Shown: positions 1 to 64,000 of the stretch, piece by piece | Numbering within the stretch: position 1 is the first letter of the stretch | How the letters are laid out: every line of letters starts with the position of its first letter | Assembly: GCA_001781415.1 (NCBI GenBank) | Contig: MFLT01000012.1 | Location: forward strand, 6,485 to 70,484 | Direction: 5' to 3' | From: Candidatus Kaiserbacteria bacterium RIFCSPLOWO2_01_FULL_45_25 | GTDB taxonomy: Bacteria; Patescibacteriota; Minisyncoccia; Phycocordibacterales; UBA918 | Length of the DNA stretch: 64,000 bases | Notes under the pieces: model-generated | The model's input: the letters and a program-made list of their open reading frames with translations, nothing else | What the model was told of the DNA's origin: nothing | The model's database searches: none | Position numbers and translations under genes: made by a program

Positions 1-462
1 CCGCCTGCCATATGAGACGGCCGACTCCCCTTCGATAAATGTTAAACGCAGTAAGTCGGATTTTGGTTCTCCGGCAATCAGGTATTCAAGAAGAGTTGGT
101 ACACTCAGTGGTTCGGTAAAGGTGTAGGTACCAGCTTTCAGTGATTCTCCGTAAAATTTTAGTCGCAGCACCATCAAGGTGACAAGTTCAGAGCGCACAA
201 AACCGCCTTCTTTTAGGTCTTTTACAATTAGTCTGGTTGGTGAACCTGGCTCCACGACAAACGTGGCTCCGTCTACAAAGCCACTTGGTGGAGTTTGTAG
301 GTATGAGAAAAGGTATAAGCCAATACTAGCAAGTACTCCGATGAACAACACCAGATAGGTAAAAACTTTTATAAGTGGACCACGCTTTGAATTTGGCTCT
401 GATGTAGATGATAGAGAATCATTTAGGTAATTATCATCAAACGAATTAGGTTCTTCGGGCAT
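1..462 (-). CDS. MltG/YceG-like endolytic transglycosylase, N-terminal 154 aa only (runs off window start)
   Basis: Manual translation from ATG at 462..460: MPEEPNSFDDNYLN...TYLVLFIGVLASIGLYLFSYL (TM helix) then ...GATFVVEPGSPTRLIVKDLKEGGF...SLKAGTYTF...LTFIEGES, typical YceG-domain start; frame open to nt 1; not in ORF track because truncated. Confidence 0.55.
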   Translation of the reverse strand, partial: MPEEPNSFDDNYLNDSLSSTSEPNSKRGPLIKVFTYLVLFIGVLASIGLYLFSYLQTPPSGFVDGATFVVEPGSPTRLIVKDLKEGGFVRSELVTLMVLRLKFYGESLKAGTYTFTEPLSVPTLLEYLIAGEPKSDLLRLTFIEGESAVSYGRR

Positions 463-475
463 GGCTAAACAAAAG

Positions 476-1810
476 TTATATTCCGGTGGCTAAACCAGTT
501 GGTAAGTTGCTTGGAGCTTCCTTGCGGGCTGAGGTAATACGTGGGAGTGACGGTGTTACCACTGATGTGCCTGGGATGTGGTAAATAGTGGCTAATTCTT
601 CAGCTGAAAACACCTTCATGGCGTCTGCACCACCAACTCTATCTCTGTGATAATAGACGCGACCTTTGTAGAGCCCAAGTTCTTGCTCTTTCCACTTCTT
701 GATTCGTCGCCCCTTCGGGTCGGAGAACATCTTATAGTCAAAGTCAGTTCGCCAACGAGGACTTAATCCATTGCGTCCAATAATGTCATATTGTGAAAAG
801 GAGCGCAGGGTTGGCGAAATAAGGTCACCATCAAACTTCCCTTTTTCTGTAATGTATAACCAGCGAATTCCTACCTCATACGCATACTTGCCAATGTTGC
901 GTTCTATAGCAGCGATGGTGTCGCGCTCGTTCATAGTGAGCATTGGAGCCCTTTCATAAGTCTCTGAATCAGGATCAGGTCTCTGGTCGCGCTTGAGAAT
1001 TTCATTAATCTTAGCAATGGCCTTTTTATCCCAGGTCGGAGTTTCGGTTAAGTGGCCATTCTTAAATACTTTTTTAACATGAGGCACTGCCAAGATTTGA
1101 ATCCAGACACGTTCATGTGGTTTTACTTTTCCGAGCTGTTCTAGCATGGCGGCCATCGGTTCAAACTTCTCTTCTTCTTTAGGGAGTTTGTCTAGTCCGA
1201 AGTCAATGTAAGTTTTGATTGGAAAAATTTCGTCCTCTTTCTTTCCCATATGGAAAGCCATGTATTCGTAGCGCTCAGGATCCCAAGGAATTTCGTCGGT
1301 GTAATCAATATCTTCTTCTACCACTTCAATCCCTGGATACTGAGCGTATAGTTGAGCTTCCAGTGCATTTTTGGTTTTCTTGGTTGGGACGTTGATATAA
1401 AAACGTACTTCCCCTCCTGTGGAGACCAATTCAAAACTAAACGTCAACGGGTGCTTGCCGTCTAGGTACGTCTGCATGAGGTTATCAGGACTGTTTACGT
1501 TGTGAATCTGTGAAATTACACTCTCCATCGCCTCCGGAGACTTAAAGACGTTTTGTGGTAGGTGGATTCGCAGGGTTGAGCGGCCTTGGTTGGCAGCAAA
1601 TTTATTTTGAATGTAATACATCCATCTATCGAAAGTCAAATAGAACAAAGTAATTGGCAACCAGATTGGTGTAAGAGCCACCATCACCGAAAAGATCGGC
1701 CCTGGGTCGATATTCATTAGGTTGAGAAGGTAAATAAATACCAAAAGTCCAAGTACGAGCATGAGCGGCCCAGCGGTCGCTCCAAAGATAGTTTTTATAA
1801 TTTCACCCAT
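476..1810 (-). CDS. hypothetical membrane protein (two N-terminal TM helices, large soluble domain)
   Basis: 444-aa ORF, ATG start verified, hydrophobic N-terminus; no recognisable family. Confidence 0.6.
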   Translation of the reverse strand: MGEIIKTIFGATAGPLMLVLGLLVFIYLLNLMNIDPGPIFSVMVALTPIWLPITLFYLTFDRWMYYIQNKFAANQGRSTLRIHLPQNVFKSPEAMESVISQIHNVNSPDNLMQTYLDGKHPLTFSFELVSTGGEVRFYINVPTKKTKNALEAQLYAQYPGIEVVEEDIDYTDEIPWDPERYEYMAFHMGKKEDEIFPIKTYIDFGLDKLPKEEEKFEPMAAMLEQLGKVKPHERVWIQILAVPHVKKVFKNGHLTETPTWDKKAIAKINEILKRDQRPDPDSETYERAPMLTMNERDTIAAIERNIGKYAYEVGIRWLYITEKGKFDGDLISPTLRSFSQYDIIGRNGLSPRWRTDFDYKMFSDPKGRRIKKWKEQELGLYKGRVYYHRDRVGGADAMKVFSAEELATIYHIPGTSVVTPSLPRITSARKEAPSNLPTGLATGI

Positions 1811-1827
1811 GTCTGCCTATTGTACTA

Positions 1828-1864
1828 CAAAACCCCCACCGGACGGGTGTCGGGTGGGGGTTTT
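1828..1864. terminator. intrinsic terminator hairpin (CCCCCACC...GGTGGGGG) with U-runs on both sides
   Basis: perfect 8-bp GC stem flanked by A-run/T-run between converging-like gene ends. Confidence 0.5.
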
Positions 1865-1881
1865 GCTGGACTTTATATAAT

Positions 1882-2907
1882 TTATTCAGCGAGGGTGTAG
1901 GTGCCATTACTTAGTCGACGGAAAAGGTTGGCATCTTGGAGGTTTACGATGATGGTGTTGTCCTTCACGTAGCGCTCCTTGCGTACTTTGTCGATAAGTT
2001 CTTCACGAGAGAGTGGACCTTCCTTACCGAGAATTTCCCGTAGGACGTCCTTGACCACTCCAGCCGTGTAGCCCCATTCAGTGAGAGCGTAGAGACCGCG
2101 TCCAACTAGGACAAACCGTTGGTCTTTAATGAGCTCGTTGTGAGTGGTGGCGATGTGAGCCTTGTGCTTGAATAGGTTGTCGATAGACTCTGCTACTTCA
2201 CGGAAGTGCATAGGTGAACCATGGCGCTTCACAGCTAGGTAGGCGTAATCACGGATACCCTTAACTTTAATATTTGGACTTTCTGCTGGACCCCAATCTC
2301 CGAGTGGGTTCTTGCCAATTTGCTTAGACATGAGTAGCCAGCGCTTTAGAACTTGCTCATCGTACTTATCTGCCAGCTCCATGAGTTCTCCGCGGAAGCG
2401 ATTGAGAATCTCTTGTTCACTGATAAGTTCATCAGATTGTAGAGTGCCATGCACTTGCTTGAGGGCCTTTTCTACTTGGTCAGCGACTTTACGCTCAGTA
2501 AACCAACGATGTGTATAGGTAGGGTTTTCTTTACCTCGATAGAATGGATCTCCAACTACCAATAAGAAATAGAGGTGGTTTTTGACAATTGGATCAGAAG
2601 TAAGTTCGTCCAAAAAGACGTGTTCAGCAATGACTCCTCCACCAAGTTGGTCGATAAGAGCCTGCATTTCAATAAAAAGATCGTAATGCTTCTTGTATTC
2701 TTCTGACTTTTGGATAGCTTGAATACCGTAGTTTTCAATCTGACGAACACGCTCACGAGTAATACCGTAAGCCTGACCAATTGATTCTAGGGTTGATGTT
2801 TCACCATTTGGGCCAAGACCATAGCGCTTTGTGAGGACGTCACGTGCACGCTCAGGCAGTACGCCGAGAAGTGATTTACTGATTTGTTTTGGTTTGAATG
2901 AAATCAT
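1882..2907 (-). CDS. DNA-binding protein: N-terminal sigma-70 region-4 HTH plus C-terminal HARE-HTH-like domain
   Basis: TLESIGQAYGITRERVRQIE matches sigma-70 r4.2; C-terminal GSPMHFREVAESI...DQRFVLVGRGLYALTEWGY resembles HARE-HTH (RpoE-delta N-domain type). Confidence 0.6.
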   Translation of the reverse strand: MISFKPKQISKSLLGVLPERARDVLTKRYGLGPNGETSTLESIGQAYGITRERVRQIENYGIQAIQKSEEYKKHYDLFIEMQALIDQLGGGVIAEHVFLDELTSDPIVKNHLYFLLVVGDPFYRGKENPTYTHRWFTERKVADQVEKALKQVHGTLQSDELISEQEILNRFRGELMELADKYDEQVLKRWLLMSKQIGKNPLGDWGPAESPNIKVKGIRDYAYLAVKRHGSPMHFREVAESIDNLFKHKAHIATTHNELIKDQRFVLVGRGLYALTEWGYTAGVVKDVLREILGKEGPLSREELIDKVRKERYVKDNTIIVNLQDANLFRRLSNGTYTLAE

Positions 2908-2998
2908 AAAACTGTTATTTGCCCAATAGTTCCCTCAATGCGATGACCATTTATAACATGAGTCTTGCAGAAGGTCAACTACTTTATTCCATTCGTAA

Positions 2999-3325
2999 TT
3001 AATTGGGTCTAACTACGGTAGCTAGACCAAGTCCGGCCTCCCTTAATGACGCTAATCCCTCACATACATCAATGGTCTCGATACCGGTGGTTTTGAGTAC
3101 TTCGTTCGTATAACTACTGCGTCCACCGGTTTCGCAGATGAGGTAGATGTTCTTGAACTTCTGGAGCATTGGAACGTGTTTGCCGATGGTACTTAATGGC
3201 ATATTGAGACTGTTTGGGATATGTTCACTTTCGAACTCTTCAACTTCACGCACATCAACAATTACATCTTCTGGTGTGAGATTTGGGAGTACTTCGAGAA
3301 ACTCCTTGGTAGAAATAGTTTTCAT
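2999..3325 (-). CDS. rhodanese-domain sulfurtransferase (single domain)
   Basis: 108 aa with CETGGRS active-site loop (Cys-X-X-G-X-R). Confidence 0.8.
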   Translation of the reverse strand: MKTISTKEFLEVLPNLTPEDVIVDVREVEEFESEHIPNSLNMPLSTIGKHVPMLQKFKNIYLICETGGRSSYTNEVLKTTGIETIDVCEGLASLREAGLGLATVVRPN

Positions 3326-3343
3326 TATTAATGTATTAAGTGC

Positions 3344-6166
3344 TTATACAATTAGGTTTAAGATTTTACCAGGTACGTAGATAACTTTCCTAATCTCACC
3401 TGTTAAATACTTTTCAACTCCTTCACTATGACGAGCAGCTTCAAGCGCTTCGGCTTCACTGGCTTCGGGAGAAACTGCAATGGTCCCACGCATTTTACCA
3501 TTAACTTGGACAGCAATTGTGACAATATCATCCACAATCAGACTTTCGTCTGCCTCAGGGAATTTAGTTAGGTGGATTGATTCAGTCTTCCCTGCTGCTA
3601 CCCATAGCTCAGCAGTGAGGTGTGGAGCAAATGGCGCCAAGACTCGAAGGAAGGTCTCGTAGTCACCCGTTGTGATGCCATTTTTTTCCACATGATTAAC
3701 AAACATCATCATGGCACTGATGGCGGTATTGAATTTAAAGGTGGTAATATCCTCGCTCACCTTCTTTATGGTCTTATGAAGAAGTTTGTCAGTGTCGAAT
3801 GCTACATCAACAATATGCTCAGATAGACCGTTCACTCGCTCAAGGAAGCGCCGTACACCAGCGATACCGCCGAGGTCAAACGGATAGTTAGAACCTTCGT
3901 AAGGTCCCATAAAAGCTAAGTACATCTTAACGGTGTCAGCTCCCACCCGCTTCACGTGTTCGTCTGGGTCAATGACGTTACCTTTACTCTTACTCATCTT
4001 GTTGCCGTCTGGACCAAGGATAAGTCCACGATTGAGGCGACGACGGTATGGTTCATTTTCGGTTACCAATCCAAGGTCAAAAAGCACCTTCTGCCAAAAG
4101 CGAGAATACAGAAGGTGCATGGTCGTATGCTCCGCTCCTCCAAAATAAATATCAATCGGCATCCAGTCTTTCTGGTGAGCTAGTGAGGCGATTTCTTCGC
4201 TGTTTTTGTTATCAAGATAGCGCAAGAAATACCAAGACGAATCCACAAAGGTGTCCATCGTTTCAACTTCTGGAGTCCAGCCAGCCCCAAAGATACTTTC
4301 GGTACGCTTCTTCAGCTCCTCACTCTTAGCTAGTGGCGCCACGCCAGTTGGTTTGAAGTCTACATCCTCGGGCAAGTGCCATGGTAAATGTTCCTTTGGA
4401 ATTGGATGAGCGTTGCCCTCCGGGTCATACACAATTGGAATCGGTACACCCCAATAACGTTGCCGGCCAATTGACCAGTCTCGCAAACGGTAGGTTGAAG
4501 ACATCTTGCCGCCAACTTTTTCTACAATCTTTTCTTTTGCTGTTTCAGAGTCCAGGCCATCAAATTCTCCAGAGTTGATAATCACGCCTGTTCCAGTGAA
4601 AATTTGTCCTTCAGTGAAGGCTGCCCAACCCTTCTGGTGTCCTTCCCACGTAAGTAGATTTTTTACCTCTGACTTATCTACCCATTCAATAGTGTGTTTA
4701 CCGTCTTCTAGTTCAGAGGGCTTTTGGTCGAGCGACTTCAACTTGATATGGTAAAAAGAACTTATTGTAAGTTGATTCTTATCCTTGGTGTGTCTGTAGC
4801 CATGACCTTGTGAGGTTGTAACCACATCGCCAATGATTTCATATTCTGTAAATCCAGTTTCTTCTTCTAGTTCGCGTCCAATCGCGACCACTTGTGATTC
4901 CCCGTCAGTCCCTCCACCTACAAAGTGAATGTGGGTATGAGTCCCATCTACTTCCTTTTGAACGAGAAACTGTCCATTTGTTGGGTGTTCAATCATTAGG
5001 TCGACACATTCGCGTACTAGAGTTTCTTTTTCTGGTTTCGGCGCTGAGATGCCAGTGAAAACAATTTTTTCTGCCACCACCTGCTTCACAGGGATGCTGA
5101 ACTTCTTAGCAAACGCACCATCTCTTTCATCATGTGCTGGTACCGCCATAATCGCACCTGTTCCGTAAGAAGCTAGGACGTAGTCAGATATATAAATTGG
5201 AATCTCCTCACCCAAGGCAGGATTGGTAGCCGTAACGCCTTCTAGCTTTACCCCAGTCTTTTCTTTGGTGGTGTCTAGACGGTCTTGCTCGTCTTTTTGT
5301 TTGGCTAGAGCTACATAGTCAGCAACTTCAGCGTAATTACTGATGTTGGCCTCGTTTTGAGCTACTAGTGGGTGCTCTGGAGCGAGAACGAGGTAAGTCG
5401 CCCCGTATAGGGTGTCGGGACGAGTAGTAAAGACAGTAACACTTTCACCAGTTGAAAGTTTGAAGTCTAGCGTCGCACCATTTGAGCGGCCGATCCACTG
5501 TCGCTGCGCTTCTTTGATGTGCTCTGGCCAATCAAGCGGGTCGAGGTCATCAGTCAGTCGGTCAGCGTACTTGGTAATACGAAGCATCCACTGCGGCATC
5601 TCGCGTTTTTCGATGACATCGCCCGAGCGTTCACAAGTGCCATCACTTAGCACCTGCTCGTTGGCAATTACTGTATTGCAGCCTGGACACCAGTTCACAA
5701 TTCCCTTTCCGCGGTACGCAATGTCCTTTCTAAAGAATTCAGTAAACATCCACTGGGTCCACTTGTAGTAGTCGGCGTCTGTTGAGCTGGTGGTCTTATC
5801 CCATGAGAAAGCGTTACCCATACTAGCGAGTTGGGTCTTCATGAAGGCGATGTTGTCGTTGGTCCAGGCTTTAGGGTCGAGATTTCGTTTGATAGCAGCA
5901 TTTTCGGCAGGGAGACCAAAAGCATCAAAGCCCATTGGGTAGAGCACCTGCTTCCCCATCATACGCTTGTAGCGTACGTAGATGTCTGGCACAGCAAAAG
6001 CGTACCAGTGTCCAATATGGAGATTCCCAGACGGGTATGGCCATTCGACGAGGACGTATTCCTTTTCTTTGCTATTGTCTCGCTCTCCGACATTGTATAT
6101 GCCCTCTTCCTCCCAAATCTGTTGCCACTTCTTCTCAATTTCGCCTGAATCAAACTTTTTATGCAT
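3344..6166 (-). CDS. leuS: leucyl-tRNA synthetase with inserted Nudix-box domain
   Basis: HIGH-type (HIGHWYA), KMSKS (KMSKSKGNVI), TTRPDT editing motif, GTGAIMAVPAHDERD; ~120-aa insertion before NSGEFDGLD containing canonical Nudix box GX5EX7REUXEEXGU (GGGTDGESQVVAIGRELEEETGF). Confidence 0.95.
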   Translation of the reverse strand: MHKKFDSGEIEKKWQQIWEEEGIYNVGERDNSKEKEYVLVEWPYPSGNLHIGHWYAFAVPDIYVRYKRMMGKQVLYPMGFDAFGLPAENAAIKRNLDPKAWTNDNIAFMKTQLASMGNAFSWDKTTSSTDADYYKWTQWMFTEFFRKDIAYRGKGIVNWCPGCNTVIANEQVLSDGTCERSGDVIEKREMPQWMLRITKYADRLTDDLDPLDWPEHIKEAQRQWIGRSNGATLDFKLSTGESVTVFTTRPDTLYGATYLVLAPEHPLVAQNEANISNYAEVADYVALAKQKDEQDRLDTTKEKTGVKLEGVTATNPALGEEIPIYISDYVLASYGTGAIMAVPAHDERDGAFAKKFSIPVKQVVAEKIVFTGISAPKPEKETLVRECVDLMIEHPTNGQFLVQKEVDGTHTHIHFVGGGTDGESQVVAIGRELEEETGFTEYEIIGDVVTTSQGHGYRHTKDKNQLTISSFYHIKLKSLDQKPSELEDGKHTIEWVDKSEVKNLLTWEGHQKGWAAFTEGQIFTGTGVIINSGEFDGLDSETAKEKIVEKVGGKMSSTYRLRDWSIGRQRYWGVPIPIVYDPEGNAHPIPKEHLPWHLPEDVDFKPTGVAPLAKSEELKKRTESIFGAGWTPEVETMDTFVDSSWYFLRYLDNKNSEEIASLAHQKDWMPIDIYFGGAEHTTMHLLYSRFWQKVLFDLGLVTENEPYRRRLNRGLILGPDGNKMSKSKGNVIDPDEHVKRVGADTVKMYLAFMGPYEGSNYPFDLGGIAGVRRFLERVNGLSEHIVDVAFDTDKLLHKTIKKVSEDITTFKFNTAISAMMMFVNHVEKNGITTGDYETFLRVLAPFAPHLTAELWVAAGKTESIHLTKFPEADESLIVDDIVTIAVQVNGKMRGTIAVSPEASEAEALEAARHSEGVEKYLTGEIRKVIYVPGKILNLIV

Positions 6167-6240
6167 AACAAATCTCCCTAACCGTTAATTACGGCTTAGT
6201 ATGCCACGGGTTTGGACAGATGTAAAAATTCCTAAATAAA

Positions 6241-6280
6241 AGAAAAGCCGTCCCAAAGGAAGCTTTTCCTGGGGACGGCC
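6241..6280 (-). terminator. intrinsic terminator downstream of the ClpP-like gene
   Basis: GCCGTCCC...GGGACGGC stem plus nested AGGAA/TTCCT, U-run on minus strand. Confidence 0.5.
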
Positions 6281-6319
6281 ATTGAATTAGATGGACACAC
6301 TAGTTGTCGTCGGTTCTTT

Positions 6320-6925
6320 TTAGCGCCGATAGAGAGCTATAAGTTCTTCTTCAGAAATCACTCTGTGCACGATGCCATACTGAACTGCTTCTCGGGCTGA
6401 GAGGGTGGCATTGCCGCGCATCAGGTTCAAAAAGAGGGAAGAAGGAAGACCGGTTTGTTTCGACATGAAATCGAGCATCCACTCTTGTCCACGTCGCAGC
6501 TGATCGTGCCACTGCTTGAGGAACTCCTGCTGTGGACGTTTCGACTGCCGAGCCATTTCTTCTTCAATCTCAAGCGCGTGCTCGACGTCGCAGATGGTCA
6601 CCTCTAAACCTGGACGAAAGATTGTCCTTACTTCATGGAAGAAGTATGTCGATTCAGGTAAAGCGAGACGTTCCCTTCCGAGTAATTGCAAGACAATTGC
6701 AGCCGAGGCAACACGTTCGCCGATTGAGACAAACCCTGAACGCGCGAGAGCTGGTGCCAAGCGTGAAAAGAAGTTGAACGTGCCGCCTGGTGAGTCAATC
6801 ATCACACATGCCGAACCGTAATTTCTCTGAAGTTGCTCGAGGAGTTTTTCGATGCGGTACCCAGAAATCTCTCCTTCAAATTTTGTCATGTACATAATAC
6901 CTCCAAAGGTTGTTTGTTGAGCCAA
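6320..6925 (-). CDS. ClpP/S14-family peptidase-like protein
   Basis: IDSPGG motif (cf. ClpP INSPGG), Ser in GERVASAA, C-terminal ...LSAREAVQYGIV typical of ClpP family; true start may be an internal Met. Confidence 0.55.
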   Translation of the reverse strand: MAQQTTFGGIMYMTKFEGEISGYRIEKLLEQLQRNYGSACVMIDSPGGTFNFFSRLAPALARSGFVSIGERVASAAIVLQLLGRERLALPESTYFFHEVRTIFRPGLEVTICDVEHALEIEEEMARQSKRPQQEFLKQWHDQLRRGQEWMLDFMSKQTGLPSSLFLNLMRGNATLSAREAVQYGIVHRVISEEELIALYRR

Positions 6926-6993
6926 CCAGGAACATATAACAGTATTCGGCTGATGTCAATTTTAATATAATATAGTAAGCGTGCGTAATAAAA

Positions 6994-7425
6994 CTAAACC
7001 CGACCTGGTAGTTCGTCGTCTTTGATATTTAGTAACCAATCAGCCTTTTCTGCTTCCTTGACTTGAGTGAGGAATTTAACTTTCACTAGATCGTTAGCTG
7101 TCTCTAGTTTAGATTCATCGACATCTTCTATATAAACGTACACATCGTACATGTCAGGAGTCTTCGTCTCTACATATTTAAATGGAATCGGTTTTGAACC
7201 GTTCTTATCAATTTTAAACTTAAGCTCATCGGCCAGGGCTCGCTTTAGGGTGTCGTAGGCGGTTTCGTCCCCTAGGGTGAACCCACCAAACCCGGTTATA
7301 AGTGCCGTGTCTGTGATATTTTCAACTGGTAGTTTTTGCAGAAGAATATACCCTTCCTGATTTCGGAGGATGGCTCCGACTGACACAATTCGTCCGTCAA
7401 ACTCTAATTTTGTTTCAAATCCCAT
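6994..7425 (-). CDS. hypothetical small protein, Nudix-like fold with degenerate Nudix box
   Basis: VSVGAILRNQEGYILLQK then GGFTLGDETAYDTLKRALADELKF partially fits GX5EX7REUXEEXGU. Confidence 0.45.
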   Translation of the reverse strand: MGFETKLEFDGRIVSVGAILRNQEGYILLQKLPVENITDTALITGFGGFTLGDETAYDTLKRALADELKFKIDKNGSKPIPFKYVETKTPDMYDVYVYIEDVDESKLETANDLVKVKFLTQVKEAEKADWLLNIKDDELPGRV

Positions 7426-7475
7426 AGTAATTATTTAGGTTTGTAGTATTGCATGAGACGGTGAGAATGTGCAAA

Positions 7476-7508
7476 TAAGAAAAGCCGCCTGTTTCTGGCA
7501 GGCGGCTT
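7476..7508 (-). terminator. intrinsic terminator (GCCGCCTG...CAGGCGGC)
   Basis: 8-bp stem followed by U-run on minus strand immediately after stop of 7529..7912. Confidence 0.55.
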
Positions 7509-7528
7509 GGTCGAAGCTCTGGGGTCGT

Positions 7529-7912
7529 TCAGGCGGCTTTGGCCCAGGCTTTAGGGTTAAAGCTCCTGTGCTTAGTGTGCCAAAAGACACTTGTTTTTGG
7601 AATGTTTGGACTGTCATCAAACATGGTCAAAGACAAAACATTTTCTTCCACTTCGCGGATGTTCACGGTCTGTAGGACCATGTTTGCGATGGATACCGCC
7701 TGGGTGGGTTGAGTTTTTTCAAACGGTGTTTCGGCGTAAGGAACGATGAGAACTTGTGGAGGTGAAACTTCACCCTCGGTCTCTACATACCACTCCACGC
7801 AAAACGACTCGCTGCCATCCAGGTTTTTAGTGATGTTCGCAACGGTAACGTCAAAGCGAACGCCAAAACGGCCCATAGGCTGCCGACGAATGACCTGATG
7901 TTCATGACGCAT
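7529..7912 (-). CDS. hypothetical protein
   Basis: 127-aa ORF with own terminator; no family recognised. Confidence 0.5.
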   Translation of the reverse strand: MRHEHQVIRRQPMGRFGVRFDVTVANITKNLDGSESFCVEWYVETEGEVSPPQVLIVPYAETPFEKTQPTQAVSIANMVLQTVNIREVEENVLSLTMFDDSPNIPKTSVFWHTKHRSFNPKAWAKAA

Positions 7913-7968
7913 GATTACTCCTTCAGTTATTTATGGGAACGAGGCAACAACTACTAAATCATATATTG

Positions 7969-8003
7969 AAAAAAAGAAAAGCCGCGCCCTTTGGGGCGCG
8001 GCT
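7969..8003 (-). terminator. intrinsic terminator, member of repeated GAAAAGCCGCnCCCTTTGGGGnGCGGCT element
   Basis: GCCGCGCCC tttg GGGCGCGGC stem, long U-run on minus; near-identical copy at 8833..8872 with compensatory G>A/C>T change. Confidence 0.6.
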
Positions 8004-8022
8004 CGTTTTGGCTGTGCTTATC

Positions 8023-8358
8023 TCAAACCACGGCCATGCTGTGGTAGGCGGTGTAAGGAGTGGCCTCCACAAAAACAAAGGTCATTCCGTTGTTGAGGGC
8101 AGTGGCGTGGATGGCCGAGGCTACTTCCAGTACCAAATCTTTGCTTGCCCAATCACGCTTCACAACCAAAACTTGTTTGTTGATTCGTTGATAAAGCGTT
8201 CCGTCGTTTGGAATAAAGACTTTCATGGTCGTACCGAGCCCAGGTTCGGCCTTAACCACAAAAGTAATTTCAGACGGCTCGTTGCCACAGCCACGGACGG
8301 TCTGTCTGAGGCTGATGGAAATTTCACGACCTTTGTTGTCGTGGATTATTCTATTCAC
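8023..8358 (-). CDS. hypothetical protein
   Basis: 111-aa ORF, terminator directly downstream. Confidence 0.5.
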   Translation of the reverse strand: MNRIIHDNKGREISISLRQTVRGCGNEPSEITFVVKAEPGLGTTMKVFIPNDGTLYQRINKQVLVVKRDWASKDLVLEVASAIHATALNNGMTFVFVEATPYTAYHSMAVV

Positions 8359-8380
8359 TTAGATTCTCCTGGTTGAAGGT

Positions 8381-8776
8381 TTAAAACGAGTAGAAGTCGC
8401 CTTTGTGCGACCAAAAGATGTGGCCATCGAAACGACCAGTGCCATCAGGTCTTTCTGCGAAAAAGATTTCAGCAGTGGTATCGATGTCACGGTCGTATTC
8501 AAAGACGACAACACTGTTCAAGAAGGTGCTGGCGATATCTCTTGCCGGCACAATTTTGTTTTCTTCAGTGTCCCTGTACGGAGTGATTTTGTGTGTGAGG
8601 AACAATGGATCGGTGAATTTCACAGTGAAAGATGCGCGGACTGTTTGTTTGCCTTCCGTTACCGACCAAAGCACTCGGAAGCACTCATTGGGACTCCGTT
8701 CGCTCGGCTTGATGTCTTCGATGCGAATATGAAACTCGACACCGCTTTCAGTTTTGGCACAGTACTGGTCAATCAT
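8381..8776 (-). CDS. hypothetical protein
   Basis: 131-aa ORF co-oriented with neighbours. Confidence 0.5.
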   Translation of the reverse strand: MIDQYCAKTESGVEFHIRIEDIKPSERSPNECFRVLWSVTEGKQTVRASFTVKFTDPLFLTHKITPYRDTEENKIVPARDIASTFLNSVVVFEYDRDIDTTAEIFFAERPDGTGRFDGHIFWSHKGDFYSF

Positions 8777-8832
8777 GGTCTACTCCTTGGTGTGGGTTGG
8801 AACTATTCGTCTACAACTAAACCATAAATTTA

Positions 8833-8872
8833 GAAAAAGAAAAGCCGCACCCTTTGGGGTGCGGCTTTTCTT
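8833..8872 (-). terminator. intrinsic terminator, second copy of repeated terminator element
   Basis: GCCGCACCC tttg GGGTGCGGC with flanking A/T runs. Confidence 0.6.
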
Positions 8873-8881
8873 TCGGTTGGG

Positions 8882-9778
8882 TTAGTTCACTATCCGTTCA
8901 AAACAGTATCTTCCCTCTTTATACTGCCAGCTATTGCCATTTCTGATGAGGGCAGTTTTGTCGAAGGTTGGCCCCCACATCTCTTGTTCGGTGTTTGAGT
9001 CACGAGAGAAGGTGGCGCAAAGGTTAAAGCCTTGCTCGGTTACTTCGTAACTATAAGCAGCACGGTCTTCTGGTGCTTCTGGAATTGGGAATCCATCATA
9101 AGCTTCTTCTAGACTAGCTGGAACAGTACTACTACTTACCGCTAGAGCTTCTTCAATTTTCCACTGAATTTGTTGTAGGTCAGAAATTTGTGTTTCGTCT
9201 AACTTCATTTCACGAATGGTGTTTGGTGTCTGGCTATTGAAAAATCCCATAACAATTGCCGCAGTCACCACAACAGCCATCGCTAGTCCGTAGAGTTTTG
9301 ATTCCTTCTCACGAGTGAGCCAGTAGCCACGGGCGTCTTGAAGGTAGTAATAAAAGGCCGCTCCCACAATGAGCATCAATACTGCGGCCTTGAGTACAAA
9401 TCTGGTTGTAAGTTCCCCTTCTAGGAAACTAAGGATAACGGCTACAGCATCTCCAAGAAGCACACCGCCACCTACTAGAAGTGATAGGTATAAAAGCCAC
9501 TTAGTAAGTCCAAGATAAGCACTGTTGGTTTCGGTGCGACGGTTTTTGTTGACTTGGCGAGTGAGGGCTAGGTAAGTTGGGAAAAATACCAAAAGCATAG
9601 CTATAGCCACCCGTAGACTACTAGTTGAACTTTCAATTTGCCAATAACTTTCGGCAGCATCTTCAAAACGTAGGTTGATAATACTAAATAGTAAAACTAC
9701 TAAAAATGAAATTGATACATAAAGGGTTATTAAAGCTCCGAGCTGTAGCACTGTGTGCTTGGCTGTGTTGTTTTCCAT
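8882..9778 (-). CDS. hypothetical polytopic membrane protein
   Basis: 298 aa, ~5 predicted hydrophobic helices then soluble C-terminal domain. Confidence 0.6.
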   Translation of the reverse strand: MENNTAKHTVLQLGALITLYVSISFLVVLLFSIINLRFEDAAESYWQIESSTSSLRVAIAMLLVFFPTYLALTRQVNKNRRTETNSAYLGLTKWLLYLSLLVGGGVLLGDAVAVILSFLEGELTTRFVLKAAVLMLIVGAAFYYYLQDARGYWLTREKESKLYGLAMAVVVTAAIVMGFFNSQTPNTIREMKLDETQISDLQQIQWKIEEALAVSSSTVPASLEEAYDGFPIPEAPEDRAAYSYEVTEQGFNLCATFSRDSNTEQEMWGPTFDKTALIRNGNSWQYKEGRYCFERIVN

Positions 9779-9864
9779 ATACTCATATTATACGCCTTTC
9801 GGTGGTAAAAGGTAACAAAAGATAAGTCCCCACTAATTAAATTTGAGTGATATAATGCACCTAT

Positions 9865-10134
9865 ATGAAATCAGAAGACTTAAAGAAGGCGCCGAAGCTA
9901 TTTTGTGAAAGTATTAATGTTGGATTTACACCCGAGTATTTTGTGATGGGTTTGAGTTCTGGTACTCAAGGGGCAATTTATTCTCTTACCCCGCAGCACA
10001 CTAAACGACTCCTGCAGTACCTCACCCACCAGATAGCTGAGTTTGAAAAGCAGAACGGTGAAATTAAAGCTGAGTGGAATCCCAACATCGTGAGTCCAGT
10101 GCAGCGCATGAATCCTCCAACTGAGTTGAGTTAA
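9865..10134 (+). CDS. hypothetical small protein
   Basis: 89-aa ORF, the only plus-strand gene in this block, followed by a bidirectional terminator. Confidence 0.45.
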   Translation: MKSEDLKKAPKLFCESINVGFTPEYFVMGLSSGTQGAIYSLTPQHTKRLLQYLTHQIAEFEKQNGEIKAEWNPNIVSPVQRMNPPTELS

Positions 10135-10164
10135 AAGAAAAAGCGACCAGGAAGGTCGCTTTTG
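10135..10164. terminator. bidirectional intrinsic terminator (GCGACC agga GGTCGC)
   Basis: stem-loop with A-run upstream and T-run downstream between convergent genes 9865..10134(+) and 10194..10508(-). Confidence 0.55.
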
Positions 10165-10193
10165 TCATCGTGGAACTAGTACTCCTGCTTTGG

Positions 10194-10508
10194 CTACAGC
10201 CAATTCCTTCTGGCTTCTTTGATGGTCTCAATCATGAGTGGTGCCGCCTGTATGCTTTGCTGGAGGGCAATTTTAAAGCTTGATAGAGCCAAAATTAGCA
10301 CTTCTTCTGGCACGTCATTGGTTGGAGCACCATCAGGAAAGAAATTTTCAATGAACAAAACTGTCATCTCCTCTTTCTCACCCTCAGTTCTCTTTGTGTC
10401 AGCATTTGAGTAGAAAAGTAGCTCATCAGCCGGATTAATTCTGGCTAATTCTTCAGCTAAGGCCTCGCACTCGTCAAAGAGATTGAGGGTATGTGCGTTG
10501 TAACCCAT
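10194..10508 (-). CDS. hypothetical acidic small protein
   Basis: 104-aa ORF. Confidence 0.5.
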   Translation of the reverse strand: MGYNAHTLNLFDECEALAEELARINPADELLFYSNADTKRTEGEKEEMTVLFIENFFPDGAPTNDVPEEVLILALSSFKIALQQSIQAAPLMIETIKEARRNWL

Positions 10509-10574
10509 GATTTTCTCCTTGAATGAACAATGGCGAGGTTACTTAAAGAATAGAGTAAATTTGAGGCAAGTCAA

Positions 10575-10601
10575 CAGAAAAGCCGACCCATTGGGTCGGC
10601 T
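10575..10601 (-). terminator. intrinsic terminator (GCCGACCCA t TGGGTCGGC)
   Basis: 9-bp stem + U-run on minus after stop of 10623..10901. Confidence 0.55.
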
Positions 10602-10622
10602 TGGCTTTGTCTTTCGTCGGTC

Positions 10623-10901
10623 TCATTTTCTATGGATGAGCCGCTCCGTCGTGAGCGCTGCCTCAAGTGCCTGATTGAAGTTGTCGAACATGGCCTCAAC
10701 TGCTTCGGCCAAGGTCATGTTCTCTGTGTTTTTGGGCATGAATGTATCGATGAGCTTTTGACTGGCGTCATCAATCTCAGCTTCGGTTTTGCCGTCGGCG
10801 TCGTAGATGAGGAGTCTGTGAGTACCAGCTAGTCGCTGGAGTTCCTTGCCGTCTGCCTCACACTTCCGCATGAGGGCTTCAGCCCGTGGACTAAGTGACA
10901 T
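10623..10901 (-). CDS. hypothetical small protein
   Basis: 92-aa ORF, 10-nt gap to upstream ORF (likely bicistronic). Confidence 0.5.
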   Translation of the reverse strand: MSLSPRAEALMRKCEADGKELQRLAGTHRLLIYDADGKTEAEIDDASQKLIDTFMPKNTENMTLAEAVEAMFDNFNQALEAALTTERLIHRK

Positions 10902-10911
10902 GTTGTATCTC

Positions 10912-11238
10912 CTAGTTGTGAGACGTGGATACGGATTGATTATTCACATCAACGAACTTCTTGGCGTAAGTGCTAAGCTCCCAATACTCAACGAGTATCT
11001 CCTGCTTCATGTAAAAGCGCCTTTTCACAACCCGTTTGACTAGCGGCTCAGGGCCTCTGGTCAACGTGTCGAGAATCAGAACGATTTGGTTGTCGTGAAT
11101 CTTCTTCAAGAGACCGTCGTAGATGTCGATAACGAGCACTGGTTTGGTGTACTGCATGAGTTCCATAAAGACCGCCAGCTCATTTTCGGTGAGTAAACGT
11201 CCGGCAAAGGACGTCAGCGAGGCTTCTTTTTTGGCCAT
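10912..11238 (-). CDS. hypothetical small protein
   Basis: 108-aa ORF. Confidence 0.5.
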   Translation of the reverse strand: MAKKEASLTSFAGRLLTENELAVFMELMQYTKPVLVIDIYDGLLKKIHDNQIVLILDTLTRGPEPLVKRVVKRRFYMKQEILVEYWELSTYAKKFVDVNNQSVSTSHN

Positions 11239-11299
11239 GGTGATTTCCTTTGTAAAAGAACAATAAAATACAGCATAGAGTTTTTGGTGGTCATGTCAA

Positions 11300-11338
11300 G
11301 AAAAGCCCGGCGCCTAAAGGCGCCGGGCTTTCTTTTTA
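11300..11338 (-). terminator. intrinsic terminator downstream of ychF
   Basis: GCCCGGCGCC taaa GGCGCCGGGC 10-bp stem, U-runs both sides. Confidence 0.55.
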
Positions 11339-11514
11339 AACTACTTTACTATTATTTTGAAATTGTTATAGTGCCTGTACCACACAGAAGGGACTGGCCA
11401 ACTTCTGCTCACATCTTGGATGGTGGTTGGCTACCGCAGATGCATTGGAGGGGTTTAGTAGTGGCGAACGAACAACCCACACAAACTCTTTTGCACCTGC
11501 GGTTTTTTATATGT

Positions 11515-12612
11515 CTAAATCAAAAACTCAATCACGTCTCCGTCTTTCACTATGTAATCCTTCCCTTCAGTTCGTAACTTACCTTCAGTGCGAGCTCGAG
11601 CCAGTCCATTACATTCGACGAAGTCATCAAAGGTCACTACTTGAGCGCGGATATATTTCTTTTCAAAATCAGTGTGGATAGCGGCAGCCGCTTTTGGTCC
11701 GGTTGAACTAATTGGTACTGTCCAAGCCCGAGTCTCCTTCTCTCCAGTAGTGAAGTAACTCATGAGTCCAAGACGGTTGTAACAAGCGCGGATAAGACTC
11801 TCTACTCCACTTCCCTGTGCGCCATATTCACGACGGAAATCATTCTTCTCTTCATTTGAGAGGTCACGAAGTTCGTGTTCCATACCCGCGTCGACCACTA
11901 CGTACTCAGCGTTTGTACGTTCAAAAAATTCTACCAACTTTATCCAACGGTCATCATTCTGGTCATCGAGGTTAAAAGCATCAGTCTTCTTGTTACAGAC
12001 ATAAAGGAAAGGCTTCATAGTGAGGAGGTGTAGCCCCTTCACTACCTTGAGTTCATCTTCAGTCATTGGCAGTGCATTAGCGAGGTTTCCACCAGCTAGA
12101 TGTGGCTTCAAGCGGGCGAGGACGTCACGCTCGACTACGGCTTCCTTGTCTCCGCGCTTCGCGTCACGCTCCACGTTATTGAGGCGCTTTTCTACTGTTT
12201 CAGCATCAGCCAAGATGAGTTCGAGATTAATTACTTCAATGTCTGATAGCGGGTCGATTTCTGCTGAGACATGGTGAACTTCACTATCTTCAAAGATTCG
12301 TACTACTTCAGCAATCATGTCGGTTTCGCGGATGTTGGCGAGGAATTTGTTGCCGAGTCCTTCTCCTGAAGCAGCACCAGCCACCAAACCAGCAATGTCT
12401 ACGAACTCAACTACGGCCGGAATGATAGTGGCGGTACCAGAGATAGCCGCTAAGCTAGCAAGGCGCCCATCTGGTACAGCTACTACACCCACTGATGGGT
12501 CGATAGTGGCAAATGGATAATTAGCAATCAGAACCTCATTTTTGGTGAGGGCGGTAAACAGGGTTGACTTTCCTACGTTTGGAAGTCCTACAATTCCTAC
12601 AGATAATGACAT
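11515..12612 (-). CDS. ychF: ribosome-binding ATPase YchF (Obg-family GTPase)
   Basis: GIVGLPNVGKSTLF P-loop, NYPFATIDP, C-terminal TGS-like region; 365 aa. Confidence 0.9.
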   Translation of the reverse strand: MSLSVGIVGLPNVGKSTLFTALTKNEVLIANYPFATIDPSVGVVAVPDGRLASLAAISGTATIIPAVVEFVDIAGLVAGAASGEGLGNKFLANIRETDMIAEVVRIFEDSEVHHVSAEIDPLSDIEVINLELILADAETVEKRLNNVERDAKRGDKEAVVERDVLARLKPHLAGGNLANALPMTEDELKVVKGLHLLTMKPFLYVCNKKTDAFNLDDQNDDRWIKLVEFFERTNAEYVVVDAGMEHELRDLSNEEKNDFRREYGAQGSGVESLIRACYNRLGLMSYFTTGEKETRAWTVPISSTGPKAAAAIHTDFEKKYIRAQVVTFDDFVECNGLARARTEGKLRTEGKDYIVKDGDVIEFLI

Positions 12613-12672
12613 ATACGCGCTAGACTAACAGAGTTTTGCTAAAATCCAAAATTAATATGTGGCAGAAGTAGT

Positions 12673-14319
12673 CTAGGACTGGCTTTTAATTGCTGAGCGC
12701 AGGTACTGCATGTCGGCATCAACTTTTTTGTGAGGATTAAAGATGCGGTGTGGGTCAAATATTTCTTTGATTTCTTGGAATACATTTAGTATTTCTGGAC
12801 TAAACATTTTGTGTAGATAGGGTGTTCTAATTAGTCCGTCATTATGTTCTCCGGTAATTGAACCATGGAATTCTCCTACCAGTGTATATACTCGCTCAGA
12901 TAGTTTGTTGATGATTTGGATAAAGTCGGGACGTGAAAAATCCATTAGAGGAATAATGTGGAAGTTGCCATCGCCCACATGCCCAGCCACGGTGTACAAC
13001 AAGTTATATTCATCAAGAATGGCGTACAGTCGAGGAAGAAATTCTGGTAGATGCTCAGGTAGTACTACAAAGTCATCGATGAAAGGGGCGGTGTGTTTGT
13101 CTGAAACATTTTCACGCAAAAGTTTGAAGCTCTCACGTCTGATTGTCCAAAACTTCTGGGCTTCTGATTGATTCTTGGTGATGTGTGAGGAAACGCCAAA
13201 TGACTTAATTGATAGTTCAGCCTGCTTGGCCATTAATGCCGCTTCAGTTTCAGTGTCGGCTGCAAATTCTGCCATTAGTACTAACTTTGGAATGCCGCCT
13301 TGGAACACCAGTTTTATCTCAGGCCAAAAATCTCGTAGTAGTGTGAAGGGGTTACCACCTAGTCGCCAAAATAATTTAGGAAATACTCTTAGCATTACGT
13401 TAAAAGTTTTGTCATCATATGATTCAAAGCTCTCTGGCTTATGGGCCAAGACCGCGTTTACAATTTTGCCTAACTGAGCGAAGTGTTTTGGTCGTAAAAA
13501 TAGTACCAACATTCTTGAAGCTGGTTTTGGTTTTACAAGATTAAAAGTAATTTCTGAAATTAAACCAAGGGTGCCCTGTGACCCAACAAAGAGTTGTGTC
13601 ATATCAAAGGTGTCTGTGGTCTCGTCCCAAACATTCCAGATGCCATAACCGGCGGAGTTTTTACTAACTATTGGTTTGGCAGATTTAATTGCATCGTGAT
13701 GCTGATGAATTAATCCTTCAACTCGACGATAAATCTCACCCTCATAATTAGCTTGTGATTTTTTGGCTTCAAGTTCAGTTCTGGTTAGACGCTTAAATTC
13801 ATATTCAATTCCATCTTGTAGCACTACTTTGAGGGTGTGGACGTAACGTTCAGTTTTGCCGTACGTTAGTGACTTTTCTCCAGCTGAATTATTGGCCACC
13901 ATACCACCAACGGTGTTTAGCTCTCTACTGGCGGTGTAGCTTGGCATAATCACTCCATGTTTTAGTGTGGCTTTTTCAAAGTCACGATAAAATACGCCCG
14001 GCTGCGTGGTGGCATGGACTGTGTTTACTTCCAGTATTTGATTAAAGTAGCGAAGAAAATCTACCACAATCGAACTTGAAAGTGGCCCGCCAGACATATC
14101 TGTTCCAGCACTTCTGGCAGTGAGAGACAGCTCGCCACGTCTAGTGTGGACGTAGTGAATTAAGGTATGTAGGTCAGCAACGTTTTTTGGATAGACAACT
14201 AATTCTGGGCGAATTTTAAAAATACTTGTATCTTCACTATATTGCTCCAATACCCGATTGCTATTGTCTACATCACCGGAAAAAGTATCTGGTATAACGA
14301 TTGGGTTTAGTTTTGACAT
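12673..14319 (-). CDS. FAD-linked oxidase (PCMH-type FAD-binding; D-lactate dehydrogenase/GlcD-like)
   Basis: SAGTDMSGGPLSSSIVVDF FAD-binding motif, C-terminal ...EIFDPHRIFNPHKKV typical of FAD-linked oxidase C-domain. Confidence 0.75.
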   Translation of the reverse strand: MSKLNPIVIPDTFSGDVDNSNRVLEQYSEDTSIFKIRPELVVYPKNVADLHTLIHYVHTRRGELSLTARSAGTDMSGGPLSSSIVVDFLRYFNQILEVNTVHATTQPGVFYRDFEKATLKHGVIMPSYTASRELNTVGGMVANNSAGEKSLTYGKTERYVHTLKVVLQDGIEYEFKRLTRTELEAKKSQANYEGEIYRRVEGLIHQHHDAIKSAKPIVSKNSAGYGIWNVWDETTDTFDMTQLFVGSQGTLGLISEITFNLVKPKPASRMLVLFLRPKHFAQLGKIVNAVLAHKPESFESYDDKTFNVMLRVFPKLFWRLGGNPFTLLRDFWPEIKLVFQGGIPKLVLMAEFAADTETEAALMAKQAELSIKSFGVSSHITKNQSEAQKFWTIRRESFKLLRENVSDKHTAPFIDDFVVLPEHLPEFLPRLYAILDEYNLLYTVAGHVGDGNFHIIPLMDFSRPDFIQIINKLSERVYTLVGEFHGSITGEHNDGLIRTPYLHKMFSPEILNVFQEIKEIFDPHRIFNPHKKVDADMQYLRSAIKSQS

Positions 14320-14322
14320 ATA

Positions 14323-15747
14323 TTAATGTCCAGATCCACTGGTCTTAGTAAAATCTCCCTCATAAATAGTTGGGTCAGCTGGGCCGGTTACTTCTATAGT
14401 ACCCCAAGCCCCTTTGTCTGTACGCATCAGGGCGTGGTCCACCAGAACGTATGTGCCTGGGTAATCGACAGTAAATTCAACTATGGTTGCTCCCCCAGCT
14501 GGGACGTTTGTGGTCTGGACATTCTTAAACTCCGCACCACCAATTGAAGCTTCTGGGTACACGGTATCAAAAATTTCGCCCACTACATGGAAGGAAGAAT
14601 TGTGAACCACTCCACCATTACCAACATACATGCGGATTTTGTCTCCAACCTCGGCCTTCATTTTATTTACTACTCCATCTGGACGACCGTTGAAAGTTAT
14701 ATAAGTTGGATTGCCTAACATCATTTTCTTGGCGTCAAACGCTTGTAAGCCACGACGGCCAATGGCGCCGGTGGTAAATATTTCCCCCTGCATTACATAA
14801 AACTCCTTATCTACTGCTGGTAAGCCATCTTTTGGTTCAACCAAAATCATGCCGTACATGCCGTGCGCCATATGCACAGCCATGTTTGGGGTGGCACAAT
14901 GATAGACAAATAAGCCTGGGTTGAGTGCCTTAAAGGTGAAAGTCTTGGTCTCTCCTGGTGCTACCATAGTCACAGCTCCACCACCACCTGGGCCAGTAGC
15001 AGCATGGAAATCAACGTTGTGGTGATGAAGACTGCTGGCATTATTGGTGATGGTAACGCGAACAATGTCACCTTCTCTTACTCTAAATAATGGACCAGGA
15101 ACGGTGTTATTGAAGGTCCAGTAGTTAAAGGTGATTCCTGGAGCTAGTTCAGACAATACTTCGGTCGTTTCAAGATGTAATTCTCTAATCTGACCTCCCT
15201 CTTCTGGTGCGGCGTCTTCGTCGACAACGGCCAATGTTCCACTAGCCGACATTTCACTTAAGAGTGTGGCAGTGACTGGTGTTGGGTCTAGTACGGTAAT
15301 TGGTGGAGGGACATCACTGGGGTCGCGGGCAATGTCTTCAATGTGTGCAAACTGGTCGATATGTTGAAAGAATGAAATTACATTTTTCATTGGTAAACCA
15401 GGTCCAGAACCAGGGCCAAATGACTCAACATAAACAGGATATTGTAGGGCGTAAAGTCGTCCAACTGAAACAGAGACAAATAAACTAATTCCGATGGCAA
15501 AAAATATCATGGAAATGCCCATGGGTGCGGCTTTTAGTCGCCAGACTAGGCGCAGAGCGAAGAACAGCATAGCTGTGATAGCCATGCCAAGTCCCAGGGC
15601 TTGGATCAAAGAAACCTTTAAAAATTGAAATAATTCAACGCCACCAAGAAATAGAACACCTCCACTAATTATCACTACCCCAACAATAAACATTATTACT
15701 AAAGCCCAGGACAACTTCTCAATATTGTGAAAATCGTGTTCAATCAT
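14323..15747 (-). CDS. nirK: copper-containing nitrite reductase (NirK-type two-domain multicopper oxidase) with N-terminal membrane extension
   Basis: HHHNVDFHAATG (type-2 Cu His) ... VYHCATPNMAVHMAHGMYG (type-1 Cu Cys/His/Met); ~100 aa hydrophobic N-terminus. Confidence 0.8.
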   Translation of the reverse strand: MIEHDFHNIEKLSWALVIMFIVGVVIISGGVLFLGGVELFQFLKVSLIQALGLGMAITAMLFFALRLVWRLKAAPMGISMIFFAIGISLFVSVSVGRLYALQYPVYVESFGPGSGPGLPMKNVISFFQHIDQFAHIEDIARDPSDVPPPITVLDPTPVTATLLSEMSASGTLAVVDEDAAPEEGGQIRELHLETTEVLSELAPGITFNYWTFNNTVPGPLFRVREGDIVRVTITNNASSLHHHNVDFHAATGPGGGGAVTMVAPGETKTFTFKALNPGLFVYHCATPNMAVHMAHGMYGMILVEPKDGLPAVDKEFYVMQGEIFTTGAIGRRGLQAFDAKKMMLGNPTYITFNGRPDGVVNKMKAEVGDKIRMYVGNGGVVHNSSFHVVGEIFDTVYPEASIGGAEFKNVQTTNVPAGGATIVEFTVDYPGTYVLVDHALMRTDKGAWGTIEVTGPADPTIYEGDFTKTSGSGH

Positions 15748-15996
15748 GTTGTTATTGTAGCACTCTGGTAGATAGGACTTGGCATAGTGTACACTTAACT
15801 TCCTACATGAAATTTATTACCACTATAAACTTTTCCAACTCCAATCTATGTAAGTGGTTGCTGGCCATTAGTTTTCTTGAACAACCACCCACGATGTAGG
15901 TGTTTGAAGATTGCTTCTCATGAATAAGCGTGATAGTCGCGGTAATAATCAAACACCTTAACTCACCCAAATTAATTATTGACGTAACTTCTATCT

Positions 15997-16389
15997 ATGT
16001 TTACAAACATTCTCAAATCTACATTGGAAACTGCCGCTGCTAAGGCCTTGGCTACAAATGGACCAGAAGGAATTAATGTTGTGCCTGTCTCAATGATTAG
16101 GGTTAACGAAAACGATATCTGGTTGTTTGACTTTTTTATGGACAAGACAGCTAAGAATGCGGAGGCGGGAGAAAAAGCTGCTCTAACTGCTTGGACAGAT
16201 ATGGTTGGAGTACAAATTATTGCGGAGCTACAGTACGTTACTAGTGGAAGTGATTTTGAAGAAGCAGTGACATGGGTAAAGACCCAAAATGCTTCTCGGG
16301 TAGTTAAAGGATTATTAATCCTCAGACCATCAAAAGTCTATGACATCAGTCCAGGTGGAGCTTTCAGTGCTGAAGATTTAAGTTTTTAG
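15997..16389 (+). CDS. hypothetical protein, possibly PNPOx-like/FMN-binding split-barrel
   Basis: 130-aa ORF; weak resemblance only. Confidence 0.45.
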   Translation: MFTNILKSTLETAAAKALATNGPEGINVVPVSMIRVNENDIWLFDFFMDKTAKNAEAGEKAALTAWTDMVGVQIIAELQYVTSGSDFEEAVTWVKTQNASRVVKGLLILRPSKVYDISPGGAFSAEDLSF

Positions 16390-16487
16390 AGTTAAGTGCT
16401 GTGAGGTTGAGGTGTTGGGTTCTAAAATGTGGTAAAATATTTGCAGTACAACTAGTCAGTGTCGCTTTATTAGTTTGACATGCTCAT

Positions 16488-16619
16488 ATGACTAAAGGCC
16501 AAGCCCTCTGCTATATTCTTGCGGTGATTATCATCACTCTTTGTGCGTATTTATATACAGCCACTGCTCAGGCACCTACCCACGAGAACCTACAGCCCGT
16601 AGCGGCGACCAATATGTAA
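16488..16619 (+). CDS. possible 43-aa small membrane protein
   Basis: ATG..TAA ORF MTKGQALCYILAVIIITLCAYLYTATAQ..., ends immediately before terminator hairpin; not in ORF track (short). Confidence 0.25.
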   Translation: MTKGQALCYILAVIIITLCAYLYTATAQAPTHENLQPVAATNM

Positions 16620-16621
16620 AT

Positions 16622-16651
16622 GAAAAAGCGTCCCTTGGGACGCTTTTTTGT
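16622..16651. terminator. bidirectional intrinsic terminator (AGCGTCCC ttg GGGACGCT + TTTTTT)
   Basis: 8-bp stem, T-run. Confidence 0.55.
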
Positions 16652-16668
16652 GGTTGGCTCACCGTAAA

Positions 16669-17097
16669 TCATTGTGTGCAAATGATAAACGGGATTTCCG
16701 GGCTTTCGTCGAAATGGAAGAAAGGAGACGTGTTCATGCCGAACAGTCCCTTTATTTCAGTCAGCATTTTCAAGTACTGACCACGGGCATAAATCAGATC
16801 GCTTTCGCTCACTGACACCGATGATGTCTGAAGCTCAAATTCAATCACATCTTCGACTTCCTTCTTTGTGTCAGTGTTGAGACAAAGAAGCGTATAGAGT
16901 GCCCCCAAGTCGTCTTGGCGCAGAAAGAAAGGCACGCTCCTGGGAGTTTCCGAATAAGCCAAGAGCCATTGCGCCAAGGCCGAGGTGACTCTTGGCAAGT
17001 CGTAGATACCCAGCTCAATGACATTTTGTTGTTTGCTGAAGTTCGTGAAAACATTTTGCAGCAACGTGAGTTTGGACGAGAAAGGTCTGTTGTCCAT
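16669..17097 (-). CDS. hypothetical protein
   Basis: 142-aa ORF. Confidence 0.5.
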   Translation of the reverse strand: MDNRPFSSKLTLLQNVFTNFSKQQNVIELGIYDLPRVTSALAQWLLAYSETPRSVPFFLRQDDLGALYTLLCLNTDTKKEVEDVIEFELQTSSVSVSESDLIYARGQYLKMLTEIKGLFGMNTSPFFHFDESPEIPFIICTQ

Positions 17098-17192
17098 TAC
17101 GAATCCCCAGTAAAGAGTTTAAAGAGCAACCAGCACGATGCCAGATGTTGTTGATACCGTATCATAAAAGCACTGCATAGCAATAGCTAAGA

Positions 17193-17224
17193 CAGAAAAA
17201 AGCCGACCCGGTGTAAGGTCGGCT
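17193..17224 (-). terminator. intrinsic terminator (GCCGACC...GGTCGGC)
   Basis: stem + U-run on minus after stop of 17246..17884 ORF. Confidence 0.5.
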
Positions 17225-17245
17225 TTGGCGTCAGCGGTGTTCGGG

Positions 17246-17782
17246 TTACTGCCGGGCGGCTTCACGTTGCTTGGTCTGCTGCCAATTATGGACTGTCACC
17301 CCAGTGAGGTGTTCATACCCATGACTTGACCACACCAGACTGATGGGCACATAGCGTACTTGTGGCATCTTCCACCAGTACTGGAGGTTCTTGGCCAGGT
17401 GAGTGCCGTAATCGGCTTGTAGCCGGTTGAAGGTGTGGGTAATCAGTTCCGGCGTGTTAAAGTCCGACTGATTAACACCACCAAGTGACAGTTCTGCCCA
17501 CTTAAGGCCGGCTTTCTCTTCCAGTTCGGCCAAGAAAGATTCATCTTCCTGCAGCAGGGACTGGTAGAGTGTGCGTACTGGCCCGTTCATCATCACAAAA
17601 GGGATGGTCGGGTCTGGGCTCAGTTGCTGTGAGACAGCCAGTTGTACAAAGCTGTCCACCACGTCTACCGCAAAGGTAACCACCATGCCCTTTTGGGCCA
17701 AAAGATTTACAGCCGGAACGACGTCAATCTTGTTGCGAAGCTCCCAAAAGTAAAGTCGAGTACGATCAGATGCCTTGGTCAT
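17246..17782 (-). CDS. hypothetical protein
   Basis: ORF track gives 17246..17884; the first 34 codons look like AT-rich leader, probable start at Met35 (ATG 17782..17780, MTKASDRT...). Confidence 0.45.
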   Translation of the reverse strand: MTKASDRTRLYFWELRNKIDVVPAVNLLAQKGMVVTFAVDVVDSFVQLAVSQQLSPDPTIPFVMMNGPVRTLYQSLLQEDESFLAELEEKAGLKWAELSLGGVNQSDFNTPELITHTFNRLQADYGTHLAKNLQYWWKMPQVRYVPISLVWSSHGYEHLTGVTVHNWQQTKQREAARQ

Positions 17783-17926
17783 GCCTATAACTCCTTGTAA
17801 TGTACTGATACCTGACAATTTCAGGCCAAAATTAGAGTACAGCAGATTAAAAATTAGACAAGCCACCAGGCAAATTTTATGCACACTGCCTCCCGGTATC
17901 AGTTTCTAAAGTGATATTATTAATAT

Positions 17927-18358
17927 ATGGAAGGCTTACGGTTACTATTGATAAAAAATCAGAGTTACCTCGGCAAACTCCGAGTACGTGCCCTTTACTG
18001 TACCAGCGCTATTACCTCTGTAGAAAGCGATACACACAAACAGTACGGGCCTTTCGCAGGCTATTGGGACGAGTGGTATGTTGAAGCTGATGAAATGAAA
18101 CAAGAGCTCATGGATAACATCACGGCTACGGCCACGTTCTTATTTGAGCTGCGAGACTTTATTGCGACACTTGAGCAACGACAAAAACTAACTAAGAGTG
18201 ATAAGTCATACGTACTTGAAGTTACCAGCTTAGCTGAAGGTAAGCTAACGGAACAACAAGACCTACTACATTCAATTAATGAAAGAATTGAACTCCATCA
18301 ACAATTAACTGAGAAACTTCTCATGGTTGAGGCGATTGATAGTCTGAGTGACGAATAA
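17927..18358 (+). CDS. hypothetical protein (predicted coiled-coil C-terminus)
   Basis: 143-aa ORF. Confidence 0.5.
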   Translation: MEGLRLLLIKNQSYLGKLRVRALYCTSAITSVESDTHKQYGPFAGYWDEWYVEADEMKQELMDNITATATFLFELRDFIATLEQRQKLTKSDKSYVLEVTSLAEGKLTEQQDLLHSINERIELHQQLTEKLLMVEAIDSLSDE

Positions 18359-18426
18359 CTAGCCATCATGTAGACAATATTTTGCCCTGGATATAGGGCT
18401 TTTATCGTGTACAATAAACAACGACT

Positions 18427-19443
18427 ATGATGGAACTACTTCAGAAACCCCTCCGCACCACTCTTATTATTATCGGCGTGTTGGCAGCTATCTGTCTCTT
18501 AGTAGCTTTGTCTTTCTTTGTCTGGACCAAACATTTGATATTAAAAGAAACAGTAGTTCAAAATGATGTATTGCTGACAGAGCAAGAACCCTTTCCGGTA
18601 AGTGTTCAGGTCATTCAACATAAGATTGTTGAAGACCCAACCGTAGATTGGTATGTCGAGACTTACCTCTCATTTAATTCAGATAATTCAAGGCAAACCC
18701 AATGGTTAGACATGCTCCTGGCTCAGGTCGTTAAATGGGATTGGTATCAGCAGTTAGCTTCTTCTGTCAGCCGCATTTTGGTTATTTATTCTGGCGAACG
18801 AGGTGAGCAAGTGGTGGCGAACTTCGGTGATATTCTAAAGTGGAGTGACGAAGAACGCGCATTATTTGCTGACTACGTTGCAGAGACTGAGCCTTACCTT
18901 GACGACGGAACGTTTTATCCAGGTCGCTATGTGGTACCAAGTGATGCTTCTCCAGAACTGGTGGCTGATTTGCTACATGAGCGATTTTCAAATGAAATTT
19001 TGTCTCGCTACACATCAGAAGTTGAAGCCCAAGTGCCACTTAAAGACGCACTGATTATTGCTTCACTTCTCGAGCGCGAAGCTTATGACTTTACTGATAT
19101 GCGCTATATCTCTGGAGTGATTTGGAACCGTTTATTTATTGATATGCCACTGCAACTTGATGCCACGTTGCAGTACTCACTTGGTGCGGCCGCTAATGAT
19201 TGGTGGCCAAAGATTGTGCCTAAGGATAAATTCACACCGTCTCCGTATAATACGTACGAGAACACTGGCTTACCTCCAGCTCCGATTGCCAATCCTTCTG
19301 TGGAATCAATTATGGCTGCTCTCAATCCTCGAGTGACGGAGTGTATGTTCTACTTCCATGATGATAATGGTAGATTTTACTGTACAGACACCTACGAAGA
19401 GCATGTAGCTAAGTTAAAAGAAATCTACGGACAAGGACGATAA
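18427..19443 (+). CDS. mltG: endolytic murein transglycosylase MltG/YceG
   Basis: N-terminal TM helix, ...SPYNTYENTGLPPAPIANPS signature of YceG family; 338 aa. Confidence 0.85.
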   Translation: MMELLQKPLRTTLIIIGVLAAICLLVALSFFVWTKHLILKETVVQNDVLLTEQEPFPVSVQVIQHKIVEDPTVDWYVETYLSFNSDNSRQTQWLDMLLAQVVKWDWYQQLASSVSRILVIYSGERGEQVVANFGDILKWSDEERALFADYVAETEPYLDDGTFYPGRYVVPSDASPELVADLLHERFSNEILSRYTSEVEAQVPLKDALIIASLLEREAYDFTDMRYISGVIWNRLFIDMPLQLDATLQYSLGAAANDWWPKIVPKDKFTPSPYNTYENTGLPPAPIANPSVESIMAALNPRVTECMFYFHDDNGRFYCTDTYEEHVAKLKEIYGQGR

Positions 19444-19454
19444 TGTATAAAAAA

Positions 19455-19490
19455 GAAGACCCCGCGCGCATGCGCATTGGGGTCTTTTAT
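19455..19490 (+). terminator. intrinsic terminator after mltG
   Basis: GACCCCGCGCGCATGCGCATTGGGGTC hairpin followed by TTTTAT. Confidence 0.6.
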
Positions 19491-19506
19491 CTAGCCTGCG
19501 CTACCT

Positions 19507-20016
19507 TTAACGGCAGCGAAGACTTTCATAGGGCTTGGACGTATGTACCTTACGGTAGCTTCGCAAGGTGCCGTACTCGACGTTGGGAACGAGTTTGGCC
19601 TCTTCGTCGACCACCAAGTGACACCGGCCACCACCATCGCGCCAGGTGCAGTCCGTGACCTTGTCCAGACGCGTTTCAGGGACAGTACCCAAAGCATGGT
19701 TTTTTCCGAGGTAGGTGGTGAACCTGGAGCGACTGCGGCAAGTTTGTTGATGGCCGCGTTCACTCCATTGAATCCACCGGCAATCTTCCACGTCGACCTT
19801 GACGGCCATGGTGCTGCGCGAACTGCTCTCGTAGGAGCTGTCCACGACTTTGCACCCGAGACCCCGCCGCAGGTACGCCGCCGGCGGAGGCGCCGGTATT
19901 TCAGCGGGGCGGCTAAATTGCATGGTGTGAACCGGGACTGGCCGCAGGACAACTGTGGAACCACAGCCAGTCAGCGCCAGCAGAATCGAGAAAATGAGAG
20001 CGATATGTGCGTTCAC
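19507..20016 (-). CDS. putative lipoprotein encoded in a GC-rich islet
   Basis: MNAHIALIFSILLALTGC lipobox signal peptide; region ~58-60% GC with overlapping ORFs in 3 frames; frame chosen on signal peptide. Confidence 0.45.
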   Translation of the reverse strand: MNAHIALIFSILLALTGCGSTVVLRPVPVHTMQFSRPAEIPAPPPAAYLRRGLGCKVVDSSYESSSRSTMAVKVDVEDCRWIQWSERGHQQTCRSRSRFTTYLGKNHALGTVPETRLDKVTDCTWRDGGGRCHLVVDEEAKLVPNVEYGTLRSYRKVHTSKPYESLRCR

Positions 20017-20212
20017 GAGAACTCCTTTGGTTGAATTGTGCGCCTCAAATCAAGGTGCTTACTACTCTATACAATAGCACAAAAACAGCTTAAAGTCAAT
20101 CCAAATTCGGGTACAAATGGTGAATTTACCTTTATTTACATAGGTTTTTTCCTTAATGCATAAACCCCGTGAGTTTCACTCACGGGGTTTATGGTTTTTC
20201 TAAAAAAAGTTA

Positions 20213-20797
20213 TTAGCAGGCGTTTTTGCCAAGTCTCTCAACTTCCTTCATCCACTTAGTGCGAACTTCATCTGTCACACGCTCACATGGACCGTATGAA
20301 CTGACGTTGGTGCGGATACCAGCGAATTCAAGGATGCCGTATTGAATTTCGTTGGTGTAGTCACCAAACTGCCACCAGGTCTTAAATGGACTATGTGAAC
20401 CAGATAGAATAATCACGCGTCCAGTCTTCCCTGCTAGATGCTTCTCTATCTTCTTGGTTTGCTTATTGAAGTTGAAAGCAAAACCTGGCAACCAGAAGCG
20501 GTCAAAGAGTCCCTTAAGGATGGCAGGCATAGTGCACCACCAGTTAGGATAGATAATCACGATGTGATCTGCGGCACGGAACTTATCTTGGAGAGCCAGG
20601 AGGTCTGGTTCAAGGTGCTGGATTTCTTTGTAGCCTTTATGGAGAATTGGATCGAAGTTTAGTTCACCGATATTAACTCGTTCAACGTGGTGTCCAGCGT
20701 CTTCAGCACCAACTTGGTAATGATCTGCAACTGTACCAGTAAAAGAATCTTTGTCGGGATGTCCGCAGAGCACGACAATGTTTTTAGGATTTTGCAT
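20213..20797 (-). CDS. flavodoxin-fold NAD(P)H-dependent (quinone) oxidoreductase
   Basis: KNIVVLCGHPDKDSFTG... start typical of NAD(P)H dehydrogenase (quinone)/MdaB-like flavodoxin-like fold proteins. Confidence 0.75.
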   Translation of the reverse strand: MQNPKNIVVLCGHPDKDSFTGTVADHYQVGAEDAGHHVERVNIGELNFDPILHKGYKEIQHLEPDLLALQDKFRAADHIVIIYPNWWCTMPAILKGLFDRFWLPGFAFNFNKQTKKIEKHLAGKTGRVIILSGSHSPFKTWWQFGDYTNEIQYGILEFAGIRTNVSSYGPCERVTDEVRTKWMKEVERLGKNAC

Positions 20798-20870
20798 ATA
20801 GCTCTAGTATAACGGAACACAGCCCAAGCGAAGCTTGGGCTGTGTTGATTACTTTCAGCTTAATACAGAG

Positions 20871-21185
20871 TTATCGTCGAATGCTGCCGTTAGGATTGAA
20901 CTTCCCTTGTGCTCCCATTTGCATCTTTACCATTTGCTCTTTCATCTCCGGGCTCATGACTGACATGATTTCCTTTTGGTACTTCGGTAATACTTTCATC
21001 GCTGCTGACATTTGGTTGTTACCATTCTTCTTTAGTTCTTCCTGCATTTCCTTAGCAATTTTCTCAAACAAAGCTGGATCTTTCTCAACCATTTCAAGAA
21101 TCATTTGTTGCTGCTCTGGTGGAGCATCCTTCATCTGTGACTGTAGCACTTTCTTGAGTGCAAACTGTTTTAATTTTCCAAACAT
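20871..21185 (-). CDS. hypothetical Lys/Glu/Met-rich small protein
   Basis: 104-aa ORF. Confidence 0.45.
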   Translation of the reverse strand: MFGKLKQFALKKVLQSQMKDAPPEQQQMILEMVEKDPALFEKIAKEMQEELKKNGNNQMSAAMKVLPKYQKEIMSVMSPEMKEQMVKMQMGAQGKFNPNGSIRR

Positions 21186-21276
21186 AACTGGTCGATTGTA
21201 CCACAGGAAGTTAAGTTTGGTCTATAAAAAAGTCATTAAAATATGACGTAGCTTGGCGGTTCGTCTGCGGTGGGTT

Positions 21277-21807
21277 CTAAATAATAACCGGCTGTTGTTC
21301 TTCACGCTTCTCTTTGAGGTAGGCCATGACACTGTTTATGAATGAAATAGCAAAAAACATGAATGTAGCGTATGCAAACAAGAAAACTAGAATATGGACA
21401 TTTGAATATCCTTGAGCAAAGAGGGCTAGCAAAAAGCCTAGTGAATACCAAGATGAGGCTTGAATGGCTGGACCAAAAGTACTAGGCATTATGTGGACTG
21501 TCATCAAAAAAGCGTTAATAAAGAGTACGGCCGTTAGAATTGTTTGAGCAGTGACATAACCGGTAAAGTAATCTTGGCCTAAAGTAGCGTAACCAATGAA
21601 GGCCAAAATTAGAGAGGAAACAAGAATCAATCCCATAGCTACCCGAAGCACGATGTAAGTAACACCCATGAAGTTACGCTCAGTTTCATCAATCTTGCCA
21701 TCTGAAATGGCGTAGAAGAAATTAAGGATAGCGAGGGTAGAGGTACCCACTCCTAGTGAGATACCCATTGATTGAATAATTGAGAGACCAAGAACTAATA
21801 TTTCCAT
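21277..21807 (-). CDS. hypothetical polytopic membrane protein
   Basis: 176 aa, 5 hydrophobic segments. Confidence 0.55.
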   Translation of the reverse strand: MEILVLGLSIIQSMGISLGVGTSTLAILNFFYAISDGKIDETERNFMGVTYIVLRVAMGLILVSSLILAFIGYATLGQDYFTGYVTAQTILTAVLFINAFLMTVHIMPSTFGPAIQASSWYSLGFLLALFAQGYSNVHILVFLFAYATFMFFAISFINSVMAYLKEKREEQQPVII

Positions 21808-21934
21808 ATAATAAAATCATAGCAAATGACTGAGAATATCCTACCCCTTAGTGTGTATTCATCTCAATACTGATGGTAGATTATGTCCAAAATATGATTC
21901 ACATTTTGATTGATTAGAGGTAAGCTTTTAACAC

Positions 21935-23290
21935 ATGAACAAACATAACTTTGAGCACTTGGAAAGTATTTATCGGAACTATGACATACGAGGTCTCTAT
22001 CCAAATGAAATTACTGAAGATGAGGTTGAAAAAATCGGATACGCCATAGTTAAAAATTTTGGTACAAAAAAAGTCGCTGTTGGCTATGACATTCGTCCTT
22101 CTTCTCTGCCACTAAAAAATGCATTGATAAAAGGTTTAACTGAAGCTGGCTGTAATGTGGTTGATCTCGGACTTGTAACCACCCCAATGACGTACTACGT
22201 CTGTGGAAGTACAGACGTTGACGCAACAGTGATGGTCACTGCCTCACATATGCCCTCTGAATATAACGGCTTAAAAATTGCCGTTGATGACAGTAAGCCG
22301 GTTACGAAGGATATGCTTCAAGATTTGAAGAGAATTGTTGGTGAGCATACCTACTCAAGCTCTGAGGTTATTGGTGTTATTGAAACTAATTCTCCTCTTT
22401 CAAAGTGGCAATCAAAATTTAAAGCAGCCCACTCTTTTGGTGGCAGACCATTACGTATCGTTATTGATCCTGCCAACATGATAGGAGGATTAGAAATTGA
22501 AACATTTCGTGCTTTTGAACCAGACTTGGAGGTTTTCGTTATTTATGATGAGTTTGATCATACTACTCCAAATCATGAAGCTAATCCCATTAAGCCCGAG
22601 ACTCTTAAAGACTTAGGGCTTGAGGTGTTAAAAAATCAAGCTGATATTGGAATCGCTTTTGATGGCGACGCCGATCGGGTTGGGTTTGTTGATGAAAAAG
22701 GATCTTTTGTTCCAGCAGACATAATTGGGGCGCTAATTGCTGGTGTTCTATTAGAGAAACATCCCAACTCAACCATTGTTTATGATACTCGTTCTTCCAA
22801 AGCAGTGGGAGAAGAAATTCAGCGTCATGGCGGTATCCCCATAGAGTGGAAAGTTGGACATACAAACATTCGCACCAAAATGCGTGAGGTAGATGCAATT
22901 TTTGGAATTGAATTAGCCGGACATTACTTTTTTAAAGAAACTTACTTCTCAGAAGGTGGGCCTTTGCCAGCCTTTCTTATTCTTGAGCTTTTACACAAAA
23001 CCGGTAAAAGTCTGTCCACTCTAGTGAAAGAAGTACAAAAATACTATCACTCAACAGAAATTAATAGTGAGGTAACTAAAACTCCTGAAGAAATTTATAC
23101 GTTACTTCAAGCAGAGTTCCCTGGCGGTGAAGTTAGTATGCTGGATGGGATAAAAGTAACCTTTTCTGACTGGTGGTTCAATACCCGTCCGTCAGCTAAT
23201 GATCCCGTACTCAGGTTAAATCTTGAGGCTAACACAAAAGATTTGATGGAAGAAAAACTCGCTCAAGTTTTAAAAATTATTCGAAGCTAG
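21935..23290 (+). CDS. phosphoglucomutase/phosphomannomutase-family mutase (alpha-D-phosphohexomutase)
   Basis: TASHMPSEYNGLK phosphoserine loop, FDGDADRVGF metal-binding loop; 451 aa. Confidence 0.85.
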   Translation: MNKHNFEHLESIYRNYDIRGLYPNEITEDEVEKIGYAIVKNFGTKKVAVGYDIRPSSLPLKNALIKGLTEAGCNVVDLGLVTTPMTYYVCGSTDVDATVMVTASHMPSEYNGLKIAVDDSKPVTKDMLQDLKRIVGEHTYSSSEVIGVIETNSPLSKWQSKFKAAHSFGGRPLRIVIDPANMIGGLEIETFRAFEPDLEVFVIYDEFDHTTPNHEANPIKPETLKDLGLEVLKNQADIGIAFDGDADRVGFVDEKGSFVPADIIGALIAGVLLEKHPNSTIVYDTRSSKAVGEEIQRHGGIPIEWKVGHTNIRTKMREVDAIFGIELAGHYFFKETYFSEGGPLPAFLILELLHKTGKSLSTLVKEVQKYYHSTEINSEVTKTPEEIYTLLQAEFPGGEVSMLDGIKVTFSDWWFNTRPSANDPVLRLNLEANTKDLMEEKLAQVLKIIRS

Positions 23291-23323
23291 ATTGATATCA
23301 AGCATCGTCTGAGTAGATGCTAG

Positions 23324-23779
23324 TTAGTATGTAACTGATGTATTGGAGTTTGCTTGCATGAGGCAGGTATTAAGAGCTGGTGTCTCTGTCCAGCCACATT
23401 CGCCGGATTGTTGGCGTTCACAAGTTGCTTCTCGGTAGCAGGCATATGACTCACGCCATTCACAAGTGGATACTACATCTCTATTTTCAGAACAGATTTG
23501 ACTACTGCAGCCACCAACATAACAACCTTTTTGTGCCACTGGGGCTGGGGTTTCTTCAGCTGGTGGTGTAGACGAAGCTGGCTCCGGTAAAGCTGGGGTT
23601 TCTACTGGTGTATCAATTGGTTCAATCGGTTTTTCTTCAGATAACGTTGGTGGAGTTGAGGTTGAATCGTTTGTTGTTGAAGTAACACTTAGGGTGGGCG
23701 TTGTTGTGCGAAGTAAAACACTGGCAACAACAATAAGTAGTAGCAGGGTGAGGAGGGCTAATGTGCGCTTCCTATGCAT
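23324..23779 (-). CDS. secreted protein with Pro/Thr-rich linker and Cys-rich C-terminal domain
   Basis: signal peptide/TM anchor, PT-rich low-complexity, 10 Cys in last 70 aa. Confidence 0.55.
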   Translation of the reverse strand: MHRKRTLALLTLLLLIVVASVLLRTTTPTLSVTSTTNDSTSTPPTLSEEKPIEPIDTPVETPALPEPASSTPPAEETPAPVAQKGCYVGGCSSQICSENRDVVSTCEWRESYACYREATCERQQSGECGWTETPALNTCLMQANSNTSVTY

Positions 23780-23840
23780 ATACTTATAAACTATATAGCA
23801 AAATCGAATTCTGACAATACAGTGATGGGATTATATACAA

Positions 23841-23869
23841 ATTTAAACCCCGCCAAACTTGGCGGGGTC
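23841..23869 (-). terminator. intrinsic terminator after sppA
   Basis: CCCCGCC aaactt GGCGGGG hairpin + U-rich tract on minus. Confidence 0.5.
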
Positions 23870-23873
23870 AATT

Positions 23874-24719
23874 TTAATATCCACAAAATACTATTTCCTC
23901 GGGACTCATACCAAGCTGGTTGGCAAACCACGCTCTAGCCACTTCCCTGTTCCCAACTGCGTCAATCAGTCCTGCTTCCAAGGCAAGTTTGCCTGGCATG
24001 GAAGAACCGTCCGCTAGCTTGGCTATCGTCTCAATTGGTAAGTTGCGGTTTTCTGCCACCTCTGCCACCAATGCTTCGTGCCAGACTGATAGGTCGCGCT
24101 CAAACAATCCACGCTCTTCTTCAGTTAGTGGTTTGTCTGGGTCGCCATAGTTTTTATATTTAGCAGAAGCTAATGAAATGTATTCAATACCTTGGGCGGC
24201 ATTTTGCGCAGAATAGTCTAAGTATGACATTGTAATGCCAATTGATCCTACATCTGAAAACGGAGAGGCGATTATTGTGTCCGCGGCTGAGGCAATTAAG
24301 TAGGCTGCTGACGCTCCTGAATCTACGATATAAGCGGCGTTTGGCATTACGCTTTTCTTTAACTCTGTAGCAATTTGTTCAGCTGCCGCTCCAGAGCCTC
24401 CAGTTGAATTAATGAGAGCAAGTACTCCATAGATACCTGGTTCTGCTTCAGCTTGTTCCAGAAATGACAGGGCGTCTTTCATATTGGTCGAAGTCATTTC
24501 ATTACCATAATCATCAGTAACGCTTCCATAGCCATGAATCTCGCCTTCAATCGGCAAAACCGCAATATTGCAGTAGCCATCCCCAATGTAGGTACTGGCG
24601 TTGAATCCACTCCACTCATCATGCCAGTCACCCCAGATAGTTAATCCAGTATAAAATAGAGCTGGAATAAGGATAGCTACGAGAATGATGGGAGCAAGAA
24701 TCTTGAGGGCAGTGTTCAT
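23874..24719 (-). CDS. sppA: signal peptide peptidase SppA (S49 family, 36K type)
   Basis: N-terminal TM, ...ALINSTGGSGAA..., Ser/Lys dyad context typical of S49; 281 aa. Confidence 0.75.
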   Translation of the reverse strand: MNTALKILAPIILVAILIPALFYTGLTIWGDWHDEWSGFNASTYIGDGYCNIAVLPIEGEIHGYGSVTDDYGNEMTSTNMKDALSFLEQAEAEPGIYGVLALINSTGGSGAAAEQIATELKKSVMPNAAYIVDSGASAAYLIASAADTIIASPFSDVGSIGITMSYLDYSAQNAAQGIEYISLASAKYKNYGDPDKPLTEEERGLFERDLSVWHEALVAEVAENRNLPIETIAKLADGSSMPGKLALEAGLIDAVGNREVARAWFANQLGMSPEEIVFCGY

Positions 24720-24834
24720 ATTTGGATGATTAGTGGTGATAAATCAATATAATATTAAGAATACTGATTGAAAGTAGAAATGGCAAAGGATAACTAATTG
24801 TACTTTTAGAGGTGAGGTGTACACTTAAAGCATT

Positions 24835-25218
24835 ATGGAACAAGCACCAAATATGAGTGTTGAGAAAGCTAAAGTTACAGCTCTTACTCCTGAACAGATT
24901 GATAGAAATGAAAAATTGTTAGCAGCAAAAAATAAGATGCAGCTGGCCCTAGCGTTAGATATTCTACACACTAAAGACGAAACCAGAGATATTTTTTCTA
25001 ACATTCATGATGAAAGTGATTTAATGGAACCTAATCCTGAAACTGAGGAGTACGTCCTCCTTGTTTTGGCTCAAATCATGGATGATGTTAGAGAGATGGT
25101 CATTAAACACCCTGAGGTTGTTGAACATATTGCCAACGATACTGACCGACCTTTGGATGAAATTAATCTAACTGAAGCCAAAGGGTACTTGTCGCAACAT
25201 TTTGAAACGATGCATTAG
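24835..25218 (+). CDS. hypothetical acidic protein
   Basis: 127-aa ORF followed by bidirectional terminator. Confidence 0.5.
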   Translation: MEQAPNMSVEKAKVTALTPEQIDRNEKLLAAKNKMQLALALDILHTKDETRDIFSNIHDESDLMEPNPETEEYVLLVLAQIMDDVREMVIKHPEVVEHIANDTDRPLDEINLTEAKGYLSQHFETMH

Positions 25219-25223
25219 AGAAT

Positions 25224-25267
25224 TAGAAACCGCCGACGCAGTCTAGCTACGCCGGCGGTGTTCTTTT
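25224..25267. terminator. bidirectional intrinsic terminator (CCGCCGACG...CGCCGGCGG)
   Basis: 9-bp GC stem, TTCTTTT downstream, between convergent genes. Confidence 0.55.
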
Positions 25268-25276
25268 AATTTTTCT

Positions 25277-27844
25277 TTATAACTTTAATTTGCTCATAGC
25301 TATTACCTGCTCTTCAAAGGGAGTAAGTGGAAAAGCTACTTCACGCTGACAAACTAACTCATTAATTGTTTTACGAGTGGTTAAGTACACATAACCAGTC
25401 GGTGCAGCAATGCCCCACGGACTTAGTATTTCTTCGCGATACTGTTCTTGGAAATTAATAACCGCCTCTTCGGTCAGCTCATCAAATACGCCGGTAGCTG
25501 GTAATTCAATGGTCAGCTGCTCCGCTAAGAAGGTTTGCAGTTTTTCTACTTCGACAGAATCGTTGTTTTGACCAAGTCGGATAAATGACTTTAGGTATGG
25601 GTCACAGGTGGTAAATGCACCCAAGACCAGTGGTTGTGCAAGGTTGGAAATATTTAAGTCTACACTAGCACTAAGTGACATGTACACATTGTTTGTGCTT
25701 GGCGTCTTCTTCCGATGGTTTCCAATTACTTGAACAGAGTTGGTGTATACGCCTGGCTCAGTTGAACTTGAATATTCTATGGTGTAAGTAACGGTTATCA
25801 GTTCGTCCGCGGCCACCGTACCCAGCTCCCAGAACTCTTCATGAATCAATTCCCCAGCTTCATTTCTTAGTATGTCTGAAAGCACGGCATTGTAGAGCGG
25901 GCCACCAGAATTTTCTACTGTCACCGTGTAGTCCATCGTGGCTGGTACGGTGGTGTTTGGAAAAGCCACCTGCTTACTAACACTGACTTCAGCTGGTTTG
26001 GTGGTATTTGAGCCACCACCAGACCTTCTAATTACCCCAGCTTCTATCACAATTGTGTCATTGTTATTGTCTACCACGTCTTCATTTTCTGTTGCCTCAG
26101 CCGAGACAGTGAGGGGAATGGTGGTTATATTACTAGCCGGTAAGTCAGTTCTAACAATGGCGGTGTAGCTTACTTCACGAGTCGCCCCAGCTGGGATTGA
26201 TCCAATTTCCCATGATGATTGTTTTTTACCATCTGCCAATAATTCACCCGGATTGTCTAAAAAGTTTAAGTGTGGGGCGGCAAAGACATTATTCAAAACT
26301 ACATCACTAGCAGTAGTGTCACCTAGATTTGATACGGTGTAAGTATATTTTACTTCTGAACCGGGCATAATCGGATTATCAGCTGAAGTAGCCTCTACTC
26401 CTACCCACAAGTCTGGACGACCAAAGGCAATATTTCCACCCCAGTCACCAAAGATATCAAAGATAAGTAAGGCCCAGTTCTGACTAAGGATATTTAAGTT
26501 GGCTAGGTTGGTAATATTGGCGGCCGCATAGGCGTTGCCGGTATTAATATTTCCAGAAGCAGTACCTTCAATTTTGTTATCTCCAGTTAGAGCAAAGACA
26601 GAGACGTTGTTTTGAATGGTGGCTTGGTTGGTGTTATTGGTTGTGTAGTTTGCATCCGCTCCCGCTTCCCCTTCGGCCGGAGCATTGTAGACAGTGATAC
26701 CTTGCGGAGTTTCACTCCACAGCATATTGTTTGGTAGTCCAAAGATTTCTCCTGACCAACTACCATGTACACGAATTAGGATAAGGAAAGAATCTCCACC
26801 AATTAGATTTTGATTTACTTGGTTGGTTATATTGCCCGAGGCACTAGCGTCACCAGTAGTGACGTCACCACCCTCATTGGAATTTAGCCCAGTTTCAGCG
26901 CCAACTTCAACATTATTATCAATATCAGCGGTATTGTTGTTATTGGCAGACGTACCGCCACTCACTCCACTACCAGCGAAAAGCTTATTTAGTAAGTCGG
27001 CATTAGGAAGAATAATATCGCCATCTAGACTACCTAAGTTGTTAATTGATACCAATAGATAATTGGAGTCTACAATATTGGTGTTGGCCAAGTTAAAAAT
27101 ATTGGCGGCGGCGTAGGCGTCTCCAGTTGTGATACTACCCTCTCCTGTGCCCTCAATATTATTTTCACCAGTACTGGCGCGAACAATCACGGTGTTATTG
27201 ATGGTGGCGGTATTATCGGTATTAGATTCATTTACAAAACCACCATCTCCACACACCCCAGGAACACAAGGGGTGGTACTTTGTGAAGTTTCAGTTTCAA
27301 AAACTGAAAATAGGTTTCGGACATCGAGTGAGCTGAGGCCAAGAGCGGTAAAAAACTGAATTAGACCATCAGAATTTAGGATATTGGTATTAACTAAATT
27401 CACTACGTTGGCTACTGCATAACCATCGCCAGTGATGATGGTGGCGTCTGTAGCATCGGTAATAGTGTTGTCTCCGGTTTCGGCGGTAGAAGTAGCGAAG
27501 TTATCTATCGTGGCTGTGTTGGTGGCGGACGCTGTCAAAGTATCCTCAAGCCCTAAAAATTCTTCAATCGCTTCTTCTTGCGGAGTGGTGGTTGATTCTT
27601 CGGTTGAATTTTCAATTATATTTGTATTTGCTTCGTTATTAAGTTCCAAAATTGAGACGGCATCACCAGTCTCTACCACTGTTTCTTCTGGGGTTGAATT
27701 AATTACTTCTTCTGAAGTTTCCTCTGGCAATTCTTCTGCTAATAGATACTTAGTTTGCAAAAAAAGTGACTCTAGTGTTATGGCTATGACAAGAAACTTC
27801 GCTAGTATTGAAAACAAAGTCTTGCTCTGGTGTTTTGTATACAT
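25277..27844 (-). CDS. large secreted/cell-surface repeat protein with DUF11-like repeats and C-terminal peptidoglycan-binding-like domain
   Basis: 855 aa; N-terminal signal anchor; four ~40-aa repeats TTGDAYAAANIxNLANxNI; two TYTVxNxG DUF11-like segments; C-terminal ...VEKLQTFLAEQ...GVFDELTEEAVINFQEQY... resembles PG_binding_1. Confidence 0.7.
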   Translation of the reverse strand: MYTKHQSKTLFSILAKFLVIAITLESLFLQTKYLLAEELPEETSEEVINSTPEETVVETGDAVSILELNNEANTNIIENSTEESTTTPQEEAIEEFLGLEDTLTASATNTATIDNFATSTAETGDNTITDATDATIITGDGYAVANVVNLVNTNILNSDGLIQFFTALGLSSLDVRNLFSVFETETSQSTTPCVPGVCGDGGFVNESNTDNTATINNTVIVRASTGENNIEGTGEGSITTGDAYAAANIFNLANTNIVDSNYLLVSINNLGSLDGDIILPNADLLNKLFAGSGVSGGTSANNNNTADIDNNVEVGAETGLNSNEGGDVTTGDASASGNITNQVNQNLIGGDSFLILIRVHGSWSGEIFGLPNNMLWSETPQGITVYNAPAEGEAGADANYTTNNTNQATIQNNVSVFALTGDNKIEGTASGNINTGNAYAAANITNLANLNILSQNWALLIFDIFGDWGGNIAFGRPDLWVGVEATSADNPIMPGSEVKYTYTVSNLGDTTASDVVLNNVFAAPHLNFLDNPGELLADGKKQSSWEIGSIPAGATREVSYTAIVRTDLPASNITTIPLTVSAEATENEDVVDNNNDTIVIEAGVIRRSGGGSNTTKPAEVSVSKQVAFPNTTVPATMDYTVTVENSGGPLYNAVLSDILRNEAGELIHEEFWELGTVAADELITVTYTIEYSSSTEPGVYTNSVQVIGNHRKKTPSTNNVYMSLSASVDLNISNLAQPLVLGAFTTCDPYLKSFIRLGQNNDSVEVEKLQTFLAEQLTIELPATGVFDELTEEAVINFQEQYREEILSPWGIAAPTGYVYLTTRKTINELVCQREVAFPLTPFEEQVIAMSKLKL

Positions 27845-27855
27845 ATAAATTGGCT

Positions 27856-28242
27856 TTATGTAGATCCAGAAATCTTGGTAAGTAGTCGGAGCAAGTCTTC
27901 TAATAGTGACATTAATTCTACAAGTCTAGCTATTTCAGCTTCCTTGTTACTGTTTGAAGTACTGGCGACTATAATTCTCACAAAATCATCTTCGTTGATT
28001 TCTGAGCTATAGAAAAGTTTTCCGGTTGCACTTGTTTCTTGATAATCTTCTACCACCTGGCCATCTACCACTGTTTTTACAGAGATGGATGACGAATTAT
28101 TGGTGCCATTATCAGATGACGACTCTACACTGACATTATTAGTCACCGTAGCCGCTACCGCGGTTGATGCAATGATGCTGGCACAGAAAAATAAAACTCC
28201 TGTTGACCACACGATTATTTTTATGCAGTGTTTGTGTGACAT
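27856..28242 (-). CDS. small secreted Ser/Asn-rich protein
   Basis: 128 aa, N-terminal signal peptide; related low-complexity to neighbours. Confidence 0.5.
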   Translation of the reverse strand: MSHKHCIKIIVWSTGVLFFCASIIASTAVAATVTNNVSVESSSDNGTNNSSSISVKTVVDGQVVEDYQETSATGKLFYSSEINEDDFVRIIVASTSNSNKEAEIARLVELMSLLEDLLRLLTKISGST

Positions 28243-28339
28243 ATACCCTTCTAAAGGCAGTCATCTTTAAAATATTTTTTGATGGCGACCTTTATGAAGG
28301 GGGGAAATACTTCCCCACTTCACTTTGCTCGAACTTAGA

Positions 28340-29056
28340 TTAGTTACGAGTAACACGAGTGATGTTTCGGTTGAGCACATTAGTGATTAGGCCGTCTGAC
28401 TGACTAACGCCAGTTTGAACATTGCCAGCGGCAGCACCGCTTCCACCAGTGCCACCATTTCCACCAACGGCGGTGTTATCACCCATATTGAGCCACCACC
28501 AGAAACTAAAAGCAGCATCCGCGTCGGCGTCACCGCCATTACCTCCCTCTTCACCGTCACCGCCATCACTGTCGTTGCCGCCAGTGCGAGCTCTGACTTG
28601 AAGTTCGTTTTCTAGATTGGCTTCATTATTGTTGGTTACGTCAACATCGTCTGATCCACCAAAGAAGAATGGGAAGTCAAAATCATCATCGCATCCGCAT
28701 CCCTCGACTTCGGTCTCGTTACGATTGATGTCATTATCAATGGTACCAATTGCTAGAGCACCGCCAGTGCTGATATTGCCTCCGGTGCCACCACTACCGC
28801 CGTTGCCTCCATCTCCACCAGTAGCGTCACCATCTTCAGAATCAGCTTCTCCACCATTACCACCCTCTTCACCGTCGCCACCATCGCTGTCGTTGCCGCC
28901 AGTGCTGGCACCAACAGAAAGTGAGTTTGATACGGTGGCGCTGTTAGAGTTGTTTACCGTCACATCATCAGCGTATGCAAATGAAGCAAATGAAAGTGCA
29001 ATCATCGCAACTGTAGCTATGCTAGAAATAGATAGTACTTGAATTATTTTAGTCAT
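28340..29056 (-). CDS. secreted Gly/Asp-rich repeat protein (internal duplication)
   Basis: 238 aa, signal peptide; duplicated ARTGGNDSDGGDGEEGGNGG unit; shares repeat architecture with 25277..27844. Confidence 0.6.
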   Translation of the reverse strand: MTKIIQVLSISSIATVAMIALSFASFAYADDVTVNNSNSATVSNSLSVGASTGGNDSDGGDGEEGGNGGEADSEDGDATGGDGGNGGSGGTGGNISTGGALAIGTIDNDINRNETEVEGCGCDDDFDFPFFFGGSDDVDVTNNNEANLENELQVRARTGGNDSDGGDGEEGGNGGDADADAAFSFWWWLNMGDNTAVGGNGGTGGSGAAAGNVQTGVSQSDGLITNVLNRNITRVTRN

Positions 29057-29219
29057 AAAATTTTCTTGATTAATAATCAGTTAATTTGTAATGAATTAAA
29101 TAAGTGTTTGCTGCATACTAAGCGGCAGTAATACACCTGTGCGGGATGATGCACGTAACCCACACAGAGAAGTGTTGTACTCAACTTCTCTGTGTGGACT
29201 ATCGCACACAGAGAGCATT

Positions 29220-29921
29220 TTATTTAGCAAAGCGAGAATGAATTGGGATGAAGTTGCGAGCAGTTGGAAGATTGTAGACTTGTCGCACAAAACGGTGACT
29301 TGATTCAGAAAGTAGTGAAACCACTTCTTGATCAGAAATTTCTGAATAGTCCATATAGTAGCTAGCAGTTGTACCACGGTACTCACGGTCATCATTAACC
29401 ACGACTACACTATCAACTAGGGCGGTAAGTTCCCTAGCAATGTCATGAGGCGCTACTGGACTTGCTACCACTATCTTGTCTGGCCATTGCTCCTGCAGAG
29501 CTTGAATAGCTGCCTTCATAGTAATACCAGTTGCAATACCGTCATCAACAATAATGGCAATTTTATTTTCAGCTGAGAGAGACGGTTCATTTTTTTTATA
29601 AACTTCACGGCGTCGCTGCGCTTCTACTTGCTTAAGATACATTTCGTAGTTCAACCAGCTACCATCAAGCCCACATAGTCCACTTTCATAACAAACAGTC
29701 TCTCCAGTCTCGGCGATGGCACAAATTCCATAATCTTGACTCATTGGATGACAAATTTTTTGGACAATCAAAATATCTAGCGGTAATCCAAGCGCTTTAG
29801 CTACTTCAAAACCTACTGGCACTCCACCCTTTGGCAAAGCAAATAGAACCGCATTTTCTCCTCTATATTGATTTAATTTTTGAGCCAGTCTTGCACCGGC
29901 AGCGCGTCTATCGAAGAACAT
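29220..29921 (-). CDS. phosphoribosyltransferase-domain protein
   Basis: IAIIVDDGIATGITM PRPP-binding motif; 233 aa. Confidence 0.8.
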   Translation of the reverse strand: MFFDRRAAGARLAQKLNQYRGENAVLFALPKGGVPVGFEVAKALGLPLDILIVQKICHPMSQDYGICAIAETGETVCYESGLCGLDGSWLNYEMYLKQVEAQRRREVYKKNEPSLSAENKIAIIVDDGIATGITMKAAIQALQEQWPDKIVVASPVAPHDIARELTALVDSVVVVNDDREYRGTTASYYMDYSEISDQEVVSLLSESSHRFVRQVYNLPTARNFIPIHSRFAK

Positions 29922-30491
29922 ATATTTTAGAAATTAAGATGTTATTAAAACTTCAAATAAAAACGATTACTGTCACTGTCTTTTTTATTTAACTATTTCT
30001 TGTCCTTCTTTCCTTCTTCTACTACAGGTGGCAGTAGAATTCAGAAATCACTCTACGCGCTTTTTAGGACTCTTGTATTTTGCATCAATCGTATGAAAAC
30101 TTGGTGAAGAGTATGATCATACGGTCGGTATATAATATGTATTCAAAGCTCTAACTCACAATCCTGGAGGATGAGTCTAAAGCTGTGCCTTGTCTGATTA
30201 GTGAAGCAATTGCGCGACTGGTATCTTTTGTAACAGTCATACGTCGTGACTCTGCACAATGCCAATGGTGAGAGCATACGGTGCGCTTTGCAAAGAACAG
30301 TCTGTTTAGAATTTTGCCAGTAAAGTTAACTAAGCAGTAGTTTCCAGCTGTCATTAAATTTTTAAAACAATACTTTTTATTTTGTGTCAACAACTATACT
30401 CAAATAGCACTTATTTATAAGTTCAGAATTGCGTGTGAGAATTTTAAAATTGTATTAACTAGAATGTGAGCGACAACAAAAATGTTGTGGC

Positions 30492-31226
30492 TTATGCGTT
30501 AGCATCATCCCAGAGTCGTTTAAAAAATAAAGTTGAAGATTCTGCCAAACCGTTATCTTCGAAAATAATTCCGATTGATTCTTTTGGGCTAAGTAAAATT
30601 AAGGCTACGTGGTCATCAAACATTATGTATACAACTCGATGCAAACGCTCGTCTTCATAGACACGAATACGATGCTGTGTACCATGTACAATGTCCTTAA
30701 GGACATTCACAAAGTCACAGTCACTAGTTAGTAGTTGAGTTGGTACTTCTCTAGCAAATAATGCATGAAAAAAGTCCTCTACCATGGTGTCATCCAGGTA
30801 TTGGGACATGTGCAACACTGATCCCATTATTTGAACTGGGTATTTAGAATTTAATACCTCATCAAAAATATGTTGCACATTAGTAAGTCCAGTAAAATAT
30901 CTGAAAAGCGGTTTTAGTTTAGATTCGTGCTTTAGCGCCTGCAGTTCCGGCAGTAGTTTGTGCAACAATACTTCTTTCTCTTGCAAATTAATTAGAAAAC
31001 GACTAGGGCTTTCAGCTAACCAAACTGAACCTTGTGGCTTAACGCAATGACTTAGCAAGCCTTTCTTTTGTAATGCTTCAACGACTAATTGTGTAGTTGA
31101 GCGCGGTAAATCAGCCGCACGAGACATATCACTAACTGTACCCTCCCCTAATCTTAGAAGAGTTAAATATACCTTTATCTCATTATGCGGATACCCAAGC
31201 TGCTCTAGAGCTCTTTGAATTTGCAT
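30492..31226 (-). CDS. TrmB-family transcriptional regulator
   Basis: N-terminal wHTH MQIQRALEQLGYPHNEIKVYLTLLRLGEGTVSDMSRAADLPRSTTQLVVEALQKKGLL typical of TrmB. Confidence 0.7.
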   Translation of the reverse strand: MQIQRALEQLGYPHNEIKVYLTLLRLGEGTVSDMSRAADLPRSTTQLVVEALQKKGLLSHCVKPQGSVWLAESPSRFLINLQEKEVLLHKLLPELQALKHESKLKPLFRYFTGLTNVQHIFDEVLNSKYPVQIMGSVLHMSQYLDDTMVEDFFHALFAREVPTQLLTSDCDFVNVLKDIVHGTQHRIRVYEDERLHRVVYIMFDDHVALILLSPKESIGIIFEDNGLAESSTLFFKRLWDDANA

Positions 31227-31482
31227 AGTAGTAAAAACATCCGGCTGGCTATCCCCCAGGCTCCGCCATGGGCATAATGCCGCCGGAACCTGGTGTTTTT
31301 TCTAGCAGTAGAATCGCCGCCGGCAATACATATTTAATGTCACATTCATTCCCTCGCTTAAGCTCGGGCATTCTGTGACAAACTAGTAAACATTACTAAT
31401 CTGAGCTAATCGGTCGGTTTGTTAATAAGTCTAATCTATTAAAATTATGTACTACTGATGAAATATGTCAATGGGGTTTTTT

Positions 31483-31538
31483 CGAAAAGAAGAAGCCCCA
31501 CGAGTTTTGAAGTCGCGTGGACTTCCTCGTGGGGCTTT
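31483..31538 (-). terminator. long intrinsic terminator hairpin (11-bp stem AGCCCCACGAG...CTCGTGGGGCT)
   Basis: followed by U-rich tract on minus strand just after stop of 31546..31716. Confidence 0.55.
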
Positions 31539-31545
31539 CTGTTAT

Positions 31546-31716
31546 TCAGGCTGATTTGCGCAGACTGTTGACGATCTTTTGGCGTTGGCCAGGCGGCAGG
31601 TCGTTGAATTGACCAGCCGTTCGTGCGTTGATGGTTGTCTTGCGGCGAGCATTGCGCTCACGGTCAAGCTCTTTTTCTTTCGATGAGCGGTGCTTATTGA
31701 TTCTGTGTTTACCCAT
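31546..31716 (-). CDS. small basic protein (56 aa) of unknown function
   Basis: ATG at 31716 preceded by GGAG 8 nt upstream on minus; ORF track lists a longer 63-aa version starting at 31737. Confidence 0.4.
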   Translation of the reverse strand: MGKHRINKHRSSKEKELDRERNARRKTTINARTAGQFNDLPPGQRQKIVNSLRKSA

Positions 31717-32026
31717 CTCTATATCTCCTATGAACAAAGAACGGCTTAGATTCTATATTGGAGTCTAGAGTAAGTCAAACAGTAATAATGGTGTATAGGG
31801 AATGATCCTTGTGACTAAGTTAGTTAGTTTTGTTTACTACATAACGCAATCCATGCAAACGTAAATAGTACGGTTAACCGTACTATTTTGTTGGGTTGAG
31901 GGGAATGATCCTGACGGTCACCAACCTATATTATTTCGCATCCGCTCATAATCTAGCTGGTGCCGCCGTAAAACAGTGTCTATACACTGTTTTACCACCT
32001 CGCTCGCTCGTAAACTCGCATCGTTC

Positions 32027-32054
32027 CGGCGGTTCGATTCCCACGCAGGGTGCA
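32027..32054 (+). repeat. tRNA 3'-end-like fragment (GGTTCGATTCC T-loop + acceptor-like tail ...GGTGCA)
   Basis: contains GGTTCGATTCCC identical to the T-loop region of the adjacent tRNA-Ala(GGC) but T-stem cannot pair; no 5' half found. Confidence 0.5.
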
Positions 32055-32154
32055 ATTTGGAATCGGTCACTCTCGTGGATATTTTGTTTCGTTCCTCACA
32101 AAATATCTCACTCGCTCGACCCCCACTCGCGGCGGCCCAGAGGGGCCCCGCCGC

Positions 32155-32190
32155 TTCGGTTCGATTCCCCTAGATTCGCACAACAGCAAA
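32155..32190 (+). repeat. inverted partial copy of tRNA-Ala(GGC) 3' end (T-loop to trailer)
   Basis: GGTTCGATTCCCCTAGAtTCgCACAACAGC vs tRNA 3' end GGTTCGATTCCCCTAGAgTCcACAACAGC on opposite strand; arms flank hairpin GACCACTAAGCAaatGCTTAGTGGTC (32192..32217). Confidence 0.7.
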
Positions 32191-32225
32191 CGACCACTAA
32201 GCAAATGCTTAGTGGTCGGCTGTTG

Positions 32226-32298
32226 TGGACTCTAGGGGAATCGAACCCCTTACCTCTTCCATGCCATGGAAGCGCTCTACCAAATGAGCTAAGAGCCC
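32226..32298 (-). tRNA. tRNA-Ala (anticodon GGC)
   Basis: manual fold: acceptor GGGCTCT/AGAGTCC with G3:U70, D-arm GCTC/GAGC, anticodon stem CTTCC/GGAAG loop ATGGCAT, T-arm AGGGG-TTCGATT-CCCCT, discriminator A; CCA not encoded. Confidence 0.85.
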
Positions 32299-32396
32299 GT
32301 GAGTTCGACTATTATACGGATGGAATTAAAAATGAAAAGGGTATAAAAAAGCAGCCCGTGTTTGGGGCCGCTTGTTGTACCTTGTCAGTGTCCTGC

Positions 32397-32657
32397 TTAG
32401 GACTCGGCTGCGTTGGCTCTGTTGAAATCAATTTGCAGCGCAGCCAGTAATTCCGCTTGCTCTGCCGGTGTGCTTCGCTGGTATTGCTCGAGCGCCCTCA
32501 CCAAGAGATTATGCGTCAAGCCATTAAGCAGAAGCTTGTTGGCCTCCTCTGCAGCCAGTTGCCAGCGAGCTTGTTCATCCGCTTGGCTTTGTTGCAGACG
32601 GAGGTTGTATGCCTCTGCTGCCTGCCTGAACTCGTCCAGGAAGTCTTCCACGGTCAT
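32397..32657 (-). CDS. hypothetical small helical protein (GC-rich islet)
   Basis: 86-aa ORF, 4-nt overlap with upstream ORF. Confidence 0.45.
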   Translation of the reverse strand: MTVEDFLDEFRQAAEAYNLRLQQSQADEQARWQLAAEEANKLLLNGLTHNLLVRALEQYQRSTPAEQAELLAALQIDFNRANAAES

Positions 32658-32956
32658 GATTGCACCAGAGGTAACCGAGCCTGCAAGCTGTTGAGCGTCT
32701 GCTCAACATACAGCTTCGTCGACGTGTCGACCACCTCCGCCCGGTTATTGGGCTCGTTACGGAAGTGCTCAAACAGTCGAGCCAGCTCATAGCTGGGCAT
32801 TGTCCAAGGGAGGCTGACCTTAAACGCCGCCGTCCTGGCCAATTCAACAAAGTTGTCCGTCAGGCACTTGTCTTGGCCGTTGATGGCCAGGATGTAGTGT
32901 GTAGCAGCTGCCACAAACATGTTCTTGAACTCTTTTTCAGTGAGAACTGTGGGCAT
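32654..32956 (-). CDS. hypothetical protein (GC-rich islet)
   Basis: 100-aa ORF in 3-gene overlapping operon. Confidence 0.5.
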   Translation of the reverse strand: MPTVLTEKEFKNMFVAAATHYILAINGQDKCLTDNFVELARTAAFKVSLPWTMPSYELARLFEHFRNEPNNRAEVVDTSTKLYVEQTLNSLQARLPLVQS

Positions 32957-33281
32957 GATTGTCTCCTTTGGTTACGGGGTGTGATAGGGTGGGCACAGCG
33001 CAGTCACGCTCGATGACCTGGCTTTTGGTAAGCCAGCCAAACATACCTGGCGACTCCTCTGTCTTTTGGCGAATGACACATCCACCAGAAATCACAAAGT
33101 AGAACTCAATGATCTCTCCGTGCGTCAGCTTGTCGAAGTTAACGACCTTATAACGATGGTCGCCTTGTGGTTTCACCTGCACGATTGTGCCGGTGCTAAG
33201 GGTGTATCCTTCCGTCTTCTCCCCGCAAGCAGTGAAGACAATGGACACAAAGATCAGTACAAGAATGTCGTTAAGGTTCAC
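32937..33281 (-). CDS. putative lipoprotein (GC-rich islet)
   Basis: MNLNDILVLIFVSIVFTACG lipobox; 114 aa. Confidence 0.5.
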   Translation of the reverse strand: MNLNDILVLIFVSIVFTACGEKTEGYTLSTGTIVQVKPQGDHRYKVVNFDKLTHGEIIEFYFVISGGCVIRQKTEESPGMFGWLTKSQVIERDCAVPTLSHPVTKGDNHAHSSH

Positions 33282-33409
33282 TTTTCCTCCAAATGATTGA
33301 TACTAACAAATCCGGCTGAAATTAAATCACTATTGTAGTATGGTGTCAATTAAGACCCTTTCTCCTAATGCTAATTAAAGAGACTGAAATAGGAGTATTC
33401 TCTATGTAT

Positions 33410-33437
33410 CACTTGTGATACATAGAATTATGTATGA
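33410..33437. promoter_or_regulatory. palindromic candidate operator TCTATGTATCActtgTGATACATAGA
   Basis: 12-bp perfect arms; near-identical palindrome at 54118..54145. Confidence 0.4.
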
Positions 33438-33588
33438 ATAGGTGCAAAAGCTATAATTTAAACAAATTAATTAATGTTTTGGGTTTTAATGTGGTGTCAA
33501 TTTACAGTAATGATGTGTCACAAACTATTAATAAAACCAGCCCAGCAATTATCAATTGCTGGGCTGGTTTAGGAGTCGCTTCTAACTG

Positions 33589-34350
33589 TTATGACTCAAA
33601 GGTGATGCGGCGAACATCAGCGCCAGTATCGAGCATATCAGCTTGTAGGAGGGCCTTGGCTGGCTCTACAAACTGATTTGGGTCACAGACTGCTTCTGTA
33701 CCATCCAAAGCTACACAGATACTTTCAGCGTCAAAGAAAAGTGGGAGCACATGTCCAGGTGTACCATTTTCTTCGTAAATTAAGTGCCAGTTTCCGGCTG
33801 TGTACGGAGCCGGTACGCTCTTAAGGAGGAATCCACTACGCTCAAAGTCAAACTCACGCTCTGGCGGAACTTCTCCTTGTAGACATTCAATTTTAGTAAT
33901 TTGCCACAAACCATCAACGGCACTTAGAGTAGCCACTGTTTGGTATGGAGACTTTGTCTCAAATCCTCGAGCCAGTATCATAATCTGTGCTTCGGTATCT
34001 GCTTTAAAGATTTCCTTGCCACCAAGTCGTTCTGGTACAGTTAACTGACAAAAAACCGCATCCAAGTCCCCTTCGGCTTTGTTGGCTTTCTTGTCTAGAA
34101 TCATGTTCCGTACTTCGTCACTGATACGGGTTGAATTAATAAGACCAGACTGAAATGGATCAGTGGTAGTACTTTGTGATTCCGCTAGCCACTGATCAAA
34201 GAATACCATCGTTACATCAAGTGCTTCTTCCTGTGGAATTTGTGTTTCTGATACGCCGTCAGAATCTTTACTACTTTTAAATAGTGAGACAGATACAGCA
34301 ATGATAGCCAAAACTGCTCCACCGATAATTATAATTTTTTTTGTGTTCAC
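33589..34350 (-). CDS. hypothetical membrane-anchored protein
   Basis: 253 aa, single N-terminal TM. Confidence 0.55.
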   Translation of the reverse strand: MNTKKIIIIGGAVLAIIAVSVSLFKSSKDSDGVSETQIPQEEALDVTMVFFDQWLAESQSTTTDPFQSGLINSTRISDEVRNMILDKKANKAEGDLDAVFCQLTVPERLGGKEIFKADTEAQIMILARGFETKSPYQTVATLSAVDGLWQITKIECLQGEVPPEREFDFERSGFLLKSVPAPYTAGNWHLIYEENGTPGHVLPLFFDAESICVALDGTEAVCDPNQFVEPAKALLQADMLDTGADVRRITFES

Positions 34351-34455
34351 AATTGAATTTTGTACCAGTTAGAAGTAAGGAGGTACGATTTTTCTAGTAT
34401 ATCACTTAATTTAGGCAACTTATAGGCTTACATTAAGCTAAAATGTTTTGTTATG

Positions 34456-34692
34456 TTAGGCTAAGTTTTGCATTTTTACATCTATAGATTCATCAAAAAC
34501 TTCTATACAGTCAACATTGGCAGTATTCACCATCAATATTCGGCCATCCATTAAAGTCATTTTGGTAAATTCACCTTGTTTTATAGTCTCAGTAATAATT
34601 CCACTAAAAGTTCGCTTGTTTCCGTTTGAAAAATGAATAATCTGTGTAACGGTTTTACCCATGCTGTTTATTGTTGAATGAAGATTTGGCAC
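34456..34692 (-). CDS. hypothetical small protein
   Basis: 78-aa ORF. Confidence 0.4.
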   Translation of the reverse strand: MPNLHSTINSMGKTVTQIIHFSNGNKRTFSGIITETIKQGEFTKMTLMDGRILMVNTANVDCIEVFDESIDVKMQNLA

Positions 34693-34794
34693 AGGTCGAT
34701 TGTATCATGGAATATTTTTAGAGTGAATGATTAGTGTTTTGGTGAAAATTCTTGAATATTAAGGCGGTTACAAACTAGGAGGGTTGGCGTATTC

Positions 34795-35289
34795 ATGGTT
34801 TACTTAGAGTGGATTATTAAACAACCAGGAGAATCTGCCATGATTGAATCGTTTCTTTCCTTCCTGCGAGTCTGTTCTGTGGGCACGGCAGTGCTGTCGT
34901 TTTGCCTGCTGATGTATCCGGCTGTACTCCCGTTTTGGGGGCAAGCTTTGGATATAAAGGCTGCTTACGCGCTGATCTTTAGTTTGCTCACGCTTTCTTA
35001 CACAAAGCTCGGAGAAAGGATCATGGTGGCCAGATACATGGTTGTCTACAACCGTTTTATTTCTCAAGCGCTGGTGCTGGTCGTGGTACTCATGCTGCTT
35101 ATGGTGTATACCGCCTGGTATGCATTGAGCACTCTTCAACACCCCAGTTATACCGTGAATGCTGTAGTGCTTCTTGCCTCAGCGGCCATGGCCTTAGCTT
35201 CCACCGTGGCCAGCTGCATTGCTGTGTACTACGCCATCGAGTCTTGGTACCAAGAAAGAATTTATATGAATGGGAGGACATACGAATGA
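34795..35289 (+). CDS. hypothetical membrane protein
   Basis: 164 aa, 4 hydrophobic helices; higher GC than surroundings. Confidence 0.5.
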   Translation: MVYLEWIIKQPGESAMIESFLSFLRVCSVGTAVLSFCLLMYPAVLPFWGQALDIKAAYALIFSLLTLSYTKLGERIMVARYMVVYNRFISQALVLVVVLMLLMVYTAWYALSTLQHPSYTVNAVVLLASAAMALASTVASCIAVYYAIESWYQERIYMNGRTYE

Positions 35290-35302
35290 ATTCAACAACA
35301 AG

Positions 35303-35333
35303 AAACCCGCCACCTGGCGGGTTTTGATATTTA
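35303..35333 (+). terminator. intrinsic terminator (AACCCGCC acct GGCGGGTT + TTGATATTT)
   Basis: hairpin + T-rich tail after stop of 34795..35289. Confidence 0.55.
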
Positions 35334-35640
35334 TATAAGATTCGGTCACCATAAAACTTTCTCCCAGAAAGTTTTATCTAAGTTTTTATTTCGTTTCACT
35401 CATAAAAATCTAAGTACTCTCGAATCTTACTTGAACAAATGAGTACCTAAACCAGAGCTCGCTCGGGTTTAGGGTGCGAATGCAGTTCAAGAATGCCTGC
35501 ATACAGATTCTGTCCACTCATTGGACCTTTTATGCGCAAGCTTGAAAAGTCCTCAATGAGTCTTGCGAAATGGGTCCCTTCCCATTTCTCACCCAACTCG
35601 CCGACAAGCACTCGCTAACGCTCGTCTTGTGTACCGGCTC

Positions 35641-35668
35641 CGTCTTTCGAATCTTCTCTGATCGCACA
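35641..35668 (+). repeat. tRNA-Ala(UGC) 3'-end-like fragment (TTTCGAATCTTCTCTG...GCACA)
   Basis: matches T-loop/acceptor 3' strand of the adjacent tRNA (GTTCGAATCTTCTCTGG) in opposite orientation. Confidence 0.5.
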
Positions 35669-35809
35669 ACGGCAAAGTCCGCAATACTTTCGTGGGTGGT
35701 ATTTAGTCGAAGATTCGGTCACGAGTTACTAAAGCATAATCTTTCGCAAAGCTCAGATTCTGCTAAGTACTCTCGACCCCAGCTCGCTAGTTCGCAAGCT
35801 CACAGCGCT

Positions 35810-35838
35810 CCGCTTTTCGAATCTTCACGAAAGGTGCA
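35810..35838 (+). repeat. second tRNA-Ala(UGC) 3'-end-like fragment (TTTCGAATCTTCACG...GGTGCA)
   Basis: degenerate copy; ends in GGTGCA like fragment at 32027..32054. Confidence 0.45.
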
Positions 35839-35846
35839 TTAGCACC

Positions 35847-35923
35847 TTTCTTCTGGTCCACGAATAAAAAAGGCCGTCACTAGTGTGACGGACGCTTTTT
35901 TATATTCGTGGACCAGAGAAGAT
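35847..35923. repeat. inverted repeat (CTTCTGGTCCACGAATA / TATTCGTGGACCAGAGAAG) enclosing terminator hairpin CCGTCAC tagt GTGACGG; distal arm is the 3' end of tRNA-Ala(UGC)
   Basis: 17-19-nt arms; same architecture as downstream of tRNA-Ala(GGC). Confidence 0.65.
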
Positions 35924-35981
35924 TCGAACTCCCTGCCTCCTCAGTGCAAATGAGGCGCTCTACCAAGTGAGCTACTGGCCC
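35909..35981 (-). tRNA. tRNA-Ala (anticodon UGC)
   Basis: manual fold: acceptor GGGCCAG/CTGGTCC with G3:U70, D-arm GCTC/GAGC, anticodon stem CCTCA/TGAGG loop TTTGCAC, T-loop TTCGAAT (T-stem GGGAG/CTTCT with two G:U), discriminator A. Confidence 0.75.
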
Positions 35982-36031
35982 AAGAAACTAAAGGGTTTCC
36001 CCTCTAATTTCGCACTATAATACGAGTTTCC

Positions 36032-36652
36032 TTATTGTAAGTCAAGCGTTTCAGTGTTGTCGATAAGTATCCAAGGAGCTTTGGCATTAGCTGAGTAATT
36101 TGTACCAATTACCAAGCCGTCGTTGTTGAATTTTGTCGCTCTGAGGCTGTCAGCACTGATGAGTACTGGGGCACCATTTTTTACAACTGGGTAAATTGTC
36201 TCTGCTTCAATGTCATAAACAAAGCCAAGGCAAGTAGTACTGGTTACGTCTTGTCGTTCACAGAAGAAGACAAAATTGTCATCTGGTGATACTTGGTATT
36301 TAATCTCTCCAAAGTGAAAACCTTGAGTTAAATTGGCTGTGTCAACATCAAGACCTGCGACCTCTGTGTTGAATGAAAGCAAACTTACTTCATCACCTTT
36401 TGTTACCTCAAGTAGTCCGTTGTTATAGGTAACTCCTGATGAGGTTACTTCTTCAATTGGCAATATGTTTGTTGATTCCGGAGTCTTCTTTAAAGCATTG
36501 GCCACTGAAGCAGTATTTGCATCTGTTCTTGGGGTACTAATAAGAGTCGAATTATTGTTAATATTGGCTGCGTACAAAATAAAAGCGGTAGTAAAACCGA
36601 TAGCGTATGCTGTCAGCACCAGGGCTGCTCGTTCATGTCTTGTTCCTTCCAT
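36032..36652 (-). CDS. hypothetical membrane-anchored/secreted protein
   Basis: 206 aa, N-terminal TM helix. Confidence 0.5.
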   Translation of the reverse strand: MEGTRHERAALVLTAYAIGFTTAFILYAANINNNSTLISTPRTDANTASVANALKKTPESTNILPIEEVTSSGVTYNNGLLEVTKGDEVSLLSFNTEVAGLDVDTANLTQGFHFGEIKYQVSPDDNFVFFCERQDVTSTTCLGFVYDIEAETIYPVVKNGAPVLISADSLRATKFNNDGLVIGTNYSANAKAPWILIDNTETLDLQ

Positions 36653-36695
36653 ATACTGTAATTATAACTTGTAAGGCAATTTTTAAATGAAGTTC

Positions 36696-37664
36696 TTAAC
36701 AGGTCGCGGTCAGAACTAAATGCTTAATGAGGGCATTAATATCTAGCCCAACTGAAGCAGCTGCCTTTGGATATAGTGACTCAGTGGTTAGTCCTGGCAA
36801 AGTATTAACCTCAAGGAAATAAACTCCTTTGTCACTTACGATAAAATCGCTGCGTGAGTACTGAGCCAAATCTAAAACCTCATGAACTTGCGCGGCCACT
36901 TCTGAAATCTTGGCTCTATCACCATAAGAAAAACGTGATGGGCAGATTTCAGTAGTTTGTCCGTTATATTTTGATTCAGTATCAAAGTACTGACGGTCGC
37001 GTGGTGTAATAATTTCTACCACTGGAAAGACGTAGATTTTATCATTGCGGAAGTCTTCCAGGGTGGCGCAGGTTGCTTCACGTCCACGAATGAACTCTTC
37101 CACTAAGACACGGTCACTTTGTTCTAGAGCCGAGCGAATGGCTTCCTCAAGTGATTGTCCGGATCTGATATGCTCTACACCAAATGAAGAGCCACTAGCC
37201 ACTGGCTTCACTATGTATTCTGGACCAAATGAATCAAGTATATTTGAACTGATGGTAACCAATTCATCAACCTCATCGTCACTAACTACAACAGATTCTG
37301 GAGTTAATACATCATGAGAAGCTAGACTTTGCTTTGTTAGGTGCTTATTAAAGGCTACAGCTGACGGAAACGCGCGACTGCCAGTAAACGGAATACCGAG
37401 TCGTTGTAAGATGCGCTGCACTTCCCCATCTTCTCCGTAAGTGCCGTGAAGGGCAATAAACACTACGTCGACCGCCTGGAGAGCCACCTCGGGGCTCTTA
37501 ACCAGCCCTCGGTCTAGCCACTGACCTTGCTTGGTGATGACAATATCTTTAGTATTAAAGCCATTTTCAGCCAAAGCTTGCAGTACAACTGCGCCAGTGT
37601 TCATGGATACACCATATTCGACACTTGGGCCGCCACGCAAAACTGCTACTTGGAGATGACTCAT
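36696..37664 (-). CDS. ddl: D-alanine--D-alanine ligase
   Basis: VAVLRGGPSVEYGVS..., ALHGTYGEDGEVQRILQRLGIPFTGS, C-terminal ...FLEVNTLPG; start reassigned to Met25 (ATG 37664..37662) of track ORF 36696..37736. Confidence 0.85.
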   Translation of the reverse strand: MSHLQVAVLRGGPSVEYGVSMNTGAVVLQALAENGFNTKDIVITKQGQWLDRGLVKSPEVALQAVDVVFIALHGTYGEDGEVQRILQRLGIPFTGSRAFPSAVAFNKHLTKQSLASHDVLTPESVVVSDDEVDELVTISSNILDSFGPEYIVKPVASGSSFGVEHIRSGQSLEEAIRSALEQSDRVLVEEFIRGREATCATLEDFRNDKIYVFPVVEIITPRDRQYFDTESKYNGQTTEICPSRFSYGDRAKISEVAAQVHEVLDLAQYSRSDFIVSDKGVYFLEVNTLPGLTTESLYPKAAASVGLDINALIKHLVLTATC

Positions 37665-37717
37665 ATGGCAATATTTTATCACACTTTTTAAACAGTCCGC
37701 AGAGATGGGCGTGAATT

Positions 37718-37751
37718 TAAAAAAGACCCTTCGCAAAAAGCGAAGGGTCTA
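37718..37751 (-). terminator. intrinsic terminator (GACCCTTCGC aaaaa GCGAAGGGTC)
   Basis: 10-bp stem, U-run on minus after stop of 37810..38598. Confidence 0.55.
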
Positions 37752-37809
37752 GGTTTTAAGCATTGAAATAGTCTGAGAGGCTATTTCAAAGTTATAAATC
37801 AGTCAAGGA

Positions 37810-38598
37810 TCAGAACTTCCTGGCAGCGGACACCCCGAGACCACCACCACGGCTGCCGTTCCAGAAACCGCTAACGCCCAGACCATCGGCATTAAAGCCT
37901 CCGACGCCGATATAGCCACTGCCCGAGTTGAGGCTGGACGTCCGAACGTAGACGCTTTCAAAGAGTCGGATACTTCGGACCTCGAAATAGGTCGTAATGA
38001 ACCAACTCATCTCGGCGGCGTTCGGCACGTGCTCGAATGCAGAGAGCAGCTTGTTCTGGTCGTCCCAATTTTTGTTGGTTGAGTCAGAGACTAGCGTCTT
38101 CTTGATGGCGAGCCATCCGAATGACGTTTTATCTTCGCGAGCAAACTTTTGGTCGGTATACCATCCGCCCGTCTTTGAGTTGAAGTGGGTGGGTTGGATT
38201 TCCCGAACGTCGAGGAGCGACATCGCCGAGGTTGGTGCGGGCACAGTGGCGTAACTGTTGTCCTTGCACCACATGAGCATGTCTTTCGAAGGCAGACTTT
38301 CGGCAAGCGCCGTGATCTGGTCGTGGGTGTACACGATGCTCGGGCGAGCCTTGGCGACTTCCTCCGGCGTGATGAAATCTGCGCCGAGGATGGATCGGGC
38401 GAGACTGTAGTCTGGCATCTTCGCGGTCAACCGCGCGATACCAGCGGCAAGGTGGTCCTGCCACTCATCCCCGCGACCGAAGAGTCGCTGGAGACCATCC
38501 TTGTCGGGATTCACGGTGGTGAGTGCTTTGCGCGCGCCATCCTGCGTGAATCGGTTGTACTGCCTACGCTGATTAGAGGTGATCGAGTCCATCGTCAT
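37810..38598 (-). CDS. hypothetical protein with Gly-rich C-terminus, encoded in a GC-rich (~60%) islet
   Basis: 262-aa longest frame; ORFs open in 4 frames (compositional effect); no family recognised. Confidence 0.4.
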   Translation of the reverse strand: MTMDSITSNQRRQYNRFTQDGARKALTTVNPDKDGLQRLFGRGDEWQDHLAAGIARLTAKMPDYSLARSILGADFITPEEVAKARPSIVYTHDQITALAESLPSKDMLMWCKDNSYATVPAPTSAMSLLDVREIQPTHFNSKTGGWYTDQKFAREDKTSFGWLAIKKTLVSDSTNKNWDDQNKLLSAFEHVPNAAEMSWFITTYFEVRSIRLFESVYVRTSSLNSGSGYIGVGGFNADGLGVSGFWNGSRGGGLGVSAARKF

Positions 38599-38637
38599 AC
38601 TCCTGTATGTTGCCCAACGCTGGGCGAGCGGCTATCT

Positions 38638-38694
38638 CAGAATGAGACGAACTTTTTGAGGCCTAAAATAAGCCACAAAAAGCTCGTCTCATTC
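38638..38694. repeat. long imperfect hairpin (20-bp arms AGAATGAGACGAaCTTTTTG / CAAAAAGCTCGTCTCATTCT)
   Basis: 19/20 bp complementarity; sits at the right boundary of the GC-rich islet, downstream of uvrC. Confidence 0.5.
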
Positions 38695-38783
38695 TTGATT
38701 GTTAGTGAACTGTATCTTAAAGAACTAATAAGGCAGTATAATTAAGGAATGATATCTGTCAATGATTTTTTCTATCTATAAAA

Positions 38784-40016
38784 TTAGAATTTCATTCTTT
38801 TACGGGCCAAATTACGATAGTAATTAATAGCAAAACGATGTGATTCAGCGTTGGCCAGCAGAATATCAAACTTATATTTACTCTCAATTTCTGAGGTAGT
38901 CAGTATGCCAGCCGCCTTGTGTCTATCATCTTTGACTACTGCAGCAACTGGGATAGCTAGATTTAAGTCCTTAAGTAAGCTTTCGGCGGCGTTCTTTTGG
39001 ATTGAGTTTCCGTCCACTACAATCAGGTCTGGCAGTGGCCACTCGGTGTGGGAAAATCGCCGGCGTAATACTTCACGTAGTGCTGCTGGATCGTTGGCTT
39101 GTTTAAGAGTTTTAATTTTAAATTTTCGATAATCGCTCTTTAGAGCTTCAGCGTTTTGTATCACCACCATGACACCCACCATGTCCTGGCCAGCCATGTG
39201 AGCAATATCGTAAGCTTCTACTCGGGCGGACACTGTTCGCGCAAAGGTGTTATCGCTCTTTACTAGGGCAATATCTTCAATGTGTTGCAATGCAAACAAT
39301 TGTTTCTTCAACCTTGAAGCTAATTCAAATTCTTCAGCTTTGGCAGCCCGCATCATCTCGCGTTCAATTTCTTTAATGATGGTTTTTTTCTTACCTTTAA
39401 AAAACAACCCTAAGTGTCTAATGGTAGTTAAATACTCGTCACGTTTATCTGGCTCTGGGTATAGGCCAATTTGCCGATTAAAATCAATTTTGCCCCGAGC
39501 CATTTTGGTCTTCTCGCTACCAAGTGGTTGCTTGGTGTCATAAAATTTAAATAATTTGCGCACTATTTTAAGAGCGTCACGAAGTAAGAGTCCACTTGGG
39601 AATGGACCGAACTCGTATTTAATTTCTTCTTTAAGAAACTTTTCACTAATGTCACGACCTCGTACCACAAGTACTCGCGGCCATTCTTCATTGGTAATCA
39701 CCAGATGGTTGTAGCTTTTGTCGTCTTTGCTTCTGGTGTTAAAGCGGGGTTTATGAGAACGAATCAGGTTCGTCTCAAGGATAAGTGCTTCAAGTACCGA
39801 TTCGGTTTCTGTAACATCTATACTAATAGCTTCAGCTACCATATTTTCAATCAACTCCGAACGCTTATCTTTGAGGTCTGGTGCGAAGTAGCTACGTACC
39901 CGGTTTTTGAGTGAAGTAGCTTTACCAATATACAAAATCTTTTTTCTAGCATCTAAAAAGAAATACACCCCAGGTGCATCAGGTAAAACAAGGCTTTTTA
40001 GATCTTCTTTAGTCAT
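38784..40016 (-). CDS. uvrC: UvrC-like excinuclease subunit (GIY-YIG + UVR + RNase H-like endonuclease domains; no C-terminal HhH)
   Basis: LPDAPGVYFFLDARKKILYIGKATSLKNRVRSYF GIY-YIG; EFELASRLKKQLFAL UVR motif; VEAYDIAHMAGQDMVGVMVV...YRKFKI endonuclease domain; 410 aa vs ~600 typical. Confidence 0.8.
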   Translation of the reverse strand: MTKEDLKSLVLPDAPGVYFFLDARKKILYIGKATSLKNRVRSYFAPDLKDKRSELIENMVAEAISIDVTETESVLEALILETNLIRSHKPRFNTRSKDDKSYNHLVITNEEWPRVLVVRGRDISEKFLKEEIKYEFGPFPSGLLLRDALKIVRKLFKFYDTKQPLGSEKTKMARGKIDFNRQIGLYPEPDKRDEYLTTIRHLGLFFKGKKKTIIKEIEREMMRAAKAEEFELASRLKKQLFALQHIEDIALVKSDNTFARTVSARVEAYDIAHMAGQDMVGVMVVIQNAEALKSDYRKFKIKTLKQANDPAALREVLRRRFSHTEWPLPDLIVVDGNSIQKNAAESLLKDLNLAIPVAAVVKDDRHKAAGILTTSEIESKYKFDILLANAESHRFAINYYRNLARKRMKF

Positions 40017-40085
40017 AAATGTGACATTATGCTACACTATATTTCTAGAAAGCTCCATTTATCCAAATAGAAAGGTTGGTGCATT

Positions 40086-40406
40086 GTGAAAGATGAAAAT
40101 CACGACCATCCGGCCATTTACGGAATGTTGGTTACATTCTTTAGATGTCATCCGTACTGGTTTATCCGAATGCAATACGCTCAAGATTCATTTAATGACG
40201 ACGTCAGTCTTTCAACTGAACTTTGGGAAGCAATTTGTTTCCACATTACCGGCCAGGTGCCAGTAAATCAAGTCAAGATTAATGATGACTTGAAAGAGGA
40301 GATTGTCTTTGATCCGCTTTGGGATGAAGTGCAAGTAAGGCGGCAAATGCTTCGCAATTTTGCCGGCCTGCGGAAGACTGGCTTCTTCAACCAAAAAGCG
40401 CCCTAG
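40086..40406 (+). CDS. hypothetical small protein
   Basis: 106-aa ORF ending inside a bidirectional terminator hairpin (40393..40420). Confidence 0.35.
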   Translation: MKDENHDHPAIYGMLVTFFRCHPYWFIRMQYAQDSFNDDVSLSTELWEAICFHITGQVPVNQVKINDDLKEEIVFDPLWDEVQVRRQMLRNFAGLRKTGFFNQKAP

Positions 40407-40420
40407 GGCGCTTTTTTAAT
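40393..40420. terminator. bidirectional intrinsic terminator (AGCGCCCT AGGGCGCT + TTTTTT)
   Basis: perfect palindromic stem with A-run/T-run; downstream of uvrA on minus. Confidence 0.6.
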
Positions 40421-40430
40421 CTTCCAATAA

Positions 40431-43082
40431 TTACAGTACGTGCTTGAGGTATTGACCAGTAAAAGATTTTTCTGTATCAGCTACTTCCTCTGGAGTGCCT
40501 TTGGCAACGATGTCACCGCCACCCTGTCCACCTTCTGGCCCAATGTCTATGATGTAGTCCGCTGACTTAATCAAATCAAGATTGTGCTCAATTACCATCA
40601 CAGTATTGCCTTGATTAACAAGTTGCTGGAGAATTTCAATTAACTTCTTCACATCTTCATAGTGAAGACCAATCGTCGGCTCATCCAGTAGGTAAATAGT
40701 CTTTTGAGTATGTGGTTTGTATAGTTCAGATGCAATTTTCACCCGCTGTGCCTCTCCTCCAGATAAGGTGGTAGCGCTCTGTCCAAGTTCTAGATAGCCC
40801 AGTCCTACATCAAGAAGCGACTTTAAACGCTCTTGGATGGAAGGTACATCCATAAAAAACTGGTAAGCCTCTTCAATGGTCATATGGAGCACTTCGTGAA
40901 TATTTTTCTTGCGGTATGTCACTTCCAATGTCTCTTTGGTGAAGCGCTTACCATCACAGACGTCACAAGTTACATACACCGTCGGTAAGAAGTGCATTTC
41001 AACCGCAATTTCACCATTACCCTGGCAAGCTTCACAGCGCCCACCTTTAACGTTGAAACTAAATCGTCCGGGCTTCCAGCCGCGTGCTCGCGCTTCGCCT
41101 GAAGCCGCAAACATGTCACGGATATGAGTAAATGAACCAGTATAGGTGGCTGGATTACTGCGTGGTGTACGACCAATTGGTGATTGATCAATTAGAATTG
41201 AACGTCCAAGATATTCAGTTCCGGTGAAAGTCTTACAGTTGTAGGTGTGTGGGGTGCGGTGTTTTTTCTCTAGTCGAGACTTGAGGTTCCGATCTACAAT
41301 CTCGTACATAAACGTAGACTTTCCTGAGCCAGATACTCCGGTTACACAGATAAGCCGACCAAGTGGAATATCGACATTAAGGTTTTTGATATTAAAGGCC
41401 TTACCGCCACGGATTTTGATTGATCCTTTCTCACTTTCACGACGAGCTGGAATTGGAATTACTTTGTCACCACGAAGGTAGTCGAGTGTGACTGATTTAG
41501 ATTCATTCTTTGGTGAAGACAGTAGTTTTGGCAGGTAGTCAGACACAATTACTTCCCCACCATGCACACCAGCCCCCGGGCCGATATCAATTAGGTAGTC
41601 AGAGGCACGAATAGTGTCCTCATCATGTTCAACCACAATGATAGTGTTGCCCAAATCACGAAGTTCAGTCAAAGTCTTAATCAGGCGGTCATTATCTCGC
41701 TGGTGAAGTCCAATGGTTGGTTCGTCCAGTACATAGAGTGCACCAACCAAGCCAGAACCAAGCTGAGAAGCTAATCGAATACGCTGTGCTTCTCCTCCAG
41801 ATAAAGTATTGGCACGACGATCAAGCGTCAGGTACTGAATACCGACATTGTTCATGAACTGCAGTCGCTCAATGATTTCACGCAAGGCTGGCCAAGCAAT
41901 ATCCTGTTGCTTCTTTGATAGCTTCAAGTTGTCGATAAAACTAGTCGCTTCTTTGACAGTCATGGCAGTAAAAGCCACGATATTAATACCGAGATCCTTT
42001 TTGCCATCACCACCGAGGTAAACTCGCATGGCTTCAGGTCTTAGTCTTGCACCCTTACAAGCTGGACATTCATCACTTTGGAAGATACCAACTACACCAA
42101 GACCATTACATTCCGGACAGGCTCCGTACGGTGAGTTGAACGAGAAAAGACGTGGCTCAACTTCAGGAAATGACGAACCGTCAATTGGGCAAATAAACTT
42201 CGCAGACAGTGTACGAACTGAACCATCAGGACTTTCAATTTTTACCAAACCATTTGATTCATGAAGGGCACGTTCAACAGCTTCTGAAAGGCGTTCGTGT
42301 GAACCCCTTGGGTCGTCGGTAAATTCACTGACATAAATTTCATCAATTAGAACATCGATGTCGTGACGTTTGGTCTTAGTTAGTTCAATCTTCTCGCGTA
42401 GCTGCTTAATTTGCCCATCAATTTTTACTGCTTCATATCCCTTACCAAGTAGGTCGTACAAAAGTTGATAGTATTCACCCTTGCGTCCAACCACTACCGG
42501 TGAAAAGATGGATACTCGACCCTTTGACACCTCAATACCCATCACCTTTTCTGATTGTTTACGGGTGGCTTCTTTTACTTCTTTAGTCTCAATTGATTTT
42601 AGAATGATGCCGAGAATTTCATCTTGTGACAGCTTTTGAATTGGTACATCTACATCAAGACAATATGGTTGGCCGACTCGAGCATAAAGAATACGCAAGT
42701 AATCGTAAATTTCAGTTACGGTTGCCACCGTTGAACGTGGGTTTCGAGAAGCAGATTTTTGGTCAATAGAAATAGCTGGTGATAGTCCACTGATTTCATC
42801 AACATCTGGCTTTTGAAGTTTGTTCAAAAATTGCCTAGCATATGGAGACAATGATTCAACATACCGACGCTGACCTTCAGCAAAAATAGTATCAAAGGCT
42901 AGTGAAGATTTACCCGAGCCCGATGGTCCAGTGATGGCAATCATCTTGCCGCGAGGCATTTCAACATCAATATTCTTTAGATTGTGAGTACGCGCGCCAC
43001 GAATAATAATCTTGCTACCTGGGTCGTTTGCCCGCTCATCTGCTTCCCAACCAGTTTTAGTTTTGTCTTGTTTTTTAGCCAT
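40431..43082 (-). CDS. uvrA: excinuclease ABC subunit A
   Basis: two ABC ATPase modules ([23 protein letters not shown]), LSGGEAQR signatures, Zn-finger Cys pairs; 883 aa. Confidence 0.95.
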
Positions 43083-43164
43083 AAAATACGGCCTTCACAT
43101 GATGGTGAAGGTATAACTCACTCAGTATAACTGTTTTGAGCAAACATGCAAAAGTACTGATTGG

Positions 43165-45501
43165 CTAAGCTAGCCGTACTTTTTGTTGGTGTCGATTTCG
43201 TAAAGTGCTACTGAGTAATAGTAAAACAAAGCCGAAGGTAATCACTCCAACTGCTGCCACCAGTAAATTAAGTAATACGTTATCTTCGTTTGATTCATTA
43301 TTCAAAGGAGTAGCGGTACTCATGGTGGCAGCCGCTACGAAAGTGTTTTGGGTACGAGCAAAGCGATGTGGCTTACTACTAGCAACTATCTCACCAGTTA
43401 CATCAGTCAGCACTGCCGTTAGTTGGTGCTCGCCAATATCGAAGTTCTGTTCAATAGTGTATGAGAATAAGCCGGTTGACCCAGTTTTTACAATTCCAAC
43501 AATATCGGTAGAGTGCGAGAGTAAGTAAACATATGAATTTGGAATACTACGCCCTTCAACAGTAACAAAGTATTCTTCCTGCTCATTGTTATTGGTGGCC
43601 GACACGAGCGGTGAGACTAAATCAATTTCCACTACCGAATCAAATGTAACCTCTTCAATATTTTTGTTTAAATTAGGTACCACAATCTGGTCAACGACCA
43701 GCGGGTCTGAGTTTCGAATTAATTCAACACTATCAACCACACCGTCATTGTCGGTATCAGCTAAGAGTGGGTTTGTGGCAAAATTGGCTACTTCATCAAA
43801 ATCAGAAAGACCGTCTTGATCAGAATCTTTGGTCGTGAGGTTATTGGTATCTTGTTTAATTTGCTCCTCACTTTCACGCACTTTATCTTTGAGTATTTGA
43901 TAACGTAGGGCCATTACGGTATGGATAGAAGGGACAGCTGACGGCTCTCCAGTCAAACTAGCTACAGTTGAAGCTTGTTTAGTGTAATGGTCAGTCAAAG
44001 CCTGGTTACTTAAGGTAGTTATAAACTGACTCTCAGCCTGTGTTGCCGCTGCGTATTGAAGTAGCAGTGGATTTAATGACTCCACATCTTGCTCCATACT
44101 ACTATCAATTGCAGTCAGTAAGTCTTTATTAGCAAAAAGTAATTCTTCGCTTTCTGTAAACAGTATTTCGGGTTGGGTGGTAAAGAAATCGAAGTAGTGA
44201 CGACGATTATCGTTATCAACTGATGAAGCTAACAAGGCTAGTTCGATCTTTTGAACCAAGACAGCTAAATCAGTCTCGGTGTTTGGTGAAGTTAAGTTTT
44301 CAGTAATCGGTTCAAATTTAACCGCTTCTGTTTTATAGGTTTTTCCAGTCGCAGCAAATGATGCGTATAAATAGTGACTGGCTTGAGGTAGATTAAGAGC
44401 GGATATATTAAAGACCCATTCTCCTTGAACTAGAGTGGCTTGACCAAGATGTAGTGGTTGGCCAGCAGCATAAAGCTGACTGTAGACATCAACCTTACTT
44501 GGCGTAAAGTCTCCGGTTAGAATTTTTACATATGAAGAACCTGACTGATCATGGAGTGTAATGGAAATTGGTGAGAGAGTTCTAGTGGTAGAAACGGGTT
44601 CTGTATCAACTAACTCTTCCTCGTCTGAAGACGTAGAAATTTCATATGTTAAATCAGAATCAGAAGTAATTACTTCATCTTCTTCCGCAGTATCTGCCAG
44701 CACTGTTTCTTCTACTACAGCGGTAGTAACTTCTGGCACAACTGCTTCTGGAAGTTCTTTTAGACTAACTGCAAAAACTGGTCCAGCAAATGTATAGGTC
44801 GTACCGCTCTGTTGAACAGTTGCTTCAATTTTATAGGTAGCTGCAGCTAGGTGTCCGGCCGGTATTAAGAAACGGTATTCTGATTCATTTTGTCGGTCAG
44901 CTGGTTCAAGTATTACTGTATTACCGGTTTCAATGGCGGTCAAAGTTATGGTTGGGTCTGTAGTATTTAAAGCGGTAATTTTAAAATCAGTATCACTGTT
45001 TAGCGTAGCTGGAATTGAGTTAAGAAAAGTTATTTTTGGAGCAGTGGAAGGCAATGCATCATCAGGCACATCCTCACACTCTGACCCACTACAAATTAGC
45101 GCTGCTGGAGTAGTTATAATATTTTTGGCATCAATATAGCTGAAAACAGCAAAAACTGTTCCCAAGAAAATGAAGGCATAACCACCGACTTTAGCAACAC
45201 CAGACATCATACTTGGTACGTATTGTTCGTACCATACAGTATAGAGATGTACCTTTTCCAAAAGCCGGAGACTAGCCTGACCTGGCACAAAGACTACTTC
45301 AGGAGTTGAAGAAACTTTACTGTCAGACGTCTTTTTGGTACGTGCTGTTGTCTTTTTAACGGTAACTTTGGCTATGTCTTTGGCTTTAATTTCAGCCACT
45401 TTTTTGGTTACTGGTTTTTTGGTCACACGTTTAACTGCCGTAACCTTTTTGGCTCGTACAGACTTCTTTACCTCCTCTTTTTTACCAAGAGTAGTTCCCA
45501 T
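43165..45501 (-). CDS. large cell-surface protein with polybasic N-terminus, two TM anchors and TSP3-like Ca-binding D-x-D-x-D-G motifs
   Basis: 778 aa; KK/VTKK-rich N-terminus, TM ~110-130, Thr/Ser/Glu-rich ectodomain, DSDQDGLSDFDE...DTDNDGVVD, C-terminal TM. Confidence 0.6.
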   Translation of the reverse strand: MGTTLGKKEEVKKSVRAKKVTAVKRVTKKPVTKKVAEIKAKDIAKVTVKKTTARTKKTSDSKVSSTPEVVFVPGQASLRLLEKVHLYTVWYEQYVPSMMSGVAKVGGYAFIFLGTVFAVFSYIDAKNIITTPAALICSGSECEDVPDDALPSTAPKITFLNSIPATLNSDTDFKITALNTTDPTITLTAIETGNTVILEPADRQNESEYRFLIPAGHLAAATYKIEATVQQSGTTYTFAGPVFAVSLKELPEAVVPEVTTAVVEETVLADTAEEDEVITSDSDLTYEISTSSDEEELVDTEPVSTTRTLSPISITLHDQSGSSYVKILTGDFTPSKVDVYSQLYAAGQPLHLGQATLVQGEWVFNISALNLPQASHYLYASFAATGKTYKTEAVKFEPITENLTSPNTETDLAVLVQKIELALLASSVDNDNRRHYFDFFTTQPEILFTESEELLFANKDLLTAIDSSMEQDVESLNPLLLQYAAATQAESQFITTLSNQALTDHYTKQASTVASLTGEPSAVPSIHTVMALRYQILKDKVRESEEQIKQDTNNLTTKDSDQDGLSDFDEVANFATNPLLADTDNDGVVDSVELIRNSDPLVVDQIVVPNLNKNIEEVTFDSVVEIDLVSPLVSATNNNEQEEYFVTVEGRSIPNSYVYLLSHSTDIVGIVKTGSTGLFSYTIEQNFDIGEHQLTAVLTDVTGEIVASSKPHRFARTQNTFVAAATMSTATPLNNESNEDNVLLNLLVAAVGVITFGFVLLLLSSTLRNRHQQKVRLA

Positions 45502-45552
45502 TTAGATATAGTATACACGCATCAGTTGCCATAATTGGCAATTTATTAACGG

Positions 45553-46389
45553 CTATTTTCCGTATGAAAGAATCAACGAAACTAGCGTACTAAGGTCAGT
45601 GGTCGCTTTGACTAGAAAATTATCAACCTTGAGTGATTTGGCTCGCATTCGCTCAGCGTCGTCGTCTTTATTTGAAAAAATAATCACTGGCAAATCTTTA
45701 ATACTTGAATTAGTTCGAATGTCGAGTAGGACATCCATGCCATTTTTGCCTGGAAGCATCAAATCAAGAATTACGACCGTTGGCTTAAATTCAAAAATCT
45801 GTTCCAGAGCCTTATCACCAGAATGACAAAATTCGTGAGTAATACCACTTTTCTGTAGTCTAATTGATAGCAGATTGCGCAACAAGGGGTCGTCTTCTAC
45901 TACCAAAAGCCTAACTGCTCCAACTGCGTCTACATGAGGTTCCTCTGCAATTTCTTCAGAGAAGTCAAAAACTTCTGTTGAACCGTCGTTATTTTTGTTG
46001 CGAAGTATCGACTCAACCAGTAATACCAAGGTCATGGCATCAAATTCAGTGCGTACCAAATAATGTTGCTCCCCTACCAAAAATAACTTTTTATAATCGT
46101 CACTGGTTCGTAGTGAGGTAATCATAATAAGCGGAATGAGCTTGGTGGACTCATCAGCTTGCAGGGTGGCAATTATCTCATCCATCTCAATATCAGTGAC
46201 AGTATCATCAATAATGATGGCATCGGGATGAATACTTTGGACTTTAGACAGACCTTCTCGACCAGTGGTGATGGCAACTACTGTTGCTCCGGCAGACGAT
46301 AGCATTCGCTCTGCTGAATTTATTATTTGGACATCACCTCCAAAAATTACAAAACTTTTGCCGTGCACCTTGTCTTTATTGTCTGTCAT
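45553..46389 (-). CDS. response regulator with two receiver (REC) domains and no output domain
   Basis: C-terminal REC LLVVEDDPLLRNLL...VVILDLMLPGKNGMDVL...K; N-terminal degenerate REC-like fold. Confidence 0.7.
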   Translation of the reverse strand: MTDNKDKVHGKSFVIFGGDVQIINSAERMLSSAGATVVAITTGREGLSKVQSIHPDAIIIDDTVTDIEMDEIIATLQADESTKLIPLIMITSLRTSDDYKKLFLVGEQHYLVRTEFDAMTLVLLVESILRNKNNDGSTEVFDFSEEIAEEPHVDAVGAVRLLVVEDDPLLRNLLSIRLQKSGITHEFCHSGDKALEQIFEFKPTVVILDLMLPGKNGMDVLLDIRTNSSIKDLPVIIFSNKDDDAERMRAKSLKVDNFLVKATTDLSTLVSLILSYGK

Positions 46390-46476
46390 AAAATATTTTT
46401 ATGTATTAAGTATACAATACCAGAACCCATCTCAAATAGAATCGCACAACTAAGCCCCTTGCTTGGCGAACTAACA

Positions 46477-48525
46477 TTACTTAGTTGTTTTCTTCTTCGA
46501 CTTTTTGGTTACACTGGCTTCAAGAATTCTAATTTCATCTCGAATAATAGCGGCAGTTTCAAAATCCAAGATTGCCACAGCTTCATCCATTTGTCGCTTT
46601 TTCTCTTTGAGCACACCTTTAGGATTCTTTTGGAACAAATCCATATCAACCTTGAGCAGGGTATCTACAGTCTCATCATGCTCGGTACGCATTTGGTCTG
46701 TAATAGATTTAATTTCTTTGGCGATAGTCTTTGGGGTAATACCATGTTCCTTGTTATAGGCCAGCTGTCTGTTACGGCGCCGTGTTGTCTCGCCAATAGC
46801 CTTATCAAGCGCCGGAGTCATCTCATCGGCGTAGAGAATAACTCGACCATTGACGTTACGAGCAGCTCGTCCAATGGTCTGAATAAGCGCTGTCTCACTG
46901 CGAAGAAAACCTTGCTTATCGGCATCAAGAATAGCTACTAGCTCAACTTCTGGTAGGTCTAGACCTTCTCGTAGCAAGTTAACGCCGACCAAACAATCAA
47001 ACTTACCGCGTCTAAAGTCAGTCAGGATTTCAATACGTTCGATGGTATCAACGTCACTATGGATGTACTTGGTACTGATACCACGTTCAGTTAAGAACTC
47101 TGATAAGTCCTCAGCCATTTTCTTGGTCAGAGTAGTAGTAAGTACACGGGCCCCACCCTTAATTACCTTTTCTGCTTCGTCGATAAAATCTTTAATTTGG
47201 CCAGGGTAAGTACCAACTTCAGTAATTGGGCGGATGTCGATGGCTGGATCTACTAGTCCTGTTGGACGAATGATTTGCTCTACCATTCCGATACCAGACT
47301 CCGCCGCCTTCTCATACTCATACTTACCAGGTGTGGCTGAAGTATAGATTCGTTGACCAATATTAGCTTCAAATTCAGCAAATTTAAGGGGGCGGTTATC
47401 AACCGCTGAAGGCAGACGAAAACCGAACTCTACTAGCGTGTCTTTACGTGAGCGGTCACCAGCGTACATGCCATTAATTTGTGGAATAGAAACATGTGAT
47501 TCATCGATGATGGTGATGAAGTCAGGTGTACCGTCTTCTTTGTGTGGGAAGTAAGAAAGCAGTGTGTATGGAGCTTCACCAGATTTGCGTCTATCGAAGT
47601 GACGAGAGTAATTTTCAATCCCATTGCAGTAGCCAACCTCACGCATGAGAGCAAGGTCATGTTGAGTCCGTCTTCGTAGTCGTTCTGCCTCTAGCAACTT
47701 ACCTTCTGATTTGAACTTAGCTAGTTGAACCTCAAGTTCTTGCTGAATTTCTTCAATAGCTATCTTGCGCTCATGTTCTGGAGTAACAAAGTGTTTGGCT
47801 GGAAAGAGGAAAAAAGTCTCTGATTCTTCAATAATGGCTCTGGTTATAGCATCAATTTTGGTAATACTTGTAACACTGTCACCAGTAAAACCTAGACGAT
47901 AAATCACCCGTTCGTTGGTAGGCATTATTTCGATGGTGTTTCCAACGGCTCTAAAGTGTCCTGGCACTAAATCAGCGTTAGTACGCTCAAAGTACATATC
48001 AATCAATCTTCGTAGCATATCAGCGCGAGTAGTCTTGAAACCACGCTCAATTTTCATGTGTCTCTTCAAGTATTCTGCTGGAGCCCCAAGGCCATAGATA
48101 CACGACACAGACGCTACGATAATCACATCCTTTCGTGTGAGCAAGGCTTGAGTTGAGGCATGGCGGAGACGGTCAATCTCTTCGTTAATCTGCGCTTCTT
48201 TTTCGATATAGGTGTCAGAGGTCGGCATATAGGCCTCTGGTTGGTAGTAGTCGTAGTACGACACGAAGAAGTGTACGGCGTTTTCTGGGAAGAAGTCACG
48301 GTACTCTTGCGCCAGCTGAGCCGCTAGTGTCTTGTTGTGGGCAATTACCAGAGCCGGCTTTCCTATCTGCTGAATTACATTGGCGGCGGTATAGGTCTTT
48401 CCAGAACCAGTTACACCAAGGAGAGTCTGGTGGGTCTCACCATTTTTTATACCCTTTACGAGCTTTTCTATAGCCTGTGGCTGGTCTCCAGCTGGCTTTT
48501 TGTCGGTGGCGAGTTTAAATTCCAT
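46477..48525 (-). CDS. uvrB: excinuclease ABC subunit B
   Basis: GVTGSGKT helicase motif I, DESH, C-terminal UVR domain (AAIIRDEIRILE); 682 aa. Confidence 0.95.
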   Translation of the reverse strand: MEFKLATDKKPAGDQPQAIEKLVKGIKNGETHQTLLGVTGSGKTYTAANVIQQIGKPALVIAHNKTLAAQLAQEYRDFFPENAVHFFVSYYDYYQPEAYMPTSDTYIEKEAQINEEIDRLRHASTQALLTRKDVIIVASVSCIYGLGAPAEYLKRHMKIERGFKTTRADMLRRLIDMYFERTNADLVPGHFRAVGNTIEIMPTNERVIYRLGFTGDSVTSITKIDAITRAIIEESETFFLFPAKHFVTPEHERKIAIEEIQQELEVQLAKFKSEGKLLEAERLRRRTQHDLALMREVGYCNGIENYSRHFDRRKSGEAPYTLLSYFPHKEDGTPDFITIIDESHVSIPQINGMYAGDRSRKDTLVEFGFRLPSAVDNRPLKFAEFEANIGQRIYTSATPGKYEYEKAAESGIGMVEQIIRPTGLVDPAIDIRPITEVGTYPGQIKDFIDEAEKVIKGGARVLTTTLTKKMAEDLSEFLTERGISTKYIHSDVDTIERIEILTDFRRGKFDCLVGVNLLREGLDLPEVELVAILDADKQGFLRSETALIQTIGRAARNVNGRVILYADEMTPALDKAIGETTRRRNRQLAYNKEHGITPKTIAKEIKSITDQMRTEHDETVDTLLKVDMDLFQKNPKGVLKEKKRQMDEAVAILDFETAAIIRDEIRILEASVTKKSKKKTTK

Positions 48526-48550
48526 AGAAAGAGTATAGCTTGTATTTATA

Positions 48551-48586
48551 AAGAAAAAAAGCCAACGTATTTTGGTACGTTGGCTG
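48551..48586 (-). terminator. intrinsic terminator (GCCAACGTA...TACGTTGGC)
   Basis: 9-bp stem + U-run on minus after stop of 48588..49214. Confidence 0.55.
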
Positions 48587-48587
48587 G

Positions 48588-49214
48588 TTAGGAGTCACCC
48601 TCTTTATTGTGACTGATGTGCGGAGTACAGGCGAGCAAAAGCTCTTTCCACAACCGGTCGACCTTGCGCGCGAGCGGAAGTACGTGGTCAATGGTTTCTT
48701 CTGTCTTCAACAGCTTCTTTTCTGGAGTTCCCCACAACGTAATCATATTATGGAGTCTATCAGCGAGCTTGAGCACGATGGCGCGATAACCAGCAGCCCG
48801 CACTTTGGCAAAAGTTGCCGTTTCAAACTTATGATCAGAACCATATAGTTTTCGGTCTGGTTTAGTTACTGCCTCAACCAGTACAGCCACATCGGCATTG
48901 AACATTCGTTCAATCCGTCTCTTGGTCCAACCCTTTCTGTCCTCAATGAGGTCATGTAGCAGCGCAGCCACGATAAGGTTGGCGTCCTTAATACCAAGAT
49001 AGGCCATAATGATTACCGCCACCGCTACCTTGTGATAGAAGTAACGAGTACCATCCTTGCGCCTAACTATGAAGAACTCATCCCGGGCGACAAAGTAGGC
49101 TTTGACAATGAGCTTAAACTCATCGGAGTCTTCTCTAAAACTCCGGGTTACCAGTCGAAAGAAGTTTCGCCGGTGTCGATGTTCAAAAATAACTTGCTTG
49201 AGATCATCCAGCAT
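48588..49214 (-). CDS. HD-domain (p)ppGpp hydrolase (RelA/SpoT-type small alarmone hydrolase)
   Basis: LLHDLIED HD motif and KLADRLHNM signature of RelA/SpoT hydrolase domain; 208 aa. Confidence 0.75.
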   Translation of the reverse strand: MLDDLKQVIFEHRHRRNFFRLVTRSFREDSDEFKLIVKAYFVARDEFFIVRRKDGTRYFYHKVAVAVIIMAYLGIKDANLIVAALLHDLIEDRKGWTKRRIERMFNADVAVLVEAVTKPDRKLYGSDHKFETATFAKVRAAGYRAIVLKLADRLHNMITLWGTPEKKLLKTEETIDHVLPLARKVDRLWKELLLACTPHISHNKEGDS

Positions 49215-49261
49215 TTGGTCCTCCTTTCTGGAACTGGTTCAAGATATTGAAACTATGTCAT

Positions 49262-49297
49262 AAAAAAGCTCTGGTGTACACCAGAGCTTTTTTAAAT
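49262..49297. terminator. bidirectional intrinsic terminator (AGCTCTGGTGT ACACCAGAGCT + TTTTTT)
   Basis: 11-bp perfect palindromic stem after tgt. Confidence 0.6.
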
Positions 49298-50533
49298 TTT
49301 TAACAACTGTTCACGGAGTTTCTTTGTAAAATTCACGATGAAGTGAAGGTTGTGAATTGAGGCCAGCTGTGGACCGAGCATTTCACCCGCTCTGAAGAGA
49401 TGCGAGACATAGGCTTTGGTATAAGTCTGCGCTACATGTCCATCAGACAGTGGGTCAATTAGTGAGTGGTCGTTAGCAAATTTTTGATTTCGTAAATTTA
49501 GCTTAACGGTCTCAGGATAGGTAATCGTACCGCAAGCTGAGGTCTTGGTACGTCCAGTATAAGCGTAGATTGTACCAGTGCGGCCAATACGAGTTGGGGC
49601 GACGCAGTCAAAAGTGTCACAGCCTTTGAGTACCCCTTCAACAATATCTTCTGGTTCACCAATACCAAGTAAGTGACGCGGCTTATCTTCGGGAAGAATT
49701 TCATTTACGACCTTGAGTGAGTCACCTAAGTCTTCTTTACTGAATGAGCCACCAATACCATAACCATCAAAGCCCATATCGCCAAGCACTCGAGCACTCT
49801 CCTTCCGTAAGTCGGTAAAGCGCCCTCCTTGAACAACACCATACAAGCCCTGCTTCTTAATAGCTTGATAGTTTTGCTTATGAGCCATGAGACTACGCTT
49901 AGCCCAGCGATGGGTTCTGTCCATTGCTTCTTTTTGGTATTCATAATCAGCACTTGGACTAGTACATTCATCAAACGCAATGATAATGTCTGCCCCAATA
50001 GCTTGCTGAATTTCAATTGAGCGTTCAGCTGTGAAGCGATGCATTGAACCATCAATATGCGAAGTAAAAGTAACACCTTCTTCATCGATGATGCAAAGCT
50101 TGCCGTGCTCAGTAGCAGCTTCACGCGAGTAGACGTTAATCCCCTTTTTATTTACCGACTCAGCTTCTGGAGCTTCGCCTTTAGCAAACTTAGTAACACC
50201 CTTTCCAAAGGCGGCACCAAGTGAAAACACTTGAAATCCGCCGGAGTCAGTGATGGTTGGCAGTTGCCAGTTAGCGAACTTATGTAGGCCACCTGCAGCC
50301 TTAATGACCTCATGTCCTGGTTGTAAGAAAAGATGATAGGTGTTAGCCAAGGCCACTTGATTACCAACATATTGCTGCATTTCTTCTGGAGTCACGCCTT
50401 TGATAGTGGCTTTAGTTCCAACTGTCACAAAAGCTGGCGTCTGTATGTCGCCATGCGGAGTATGAATAACCCCAACCCGAGCTAGAGTGCCTGGGAGTTT
50501 CTTTTCAATGGTAAATGTGACTGGTGCTGACAT
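49292..50533 (-). CDS. tgt: queuine tRNA-ribosyltransferase (tRNA-guanine transglycosylase)
   Basis: DSGGFQVFSLG, ...LLGIGEPEDIVEGVLKGCDTFDCVAPTR Zn-site; start likely Met12 of track ORF 49292..50566. Confidence 0.9.
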   Translation of the reverse strand: MSAPVTFTIEKKLPGTLARVGVIHTPHGDIQTPAFVTVGTKATIKGVTPEEMQQYVGNQVALANTYHLFLQPGHEVIKAAGGLHKFANWQLPTITDSGGFQVFSLGAAFGKGVTKFAKGEAPEAESVNKKGINVYSREAATEHGKLCIIDEEGVTFTSHIDGSMHRFTAERSIEIQQAIGADIIIAFDECTSPSADYEYQKEAMDRTHRWAKRSLMAHKQNYQAIKKQGLYGVVQGGRFTDLRKESARVLGDMGFDGYGIGGSFSKEDLGDSLKVVNEILPEDKPRHLLGIGEPEDIVEGVLKGCDTFDCVAPTRIGRTGTIYAYTGRTKTSACGTITYPETVKLNLRNQKFANDHSLIDPLSDGHVAQTYTKAYVSHLFRAGEMLGPQLASIHNLHFIVNFTKKLREQLLKI

Positions 50534-50584
50534 GTGAAAACAAGAATGCCGGCTTGTGACCGGCATACTTAGTGATTATGGTGC

Positions 50585-51130
50585 TTACTTGTTGATTGAT
50601 ATAAGCTCAATAGCGAAGACAAGAGTTGAATTAGCCGGGATTGGACCAATAGCTTGGTTTCCGTAAGCTAGTTCAGGTGGGATGACGAGAATTCGTTGTC
50701 CACCAACTTTCATGCCAATTAAACCTTGCTCCCAACCAGCAATAACTCGTCCTTCACCAACAGTGAATTCAAAGGTCTCACCTCGCTTCTTTGAGTTATC
50801 AAACTCAAGTCCACCTTGAAGGGTTCCGATGTAATGCACCTCAACTGTGTCACCCACTTTTACTTCATCACCATTTCCAACTACAATGTCGTCAATCACA
50901 AGACTTTTGATGTTACCACGTGCATCAGAGGCAGTTCTGAGAGCTGCTGCACGTTCATTATTAATATCATCTCCACTACCAACTACCACTACGTTACTTT
51001 GATTAACTGACGCTAACTGAGTTCCAGTGGCAGCAGTCAAAAACGAAGTTTCTACTCGAATCAAATACAAAGCCAGTGCCATTAATAGCACACTTAGTCC
51101 GATTCCTACCATTTCAAATTTGCTCAACAT
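50585..51130 (-). CDS. FKBP-type peptidyl-prolyl cis-trans isomerase (membrane-anchored)
   Basis: VEVHYIGTLQGGLEFDNS...FTVGEGRVIAGWEQGLIGMKVGGQRILVIPPELAYG FKBP domain. Confidence 0.85.
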   Translation of the reverse strand: MLSKFEMVGIGLSVLLMALALYLIRVETSFLTAATGTQLASVNQSNVVVVGSGDDINNERAAALRTASDARGNIKSLVIDDIVVGNGDEVKVGDTVEVHYIGTLQGGLEFDNSKKRGETFEFTVGEGRVIAGWEQGLIGMKVGGQRILVIPPELAYGNQAIGPIPANSTLVFAIELISINK

Positions 51131-51141
51131 ACAATATTTAA

Positions 51142-52230
51142 TTATTCTGTCATAATAACGACTTCAGGGGTAATTGCAAGCAAAGAAGCGAGCGGTACAC
51201 GTCCCAAGAGTATGCTCTCTTTAAGACTTGGATCACTAATAGAAGCTAGATATTCTAGAAATTCAGCCTTATTTTGGGCGCTCATTTGAGTAGGTTGGTT
51301 GCGTGTTTCCAGGCTAGATACCGGTATGATTTCTAGGTAATTTTGCTCTCCTAGCACCAATTTAGTAACCAATCCTTGCTGGACGGCTAGTGAGAAATAT
51401 TGATCAAAGATGAAATTACCCAAAGAGTAGACAATTAGGGTATTTTCAATCATTTCTAGGCCTTGCACCACGTGTGGATGGTGGCCAATGACTAAATCAA
51501 TACCTAATTCCGCCAAGAGCTTCGCAAAATTTCGTTGGGCCAAGGTTGGGGTATCAACATATTCTTCCCCCCAGTGTACATACGCTACTTGAATATCGGT
51601 CTCCTCCTGCATAACTTGAAACACAGGAGCTAATGTTTCTTTGGTTGGATAACTATATAGAGTATGAAGAGCTAATACTCCCACCTCCTTATCATCAACC
51701 TCAATCACTGTATAGGACGGTTCAGAAACTACACTTGGGTGACCAAATGGTACCAATCCCCTATCCCAAACCGCACTCACAGTGTGGTTGTATCCAGCCA
51801 ATCCAAAATCAAAGGTGTGATTGTTGGCTAACCCCAAGTGTGTAAACCCAGCGGCCGCCACCGCTTCTAAGCTAGCCACAGGTGTAGAAAACCGGAAAGT
51901 GTTATTGGCAGTCGGTACATGTGTCTCTGGTATAGCTGATTCAAAGTTTGCCACCGCATATGAGGTCGACGGAATTGAAAATTGGGCAAAGGGAAAATCC
52001 ACACCACTTTGCCTCATTCTCCTCTCTACATCACGCGCCAACATGATATCACCAAAAAAATACACGTTTGTTTTAGTATTTATAAGTTCAGGTGCAGGTG
52101 ACTGCTCTGAAGTAAGATTACCTAAAACCTCTTCATCAATTTCCAAAAATGACACACTGGTTATTGGCCAAAAAAATTGAAACGCAATTAATAGTGAGCA
52201 GATAAGTGATAGCTTGTACCAAATCGACAT
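51142..52230 (-). CDS. CapA-family (poly-gamma-glutamate/capsule biosynthesis) metallophosphoesterase-like protein
   Basis: YFFGDIMLARDV, ANNHTFDFG, VHWGEEY motifs. Confidence 0.7.
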   Translation of the reverse strand: MSIWYKLSLICSLLIAFQFFWPITSVSFLEIDEEVLGNLTSEQSPAPELINTKTNVYFFGDIMLARDVERRMRQSGVDFPFAQFSIPSTSYAVANFESAIPETHVPTANNTFRFSTPVASLEAVAAAGFTHLGLANNHTFDFGLAGYNHTVSAVWDRGLVPFGHPSVVSEPSYTVIEVDDKEVGVLALHTLYSYPTKETLAPVFQVMQEETDIQVAYVHWGEEYVDTPTLAQRNFAKLLAELGIDLVIGHHPHVVQGLEMIENTLIVYSLGNFIFDQYFSLAVQQGLVTKLVLGEQNYLEIIPVSSLETRNQPTQMSAQNKAEFLEYLASISDPSLKESILLGRVPLASLLAITPEVVIMTE

Positions 52231-52232
52231 AA

Positions 52233-52652
52233 CTAATTACCAAACATTGAGACAGTTGGGTGGAACATACCAACCTGGTAGTAATACATAGCAAAGGCTA
52301 CACCAGCCACCGCCAATAAGGTCGCTACGATTGTCACTACCGTGGTCTGGATGAAGGACATATCACGTCGTCGGTTGTTTTGAATTGTAAAATCGTCCAA
52401 CTGTACTTCAATGCCAAGTAAAGATGAAATTTCTGATGGCTTCAAAGCTTCGTCTGTATGAAAAATTTTATGAAGTCCGTCTACGCGAGTCTCGTGGGTC
52501 TTACTATTTTCACGCAATACCATCATCGCCGTATCTACCTCATCATTGTTATAGCGAGCACTAAGCAGCACAGAACGAATTTCCTCATCGGGTGCAGTCG
52601 GAGCTACACCATTAATTTTTAGAATTGTTTCAATGTCTTGCTTTTGAATCAT
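52233..52652 (-). CDS. hypothetical protein with C-terminal TM anchor
   Basis: 139-aa ORF adjacent (2-nt gap) to CapA gene. Confidence 0.5.
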   Translation of the reverse strand: MIQKQDIETILKINGVAPTAPDEEIRSVLLSARYNNDEVDTAMMVLRENSKTHETRVDGLHKIFHTDEALKPSEISSLLGIEVQLDDFTIQNNRRRDMSFIQTTVVTIVATLLAVAGVAFAMYYYQVGMFHPTVSMFGN

Positions 52653-52663
52653 GATAGAAATTG

Positions 52664-53722
52664 CTATCCACGTTTTTTCTCTCTGGCCAGATACTGATTA
52701 TACACTTCAAGCAGCACAGTAAAGAGAGTTACTATCACCGGACCGATGATAAAGCCAATCGGACCAAAAGTTGAAATACCGCCCATAACAGACGTCAACA
52801 TAATAAAAGGATGAAGGTTATTGCCACGACTCATAAGGTGTGGAGCGATTATGTTATCAACGACGATAACCGTCACTACTGTCCAAATAGCCAATCCAAT
52901 TGCCGCTGGGACAGCACCAGAAATAGCCAAGAAGAATATTCCCGGCACCATAATTGCCAAAGTACCAAGACCAGGAATCATGGCTAGTATCGCCCCGACC
53001 GCACCCCACAGGACAGCTCTATCAATACCAAATATAGTAAATCCGATCGCCGCCAACGTTCCTTGAATAAGCGAGACCAGTACTACTCCAGTAGCTACCG
53101 TTCGTACTGCCACCGCTAATCTTCCAAATATAACCTCATCATCCTTGTCAGGTAATGGACTAATCTTTACAGCAATCTTTAAGAACTCACGACCATCCCG
53201 GAAGAAATAAAACGAACCAATGAGTGAAATAAGGATAATAAACACTGTTGAGACAGTGCCAGCAAAGATGGCGCCAATGTTGCGGACCAACCATTCTGCA
53301 CCCTGACGAATCTGTTCAGTAATATTTAAATCAAAACTAGGAATGTAGTTTTGAACAACAGATTCAAAGTTTAAGACATATTTCTCAATGGTAAGCTCTT
53401 GCCCAGCACCGAGGGTTTGATAAAAGCTAACCAATTCCTTTACAAACAGTGAAGAGATGAAGATTAGTGGCAGGATAATTATCACGACAACAGCCAAAGT
53501 GGAGATAGCGGCCGCTAGAGTTTTATTTTGTTTGTAGACGCGTGACTTAATCCGCTCATACATTGGGTAACAGATGGTTACAATAACGGTAGAGAGCGCT
53601 AGAGCGCTTATAAATGGTGAGAGGATAATCCACACAAAATATCCCGCTCCAGCTAGCAAAGCAAAGAAGAACGCGTATTCAACAACTCTACTCATAGACA
53701 TACCATAACTATAGCAAGACAA
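52664..53722 (-). CDS. AI-2E family transporter (UPF0118/PerM-like membrane protein)
   Basis: 352 aa, 7-8 TM helices, conserved Gly/Pro-rich C-terminal helices typical of family. Confidence 0.75.
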   Translation of the reverse strand: MSCYSYGMSMSRVVEYAFFFALLAGAGYFVWIILSPFISALALSTVIVTICYPMYERIKSRVYKQNKTLAAAISTLAVVVIIILPLIFISSLFVKELVSFYQTLGAGQELTIEKYVLNFESVVQNYIPSFDLNITEQIRQGAEWLVRNIGAIFAGTVSTVFIILISLIGSFYFFRDGREFLKIAVKISPLPDKDDEVIFGRLAVAVRTVATGVVLVSLIQGTLAAIGFTIFGIDRAVLWGAVGAILAMIPGLGTLAIMVPGIFFLAISGAVPAAIGLAIWTVVTVIVVDNIIAPHLMSRGNNLHPFIMLTSVMGGISTFGPIGFIIGPVIVTLFTVLLEVYNQYLAREKKRG

Positions 53723-54117
53723 TACAAAAAGGACTAGGTATATACACTGGGTATACCTAGTCCTCGTGAACGTTATTGAATCAGTTGAATTTCAGCGACC
53801 CTGGCTGCAGTTTCGATTGTTTTGAAACTTTGTGCTGCAGCGGAATTTAATGCTGAAAATGTCTGGCTCAAAAAGTGTGATAGTGCCCAAAGGATTATCA
53901 CAAAACCAATTGCTTTTCGCATACAAAGTGTATTGCGACCCTGAGACCCTTTTCGAAAAGGCCATCATGTAAAATGAAAGGGGCGCGGCAATTGGTAACA
54001 ATGAACTTACCTGCTCATACTAGAGCACATTTTTTGAGTTTATGCAAATCTAGCTTTAGCTGCCTTGATGCTAATTAATTTGTTTTAATTCTTCGCTTTT
54101 CTGCAACTATTTATACA

Positions 54118-54145
54118 TAATTCTATGTATCATTAATGATACATA
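54118..54145. promoter_or_regulatory. palindromic candidate operator TTCTATGTATCAttaaTGATACATAGAA
   Basis: perfect 12-bp arms; second copy of palindrome seen at 33410..33437. Confidence 0.4.
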
Positions 54146-54399
54146 GAAAATAAGTCTATTTTGAGCCTTTTTAATTATCAAAGGAGTTCCAGTTCCAGGG
54201 ATTTGTCTGGAAGGCCGCTTCAGCTGACAGCTCCCTGCGAAGTCTAATCTGATTAAGCGCTTGTATAAGATTATTACTTATAGTGGTAGCTTCAAGTACC
54301 TGGCGGACCACATACCTTAGTTTCTCCCTGCGGGGTCGAAACTAAGGTTGTGTCTGCCTAAGCAAAACATAATCGCGCTCTGCGCTCTTTGTTTCTGCT

Positions 54400-54948
54400 T
54401 TATTTAGAGTTAATTATGCTCTCTACCACAGTTTTAATGTCCGCTTTGTTGGCTACGCCACGGAAATGTTCAACTACTTCCCCTTTACGGTTGTAAATTA
54501 CTACTTCAGGCATGGCGTAGCCTCCTACTGTCAGATAAAACGCATCGCGAGGATCAAGCACCATCACTACTCCAGTTATATTTTGTAGTGTCTGTAAGAA
54601 ACGAGCAGCTTGCTCTTTGGATTCTTTACGATTAATCGCCATGAAGACCACTTCCTCATCTGAAAATTCACTACTGAGCTCAGAAAGTGTATTTAGGTCC
54701 GCTGTAGAAAACGGAGACCATGATGCCCAAGTAGCTACCACCAAAGTCCTTCCTAAGTACTGCTCTAATGACACTGGATTACCAAGTAAGTCAGTGTAAG
54801 GCGCTTCCCCTTCTGGGTTAGAGAAAAGTGCCACCGTGTCTTCGTTAATTTTATTGTTGCTTTTACTGACGATAAAGTAAGTAGCTACTGCCCCAAGGGC
54901 CAATAGTAAAAACAGCCCGCCCAATACTTTTTTTTGATAACTACTCAT
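54400..54948 (-). CDS. membrane-anchored thioredoxin-fold (TlpA/ResA-like) protein lacking the CxxC motif
   Basis: N-terminal TM, ...LVVATWASWSPFS... at the position of WCxxC; 182 aa. Confidence 0.55.
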   Translation of the reverse strand: MSSYQKKVLGGLFLLLALGAVATYFIVSKSNNKINEDTVALFSNPEGEAPYTDLLGNPVSLEQYLGRTLVVATWASWSPFSTADLNTLSELSSEFSDEEVVFMAINRKESKEQAARFLQTLQNITGVVMVLDPRDAFYLTVGGYAMPEVVIYNRKGEVVEHFRGVANKADIKTVVESIINSK

Positions 54949-54957
54949 GACTTTGAC

Positions 54958-55440
54958 TTACCCCTTAATAAATAACTCAAACTCTTCTGGTCTTTCTCCC
55001 GGAGCGGCCGGAATTAGATTTAGTTCAACCACTCTACCCATGAAAGTAGCCGTTACTGTAGCTTCAGGTGAAGCGGCGACTGACTCTGTGATAAACCGCT
55101 GTGTAGTCATAACTTGCGCACACATCTCTGAGTTATTGATGACATTAAAATTAAGGACGATTTGCTCTGGATATGATTCTCGAACCGTTGTATCAACCTC
55201 AAGCAAGTCACATGGTGTTGGAAGAACAAGTTCACCAGCAAAAGTATGTTCACCATCAATGATGTAATGCTTGGCATCAATTCGAGTAATGCCTGGGTAG
55301 AGCACTACTTCTTCTTCAACTGGAGTTTCTACGACTGGTGTTTGCACCATCTCAGCTCGCTTCAAGTAGGCAAACACAAACATCCCTACGATGATAAGTA
55401 GAAAAAAACTTACTACTAGAAGTATTGTTCGCTTGTCCAT
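54958..55440 (-). CDS. hypothetical membrane-anchored protein
   Basis: 160 aa, N-terminal TM, 10-nt gap to next gene. Confidence 0.5.
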   Translation of the reverse strand: MDKRTILLVVSFFLLIIVGMFVFAYLKRAEMVQTPVVETPVEEEVVLYPGITRIDAKHYIIDGEHTFAGELVLPTPCDLLEVDTTVRESYPEQIVLNFNVINNSEMCAQVMTTQRFITESVAASPEATVTATFMGRVVELNLIPAAPGERPEEFELFIKG

Positions 55441-55480
55441 AGTTAAAATATTATGCTTGTAACTATTGTTAGTATATCAC

Positions 55481-57127
55481 TTATTCACGCTTCGCATCAT
55501 CTCCAACGTAGACGGTCAAAGTTTTATCACTAACGTCGTTTGTTTCGTACGTTGAAATAGGAGCATTATTTAAGACTGAACTGAGACGAAGAGCTTCGGT
55601 CTCTTCTCCAGCCTTATAGATAACAACCGTACGTTTTTGTGGACTAGTGGTTTCTGACTTTAAGGTGGTTACCTTATAACCAAGAGCTTCAAGTTTGAGT
55701 CTCACCTCAGCTCCAAGACCAGGTACACCACTCCGATTAATGACCGCCACCGGTGGCAGGTGTTCACTGACAGTGAACTGACTTAGCTTGCGCTCGTTAC
55801 GGAGCTGATTATAAATAATCTCTTCCGATGTCAAAGTCACATTACTATCAGCATTTTCATACACCACTTCGTAATTACGTTGATTAGTGGTAGCGCTTCC
55901 GACATACCAGGCAATAAAACCAATAAATATTCCTATCACTAGAATACCAATAAAGAATAGTTGGTACTTTTTAATAAACACCAGAATTTGACGCAAATAA
56001 CCCAGGGCATCTTTGGCTGTTGCCAAGTGAAGTTTTAAATCAACATAACCTCTGGTCACAGGCGTATGAAGCTTAACCGCTTTTTGGGCACGGAATTTTT
56101 CTACCACCAAGCCGTTCTTTTTGGCTGCCTGATATTCTTCTACATTAATACCCGCCATCACCAGCATGTGTCGTACATATAGACGAACAAACCAACTAAT
56201 TAGTGCCCCGAAGAGTACTAATCCGAGCAAAATACCAAATAATAATTTGAATGGAATCACCCAAAACTCGGTTTGCATGGAAGCGAATTGCCGCGATTCA
56301 CTACCATAAGCTAAAGTGGCTACTGCGGTGTAGCGGCCAATATCAGCCATTGACCATTCTCCTTTCCAAGAAAAAGTAAATTTACGAATACTCTCGGGCA
56401 AAACGTTACCAAACTGTGAAGCTTGATTAATTGGGATTAAACCACGCTCTTCACCCCACATGTTGGTGATTTTAATTTCTCCCTGTGGTTGCAGGTGAAC
56501 ATTACCTTTGTTTTCAAAACGAAGATCAAAAGTTACTTCTGGAGATCCGAGGAAACGATCAGTGGTGGTAAATTCACGAATGGTACCTTCTTCAATAATG
56601 TCTCCAGCTACCCTAGCAAAGAAAAGTGAAGTGACCATCTGTGAAGTTTGAACCTTCGCTTGTCCAGCTTCAGGAGTTGGCGGTTTGGTGCCAACAAGAA
56701 TTGCTGCGAAGTGTCCACCTGGACTAGCATCAAATGGTACACGAACTGAAAAAGGAATTTCTAGTGATTGTTCACGTGGGACTATGATGGCACCACGTTC
56801 GATTGTGAACCACTCGGCCAAAGTAACCCCTTCACCCTCACCTGGAGTAACCGGCATAAACCTACCTTCTCCACTCTCACCGCGGGGCACAAAGTTCACC
56901 ACATCAACATAAACAGTTAGGTCGTAATCGTTTACGTTAATAACCCGAAGATTACTACGCCACTCCTGTCCAGGATTTACGGACATATCAAAGAGTGACG
57001 GCGAGATGCTCAGTGTAAGCGACTCTTGAGCCTGAACCGCGTTTGCACCAAAGACAACAAAACCAAGGACTAGTACTCCAAAAAATTTAAGCCCCGCCCT
57101 TGAGATTGATGTCATGATCGTATTCAT
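55481..57127 (-). CDS. surface protein paralog B (signal peptide, two beta-rich domains, TM, long C-terminal region)
   Basis: start reassigned to MNTIMTSISRAGLKFFGVLVL... (ATG 57127..57125); paralogous to 57087..58094 (HFAAILVGTK / HAFVGFAAG; NKGNVHLQPQGEIKITN / NTGDVPLQPTGDVIIYD). Confidence 0.6.
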   Translation of the reverse strand: MNTIMTSISRAGLKFFGVLVLGFVVFGANAVQAQESLTLSISPSLFDMSVNPGQEWRSNLRVINVNDYDLTVYVDVVNFVPRGESGEGRFMPVTPGEGEGVTLAEWFTIERGAIIVPREQSLEIPFSVRVPFDASPGGHFAAILVGTKPPTPEAGQAKVQTSQMVTSLFFARVAGDIIEEGTIREFTTTDRFLGSPEVTFDLRFENKGNVHLQPQGEIKITNMWGEERGLIPINQASQFGNVLPESIRKFTFSWKGEWSMADIGRYTAVATLAYGSESRQFASMQTEFWVIPFKLLFGILLGLVLFGALISWFVRLYVRHMLVMAGINVEEYQAAKKNGLVVEKFRAQKAVKLHTPVTRGYVDLKLHLATAKDALGYLRQILVFIKKYQLFFIGILVIGIFIGFIAWYVGSATTNQRNYEVVYENADSNVTLTSEEIIYNQLRNERKLSQFTVSEHLPPVAVINRSGVPGLGAEVRLKLEALGYKVTTLKSETTSPQKRTVVIYKAGEETEALRLSSVLNNAPISTYETNDVSDKTLTVYVGDDAKRE

Positions 57128-58094
57128 TGTGCTCACGTTTCTTACCGACAAACATTGGAACATCTTGTGGCTCTGCCTCTTCAACATAACTTGAACGTTT
57201 AAGATTTCGACGGAGCAAGATTACCAAAATGGTTAAAACTATGGCTAATAATACCATGATAATGACCAAATAGAACCAAGGTATTGAATAGTAAAAATTA
57301 GTGTCATAAAGAGCTGCCCGGTTTTGTACTCCGTATTCTAGTGACAAATAAGCCTTATTTTTACCTAACCGGTTCATAAAAGGTAGCGGTTTGGTATAAG
57401 TGACCTTCTCGCCAGGGGCGATAATAGTCTTTGACTCGTCCTCAAGAGAAACTGAGGTGAGCTCTCGGCCGCGAGAATCATAAATAATCACGTCGCCGGT
57501 CGGTTGAAGCGGCACATCACCAGTGTTTTCAAGAATATAAGTTATCTGGCCTTTGTCGGGCGAAATACTGAAGCGGTCGGTAGTAAATGACACCAGACGA
57601 AGAAACTCTTCTTGTTTAGAACCAACCACAATGCGAATCACAGCACCCATTCCCTGCCCCTCGAGCACCTTGGCTTGAGCAATATCACGATTTGATCCAG
57701 CAGCAAAGCCGACAAAAGCGTGGTAAGTACCAGGCGGTGCCTTTTGATTGACTCTAATTGTGAGTGGAACTTCGGTTGTTTCTCCCGCTGGTAATTCAAT
57801 TCGACCGCGGGTAATTTCAATCCAACTTGTAACAGCGGTGGTTCGCTCACTCATGGAAGCTGGTACAAAACTTTTTATTTCACTCTCGTCACCAACAGTA
57901 ATTTCGTTTACTGAGGCGTACAGCCTGACTGGCCGGCTGTCAAAGTTGGTTATGGTAAGAGTTTTGGTAAAAGTGTCGTGTGGCTCAGCCTCGATATCAA
58001 TAATCATTGGTGAAACTGAGTATTCAGCCTGTACCGAAGCAAACGGCAGAACCAGGAGGACAAAGATAAGCGCAAAGAAATTTTTTGAATTCAT
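57087..58094 (-). CDS. surface protein paralog A (signal peptide + C-terminal TM anchor; CscA/DUF916-like topology)
   Basis: 335 aa; MNSKNFFALIFVLLVLPFASVQA signal peptide; C-terminal LVIIMVLLAIVLTILVILL TM + basic tail. Confidence 0.6.
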   Translation of the reverse strand: MNSKNFFALIFVLLVLPFASVQAEYSVSPMIIDIEAEPHDTFTKTLTITNFDSRPVRLYASVNEITVGDESEIKSFVPASMSERTTAVTSWIEITRGRIELPAGETTEVPLTIRVNQKAPPGTYHAFVGFAAGSNRDIAQAKVLEGQGMGAVIRIVVGSKQEEFLRLVSFTTDRFSISPDKGQITYILENTGDVPLQPTGDVIIYDSRGRELTSVSLEDESKTIIAPGEKVTYTKPLPFMNRLGKNKAYLSLEYGVQNRAALYDTNFYYSIPWFYLVIIMVLLAIVLTILVILLRRNLKRSSYVEEAEPQDVPMFVGKKREHNEYDHDINLKGGA

Positions 58095-58100
58095 AGGTAA

Positions 58101-61100
58101 CTAATACGATGGTACGGCTAAGTAAACAATTTCGGTTTCATATGATCCGGCTGGCTGAAGCTGATTAACCTTTATTCGATACACTATATCATGGGTATCA
58201 GAACTTGGAATTCCACTATACATCACCTCAACTGGAGTGGTTTCCAGTGCCGCATAAGTGTCTGTGGCCGCAAAGCGAGTAGAGCCATTTTTGAGAGTTG
58301 GATCAGTCACATGATAACCGAAGCAGCCAGTTGAAGTTGGAGCACAGGCGTCCGCCCAACTATCAGGAACCAAGTTAGTGGCCGCAATTGGCGGGATAAA
58401 TACCCCAGCCTGACTTTGAAGTTGCTGACGAGCAAACTTAAATAACTGATAGCCCTCAGTAGCATTACTTTCTACTGTGACACGATGAGCACCGATATAC
58501 TCAGTGCCGAGATTAAGAAAGCCAAACCCAATACCAGTTGGAGAAGACGGGACGTCGGTTATTACTCCTGCTGTTGAAGTGCCTGAGGGTAGCCCACTTA
58601 GGGAGAAGTTCAAATACGGCCCTTCAATCACGAGCGACGGAAATGTATTACTGTCGACATGATTTACCGGAGCGTCGTTTGACACATCATATAAGCGGAA
58701 ATAATACACGGCCTGCACTCGTGCTGCCACCTGTCTGATAGTGAAGCTGTGCTCCTTGGTGGTACTGGCATAATGAATGTCGCCAGTGGCGTACTCTCCT
58801 GATGAGTTGTGAACTCCACAACCAAATCCAGCCCCAGCCACACAGCTATCACTACCAGTAAGTACACTAGTGGTGATGGTTTGATTATCTGGAGAAGACC
58901 CTTCGGCGTAGCACCACAGTGATCCCTCCAAGCAGCTAGAAGTGGCCGTCACATCATAGGCGGTGGCGAAAGTTGGATCCTCTGAATATTGAAGTTTGAA
59001 TTTTATATTGTCACCCTGAACGTTTCGTCGCTCAGTCACGGCAATGCGGAGGGCCAATGTATCATTGTTGGCGATATTAGTTGGAGCCACCTCCTCAAGA
59101 GCCAGTGGCGTCACTGGTGTTTCATTGTTTATGTCACTATACCAACGCCAAACGGTAGTGGCTGGGGTGTAACCAGCGGTTCTAATTTGTGGGTAGTTGT
59201 TATATCCATCAAGCGGAGTACCGTCACTTTTTACGGCTCTAAAACAATAAGTTGATTGTGGGATGGCGCCGTTATGCTCCAGGTGCCAATCGTATTCAAT
59301 ATCATTTCCATCAAGAGTTGGGTACGGATTGGCTACTGTAGGATTTTGTTGAGCCAACGAACCAGAAATATCAGCTACCGAAATTAACAAATCTCCAGGA
59401 TTTGGGGGATTGGTAGACAATGATTGTCCATCGGTGGTAGTGGCTGAGGCAAAACCACGCCAGACTGTACCACTACTAATGGCTCCAACATCAAACCACG
59501 AACCACTATCTATAGCCGAACAAGTAGTAGCGCGCACTCCATATTGTAATTTAAAGTTAACAAACCCAGCGGGCATATTGGCGTTACTAGTTCTGACCGT
59601 CATTCTGATTCGTACCCGATCGCCAGTACCAAGTGGTTCGTCTGCAATGGTAATTGAGGTATTCTCTCCTAGACCAGCCAGATTTGGTGGCCAGGCTTCC
59701 GTTGGAGTTAGTTCACCATTATTGACATAAAAACGATAATAATTCTGACGAAGTGACAAATCAGCCACTGGCCATTCAATCAGTTCTACTCGATACGTCA
59801 TGTTGGTACCAGTGTTACTACGCCAAATTGTGTAAGTAGAGGTACTAGTGAGCCCAAAGCCCGCCAATGGTCTTGGGTAGGTAGTGTTGGCTCCAGCTGC
59901 TCTAGTATTGGCCATAATGGAGGTATTATTTACCGAAGCCACTGGCGTTGGTAAGTTTACAGTCAGAGTTAACGGCCCAGTTCCACCGTTAGTGGCACCA
60001 TTGGAGCGCTGCACATTCATTTCACCTAAACCACTCTGAATATTTTCGACTACCCAAGCTACGGAAGTTTGTTCAACTGCCACACTGGCGCCTGTTTCTA
60101 GTTGGAAAGAAATTGCCCCAATACTAGACAGCCATACTTCGTGACCAAAATGCACGACGTTGGTGGTAGCACCCATCCGTTTCTGAACATGCAAAAAAGT
60201 CCGAGCCAAGCTATTCACAGCGGTGATACTTTCGGTTTCAGTGACACCGGCAGCAGCGTAACTATGTTCTGCTCGTTGTATCTGCCAATTAGTACCCACA
60301 AATTCAACTACCGCATAACTAACATTAGCAATACTGGCACCAGAGGCACCACGTCTAAATACAGGCGACTGAGTCACACTGTCCCACTCGGATGTCACTA
60401 GACCAGCGTAAAAGTTTCGAGAAGCATTACGGTTTTCGACGCCAGTCACAAAGACCACCACGTCACTATCGTTAGTTATTCCAGTCACCGGTGTTCCAGT
60501 AGCAACAACAGTAGCTGTCGTATAAGAGACAGTACCAACCGAACGTACCCTTATCTCGTTGTCAGTATCTTGCTTTCCGATAAACTCAACAATCTCCCAC
60601 TCTACTCTGGTGTTTGAGGTGGCAGCTGGAGGCCTGGTAATGGTAAAGCTGGTAAGTAAATTCTCTGGATTTGATATGTAAGCAGTGACATCGTCAGCGT
60701 TTTGTCCGGCAGTGGCTGAGGTGTTACCCGCACCCGTCTGGTGTGAATTTGTGATGCGCACAAAAGCCAGGCTTGAACTGGCCGGAGCTACATAGTCTGT
60801 ACCAGCCACCAAAGTTGCACTGGTGCCTGAGACTTGGGTTATGCCGCGCTGAATTTTGAAGTCACGTTTGGGAGCAGTAGTTATTTCTGCATAGTTAGTG
60901 TACACAGACAACGGTGTACCATTAGCCGACACTCTAAAACAATAAGTTGTCCCGTATGAGGTAAATTCAGTCGAAGTTATACTGTATTCAAGTTCAACAT
61001 AGTCATTGGTAGGAATACTTGTGCTGGCTGATAGGGATTCAGTGTCACGCACGCCACCATTGGGAGTAATAAAGGTACCAGGTGAATTACTGACTCCTCC

Positions 61101-64000
61101 ACTACCTACAGCCAAGTTGGTGGTATCGCTACCATTAGTCAAAAAAGTAGAGTCAAACATATCCCAACCATCAAGTGATGAATCAACGTCTGTCCAAACT
61201 GTAGCGGTATCACAAGTAGTAATACGTGGTGCGTACTCTAGCCTAAATCTATTCTCAGGACCAGTTACACTTCCAGTGTTTGTAACCGCTAAGCGTAGAC
61301 GAATTGGCGACTCAAGACTAAAGTCAGACAGAAGGGTGTTTTCGGTGCCACCAGTGGCTGAAGTAGCTGCTGTTTCGTTCCCATTATCATTTCGCCAATG
61401 GTAGTTTGTTTGAGTAAGAATTGGACCAACCACCGTTGTCTCTCCAGAGATCATCACTTGACCAGATGGTCCAATACTAGCCCCACCACTAGCCGCCACG
61501 TCGGTGGCTGGAGAATTAATAGCTAGACTGATGGTATCACCGTTATTGGCGTCAGCCGAAACGTCATAGACCACATACAAACAAAGTGTGGCAGTGGTTG
61601 AACTTATGACTGAGTCTGTAAAAATCGCGCTGCCGGCAGTATCGGTAAACCCTCCAGTGACGGTACTACCATACTGACTTTCGGTACCAGCATAAGTCTC
61701 CGATGAGCAGTTATAAGGAGCACTGCTATCTAAATCATAATACAACCTAATATTATCCAGCCCAGCCACTTCATCAATTGTGCCAAGTTCAGTGACCGTA
61801 ACTGAAGTTATGTTACGTGATGAGGAGTTTTCAATAATGGCAAAACTACCGCCGGCATAAACATCACTAGCACCAACGGTGGCATTGGTAGTAAGAGTAC
61901 CCAGACTGGATACAGTAACATCCGAATTGATAGTAACAGTTGGGTAATTTGAATACACACTCAGAGGCTGACCCCCGCCAGTGATACGGAAACAATAGGT
62001 CAATCCCTCCTCGGCTGTACTTGAAGCCATAATAGAAAATTCTGCTTCAAAAAAGTCATTCTGATTAAGGGTCAGTGACGGTGTGGTGTTGTTACTGTCA
62101 CGCAGGGCTCCGTTAGTTGTTAGGTAGTTTGTACTTGGCAAATTTGTCAGTCCGCCGTTACCAACAGTTATGTCGGTAGTATCTGAGCCATCAGTAATAT
62201 TGGACGAGTCAGCCATTTGCCACACGGCACTCACATCACCCACTGTCGACCAAGTGACAATATCTGTACAACTTGGTGCCGCCACACCATACTCAAGACT
62301 ATAAGTAGTAGGTACGCTACTAGTTGAACCTTGATTGGCAATACCAAGACGGAGTCTAATTAATTCCTCTTTTTGTAATGACGTTAATGGAGTATTCTCG
62401 GTGCCACCAGTCGCTGAAGTGGCTCCACTTTCAGAACCATCATCATTACGCCAATGATAAGCAAATTGAGTAAGGCTGGAATCCACTACAGTGGTCGTAC
62501 CAGGAAGTAGCACTGCCGATGAAGGAAACACTTCCAGTCCTCCCGAAACGAGAATGTCGTTAACTGGATCAGCTACCAAAATTTCTATAGTGTCTCCGTC
62601 TTGGGCATTGCTATTGATATCAAACACTACATAAAAACACATTGTCTGAGTTGTATTGATTGAAACTGGTGACGCTGTAAACGAAGCCACACCATCAGCA
62701 CCAGAAAATCCACCTGAGACAGTACCGCCAAATTGTGAATCCCCTCCCGCATAACTTTCAGAACTACAATCGTAGGGAGAGGAAGTATCAAGATCATAAA
62801 ACAGACGCACATTACTGACCGAGCCCTGGGCATCTAGAGTTCCATTTTCTGAAATCACAATTGATGAGACGGTCTGAGCCGACTTGGCATCCAAACTAAA
62901 TGAACCGCCAATATACTGATCAGTCACAGAATTTCTTACTTGACTAACTTGAGTGCCAAGACCGGTGAGAATAATCTGCGGGCCAATGTCAGCTACTGTC
63001 TCTCCATACAAGTCCAAAGCTCCTGATGCGTTATACCAGGTTGTATACAGTCTTTCATAACCCATGAGGTTCATATCAACGCCGTACAAATCACCAGCAG
63101 TAGTTGTGAGTGGGCCAGCTTCAGCATCCCAGGTATTCATATTGTCAGTTGAACGTCTATAGTAAACTCGTCCGGTGGAAGCTGTAGCGAGGGTGTCACG
63201 AATGGAATAGGCAGCGTATATATCACCATTGTTAAGATCACGCCCTACAGCTACCTGATGTAGTCCGCGCCCAGCGATGTTGGTAAACACGTTTGCGGTA
63301 GCAGACCATGAACCAGCAGAAAATATAGCGGTGCGGATATCATGATCAGCAGTCACAAACTCATTGTTATCAGCAGCGTAAACCAAATAAATATCACCGC
63401 TAGCAATATCGACAGTTGCAGCCATACCTACGTCATAAGTGGCATTTCCAGCTGAGGCGGCGTCAATAGTATTAAAACCAGACCAAGAAGAACCATTCCA
63501 AGTACTGGAACGGATAACATGTGTGGTACTACGATTGATGAGCAAAACACTTCCACTTGGTAGTGGCATAAGCAAAGACCAACTGTTAGCGTTGCCTTGG
63601 GGGGCTGTACCAGTTGCAGACCAGTTACCACTAACGCCACAACTGGTGGAGCAGCGTCGGATATGAGTACCATTACTGTCGTCTATGTTTATATAAACAG
63701 TGCCGTCAGTTCCTTTAGTGATTGAGACAACGTTTGTGCCCGCTGCGTAGGTAGTGGCGACCCCGGGCATAGTACTGATACTAGTGGACACAAGTAATGT
63801 GTCGGTAGAAGTGTCAAGGTTATTGTAAAAAATCTCATCGTTACCAGTATCAAAAGTAGCAATGTGAATTATGGTACCAGTATCACCAGGAGTCCACTGG
63901 TCGTACCAAACCGATACTGCCACACAGTCAGTCTGACTATCGACCCGCACTCTTGCCCCCCAAGTATTTCCCCCATCTGTAGTCTTGCTATAAACACACA
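58101..64000 (-). CDS. giant secreted repeat protein (>=1965 aa, N-terminus beyond window) with BNR/Asp-box motifs and >=4 tandem ~190-aa modules
   Basis: frame open to window edge (track 'start' at 63950 is GTG, upstream codons ...YSKTTDGGNTWGAR have no stop); Asp-box-like SKTTDGGNTW, STDNMNTW; modules marked by Y[HR]WRNDxG...IRLR...FRLEY...YCFR...PL..YxNYP. Confidence 0.7.
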   Translation of the reverse strand, partial: CVYSKTTDGGNTWGARVRVDSQTDCVAVSVWYDQWTPGDTGTIIHIATFDTGNDEIFYNNLDTSTDTLLVSTSISTMPGVATTYAAGTNVVSITKGTDGTVYINIDDSNGTHIRRCSTSCGVSGNWSATGTAPQGNANSWSLLMPLPSGSVLLINRSTTHVIRSSTWNGSSWSGFNTIDAASAGNATYDVGMAATVDIASGDIYLVYAADNNEFVTADHDIRTAIFSAGSWSATANVFTNIAGRGLHQVAVGRDLNNGDIYAAYSIRDTLATASTGRVYYRRSTDNMNTWDAEAGPLTTTAGDLYGVDMNLMGYERLYTTWYNASGALDLYGETVADIGPQIILTGLGTQVSQVRNSVTDQYIGGSFSLDAKSAQTVSSIVISENGTLDAQGSVSNVRLFYDLDTSSPYDCSSESYAGGDSQFGGTVSGGFSGADGVASFTASPVSINTTQTMCFYVVFDINSNAQDGDTIEILVADPVNDILVSGGLEVFPSSAVLLPGTTTVVDSSLTQFAYHWRNDDGSESGATSATGGTENTPLTSLQKEELIRLRLGIANQGSTSSVPTTYSLEYGVAAPSCTDIVTWSTVGDVSAVWQMADSSNITDGSDTTDITVGNGGLTNLPSTNYLTTNGALRDSNNTTPSLTLNQNDFFEAEFSIMASSTAEEGLTYCFRITGGGQPLSVYSNYPTVTINSDVTVSSLGTLTTNATVGASDVYAGGSFAIIENSSSRNITSVTVTELGTIDEVAGLDNIRLYYDLDSSAPYNCSSETYAGTESQYGSTVTGGFTDTAGSAIFTDSVISSTTATLCLYVVYDVSADANNGDTISLAINSPATDVAASGGASIGPSGQVMISGETTVVGPILTQTNYHWRNDNGNETAATSATGGTENTLLSDFSLESPIRLRLAVTNTGSVTGPENRFRLEYAPRITTCDTATVWTDVDSSLDGWDMFDSTFLTNGSDTTNLAVGSGGVSNSPGTFITPNGGVRDTESLSASTSIPTNDYVELEYSITSTEFTSYGTTYCFRVSANGTPLSVYTNYAEITTAPKRDFKIQRGITQVSGTSATLVAGTDYVAPASSSLAFVRITNSHQTGAGNTSATAGQNADDVTAYISNPENLLTSFTITRPPAATSNTRVEWEIVEFIGKQDTDNEIRVRSVGTVSYTTATVVATGTPVTGITNDSDVVVFVTGVENRNASRNFYAGLVTSEWDSVTQSPVFRRGASGASIANVSYAVVEFVGTNWQIQRAEHSYAAAGVTETESITAVNSLARTFLHVQKRMGATTNVVHFGHEVWLSSIGAISFQLETGASVAVEQTSVAWVVENIQSGLGEMNVQRSNGATNGGTGPLTLTVNLPTPVASVNNTSIMANTRAAGANTTYPRPLAGFGLTSTSTYTIWRSNTGTNMTYRVELIEWPVADLSLRQNYYRFYVNNGELTPTEAWPPNLAGLGENTSITIADEPLGTGDRVRIRMTVRTSNANMPAGFVNFKLQYGVRATTCSAIDSGSWFDVGAISSGTVWRGFASATTTDGQSLSTNPPNPGDLLISVADISGSLAQQNPTVANPYPTLDGNDIEYDWHLEHNGAIPQSTYCFRAVKSDGTPLDGYNNYPQIRTAGYTPATTVWRWYSDINNETPVTPLALEEVAPTNIANNDTLALRIAVTERRNVQGDNIKFKLQYSEDPTFATAYDVTATSSCLEGSLWCYAEGSSPDNQTITTSVLTGSDSCVAGAGFGCGVHNSSGEYATGDIHYASTTKEHSFTIRQVAARVQAVYYFRLYDVSNDAPVNHVDSNTFPSLVIEGPYLNFSLSGLPSGTSTAGVITDVPSSPTGIGFGFLNLGTEYIGAHRVTVESNATEGYQLFKFARQQLQSQAGVFIPPIAATNLVPDSWADACAPTSTGCFGYHVTDPTLKNGSTRFAATDTYAALETTPVEVMYSGIPSSDTHDIVYRIKVNQLQPAGSYETEIVYLAVPSY

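What the first reader, a model, noticed from the sequence alone, without database searches (positions are those of the whole stretch)
33410..33437. 28-bp palindrome TTCTATGTATCA-N4-TGATACATAGAA present at two distant intergenic sites
Copy 1 is TCTATGTATCActtgTGATACATAGA, in the AT-rich gap between the GC-rich islet and gene 33589..34350. Copy 2 is TTCTATGTATCAttaaTGATACATAGAA at 54118..54145, in the 680-nt gap between the surface-locus operon and the AI-2E transporter gene.

Perfect 12-bp arms with a 4-bp spacer, present in two places, suggest a dimeric transcription-factor operator or a site-specific recombination site. The TrmB-like regulator at 30492..31226 is one candidate binder.
Basis: seen in the sequence. 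Interest (0 to 1): 0.5.

Follow-up and report, generated by a model that had tools for sequence, protein, structure and literature searches.

The report
Operator of a Patescibacteria TrpR-like regulator
The two palindromes are real and most likely bind a small Trp-repressor-like protein that is encoded elsewhere in the same genome and across many Patescibacteria, which gives a first handle on gene regulation in these little-understood bacteria.

Summary
The palindrome is real. The true coordinates are 33400-33427 and 54121-54148, and none is expected by chance. It is not a private duplication. The core TATGTATCAY-NN-RTGATACATA recurs in many Patescibacteria genomes, several copies each, almost always between genes.

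In more than 13 loci the core ends 2 nt before the start codon of a ~130-aa TrpR-family (PF01371-like, 'YerC'-annotated) HTH protein. A second copy follows that gene's stop codon. Four distant homologues found by protein profile alone show the same bracketing. Their motif variants match within a genome and differ between genomes.

The window's genome is Ca. Kaiserbacteria GCA_001783435.1-like. It encodes this regulator about 375 kb from the window, flanked by three such palindromes.

Best reading: the palindrome is the operator of this dimeric repressor. The TrmB-like candidate and the recombination-site idea do not.

Two complications remain:
- Both window copies are the centre of a conserved ~125-nt repeat with 17-bp terminal inverted repeats, found in at least 7 distinct loci.
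- About a third of sites elsewhere have variable, perfectly complementary flanks (terminator-like hairpins, a T-box leader arm), so the sites also act or evolve as hairpins.

Binding, effector and regulated genes in the window are inferred, not shown.

The parts
33400..33427 (.). Palindrome copy 1 (CTCTATGTATCACTTGTGATACATAGAA; conserved 22-bp core at 33403-33424)
   Evidence: The half-sites TATGTATCAC/GTGATACATA are identical to those flanking the regulator gene of the same genome (L105).
54121..54148 (.). Palindrome copy 2 (TTCTATGTATCATTAATGATACATAGAA; perfect 28-bp palindrome; core at 54124-54145)
   Evidence: The core is identical to sites in L008, L019, L054, L063, L066, L070 and L085.
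33362..33483 (-). ~122-nt conserved repeat unit containing copy 1. Its terminal inverted repeats are degenerate on one side (CATTAATTAA ... TTAATTAGCATTAGGAG).
54061..54186 (+). ~126-nt conserved repeat unit containing copy 2 (TGCCTTGATGCTAATTAA ... TTTTTAATTATCAAAGGAG). It is inverted relative to unit 1.
32937..33281 (-). First gene downstream of copy 1 on the minus strand: a 114-aa lipoprotein-like ORF with no Pfam hit, followed by 32654..32956 and 32397..32657. It is a candidate regulated operon.
   Evidence: By eye, a TTGACA (33349-33344) -N17- TTTAAT (33326-33321) promoter-like site lies between the palindrome and this gene. That places the palindrome about 100 bp upstream of the likely start site.
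33535..33572 (.). GC-rich hairpin (CCAGCCCAGCAAT...ATTGCTGGGCTGG). It is the likely terminator of 33589..34350(-), upstream of unit 1.
   Evidence: Sequence.
53773..53922 (-). Called 49-aa ORF, followed by the AI-2E family transporter gene 52664..53722(-). This is the first coding sequence downstream of copy 2 on the minus strand and a candidate regulated operon.
54153..54181 (-). Weak sigma-70-like site TTGATA-N17-TAGACT, reading on the minus strand into copy 2. The operator would sit at about +1 to +28.
   Evidence: 9 of 12 matches. The scan expects 1.8 such sites by chance in this region, so this is only a lead.
16862..16889 (.). Degenerate look-alike TTCTTTGTGTCAGTGTTGAGACAAAGAA inside ORF 16669..17097(-). 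It is judged not to be a member.
   Evidence: In the orthologous L019 sequence only the coding-constrained centre is kept and the outer arms are lost.

Best explanation
The palindrome is the DNA operator of a homodimeric TrpR-family helix-turn-helix regulator. The regulator is about 130 aa, with an HTH at roughly residues 25-75, a recognition helix S-P-N-T-F-x-Q-I-x-x-W, and a conserved C-terminal extension. It is widespread in Patescibacteria. In this genome it is protein P0004, encoded about 375 kb from the window on the same 964,844-bp scaffold.

Inferred mechanism: each monomer reads one half-site TATGTATCA(T/C), and the two central bases are free.

At its own gene the right half-site supplies a -10-like hexamer (TATGAT or TATAAT). 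This hexamer ends 6 nt before the ATG, and there is no Shine-Dalgarno sequence. Binding would therefore shut off a leaderless promoter (autorepression). A second copy just after the stop codon doubles as the stem of an A-tract/T-tract terminator.

The two window sites are high-affinity copies of this operator. They are carried in a conserved ~125-nt repeat that sits in 5' or intergenic regions. The regulator is inferred to bind there and to modulate transcription of the flanking units, either by blocking a local promoter or as a roadblock. The flanking units are the lipoprotein operon at 33281 and the small ORF plus AI-2E transporter operon at 53922.

Shown: the sequence, the recurrence, the fixed position at the regulator gene, the co-variation of motif and protein, and the presence of the regulator in the same genome.

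Inferred: binding itself, the sign of regulation, the effector (by family analogy an amino acid or related small molecule), and which window genes respond.
For: 1. Recurrence. An exact scan of 185,579 species genomes gives 91 loci. By record title, 44 of the 80 listed loci are labelled Patescibacteria lineages or belong to one unclassified MAG (SAT3048) that also carries the regulator, with 2-7 exact copies in those MAGs that have several. 83 of 96 sites are intergenic.

2. Link to the regulator gene. A profile search finds the regulator gene next to a site in 13 loci. In 9 of the 11 loci tabulated (L007, L016, L027, L043, L048, L065, L070, L073, L083) the 22-bp core ends 2 nt before the ATG. 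Ten of those 11 have another palindrome at or just after the end of the gene; the eleventh locus (L007) ends there. L097 and L105 show the same arrangement.

3. Same genome. The window's Redoxin gene and regulator P0004 are on the same ENA scaffold (ANAN16-1_SAMN03842440 scaffold_1) and in the same NCBI assembly GCA_001783435.1. L105 shows three palindromes around that gene, with half-sites identical to window copy 1.

4. Independent test. Four distant homologues were found by profile search only (P0022, P0024, P0042, P0070). All have palindromes upstream of the start (1 to about 42 nt away) and after the stop (0 to about 66 nt away). The variant is shared by the 5' and 3' sites within a genome and differs between genomes: CTTGGTATCAT, ACCTATCAT and TTTACTAGTAAA. 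The last goes with a TrpR-like recognition helix GQATVES.

5. Family assignment.
- PF01371 scores 35.7 bits (cut-off 27) for one member and 19-23 bits for others.
- PF01371 is precomputed for 12 of 19 homologues, and source names are 'YerC' or 'Trp operon repressor'.
- hhalign to E. coli TrpR gives E = 1.4e-3 over helices C-E.
- The best-probability fold hits are TrpR-like structures 3frw and 3kor.

6. Known family behaviour. TrpR and HisR proteins bind ~20-bp palindromes of the form TGTA...TACA and often autoregulate (PMC9413887). This motif is TGTA-N10-TACA.
Against: - No binding or expression data exist.
- In the window, copy 1 lies about 100 bp upstream of the only convincing promoter-like site for the downstream gene. 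Copy 2 lies about 200 nt from the nearest ORF. These are not textbook repressor positions.
- 30 of 96 sites have 6-17 bp of variable, perfectly complementary flanks.
- In four genomes the palindrome is an arm of a transcribed T-box-like thrS leader.
- Several variant sites carry symmetric (compensated) changes: 10 pairs overall, about 7 of them in Patescibacteria sites.
- These last three points indicate hairpin-level selection or hairpin-driven mutation, which a simple operator model does not require.
- Most Pfam scores are below the gathering threshold, and the fold search is statistically weak (no hit with E <= 0.001).
- A few hits in unrelated phyla (Nocardia, Tenacibaculum) have no regulator nearby.
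Confidence: 0.7

Rival explanations
1. The palindrome works mainly as a transcribed hairpin: an intrinsic, often bidirectional terminator, an RNA-stabilising stem-loop, or a structural arm of leaders. No sequence-specific DNA-binding protein is involved.
For: - The consensus scan flags both window copies and L019 as terminator-like.
- 30 of 96 sites have extended stems of variable sequence. Many are A-tract/T-tract pairs, and 11 of the 30 have a T-rich tail.
- The 3' sites of the regulator gene are followed by T runs.
- Compensated changes occur in L048, L078, L083 and L105.
- The palindrome forms a hairpin arm in T-box-like leaders.
Against: - A purely structural stem would not keep 20 identical bases across Saccharibacteria-, Paceibacteria- and Minisyncoccia-labelled genomes while its lower stem and loop vary freely.
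- The stem is AT-rich (3 G-C pairs), and the window copies lack a real U-tract (tails ATTATGTATG and TTATGTATAA).
- It does not explain the fixed 2-nt spacing to the regulator's ATG or the motif-protein co-variation.
- 5 of the 30 extended sites lie between divergent genes, where no terminator is needed.
- This reading is more likely a second, overlapping role than an alternative.
Confidence: 0.15
2. The window copies are simply two insertions of a small non-autonomous mobile element (MITE-like, ~125 nt, with terminal inverted repeats). The central palindrome would be part of the element's own transposition machinery rather than a host regulatory site.
For: - The element has defined ends, with about 17 bp of terminal inverted repeat GGCCYTGATGCTAATTAA/TTAATTAGCATCGRGGCC.
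- Copies occur in at least 7 distinct loci with unrelated flanks, in the window, L019/L206, L169 with L174 and L197, L177, L181 and L219.
- In L019 the unit lies in a 2-kb segment that is absent from the syntenic place in the window.
Against: - No target-site duplication is visible, and no transposase lies nearby.
- At an orthologous locus the unit is about 92% identical (hand count on the alignment). The surrounding DNA is 74% identical and the adjacent protein 59%. That indicates constraint or homogenisation rather than neutral decay.
- The central palindrome exists without this unit in many other lineages and at the regulator gene of the same genome.
- Most copies sit in 5' regions.
- This reading can explain how the operator spread, but not what the palindrome is.
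Confidence: 0.1
3. The palindrome is the operator of the local TrmB-like regulator (30492..31226), or a site-specific recombination site (Xer/dif-like or integrase att).
For: - PF01978 (TrmB) is confirmed for 30492..31226, about 2 kb from copy 1.
- Copy 1 contains TATCAC-TT-GTGATA, which resembles the Thermococcales TrmBL1 motif TATCAC-N5-GTGATA. That motif is recalled from memory, not tested.
- An inverted partial tRNA-Ala copy lies nearby.
Against: - No copy of the site lies upstream of the TrmB-like gene.
- No TrmB homologue occurs in any of the 91 genome loci carrying the motif.
- The spacing differs from the TrmBL1 motif, and copy 2 lacks it.
- No recombinase domain is found among the flanking genes.
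- There are multiple copies per genome, at positions tied to a different gene family.
Confidence: 0.03

Closest known systems
E. coli TrpR and its operators (trpO, aroH, trpR)
   Same: - A small all-helical HTH protein of Pfam PF01371.
- A palindromic operator with outer TGTA...TACA and a free centre.
- An operator overlapping the promoter of the regulator's own gene (autoregulation).
- The aligned LTxxExxALGxRxxI...G core (motif from PMC9413887).
   Different: - Operator spacing is TGTA-N10-TACA (TGTATCAT-NN-ATGATACA) rather than TGTA-N12-TACA with a CTAG core.
- The recognition helix is SPNTFxQI rather than IATITRGS.
- There is a ~50-aa conserved C-terminal extension that TrpR lacks.
- A second operator follows the stop codon.
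- The hosts are bacteria that, from general knowledge, lack tryptophan biosynthesis, so the effector and regulon must differ.
HisR (YerC/YecD family TrpR-related histidine repressor of Firmicutes; PMC9413887)
   Same: - Same Pfam family and the same source annotation ('YerC').
- About half of hisR genes carry their own site.
- It coexists evolutionarily with T-box control of amino-acid genes.
   Different: - The HisR motif in Firmicutes is cacTTTAnnnnnnTAAAgtg.
- NCBIfam yecD_yerC scores only 14-18 bits against a cut-off of 42, so this is not a YerC equivalog.
- The neighbouring genes are aminoacyl-tRNA synthetases, tRNA-modification and housekeeping genes, not his genes.
Bacterial MITE-like repeats that carry regulatory sites (for example Neisseria Correia elements or enterobacterial ERIC/REP; recalled from general knowledge)
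   Same: - A short (~125 nt) interspersed intergenic repeat with terminal inverted repeats.
- A central element that can influence neighbouring transcription.
   Different: - No target-site duplication and no partner transposase were seen.
- Only about 7 loci are known so far.
- The unit is more conserved than its flanks at an orthologous locus.

Membership tests
TrpR-family repressor/operator pair (Pfam PF01371) | The cognate protein carries the Trp_repressor HTH domain. | tested here: met
   The L033 protein scores 35.7 bits against a cut-off of 27. Three others score 19-23 bits, below the cut-off. PF01371 is precomputed for 12 of 19 homologues. hhalign to E. coli TrpR gives E = 1.4e-3 and 31% identity over 45 columns. 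Fold hits to 3frw and 3kor have probability 0.6-0.9 but poor E-values. The match is real but distant.
TrpR-family repressor/operator pair (Pfam PF01371) | The operator is a ~20-bp palindrome with conserved outer TGTA/TACA and a variable centre. | tested here: met
   The core is TATGTATCAT-NN-ATGATACATA with a variable central dinucleotide. The published family motifs are given. The spacing is 2 bp shorter than in TrpR and proteobacterial HisR.
TrpR-family repressor/operator pair (Pfam PF01371) | An operator sits at the regulator's own promoter (autoregulation). | tested here: met
   The position was tested, not the function. The core ends 2 nt before the ATG in 9 of the 11 loci, and also in L097 and L105. 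A TATGAT or TATAAT hexamer ends 6 nt before the ATG in those loci. The four distant homologues also have a palindrome upstream of the start.
TrpR-family repressor/operator pair (Pfam PF01371) | The protein binds the site, and binding depends on a small-molecule corepressor. | not testable with these tools
   This needs EMSA or DAP-seq with purified P0004, with and without amino acids.
YerC/YecD (HisR) equivalog, NCBIfam TIGR02531 | The score reaches the curated cut-off of the family model. | tested here: not met
   Scores are 14-18 bits against a cut-off of 42.2. This is a separate subfamily with a C-terminal extension.
Intrinsic (Rho-independent) terminator | A G+C-rich stem-loop is followed directly by a U-tract. 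| tested here: inconclusive
   The scan flags both window copies (11-12 pairs, only 3 G-C pairs; tails ATTATGTATG and TTATGTATAA). Clearer terminator shape is seen at the 3' sites of the regulator gene and in L019.
MITE (miniature inverted-repeat transposable element) | Short length, terminal inverted repeats, and several copies in unrelated flanks. | tested here: met
   The unit is 122-129 nt with about 17-bp terminal inverted repeats and occurs in at least 7 distinct loci.
MITE (miniature inverted-repeat transposable element) | Target-site duplications, and a related autonomous element or transposase. | tested here: not met
   No direct repeats were seen at the unit borders in the alignment. 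No transposase domain was found in the neighbouring genes examined. A whole-genome search for a partner element was not possible.
TrmB/TrmBL1 operator | The site is associated with a TrmB-family gene and follows the TATCAC-N5-GTGATA architecture (motif recalled from memory). | tested here: not met
   No site lies at the TrmB-like gene. No TrmB homologue occurs in the 91 motif-bearing loci. The spacing is N2 in copy 1 and the motif is absent in copy 2.
Site-specific recombination site (dif/att) | An adjacent or cognate recombinase, and one or few copies per replicon. | tested here: not met
   The flanking genes have no recombinase domain. At least 5 copies occur in this genome (the window plus L105), and several more in related genomes.

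The most novel reading that the evidence does not exclude
A single TrpR-like protein is a Patescibacteria-wide global regulator whose operator is deliberately 'dual-coded'. The same 22 bp serves as a protein-binding site in DNA and as a hairpin in RNA. The RNA hairpin appears as a terminator stem, as a 5' hairpin abutting the start codon, and in the Stem II position of T-box-like thrS leaders. This would couple protein-mediated control with RNA-level control of aminoacyl-tRNA synthetase and other translation genes. In the Kaiserbacteria lineage a 125-nt MITE-like vehicle would spread the operator to new genes. In the extreme version, the protein recognises the hairpin (RNA or extruded DNA) itself.
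Probability: 0.2. Interest if true: 0.8.

Novelty: new member of a known kind. Interest (0 to 1): 0.55.

Why it matters
In the paper library I searched, the only regulon study of Patescibacteria (CPR) that turned up was the LexA work. These bacteria are largely uncultivated, have about 1-Mb genomes and, from general knowledge, few regulators.

This result offers three things:
- A regulator-operator pair that can be recognised purely from sequence.
- An internal control, because the motif co-varies with the protein.
- A candidate regulon that includes aminoacyl-tRNA synthetase leaders.

Each is directly testable by DAP-seq or EMSA with one small protein and by existing metatranscriptomes. The case also shows how palindromic operators in very compact genomes can be nested in terminators and riboswitch arms, and how they can be spread by a small repeat.

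Tried and rejected
- **Rfam.** The whole window at gathering threshold gives only two tRNA-Ala genes. An E-value scan of 53700-54450 gives nothing meaningful.
- **Simple segmental duplication.** A plus/plus alignment of the two gaps shows no extended similarity. Similarity appears only when one copy is reverse-complemented, and it stops after about 125 nt.
- **Third site at 16862-16889.** It looked statistically striking. It lies in a conserved ORF and its arms are not conserved in L019, so it was dropped.
- **TrmB-like binder.** Rejected.
- **Regulator inside the window.** None was found by tblastn or by HMM on the six-frame translation.
- **Phage or viral origin.** Only 5 exact hits in 2.9 million viral contigs.
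- **The ~125-nt unit as an RNA.** The terminal repeats can pair, but covariation is nil (term +1.24).
- **A promoter inside the unit.** No conserved -35/-10 was found. Only copy 2 has a weak TTGATA-N17-TAGACT site.
- **The ORF-less 54150-54400 as a decayed copy of the L019 downstream gene.** No tblastn similarity.
- **LexA/SOS box of Patescibacteria.** The paper could not be read in the library, and no lexA or recA association was seen among the neighbours.
- **Literature search for the motif string.** It returned only primers.
- **Non-Patescibacteria hits.** Those with long stems (Nocardia L057, Tenacibaculum L021) are treated as chance. Hairpin terminators need only 9 matching bases, not 18.
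- **Clostridium hits.** They form a separate operator family next to a DegV-like gene (identified by eye from the sequence).

Full report
**Observation.** The palindrome exists twice as quoted, but the coordinates are shifted. Copy 1 is CTCTATGTATCACTTGTGATACATAGAA at 33400-33427. Copy 2 is TTCTATGTATCATTAATGATACATAGAA at 54121-54148, a perfect 28-bp palindrome. Shuffled versions of the window never produce a match, even with three mismatches allowed. Both copies are intergenic. A third look-alike at 16862-16889 lies inside a conserved ORF. Its arms are not kept in the closest relative, so I set it aside.

**The repeat is larger and inverted.** Aligning the two gaps in the same orientation shows nothing. 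Reverse-complementing one copy shows 84-95% identity over about 90 nt. A metagenome scan with a flank-plus-arm 17-mer retrieved further copies. Aligned together, eight copies define a unit of 122-129 nt. The unit has terminal inverted repeats (GGCCYTGATGCTAATTAA ... TTAATTAGCATCGRGGCC) and the palindrome at its centre. The flanks are unrelated, and the copies represent at least 7 distinct loci. In window coordinates the units are 33362-33483 (-) and 54061-54186 (+).

The units sit mostly in 5' or divergent intergenic regions. Judged from their N-terminal sequences, the neighbours include an AspRS-like gene, PilB-like ATPases and a PolA-like gene. At an orthologous locus (L169 versus L197) the unit is about 92% identical, by my count on the alignment. 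The surrounding DNA is 74% identical and the adjacent protein 59%. The terminal repeats can pair, but there is no covariation. No target-site duplication or transposase was seen.

**The core is a widespread motif.** An exact scan of one genome per species (185,579 species) with TATGTATCANNNNTGATACATA returned 91 loci. By record title, 44 of the 80 listed loci carry labels of Patescibacteria lineages (Saccharibacteria, Parcubacteria/Paceibacteria, Nomurabacteria, Minisyncoccia) or belong to one unclassified MAG (SAT3048) that also carries the regulator. The MAGs with several copies have 2-7 exact ones. The real core is TATGTATCAT-NN-ATGATACATA with a free centre. 83 of 96 sites are intergenic. 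Only 5 hits occur in 2.9 million viral contigs.

**The associated protein.** Listing the genes whose 5' end faces a site revealed one recurring ~130-aa protein. A profile search finds it next to a site in 13 loci. Of the 11 loci tabulated, 9 show the layout ...TAT(G/A)AT-ACATA(G/A)-ATG. The palindrome ends 2 nt before the start codon, a -10-like hexamer ends 6 nt before the ATG, and there is no Shine-Dalgarno sequence. This suggests a leaderless, self-repressed promoter. Ten of the 11 have another palindrome at or just after the end of the gene; the eleventh locus ends there. L097 shows the same layout. In most cases the downstream palindrome is extended by an A-rich/T-rich stem and followed by T residues, the shape of a terminator.

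The protein is a distant member of the Trp-repressor family:
- PF01371 scores 35.7 bits (cut-off 27) for one member and 19-23 bits for others.
- PF01371 is precomputed for 12 of 19 close homologues, and sources name it 'YerC' or 'Trp operon repressor'.
- hhalign to E. coli TrpR gives E = 1.4e-3 across helices C-E.
- The AlphaFold model (pLDDT 77) gives its most probable, though statistically weak, fold matches to TrpR-like structures 3frw and 3kor. A profile search of PDB sequences ranks 3kor first.

It is not a YerC/HisR equivalog, scoring 14-18 bits against a cut-off of 42. It carries a conserved ~50-aa C-terminal extension. The family comprises 254 clusters at 50% identity.

Published TrpR and HisR operators are 20-bp palindromes, TGTAcTnGTnnACnAgTACA and TGTAnTArnnnnyTnTTACA, and these regulators often autoregulate (PMC9413887). 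This motif is TGTATCAT-NN-ATGATACA, with the same outer TGTA/TACA but spacing 2 bp shorter.

**The regulator is in the window's genome.** The window's Redoxin protein maps to ENA scaffold ANAN16-1_SAMN03842440 scaffold_1 (964,844 bp) near 574 kb, and to NCBI assembly GCA_001783435.1. Regulator P0004 is named by NCBI as a hypothetical protein of Candidatus Kaiserbacteria RIFCSPLOWO2_02_FULL_45_11. It maps to the same scaffold near 949.4 kb and to the same assembly.

Its locus (L105) has three palindromes:
- A 50-bp perfect palindrome after the upstream AA_kinase-family gene.
- A variant, TATGTATTATGTATAATACATA, abutting the ATG.
- A third just after the stop codon.

Their half-sites TATGTATCAC/GTGATACATA are identical to window copy 1. 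No homologue of the regulator lies inside the window.

**Independent test.** Four distant family members were found only by protein profile. I fetched their loci without reference to the DNA motif. All four have palindromes upstream of the start (1 to about 42 nt away) and after the stop (0 to about 66 nt away). L225 has the canonical motif. L226 has CTTGGTATCATTAATGATACCAAG at both ends. L227 has ACCTATCAT-NN-ATGATAGGT at two of its three sites and the variant ATCTATCGT-NN-ATGATAGAT at the third. L228 has a recognition helix (GQATVES) that resembles TrpR rather than SPNTF, and its 5' palindrome is built on TTTACTAGTAAA, the CTAG-type core of classical TrpR operators; its 3' site shares the ACTAGT centre.

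So the motif is constant within a genome and changes with the protein between genomes. That pattern is expected of a cognate protein-DNA pair. A generic hairpin would not show it.

**Complications.**
- 30 of 96 sites have 6-17 bp of perfectly complementary but non-conserved flanks. Many of these are A-tract/T-tract pairs, as in bidirectional terminators. Five lie between divergent genes.
- In four divergent genomes the palindrome is a hairpin arm of a T-box-like thrS leader downstream of a TTGACA-N17-TAGGAT promoter.
- Several variant sites show symmetric changes.

I read these as secondary consequences of dyad symmetry in very compact genomes. A transcribed palindromic operator is automatically an RNA stem, so it can be nested in terminators or leader arms. 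Perfect palindromes are also prone to arm-to-arm template-switch correction, which would extend and symmetrise them. That last point is inference from general knowledge of quasipalindrome mutagenesis and was not tested. A primary RNA-hairpin function cannot be excluded and is kept as the main rival.

**Function in the window.** This is the weakest step. Copy 1 lies about 50 bp upstream of the -35 of a TTGACA-N17-TTTAAT site (found by eye) that precedes the lipoprotein-like operon at 33281. That is roughly -100 from the likely start site. Copy 2 is preceded on the minus strand by a weak TTGATA-N17-TAGACT site. This would place the operator at +1 to +28 of a transcript heading for the 49-aa ORF and the AI-2E transporter gene. 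The scan expects 1.8 such sites by chance in that region. On its other side lies a 213-nt ORF-less, strongly structured stretch.

Elsewhere, genes with a site close to their 5' end include the following. The ThrRS domain check was run on L030; the other three thrS assignments, like AspRS, rest on N-terminal sequence.
- Aminoacyl-tRNA synthetases: ThrRS (four genomes), a class IIb LysRS-type enzyme, ArgRS and AspRS.
- tRNA modification: MiaA and TruB.
- Other housekeeping genes: Map, SecA, DnaJ, Tag and RmuC.

This is suggestive of a translation or amino-acid-linked regulon, but no enrichment was tested against background.

**Verdict.** The operator interpretation is supported. The TrmB-like candidate and the recombination site are not. 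The element is best filed as the operator of a new, Patescibacteria-specific subfamily of TrpR-type regulators. In this lineage the operator is embedded in a conserved 125-nt repeat. I found no description of this pair in the searchable literature.

Noticed in passing
L030:3735-3935, L053:4030-4235, L071:7360-7560, L074:6395-6605 (reverse strand): A divergent T-box-like leader lies upstream of thrS in four Patescibacteria lineages. It has a TTGACA-N17-TAGGAT promoter, a short hairpin with the Thr codon ACC in its loop, the 22-nt palindrome as the second hairpin, a variable third hairpin, then GGTGGAACCGCG and a terminator. It scores only 21.7 bits on Rfam T-box (gathering score 93), so standard annotation misses it.
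   Followed up: partly
window 54187-54399: A 213-nt stretch with no credible ORF lies between copy 2 and the stop of the Redoxin gene. It folds far better than shuffles on both strands (z = -5.0 and -4.2), including a 23-bp imperfect hairpin at about 54302-54358. It has no Rfam match. It could be an sRNA, a long 3' UTR or a decayed gene.
   Followed up: partly
window 32158-32177 and 32225-32298: A 20-nt piece, GGTTCGATTCCCCTAGATTC, on the plus strand is 95% complementary to the 3' part of tRNA-Ala(GGC) on the minus strand 50 nt away. It lies inside the GC-rich islet (31900-32450). This looks like an inverted partial tRNA duplication, possibly a scar of an integration event.
   Followed up: no
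L019:5376-7335 versus window 9777-9865: The closest relative carries a 2-kb insertion between the orthologues of window genes 9156-9776(-) and 9866-10135(+). The insertion holds an Exo_endo_phos-family gene, the 125-nt unit (there a 44-bp perfect palindrome) and a 270-aa ORF with no Pfam hit.
   Followed up: partly
L015, L031, L045, L064, L068, L072, L080, L090 (Clostridium spp.): A related-looking palindrome, TATGTATCA-ATAG-TGATACATA, lies next to a second TATCACTAT repeat, 51 nt upstream of a conserved DegV-like gene (identified by eye). This appears to be a separate operator family unrelated to the Patescibacteria regulator.
   Followed up: no
L011, L027, L029, L041, L062 (MAG labelled Patiriisocius sp., JBLHQB01): A MAG labelled as a flavobacterium carries 8 exact copies of the palindrome and a copy of the regulator gene (L027:4275-4673). 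Either the contigs are mis-binned Patescibacteria or the system was transferred horizontally.
   Followed up: no
window 7936-8003 and 8799-8866: A 68-nt direct repeat (81% identity) ends in a GC-rich terminator hairpin (AAAAGCCGCGCCCTTTGGGGCGCGGCT). The repeated 3' ends suggest tandem paralogous genes.
   Followed up: no

What the first reader, a model, noticed from the sequence alone, without database searches (positions are those of the whole stretch)
54400..64000. Five-gene cell-surface locus: giant BNR/repeat protein, two paralogous membrane-anchored proteins, small membrane protein, cysteine-less thioredoxin-fold protein
The locus is a tightly packed, co-directional minus-strand operon (gaps of -30 to +10 nt). 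It ends in a terminator hairpin at 53735..53770.

The first gene encodes a secreted protein of at least 1965 aa that runs off the window. It is followed by two clear paralogs, each with a signal peptide, two beta-rich domains and a C-terminal TM anchor. This topology recalls CscA/DUF916-DUF3324 proteins of Firmicute WxL/Csc surface complexes.

Next come a 160-aa TM-anchored protein and a TlpA-like thioredoxin-fold protein whose CxxC is replaced (WASWSP).

The composition suggests a dedicated surface assembly, possibly an adhesion or host/substrate-binding complex with its own anchoring partners. No named system matches it.
Basis: partly seen in the sequence, partly recalled or inferred. Interest (0 to 1): 0.7.

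Follow-up and report, generated by a model that had tools for sequence, protein, structure and literature searches.

The report
Pam-like pilus locus with giant subunit
A conserved operon of an ultrasmall CPR (Paceibacteria-type) bacterium encodes a 2,054-residue surface protein whose pilin-like tail is probably clipped onto two membrane-anchored, chaperone-like proteins. It looks like a giant-cargo variant of the donor-strand 'Pam' pilus system first described in a 2026 preprint.

Summary
The five genes exist as described. The window is identical to part of GCA_001781805.1, a ~0.96 Mb CPR genome. The giant protein is 2,054 aa in full.

The two paralogs model as two Ig-like sandwiches plus a C-terminal TM helix. 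Their best solved-structure matches are E. faecium WxLIP, then pilus chaperones (CfaA, EcpB) and RbmA. The giant's last 179 aa form a conserved domain whose best fold matches are donor-strand pilins, not WxL.

The two families are tightly linked. In 80 metagenome loci, 62 of 67 runs of paralog-family genes directly follow an ORF ending in this domain. All 88 full domain hits sit at the extreme C-terminus.

This anatomy matches the Pam pilus system of Ca. Mycosynbacter amalyticus (bioRxiv 10.64898/2026.03.03.709456): pilins with a truncated Ig-like C-terminal domain, TM-anchored PapD-like chaperones and an RbmA-like tether.

The window carries a variant, and 37 of 42 related species share its layout. 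It has a single giant "pilin" (BNR-like propeller, repeated modules, pilin unit), two anchors (one with LytR_C), a 160-aa membrane protein and a TlpA-like protein. That protein lost its CxxC in this lineage.

Direct sequence comparison with the M. amalyticus proteins was not possible. Verdict: new variant of a just-described kind, moderately interesting.

The parts
58101..64000 (-). Giant secreted protein: C-terminal 1,965 of 2,054 aa lie in the window; the start codon is about 265 nt beyond the window edge
   Evidence: ORF and frame check. Full gene at L003:3830-9994. Length is conserved at about 2,050-2,070 aa in most of 42 related species. It contains 20 Cys.
62991..64000 (-). BNR/sialidase-like beta-propeller region of the giant protein (residues ~50-425; cut by the window edge)
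   Evidence: BNR_2 E 1.7e-5 and BNR_4 E 0.035, both below Pfam cut-offs. Asp-box-like motifs YSKTTDGGNTW and RRSTDNMNTW are visible in the translation.
60873..62987 (-). Two tandem 352-aa units (residues 427-778 and 779-1131), each made of an X module followed by a Y module
   Evidence: Self-BLAST of sequence chunks gives 43-47% identity, E down to 1.5e-54.
59667..60872 (-). Middle domain of the giant protein (residues 1132-1533), function unknown
   Evidence: No Pfam, PDB or PHROG hit. It is 49% identical to the giant protein of metagenome locus L070.
58686..59666 (-). Y-type modules 3 and 4 (residues ~1534-1697 and ~1702-1860). Y4 corresponds to the N-terminal domain of short two-domain pilin-like proteins.
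   Evidence: Internal repeats. Y4 is 38-44% identical to residues ~90-255 of 437-451-aa proteins that precede paralog-family genes in other loci (E 1e-31 to 1e-37).
58104..58640 (-). C-terminal 179-aa domain (CTD), pilin-like beta-sandwich ending ...AGSYETEIVYLAVPSY; proposed acceptor of a donor strand
57087..58094 (-). Paralog A (335 aa): signal peptide, two Ig-like domains, C-terminal TM helix; proposed membrane-anchored chaperone or anchor (PamD-like, WxLIP-like)
   Evidence: Model pLDDT 84. Foldseek: WxLIP at 9e-12, then CfaA and EcpB chaperones and RbmA. TM at residues 276-294. The family has 5,454 cluster representatives.
55481..57127 (-). Paralog B (544-548 aa as called; the ORF extends to 57187): signal peptide, two Ig-like domains, TM, cytoplasmic loop, second TM, extracytoplasmic LytR_C domain; proposed tether
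   Evidence: 26% identical to paralog A. A1 and A4 profile hits. TM segments at 296-314 and 391-409 of the 548-aa form. Orthologs at 45-47% identity always occupy the second position after the CTD protein.
55496..55753 (-). LytR_C domain of paralog B
   Evidence: PF13399 E 9e-12, 46.2 bits, above the 22.2 cut-off.
54958..55440 (-). 160-aa protein: N-terminal TM anchor plus a ~115-aa domain with two conserved Cys; function unknown
   Evidence: No family hit. Not related to the A1 or A2 families by hhalign. Present in 39 of the 42 clade genomes and in L108.
54400..54948 (-). Membrane-anchored TlpA/ResA-like thioredoxin-fold protein without cysteines (WASWSPFS)
   Evidence: Redoxin E 3.6e-13; DsbE and ResA profiles at 1e-10 to 1e-11 but far below their cut-offs. 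8 of 41 orthologs keep WCPxC and 33 have lost both Cys. 6 of 7 homologs in distant loci keep WCxxC.
53730..53764 (-). Terminator-like hairpin with U-run; assignment to this operon is uncertain
   Evidence: 13-bp perfect arms. dG -19.8 kcal/mol, z -4.4. It lies 636 nt after the Trx-like stop codon and directly after a 49-codon ORF.

Best explanation
The locus encodes a Paceibacteria-type variant of the CPR 'Pam' donor-strand pilus machinery, in which the only pilin-like subunit is a 2,054-aa protein.

Proposed mechanism:
1. The giant protein is exported by Sec.
2. Its last ~350 residues (Y4 module plus CTD) are the equivalent of a complete two-domain Pam-type pilin.
3. The CTD is a truncated Ig-like domain. 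It is stabilised and held at the cell surface by a beta-strand donated by the ectodomain of paralog A (chaperone-like) and/or paralog B (tether-like). Both are fixed in the cytoplasmic membrane by TM helices.
4. Paralog B's extracytoplasmic LytR_C domain may add a link to the cell wall.
5. The N-terminal ~1,700 residues (BNR-like propeller and repeated modules) project outward as the functional part, probably for binding a host or substrate.
6. The membrane-anchored thioredoxin-fold protein descends from a TlpA/ResA-like oxidoreductase that accompanies these loci, whose pilin-like proteins carry conserved cysteine pairs. In this lineage it has lost both catalytic cysteines, so it can only act non-catalytically, or not at all.

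Shown: the domain anatomy, the fold classes, the paralogy, the family-level gene linkage, the conservation and the loss of CxxC.

Inferred: strand donation, which paralog does what, anchoring rather than polymerisation, and the binding role of the N-terminal part.
For: 1. Paralog A models confidently as two Ig-like domains plus a TM helix. It matches WxLIP, the pilus chaperones CfaA and EcpB, and RbmA. These are the same fold classes that the preprint assigns to PamC/PamD (PapD/FimC-like with a C-terminal TM helix) and PamR (RbmA-like with a TM helix).
3. Gene linkage: 62 of 67 runs of paralog-family genes are immediately preceded by an ORF ending in the CTD, and 88 of 88 CTDs are C-terminal. 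This holds across loci where the paralog family is only 24-60% identical.
4. Proteins of 437-451 aa that occupy the giant's position in other loci are homologous to its Y4 module plus CTD (38-48% identity). L070 has a giant like this one inside a C-W-W-C-W locus.
5. The commonest architecture, C-W-W-C-W, equals the order PamE-PamD-PamR-PamB-PamC deduced from consecutive GenBank ids. PamD is 37.4 kDa, close to the size expected for the 335-aa paralog A.
6. Named homologs are almost all Patescibacteria. CTD proteins of ~490 aa come from Microgenomatia, one of the two classes named in the preprint.
7. Conserved cysteine pairs occur in the CTD and in Pam pilins. Homologous Trx-like genes with an intact CxxC accompany distant loci.
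8. The layout C-W-W-p160-Trx is kept in 37 of 42 species.
Against: - No sequence of M. amalyticus PamA-T could be obtained, so homology to the named proteins is untested. The link rests on architecture, fold class, gene order and taxon.
- The preprint reports Pam mainly in Saccharimonadia and Microgenomatia, not in Paceibacteria.
- No complex prediction could be run, so strand donation by paralog A or B is not shown.
- The two-Ig-domain fold is common, and WxLIP, CfaA and RbmA score similarly, so the fold search does not discriminate between them.
- The whole ~20-kb region, including housekeeping genes (TGT, FKBP, UvrB), is collinear in the clade. Synteny within the clade alone proves little.
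- ATP synthase genes, which the preprint describes as typical neighbours, were not seen here or in the loci sampled.
- A giant protein of conserved length could equally be a structural envelope component.
Confidence: 0.65

Rival explanations
1. The giant protein is a polymerising pilin. Because it keeps the Y4-linker-CTD unit of short pilins, copies could join head to tail by donor-strand exchange into a filament decorated with 1,700-residue side arms. Paralog A would act as chaperone and paralog B as terminator and tether, as proposed for PamD and PamR.
For: The Y4 module plus CTD is 38-48% identical to short two-domain proteins in the same operon position. These have the architecture of polymerising Pam pilins. 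The CTD fold class is that of donor-strand pilins. There are two different anchor or chaperone paralogs, as expected for separate chaperone and terminator roles.
Against: There is no evidence that a subunit with a 1,700-aa N-terminal extension can pack into such a filament. By the gene-order mapping, the position corresponds to PamE, a minor pilin of low abundance. No other pilin gene lies in the locus or in the rest of the window.
Confidence: 0.2
2. The locus is a true, distant member of the Firmicute WxL/Csc system. The paralogs would be WxLIP (CscA) proteins, and the giant protein a 'large WxL' protein bound non-covalently to peptidoglycan and to WxLIP.
For: The top three PDB fold matches of paralog A are WxLIP, including the complex with a long WxL protein. 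PF06030 is the most consistent weak Pfam hit and always covers the first domain. The layout is the same as described for WxL clusters: a large multi-domain protein with a C-terminal anchoring domain, next to a protein of SP, two Ig domains and a TM helix. The CTD ends in a Y-x(5)-Y-L-x-V-P motif that resembles the second WxL motif.
Confidence: 0.08
3. The giant protein is a core envelope component, such as an S-layer-like coat or a wall-associated enzyme with a sialidase-like propeller. Its neighbours would be unrelated envelope proteins that stay adjacent only because the genomes of this clade are collinear.
For: The whole ~20-kb region, including TGT, FKBP, PGA_cap and UvrB, is collinear in 42 species. 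The giant's length is unusually constant. There is weak BNR similarity.
Against: The CTD-to-paralog adjacency holds far outside the collinear clade and in different operon architectures (62 of 67). The CTD also sits on small and on unrelated large proteins, which is the behaviour of an anchoring or assembly module. No S-layer (SLH) or enzyme family hit was found.
Confidence: 0.07

Closest known systems
Pam pilus system of CPR bacteria (PamA/B/E/T pilins, PamC/D chaperones, PamR tether; Ca. Mycosynbacter amalyticus; Troman et al., bioRxiv 10.64898/2026.03.03.709456)
   Same: - Secreted proteins ending in a truncated Ig-like CTD of the donor-strand class.
- Two-Ig-domain PapD/RbmA-like proteins with a C-terminal TM helix encoded next to them.
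- No usher and no sortase.
- Conserved cysteine pairs.
- Restricted to CPR.
- The C-W-W(-C-W) gene order fits PamE-D-R(-B-C).
   Different: - There is a single CTD protein, and it is 2,054 aa, with a BNR-like propeller and repeated modules in front of the pilin unit.
- No PamA/B/T-like small pilins are present.
- The second anchor carries an extra TM helix and a LytR_C domain.
- A 160-aa membrane protein and a Cys-less thioredoxin-fold protein belong to the block.
- The host lineage is Paceibacteria, not Saccharimonadia or Microgenomatia.
- No ATP synthase genes were seen nearby.
- Homology to the named proteins was not tested directly.
WxL/Csc surface clusters of Bacilli (large and small WxL proteins plus WxLIP = DUF916-DUF3324-TM; PMC9772566, PMC10599100; PDB 9i1y, 9i25)
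   Same: A monoderm envelope. A large multi-domain protein whose C-terminal domain is the attachment module. A partner with a signal peptide, two Ig-like domains and a TM helix that inserts a strand into that module. Paralog A's best PDB matches are WxLIP, and PF06030 is its most consistent weak hit.
   Different: The C-terminal domain is not a WxL domain by sequence or by fold search. There are no W-x-L motifs, no small WxL protein and no LPXTG partner. All Pfam scores are below threshold. The phylum is different.
Chaperone-usher pili of Gram-negative bacteria (PapD/FimC/CfaA chaperones; Pap/Fim/CFA-I/Csu pilins; two-domain tip adhesins such as FimH and PapG)
   Same: An incomplete Ig-like pilin domain paired with a two-Ig-domain chaperone-like protein. 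The giant protein has the logic of a tip adhesin, with a functional N-terminal part and a C-terminal pilin domain.
   Different: There is no outer membrane and no usher. The chaperone-like proteins are membrane-anchored rather than soluble in a periplasm. No PapD Pfam hits were found. The pilin unit has two domains.
TlpA/ResA/DsbE extracytoplasmic thiol-disulfide oxidoreductases
   Same: An N-terminal membrane anchor and a thioredoxin fold with the W-x-x-W-C-x-x-C context. Relatives encoded in homologous loci keep CxxC.
   Different: The window protein has WASWSPFS and no cysteine at all, so it cannot exchange disulfides. Its scores are far below the equivalog cut-offs.

Membership tests
Pam pilus system (CPR) | A pilin-like secreted protein ending in a truncated Ig-like C-terminal domain that accepts a donor strand | tested here: met
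Pam pilus system (CPR) | PapD/FimC-like two-domain chaperones carrying a C-terminal TM helix (PamC/PamD), encoded in the same operon | tested here: met
   The paralog A model has two Ig-like domains plus helix 273-302. Foldseek hits include the CfaA and EcpB chaperones. TM segment confirmed. The gene lies 6 nt downstream of the CTD protein.
Pam pilus system (CPR) | An RbmA-like tether with a TM helix and an extra N-terminal strand (PamR) | tested here: inconclusive
   RbmA appears repeatedly among paralog A's matches. Paralog B occupies the position expected for PamR. Paralog B was not modelled, and an extra N-terminal strand could not be assessed.
Pam pilus system (CPR) | Sequence or structural homology to M. 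amalyticus PamA/B/E/T and PamC/D/R | not testable with these tools
   The sequences (WP_2607632xx, QHN43268-74) and PDB entries 25PZ and 25QA are not in the accessible collections. PDB sequence searches found nothing. The only link is indirect: the CTD profile hits ~490-aa Microgenomatia proteins, the class in which the preprint reports PamA homologs.
Pam pilus system (CPR) | Several small pilins (a major pilin plus a tip pilin) that polymerise into a filament | tested here: not met
   Only one CTD-bearing ORF occurs in the locus and in the whole window, and in 37 of 42 related genomes. Related metagenome loci do have two or three.
Pam pilus system (CPR) | Restricted to CPR/Patescibacteria | tested here: met
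   All 42 genome loci are labelled as Patescibacteria lineages. Named homologs are Patescibacteria apart from two records labelled only 'bacterium' and one labelled Pseudomonadales.
WxL/Csc cluster (Bacilli) | A WxLIP protein: DUF916 (PF06030) plus DUF3324 (PF11797) plus a TM helix | tested here: inconclusive
   The fold and topology fit, and WxLIP is the top PDB match. PF06030 hits are only sub-threshold (best E 3.2e-5 in 133 sequences). PF11797 was never hit. There is no profile hit to WxLIP chains.
WxL/Csc cluster (Bacilli) | A C-terminal WxL domain (PF13731, two W-x-L motifs) on a large and on a small protein | tested here: not met
   No WxL Pfam hit in the giant protein or in 25 CTD homologs, even at E<=10. 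The motifs are G-Y-Q-L/V and V-Y-L/I, not W-x-L. The WxL chain of 9i25 is absent from the top fold matches. No small CTD protein is present in this locus.
Chaperone-usher pili | An outer-membrane usher and a soluble periplasmic PapD-family chaperone (PF00345/PF02753) | tested here: not met
   No usher-like or PapD Pfam hits among the locus proteins or 133 family members. The chaperone-like proteins are TM-anchored.
TlpA/ResA/DsbE thiol-disulfide oxidoreductases | A catalytic CxxC motif in a thioredoxin fold, with a membrane anchor | tested here: not met
   The fold and the anchor are present. The motif is WASWSPFS and the protein has zero cysteines.
BNR/sialidase beta-propeller | Repeated Asp-box motifs and a Pfam BNR match above threshold | tested here: inconclusive
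   BNR_2 scores 24.7 bits against a cut-off of 31.4 (E 1.7e-5), and BNR_4 has E 0.035. Two Asp-box-like motifs are visible. This region was not modelled.

The most novel reading that the evidence does not exclude
The two-Ig-domain, TM-anchored proteins of this locus would be homologous both to the Pam chaperone and tether proteins of CPR bacteria and to Firmicute WxLIP (DUF916). This would unite WxL clusters, Pam pili and, more distantly, chaperone-usher pili as one ancient 'strand-donating anchor' principle for fixing proteins to monoderm envelopes.

In Paceibacteria this machinery would have been reduced to a single-subunit form. It would hold one clade-wide conserved 2,054-aa protein at the surface, helped by a thioredoxin-fold protein that has given up redox chemistry for a binding or holdase role.
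Probability: 0.3. Interest if true: 0.7.

Novelty: new variant of a known kind. Interest (0 to 1): 0.55.

Why it matters
CPR/Patescibacteria are a very large, mostly uncultured part of bacterial diversity. They live attached to host cells, so their surface machinery is central to their biology, yet it is almost entirely unannotated.

If this reading is right, four things follow:
- The donor-strand Pam machinery, just discovered in one cultivated Saccharibacterium, would extend to Paceibacteria. The anchor family alone has about 5,450 clusters at 50% identity.
- The machinery can carry cargo ranging from ~350-aa pilins to proteins of more than 2,000 aa.
- A simple sequence rule emerges that could annotate thousands of 'hypothetical' CPR proteins: a C-terminal ~180-aa domain followed by genes for proteins with a signal peptide, two Ig domains and a TM helix.
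- A structural bridge to the WxL/WxLIP systems of lactic acid bacteria and enterococci becomes visible.

The repeated loss of CxxC in the linked thioredoxin-fold protein is a clean natural case for studying redox-dead thioredoxin folds.

Tried and rejected
- NCBIfam, PHROGs and PDB sequence searches of the giant protein, paralog A and the 160-aa protein gave nothing. For paralog B only chance-level PDB matches appeared, E 0.8-1.4.
- Profiles of the paralog family (A1, A3) and of the CTD (A2) against PDB sequences gave no WxLIP, WxL or Pam hit. A PamB-sized CTD protein from L059 also found nothing.
- The last homology search aimed to reach M. amalyticus PamA through ~490-aa CTD proteins. It returned only Microgenomatia and unnamed proteins.
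- hhalign found no relation between the 160-aa protein and the CTD or paralog families.
- An Rfam search of the 680-nt spacer downstream of the operon gave only chance-level hits.
- ATP synthase genes, reported as Pam neighbours, were not found among the ORFs sampled in the window or in five related loci.
- The first attempt to scan metagenomes with the broad alignment A3 failed for lack of a conserved stretch. The narrower alignment A4 worked.
Paralog B, the 160-aa protein, the repeat modules and any complex could therefore not be modelled.

Full report
**Origin and observation.** The window is identical, over the 10 kb compared, to part of contig MFMM01000001.1 of assembly GCA_001781805.1. 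This is a ~0.96-Mb genome from the Rifle groundwater CPR data set, and the same locus is seen in several other metagenomes. Related loci come only from genomes labelled Paceibacteria, Parcubacteria, Kaiserbacteria, Nomurabacteria or Patescibacteria.

The giant ORF has no stop up to the window edge. In the full contig it is 2,054 aa with an N-terminal hydrophobic signal or anchor. Spacings between the genes are +6, -41/-29, +40 and +9 nt.

The hairpin is real: arms at 53730-53742 and 53752-53764, dG -19.8 kcal/mol, z -4.4, followed by a U-run. It lies 636 nt beyond the last stop codon and directly after a 49-codon ORF. Four further co-directional genes lie upstream, outside the window. Among them are a cohesin-like plus dockerin protein (Dockerin_1 E 4e-5) and a protein with a weak Big_13 match.

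**The two paralogs.** They share 26% identity over 314 residues (E 3e-21). An AlphaFold model of paralog A, built with 50 homologs, has mean pLDDT 84. It shows a signal peptide, two Ig-like beta-sandwiches and a C-terminal TM helix.

- Foldseek against the PDB ranks E. faecium WxLIP first. This includes the complex with a long WxL protein (9i25_C, 9i1y; E 9e-12 to 2e-11).
- Close behind come a Vpr fibril, the class-5 and common-pilus chaperones CfaA and EcpB, and the matrix protein RbmA.
- At sequence level, PF06030 (WxLIP_PGBD, formerly DUF916) is the most frequent Pfam family. It is found in 24 of 50 close members and 14 of 83 distant members (best E 3.2e-5) and always covers the first domain. 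Every score is below the gathering cut-off, and PF11797 never appears.
- Profiles of the family do not find WxLIP among PDB sequences.
- Paralog B adds a cytoplasmic loop, a second TM helix and an extracytoplasmic LytR_C domain (E 9e-12).
- The family is large: 5,454 cluster representatives at E<=1e-3 in the 50%-identity library.

**The giant protein.** Self-comparison divides it into seven parts:

1. A signal or anchor segment.
2. A BNR-like region, residues ~50-425 (BNR_2 E 1.7e-5, below cut-off).
3. Two tandem 352-aa units, 43-47% identical.
4. A 400-aa middle domain.
5. Two more Y-type modules.
6. A 179-aa C-terminal domain (CTD).

The CTD is well conserved among 25 homologs. It has two invariant cysteines and a C-terminal ...AG-Y-x-T-x-IVY(L/I)AVP-x-(Y/F) strand. 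It has no Pfam hit, even at E<=10, in any of the 25 sequences.

- Csu, Fim, Pap, CFA/I, CS and CupE pilins;
- TasA;
- archaeal bundling pili, threads and cannulae.

The WxL chain of 9i25 is not among the top 50 or 60 matches of either search. The CTD therefore belongs to the pilin-like, strand-complemented class of Ig-like domains. It is not demonstrably a WxL domain.

**Linkage of the two families.** Within 42 species-level genomes the whole ~20-kb region is collinear, including TGT, FKBP, PGA_cap and UvrB. Clade-internal synteny alone is therefore weak evidence.

I then collected 80 metagenome loci with a more distant branch of the paralog family. All ORFs were scanned with profiles of the paralog family, the CTD, the 160-aa protein and the Trx-like protein.

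- Of 67 runs of paralog-family genes with enough upstream sequence, 62 are directly preceded (<400 nt) by an ORF that ends in the CTD.
- All 88 complete CTD hits end within five residues of the stop codon.
- CTD proteins come in small (~350-460 aa), medium (~490-610 aa) and giant (>1,400 to >2,265 aa) sizes.
- Recurrent architectures are C-W, C-W-W, C-W-W-C-W (often followed by a Big_13/dockerin protein and a Trx-like protein) and C-C-C-W-W-W. Here C is a CTD protein and W is a paralog-family protein.
- The 437-451-aa proteins in the first position are homologous to the giant's Y4 module plus CTD (38-48% identity). The first and second W genes are orthologous to paralogs A and B (31-34% and 45-47% identity). 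L070 has a giant like this one in a C-W-W-C-W locus.
- In the window's own clade, 37 of 42 genomes have exactly C(giant)-W-W-p160-Trx. Giants of about 2,050-2,070 aa are the most common.
- No other CTD or paralog-family gene exists in the 64-kb window.

**Comparison with known systems.** A literature search found a preprint, Troman et al., bioRxiv 10.64898/2026.03.03.709456, version of June 2026. It describes cryo-EM structures of 'Pam' pili from the Saccharibacterium Ca. Mycosynbacter amalyticus.

- PamC and PamD are PapD/FimC-like chaperones with a C-terminal TM helix.
- PamR is an RbmA-like two-domain protein with a TM helix, proposed to terminate and tether the filament.
- The pilins carry paired cysteines.
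- The system is reported as CPR-specific, mainly in Saccharimonadia and Microgenomatia.
- The consecutive GenBank ids in its Table S1 give the order W-PamB-PamR-PamD-PamE-PamA-PamT. Read in the other direction this contains C-W-W-C-W (PamE-D-R-B-C), the commonest architecture found here.
- PamD (37.4 kDa) is close to the size expected for the 335-aa paralog A.
- The ~490-aa CTD proteins hit by the CTD profile belong to Microgenomatia.
- The preprint does not mention WxL, LytR, thioredoxin, giant proteins or Paceibacteria.

The M. amalyticus sequences and PDB entries 25PZ and 25QA are not in the accessible collections. Direct homology therefore remains untested.

**Most likely mechanism.** The locus is best read as a Pam-type donor-strand system reduced to one subunit.

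- The giant protein's C-terminal pilin unit is complemented by a strand from paralog A and/or B, and so is held at the membrane.
- Paralog B's LytR_C domain may add wall contact.
- The N-terminal 1,700 residues are the exposed functional part.

The fold classes, the linkage and the conservation are shown. Strand donation, the division of labour between the paralogs, and anchoring versus polymerisation are inferred.

The main rival is that the giant protein itself polymerises through its retained linker and CTD. Membership in the WxL/Csc family fails the WxL-domain test, although the system plausibly works like one. The consistent PF06030 signal also leaves open a real, distant homology between WxLIP and the Pam-type anchors.

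**The thioredoxin-fold protein.** It is membrane-anchored and matches the Redoxin, ResA and DsbE profiles. It has WASWSPFS and no cysteine.

- Among 41 orthologs, 8 keep WCPxC and 33 have lost both cysteines.
- In seven homologs from distant C-W-W-C-W loci, six have WCxxC.

The ancestral state is therefore an active TlpA-like oxidoreductase linked to these loci, which fits the conserved cysteine pairs in the CTD and in Pam pilins. The window's lineage has a redox-dead but still conserved copy. The 160-aa protein has an N-terminal TM segment and two conserved cysteines. It has no detectable relatives outside this group of loci and is unrelated to the other families.

**Verdict.** It should be re-filed as a giant-cargo, Paceibacteria-type variant of the recently described Pam donor-strand system.

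What is new here relative to the preprint:
- the extension to Paceibacteria;
- the giant subunit, conserved across a clade;
- the LytR_C-bearing anchor;
- the linked thioredoxin-fold gene and its loss of CxxC;
- the structural bridge to WxLIP.

Noticed in passing
window 53723-54399: There is an unusually long (~680 nt) non-coding spacer between the Trx-like gene and the AI-2E-type transporter gene, in an otherwise tightly packed genome. It holds a perfect 28-nt palindrome (54121-54148), an 11-bp stem (54314-54324 / 54338-54348) 52 nt after the stop codon, and a 49-codon ORF with a hydrophobic N-terminus (53773-53922) just before the terminator hairpin. Rfam finds nothing credible.
   Followed up: partly
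L006:7943-8044, corresponding to L003:13675-13946 (about window 54149-54420): A strain variant of the same species carries a ~270-nt deletion/replacement. It removes the last ~20 nt of the Trx-like gene and part of the spacer, and no Trx-like gene was called there. This may be a sign that the Cys-less protein is dispensable.
   Followed up: partly
window 3344-6166 (- strand): The leucyl-tRNA synthetase (940 aa) appears to carry a NUDIX domain (E 6.2e-9, residues 396-508) inserted just after its editing domain.
   Followed up: no
L003:1184-1933 (upstream of the window); L059:16467-18188, L068:9777-11564, L070:10990-12729, L073:15537-17294, L100:14309-16315, L102:12197-14089: Dockerin-bearing proteins recur beside these loci. 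In the window's genome it is a 249-aa cohesin-like plus dockerin protein. In distant loci it is a protein of ~575-670 aa that ends in a dockerin-like segment, shown to be Big_13 plus dockerin in L073. It sits after the last anchor gene, just before the Trx-like gene in the loci that have one. This suggests a further, cohesin-dockerin layer of the surface assembly.
   Followed up: partly
L059:15632-16474 and L100:12698-13558: A formylglycine-generating-enzyme-like (FGE-sulfatase) protein is encoded directly after the anchor genes in two distant loci (E 1e-14 to 1e-15). It may be a modifying enzyme for the pilin-like proteins. It is absent from the window locus.
   Followed up: no
L038:1-9954: One related genome has two giant CTD proteins in tandem (>=1,216 and 2,061 aa) before the two anchor genes.
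   Followed up: no
L059:3-6776, L065:3-5480, L073:753-6344: A different giant ORF (1,826 to more than 2,258 aa) lies a few genes upstream of the C-W-W-C-W block. The L073 copy has a Gly_rich_2 domain. These ORFs have no CTD and no similarity to the window's giant protein. They may be the 'tail fibre-like protein' mentioned in the preprint.
   Followed up: no
window 25277-27844 and 43165-45501 (- strand): Two further large, probably surface proteins lie in the window: 855 aa with DUF11 and 778 aa with a bacterial TSP3 repeat. Neither carries the CTD.
   Followed up: no
window 12673-15747 (- strand): An FAD-linked oxidase (548 aa) and a multicopper-oxidase-like protein (474 aa) are adjacent. This is unexpected for a CPR genome with reduced metabolism.
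   Followed up: no
Supplementary Table 1 of bioRxiv 10.64898/2026.03.03.709456: The table labels QHN42421.1 (119 kDa) as PamC. The gene next to pamB is QHN43268.1 (36.5 kDa), whose size fits a two-Ig-domain chaperone. The label looks like an error, and I used gene order rather than the label.
   Followed up: no

What the first reader, a model, noticed from the sequence alone, without database searches (positions are those of the whole stretch)
58101..62300. At least four tandem ~190-aa modules in the giant protein
Each module has a conserved N-terminal W/Y-rich motif: TQFAYHWRNDDGSE, TQTNYHWRNDNGNE, RQNYYRFYVNNGEL, TTVWRWYSDINNET. Each also has IRLR/RIRM and F[RK]L[EQ]Y strands, a conserved Cys, and a C-terminal YCFR...PL..Y.NYP motif.

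The repeat does not obviously correspond to Ig, FN3 or cadherin repeats. The N-terminal part (towards 64000) instead carries Asp-box/BNR-like motifs (SKTTDGGNTW, STDNMNTW), as in sialidase-type beta-propellers. The combination suggests a carbohydrate-binding propeller plus a stalk of novel repeats.
Basis: seen in the sequence. Interest (0 to 1): 0.5.

Follow-up and report, generated by a model that had tools for sequence, protein, structure and literature searches.

The report
Uncatalogued repeat domain in giant surface protein
A roughly 2,050-residue secreted protein of an uncultured ultra-small (Patescibacteria) bacterium contains four copies of a 185-residue, disulfide-bonded, immunoglobulin-like module that no domain database lists although it occurs in thousands of proteins, and the protein is most likely a cell-surface attachment fibre.

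Summary
The minus-strand ORF 58101..>64000 has its 5' end cut by the window. It holds exactly four full-length copies of one ~185-aa module (B), at aa 507-693, 859-1044, 1414-1610 and 1611-1794. A family HMM built without the window's sequences gives E-values of 7.5e-49 to 5.2e-27. Only B3 and B4 are adjacent. B1 and B2 belong to a 352-aa A+B super-repeat, and a 368-aa domain X separates B2 from B3.

Module B has no Pfam, NCBIfam or PDB sequence match. It nevertheless hits 2,531 cluster representatives in 1.84 billion proteins, with up to about 20 copies per protein.

In 37 Patescibacteria genomes the architecture is signal peptide, variable BNR-propeller head, then A-B-A-B-X-B-B-C.

Proteins ending in domain C were followed by a two-Ig-domain membrane protein in all five contexts examined. 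A LytR_C membrane protein came next in the four contexts whose contigs reach that far.

My reading is a fibrillar-adhesin-like surface protein built from undescribed domain families. This function is inferred, not shown.

The parts
58101..64000 (-). Giant surface-protein gene. The stop codon is at 58101-58103 and the 5' end lies beyond the window. 1,965 codons are visible; full-length orthologues are mostly 2,049-2,065 aa.
   Evidence: open frame to the window edge; orthologues such as P0013, 2,047 aa
62988..63998 (-). Domain N (aa 1-337, N-terminally cut): BNR/Asp-box-type beta-propeller-like head. It is the part that varies between orthologues.
   Evidence: BNR_2 E 5.3e-5, 23.2 bits, below the 31.4 cut-off. 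10 of 19 orthologues hit BNR_2. The best PDB profile hits are sialidases at E 0.12. The head is replaced or duplicated in some orthologues.
63960..63983 (-). Asp box 1 (TTDGGNTW)
63129..63152 (-). Asp box 2 (STDNMNTW)
62484..62987 (-). Domain A, copy 1 (aa 338-505): uncatalogued ~168-aa domain with a conserved Cys pair
   Evidence: Self-BLAST; alignment A7; no Pfam or PDB match; not related to B
61920..62480 (-). Module B1 (aa 507-693), Cys577/Cys669
   Evidence: E 7.5e-49 with an HMM lacking window sequences; AF2 model pLDDT 97
61425..61931 (-). Domain A, copy 2 (aa 690-858)
60867..61424 (-). Module B2 (aa 859-1044), Cys929/Cys1020
   Evidence: E 1.6e-48
59769..60872 (-). Domain X (aa 1043-1410): uncatalogued 368-aa region, the best-conserved part of the stalk
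   Evidence: Alignment A8; no Pfam or PDB match; not related to B; no convincing internal repeat
59169..59759 (-). Module B3 (aa 1414-1610), Cys1493/Cys1585
   Evidence: E 1.4e-46
58617..59168 (-). Module B4 (aa 1611-1794): divergent copy that lacks the family Cys pair and has four invariant Cys (1689, 1696, 1719, 1727)
   Evidence: E 5.2e-27
58104..58598 (-). Domain C (aa 1801-1965): conserved C-terminal domain ending ...GSYETEIVYLAVPSY; proposed docking or anchoring domain
   Evidence: Alignment A4; no Pfam match (including WxL) and no PDB match; always followed by g335/g568 homologues
57087..58094 (-). g335: signal peptide, two Ig-like ectodomains, C-terminal TM helix. Proposed membrane partner of domain C.
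   Evidence: weak WxLIP_PGBD in 11 of 27 orthologues, best E 1.3e-6; synteny
55481..57187 (-). g568: paralogous ectodomain, two TM helices, C-terminal LytR_C domain
   Evidence: LytR_C E 9e-12
54958..55440 (-). g160: small N-terminally membrane-anchored protein, conserved next to the cassette in 28 of the 38 syntenic loci. Membership of the system is uncertain.

Best explanation
The gene encodes a Sec-secreted giant cell-surface protein of a Patescibacteria (CPR, Paceibacteria/Parcubacteria-type) bacterium.

Its four B modules belong to a large domain family absent from every library searched here. Each module is ~185 aa, extracellular and usually disulfide-bonded. It has an Ig-like beta-sandwich core and a conserved ~80-residue loop-rich elaboration.

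Together with domains A and X, the B modules form the shaft of a fibrillar-adhesin-like protein. The shaft holds a variable N-terminal head, here a probably non-catalytic BNR/Asp-box propeller, away from the cell. The invariant C-terminal domain C docks the protein to two membrane-anchored Ig-domain proteins encoded immediately downstream (g335 and g568, the latter with a LytR_C domain).

Shown:
- the four modules and the size of the family
- the predicted fold class and the Cys-pair covariation
- the conserved architecture and the variable head
- the recurrent three-gene cassette

Inferred:
- surface location
- orientation, with the C terminus proximal and the head distal
- docking of C to g335/g568
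- an adhesive or host-recognition role
For: 1. Modules. Self-BLAST and a family HMM without window sequences find exactly four full-length copies.

2. Family size. An exhaustive hmmsearch of 1.84 billion representatives gives 2,531 proteins at E<=1e-3 and 249 at E<=1e-30. A single protein carries up to 21 matched stretches, or 19 by my own domain count. Median module length is 183 aa.

3. Not catalogued. There is no consistent Pfam, NCBIfam or PDB sequence match.

5. Extracytoplasmic. The two Cys co-occur: 234 modules have both, 147 have neither and 8 have one. Orthologues have an N-terminal hydrophobic signal ending ..AEAA.

6. Architecture. SP-N-A-B-A-B-X-B-B-C is conserved in most of 37 species. 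The head is duplicated or replaced in about 11 of them, while X-B-B-C is constant.

7. Old, position-specific paralogues. B3 is 58% identical to B3 of other species but only 23-27% identical to the other modules.

8. Cassette. In the syntenic loci the C-terminated protein is followed by g335 and g568 homologues. In four unrelated contexts with different architectures and GC content (L039, L041, L042, L044) it is followed by a g335 homologue, and also by a g568 homologue in the three whose contigs extend far enough.

9. Other extracellular settings. B modules also occur as 10-13 tandem copies behind prepilin-type N-termini.

10. Literature. Nelson & Stegen 2015 (PMC4508563) noted unique OD1 proteins of more than 1,500 aa with beta-sheet domains and internal repeats 'indicative of adhesins'.
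Against: - There is no experimental or expression evidence.
- The window lacks the N-terminus, so the signal peptide is known only from orthologues. It could be an uncleaved membrane anchor, which would reverse the orientation.
- Domain C has no detectable similarity to any known anchoring domain. WxL, LPXTG, S-layer-homology (SLH) and LysM are all absent.
- Near-constant length and architecture, single-copy synteny with housekeeping genes and position-specific conservation look more like a core envelope component than a fast-evolving adhesin.
- The conserved loop-rich subdomain and near-invariant Arg/Glu residues suggest the B modules may bind something rather than act as inert spacers.
- The g335 similarity to WxLIP_PGBD is sub-threshold and shared with generic Ig-like families.
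Confidence: 0.6

Rival explanations
1. The B modules are ligand-binding (carbohydrate-binding-module-like or cell-wall-binding) domains rather than structural shaft units. The protein would then be a multivalent lectin or glycan-processing complex, with the BNR propeller as the active or binding head.
Against: There is no significant sequence or fold match to any CBM family. Proteins with 10-21 near-tandem copies look like shafts. The propeller lacks a FRIP motif and an Arg triad.
Confidence: 0.2
2. The protein is a core envelope or S-layer-type structural component of Paceibacteria rather than an adhesin. It would be tethered by g335/g568, the latter carrying a LytR_C cell-envelope domain.
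Against: The head domain is swapped or duplicated between species, which is typical of recognition proteins. C-terminated paralogues with other architectures exist. No SLH or other known S-layer anchoring motif was found.
Confidence: 0.15
3. The modules are divergent members of an existing cross-linked stalk family (CnaA/CnaB, or DUF11 = CLIPPER) with intramolecular isopeptide bonds, so the protein is an ordinary pilin- or adhesin-type protein.
Against: None of 38 modules gives a Pfam DUF11 or Cna hit. TMq is only 0.33 and ~100 of 184 residues align. No Lys or Asn column is conserved: the maxima are 46% and 52%. B1 and B2 lack the Lys. There is no LPXTG motif.
Confidence: 0.05

Closest known systems
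Fibrillar adhesins / large repetitive bacterial surface proteins (stalk of Ig-like domains plus a distal binding domain), e.g. the Acinetobacter CLIPPER adhesin B9T28_05395 (PMC12617251)
   Same: - Size is about 2,000 aa, and orthologues have a signal peptide.
- Beta-sandwich modules are repeated.
- The terminal head is distinct and variable, and the opposite end is conserved.
- The module core is Ig-like, and the CLIPPER domain is the best Foldseek hit.
   Different: - The module is 185 aa rather than ~100-120 aa, with a conserved ~80-residue elaboration.
- It matches no Pfam family.
- It has a disulfide rather than an isopeptide.
- There are only four copies, interleaved with other domains and individually conserved, not a homogeneous tandem array.
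- No known anchor (LPXTG, OmpA, T1SS, autotransporter) is present.
WxL surface-protein loci of Firmicutes (a WxL-domain protein plus a DUF916/DUF3324 'WxL-interacting protein' with a C-terminal TM helix). Description from my own knowledge of the Enterococcus/Lactobacillus literature.
   Same: - The gene cassette has the same logic: a secreted protein with a conserved C-terminal domain and no covalent-anchor motif, followed by a membrane protein built as signal peptide, two beta-sandwich domains and a TM helix.
- g335 orthologues give weak WxLIP_PGBD hits: 11 of 27, best E 1.3e-6.
- The terminal strand pattern Y-x-T-x-I-x-Y-L-A-x-P resembles the terminal WxL strand. This is by eye only.
   Different: - Domain C gives no WxL (PF13731) hit in 33 orthologues.
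- The WxLIP_PGBD hits are below the cut-off and are shared with generic Ig families.
- The second partner carries LytR_C.
- The organism is a Patescibacterium, not a Firmicute.
BNR/Asp-box beta-propellers (sialidase superfamily, Pfam BNR_2)
   Same: There are two canonical Asp boxes. The ~385-aa head fits a six-bladed propeller. Sub-threshold BNR_2 hits occur in the window and in 10 of 19 orthologues. The top PDB profile hits are sialidases.
   Different: All scores are below Pfam's gathering threshold, and the PDB hits are at E 0.12. There is no FRIP motif in any of the 19 sequences, and only two Arg are invariant. No structure was predicted for this part.
Modular type IV pilins (e.g. Streptococcus sanguinis PilB, PMC8179133)
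   Same: Other members of the B-module family (P0008, P0009, P0010) have prepilin-type N-termini followed by 10-13 B modules. P0010 lies next to another N_methyl protein.
   Different: Orthologues of the window's protein have a Sec-type signal, not a prepilin motif. They end in domain C, which the pilin-type proteins lack.

Membership tests
B-module family (defined here by HMM) | Full-length, significant match to a family profile built without the query | tested here: met
   Four matches covering HMM positions ~1-178, E 7.5e-49 to 5.2e-27
B-module family (defined here by HMM) | Signature residues: Q, [YFW]-R-W on strand 1; R-L-R on strand 2; F/Y-x-L-Q/E-Y; E; Y-C-F-R; Y-x-x-Y-P | tested here: met
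   Column frequencies over 389 modules. B1-B3 carry all of them. B4 lacks the Q and the Cys pair.
Ig-like beta-sandwich fold class | Structural superposition on solved Ig-like sandwiches | tested here: met
Named Pfam repeat families (fn3, Cadherin, Big_x, CARDB, DUF11/CLIPPER, Cna_B, PKD) | hmmscan match at or near the gathering threshold | tested here: not met
   No hit for the window's modules at E<=10. No family is shared by more than 1 of 38 diverse modules at E<=1.
Isopeptide-bonded stalk domains (CnaA/CnaB/CLIPPER) | Conserved Lys plus Asn/Asp plus a catalytic acid | tested here: not met
   The most conserved Lys column is 46% and the most conserved Asn column is 52%. B1 and B2 lack the Lys.
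Fibrillar adhesin (functional class) | Export signal and extracellular location | tested here: inconclusive
   The window lacks the N-terminus. Orthologues have an N-terminal hydrophobic segment ending AEAA. Cys-pair covariation suggests an oxidising compartment. No localisation data exist.
Fibrillar adhesin (functional class) | Repeated stalk domains plus a distinct terminal binding domain | tested here: met
   Architecture N-A-B-A-B-X-B-B-C with a variable head
Fibrillar adhesin (functional class) | Demonstrated binding to a surface or host | not testable with these tools
   Needs an experiment
BNR/sialidase beta-propeller | Asp-box repeats (S/T-x-D-x-G-x-T-W) | tested here: met
   Two canonical boxes at aa 6-13 and 283-290, and one degenerate G-x-S-W
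BNR/sialidase beta-propeller | Pfam BNR_2 at or above the gathering score | tested here: not met
   23.2 bits against 31.4. 10 of 19 orthologues hit at E<=0.1 (best E 8.3e-6); every BNR_2 score whose bits were shown (17.4-26.6) is below the 31.4 cut-off.
BNR/sialidase beta-propeller | Catalytic signature (FRIP motif, Arg triad) | tested here: not met
   No [FYW]R[IVL]P in 19 of 19 sequences. Only two Arg are invariant.
WxL / WxLIP cell-surface system | C-terminal WxL domain (PF13731) on the displayed protein | tested here: not met
   No WxL hit in 33 orthologous B4+C regions at E<=1
WxL / WxLIP cell-surface system | Adjacent membrane protein with a WxLIP_PGBD (DUF916)-type domain and a C-terminal TM helix | tested here: inconclusive
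   g335 has a signal peptide, a ~240-aa ectodomain and a TM helix. WxLIP_PGBD scores 18.7 bits against 27.3 in the window and hits 11 of 27 orthologues, best E 1.3e-6, alongside NPCBM_assoc, DUF4832 and CARDB.
Sortase-anchored (LPXTG) surface protein | C-terminal LPXTG motif, hydrophobic segment and charged tail | tested here: not met
   No LPXTG-like motif. The protein ends ...EIVYLAVPSY and no hydrophobic segment was detected.
Type IV (modular) pilin | Prepilin N-terminal cleavage/methylation motif | tested here: not met
   Orthologue N-termini are Sec-like. The motif is present only in other B-module proteins, P0008-P0010.
DGR (diversity-generating retroelement) target protein | Variable repeat/template repeat pair near the gene | tested here: not met
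   No direct or inverted repeat of 40 nt or more involves the gene in the 64-kb window

The most novel reading that the evidence does not exclude
Module B, domain C and the two downstream membrane proteins define a previously undescribed cell-surface display system of Patescibacteria. It would be functionally analogous to, but not detectably homologous with, the Firmicute WxL/WxLIP system. Giant proteins with interchangeable recognition heads would be held on the cell by non-covalent docking of domain C to g335/g568. The B module would be a new ligand-binding or mechanically specialised Ig-like superfamily that is also used in modular type IV pilins outside the CPR. If so, this cassette would be a prime candidate for the host-attachment apparatus of Paceibacteria/Parcubacteria, for which none was identified in the papers found here.
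Probability: 0.3. Interest if true: 0.65.

Novelty: new variant of a known kind. Interest (0 to 1): 0.45.

Why it matters
Patescibacteria are thought to live attached to other microbes, yet the attachment machinery of the large Parcubacteria/Paceibacteria branch is essentially unknown.

This locus gives a concrete, conserved candidate. It is a ~2,050-aa secreted protein, of which about 1,600 residues fall in four domain families (A, B, X, C) absent from Pfam, NCBIfam and the PDB. It is paired with two membrane proteins in a recurrent cassette.

Module B alone defines a family with at least 2,500 50%-identity clusters and a high-confidence predicted fold. It is therefore a straightforward candidate for a new Pfam/InterPro entry and would annotate thousands of 'hypothetical' giant proteins.

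The head-swapping pattern suggests where host specificity might reside.

Otherwise the finding is incremental. Large beta-sandwich repeat proteins on bacterial surfaces are a familiar theme.

Tried and rejected
- **Whole-protein self-BLAST.** It returns only the identity diagonal. I replaced it with masked piecewise BLAST.
- **Pfam, NCBIfam and PDB sequence searches.** I ran these on the whole protein, each domain, 38 diverse B modules and orthologue sets of N, A, X, C and g335. Only BNR_2 (sub-threshold), LytR_C and weak generic Ig families came up.
- **Foldseek against afdb50.** The library was unavailable.
- **Genome scan with the diverse B alignment.** I used the B4+C alignment instead.
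- **Word-indexed protein search.** It returned only short fragments, all 'hypothetical'.
- **A or X as divergent B copies.** Rejected at hhalign probability ~1%.
- **Internal repeat in X.** Not supported.
- **WxL identity of domain C.** Not supported by sequence. I could not obtain WxL sequences for a profile-profile test, and a tblastn of g335 against plasmids gave nothing useful.
- **Isopeptide or LPXTG pilin idea.** Rejected.
- **DGR targeting or DNA-level repeats.** None found.
- **Phage or plasmid origin of the module.** No tblastn hit.
- **Literature.** I found no paper describing this module or linking WxL to the CPR.
Full report
**1. What is in the sequence**

The finding lies in one minus-strand ORF. 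It ends at a stop codon at 58101-58103 and is still open at the window edge. I use the translation of window:58104-63998:- (1,965 aa) as the coordinate system.

YCFR/YYFR occurs at aa 668, 1019, 1584 and 1765, and the Asp-box strings at aa 4 and 283.

Masked, piecewise self-BLAST shows a 352-aa super-repeat: aa 338-689 against 690-1042, ~45% identity, E down to 1e-37. Two further, weaker copies of its second half lie at aa ~1411-1608 and ~1611-1790, at ~30% identity and E 1e-4 to 1e-6.

The anatomy is therefore N (1-337), A1 (338-505), B1, A2 (690-858), B2, X (1043-1410), B3, B4, C (1801-1965).

A profile built only from modules of other organisms finds exactly four full-length B copies and nothing else in the protein:

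| Module | aa | E-value |
|---|---|---|
| B1 | 507-693 | 7.5e-49 |
| B2 | 859-1044 | 1.6e-48 |
| B3 | 1414-1610 | 1.4e-46 |
| B4 | 1611-1794 | 5.2e-27 |

The repeat is invisible at DNA level.

However, 'tandem' is true only for B3-B4, and the stated upper coordinate (62300) truncates B1, which begins at nt 62480.

**2. The module is a large family absent from every library searched**

hmmscan against Pfam and NCBIfam gives nothing for the whole protein, for each module at E<=10, or consistently for 38 diverse family members. phmmer and hmmsearch against all PDB sequences give nothing.

In contrast, an exhaustive hmmsearch of 1.84 billion cluster representatives with the four window modules finds:
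- 2,531 proteins at E<=1e-3
- 1,169 proteins at E<=1e-10
- 249 proteins at E<=1e-30
- up to 21 matched stretches in a single protein, or 19 by my own domain count

Among the top 150 hits there are 397 full-length modules with a median length of 183 aa.

Family-wide conserved positions are:
- Q (85%)
- [YFW]-R-W on strand 1
- R-L-R (86/76/98%)
- F/Y-x-L-Q/E-Y
- W, W and D-G-x-x-x-T in the middle
- E (91%)
- Y-C-F-R (93/60/94/96%)
- Y-x-x-Y-P

The two Cys co-occur almost perfectly: 234 modules have both, 147 have neither and 8 have one. This implies an intradomain disulfide and hence an extracytoplasmic location. In the window the pairs are 577/669, 929/1020 and 1493/1585. B4 lacks the pair and instead has four Cys that are invariant among orthologues.

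**3. Fold**

With a 38-sequence alignment, AlphaFold2 gives pLDDT 97 and pTM 0.92 for B1. A 4-sequence run had given pLDDT 68.

The model has five long strands and several short ones. Between residues ~70 and ~140 lies a loop-rich but confidently predicted region.

- an Ig-like domain of TRAPPC120
- CARDB
- alpha-2-macroglobulin MG domains
- GH3 C-terminal domains
- CLIPPER/DUF11
- Gram-positive pilin domains

Foldseek finds nothing at E<=1e-3. Its best hit is the CLIPPER stalk domain 9ifr (E 1.5e-3, TMq 0.33).

So the module is an Ig-like sandwich core with a family-specific ~80-residue elaboration. It is not a member of any solved or catalogued family as far as these tools can see.

The isopeptide chemistry of CnaA/CLIPPER domains (PMC12617251) is not conserved here. 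No Lys or Asn column exceeds 46% or 52%.

**4. Organism, orthologues and architecture**

A scan of one genome per GTDB species with the conserved B4+C region found 37 loci. Nearly all come from Patescibacteria MAGs labelled Paceibacteria, Parcubacteria, Kaiserbacteria or 'Saccharibacteria'. The closest, L002, is collinear with the window at ~82% nucleotide identity.

Orthologues are mostly 2,049-2,065 aa. They share an N-terminal hydrophobic signal ending ..AEAA, then N-A-B-A-B-X-B-B-C.

The X-B-B-C part is constant. The head is the variable part: it is duplicated in L006 and replaced by unrelated sequence in about ten species.

The four B copies are ancient, position-specific paralogues. B3 is 58% identical to B3 of other species but only 23-27% identical to the other modules. 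B1 against B1 is 52%, and B1 against B2 is 44-47%. There is no sign of concerted evolution.

Domains A and X are unrelated to B (hhalign probability ~1%). Like C, they have no Pfam or PDB match.

**5. The head**

N has two canonical Asp boxes. It has sub-threshold BNR_2 matches: 23.2 bits against 31.4 in the window, and 10 of 19 orthologues at E<=0.1, best E 8.3e-6. Its best PDB profile hits are sialidases, at a non-significant E of 0.12.

No FRIP motif occurs in any of the 19 sequences, and only two Arg are invariant.

A BNR-type propeller is likely. Canonical sialidase catalysis is not.

**6. The cassette**

Directly downstream lie three genes:
- g335: signal peptide, ~240-aa ectodomain, TM helix
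- g568: a paralogous ectodomain, two TM helices and LytR_C (E 9e-12)
- g160: an N-terminal TM helix

g335 orthologues give weak hits to WxLIP_PGBD (11 of 27, best E 1.3e-6) and to other Ig-like families.

The order giant-g335-g568-g160-redoxin-AI-2E-PGA_cap-FKBP-TGT is kept, in whole or in large part, across most of the 37 species. All but three short contigs that end first show g568, and 28 loci show g160. That alone could simply reflect inherited synteny.

I therefore looked up four C-terminated proteins with other architectures, in unrelated neighbourhoods with GC of 36-57%:
- P0054, BBBC plus Flg_new_2
- P0036, BBBBC
- P0028, 2,898 aa
- P0037, NABBBBC

In every case a g335 homologue (30-36% identity) follows immediately. 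Wherever the contig continues, a g568 homologue (38-43% identity) follows that.

This recurrent trio is the main evidence that domain C works with g335/g568.

By contrast, P0010 has ten B modules behind a prepilin-type N-terminus. It sits next to another N_methyl protein and has no C, g335 or g568. The B module is therefore a general extracellular building block, used in at least two display contexts.

**7. Mechanism proposed**

*Shown:*
- four copies of a widespread module absent from Pfam, NCBIfam and the PDB, with a predicted Ig-like core and a covarying Cys pair
- a conserved multidomain architecture with a swappable head
- a recurrent three-gene cassette

*Inferred:*
- The protein is exported by Sec.
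- Domain C docks non-covalently to the g335/g568 ectodomains at the membrane or cell wall.
- A, B and X form a shaft that projects the head, which recognises a glycan or other ligand on a host or substrate.

This has the logic of a fibrillar adhesin. In gene organisation it resembles the Firmicute WxL/WxLIP loci, but membership of that system fails the one testable defining feature: no WxL domain was found.

Nelson & Stegen (PMC4508563) had already remarked on unique OD1 proteins of more than 1,500 aa with beta-sheet domains and internal repeats 'indicative of adhesins'. I found no paper that defines the module or the cassette.

**8. Rivals**

- **(a) The B modules bind ligands themselves.** The conserved loop subdomain, the near-invariant Arg/Glu and the position-specific conservation favour this. 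It is not excluded.
- **(b) The protein is a core envelope or S-layer-like component.** The constant length, housekeeping synteny and LytR_C partner favour this. Head swapping and the existence of paralogues argue against it.
- **(c) The modules are divergent CnaA/CLIPPER isopeptide domains.** This is rejected on sequence, TM-score and the missing Lys/Asn.

**9. Verdict**

The interpretation of a 'propeller plus stalk of novel repeats' is broadly right, but the repeats do have an Ig-like core and are only part of a five-domain-type architecture.

It is a new variant of a familiar kind of protein. Its value is mainly as a new, very large domain family and as a candidate attachment cassette for Parcubacteria-type CPR bacteria. 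All functional statements remain inference.

Noticed in passing
window 54958-58094 (minus strand); loci L039, L041, L042, L044: A recurrent cassette. Any protein ending in domain C is followed by a g335-like protein (signal peptide, two Ig-like domains, TM helix). A g568-like LytR_C membrane protein comes next wherever the contig continues. g335 and g568 ectodomains are paralogous (24-26% identity).
   Followed up: yes
P0008, P0009, P0010; locus L040 6001-12153: Proteins made of 10-13 tandem B modules carry prepilin-type N-terminal methylation motifs. P0010 lies on a 518-kb, 62% GC contig next to another N_methyl protein. The module therefore also serves in modular type IV pilin-like proteins, probably outside Patescibacteria.
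   Followed up: partly
loci L006, L017, L021, L022, L025, L029-L033, L038 (5' part of the giant gene): The N-terminal head is duplicated (L006) or replaced by unrelated sequence of ~200-600 aa, while X-B-B-C stays constant. In L030 and P0014/P0019 the head position carries an X-like domain.
   Followed up: partly
window 58617-59168 (module B4): B4 lacks the family's Cys pair. It has four Cys that are invariant in 33 orthologues, spaced C-x6-C and C-x7-C, which suggests two local disulfides.
   Followed up: partly
window 60452-60970 vs L002 6526-6627: The closest relative (L002, ~82% nt identity, collinear) lacks ~420 nt spanning the end of B2 and the start of X. This is either a real in-frame deletion or an assembly artefact in the MAG.
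   Followed up: partly
window 33387-33449 and 54099-54161: A 63-nt inverted repeat, 84% complementary, with arms 20.6 kb apart. One arm lies just downstream of the redoxin gene.
   Followed up: no
window 7936-8003 and 8799-8866: A 68-nt direct repeat (81% identity) ending in a GC-rich hairpin (AAAAGCCGCGCCC TTTG GGGCGCGGCT). It looks like duplicated terminator-containing intergenic elements.
   Followed up: no
window 28513-28651 and 28831-28969: A 139-nt direct repeat (71% identity), 318 nt apart, inside ORF 28340-29056. This indicates an internal protein repeat in another gene.
   Followed up: no
window 32225-32298 and 35908-35981: Two tRNA-Ala genes (anticodons GGC and TGC) on the minus strand. 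No rRNA or other Rfam family was found in the window.
   Followed up: no
loci L031, L033, L035: These contigs carry the typical Patescibacteria giant-gene cassette but are labelled Azotimanducaceae, Acidimicrobiales and Dehalococcoidia MAGs. They are probably mis-binned. Many 'Saccharibacteria' labels also sit among Paceibacteria-type loci.
   Followed up: no
window 59769-60872 (domain X): Domain X repeats a strand motif four times at ~90-100 aa spacing: RVEWEIVEFIG, SYAVVEFVGTNW, SVAWVVENIQ and YRVELIEWP. Profile comparison of sub-segments gave only a weak 26-column match (E 5.7e-4).
   Followed up: partly
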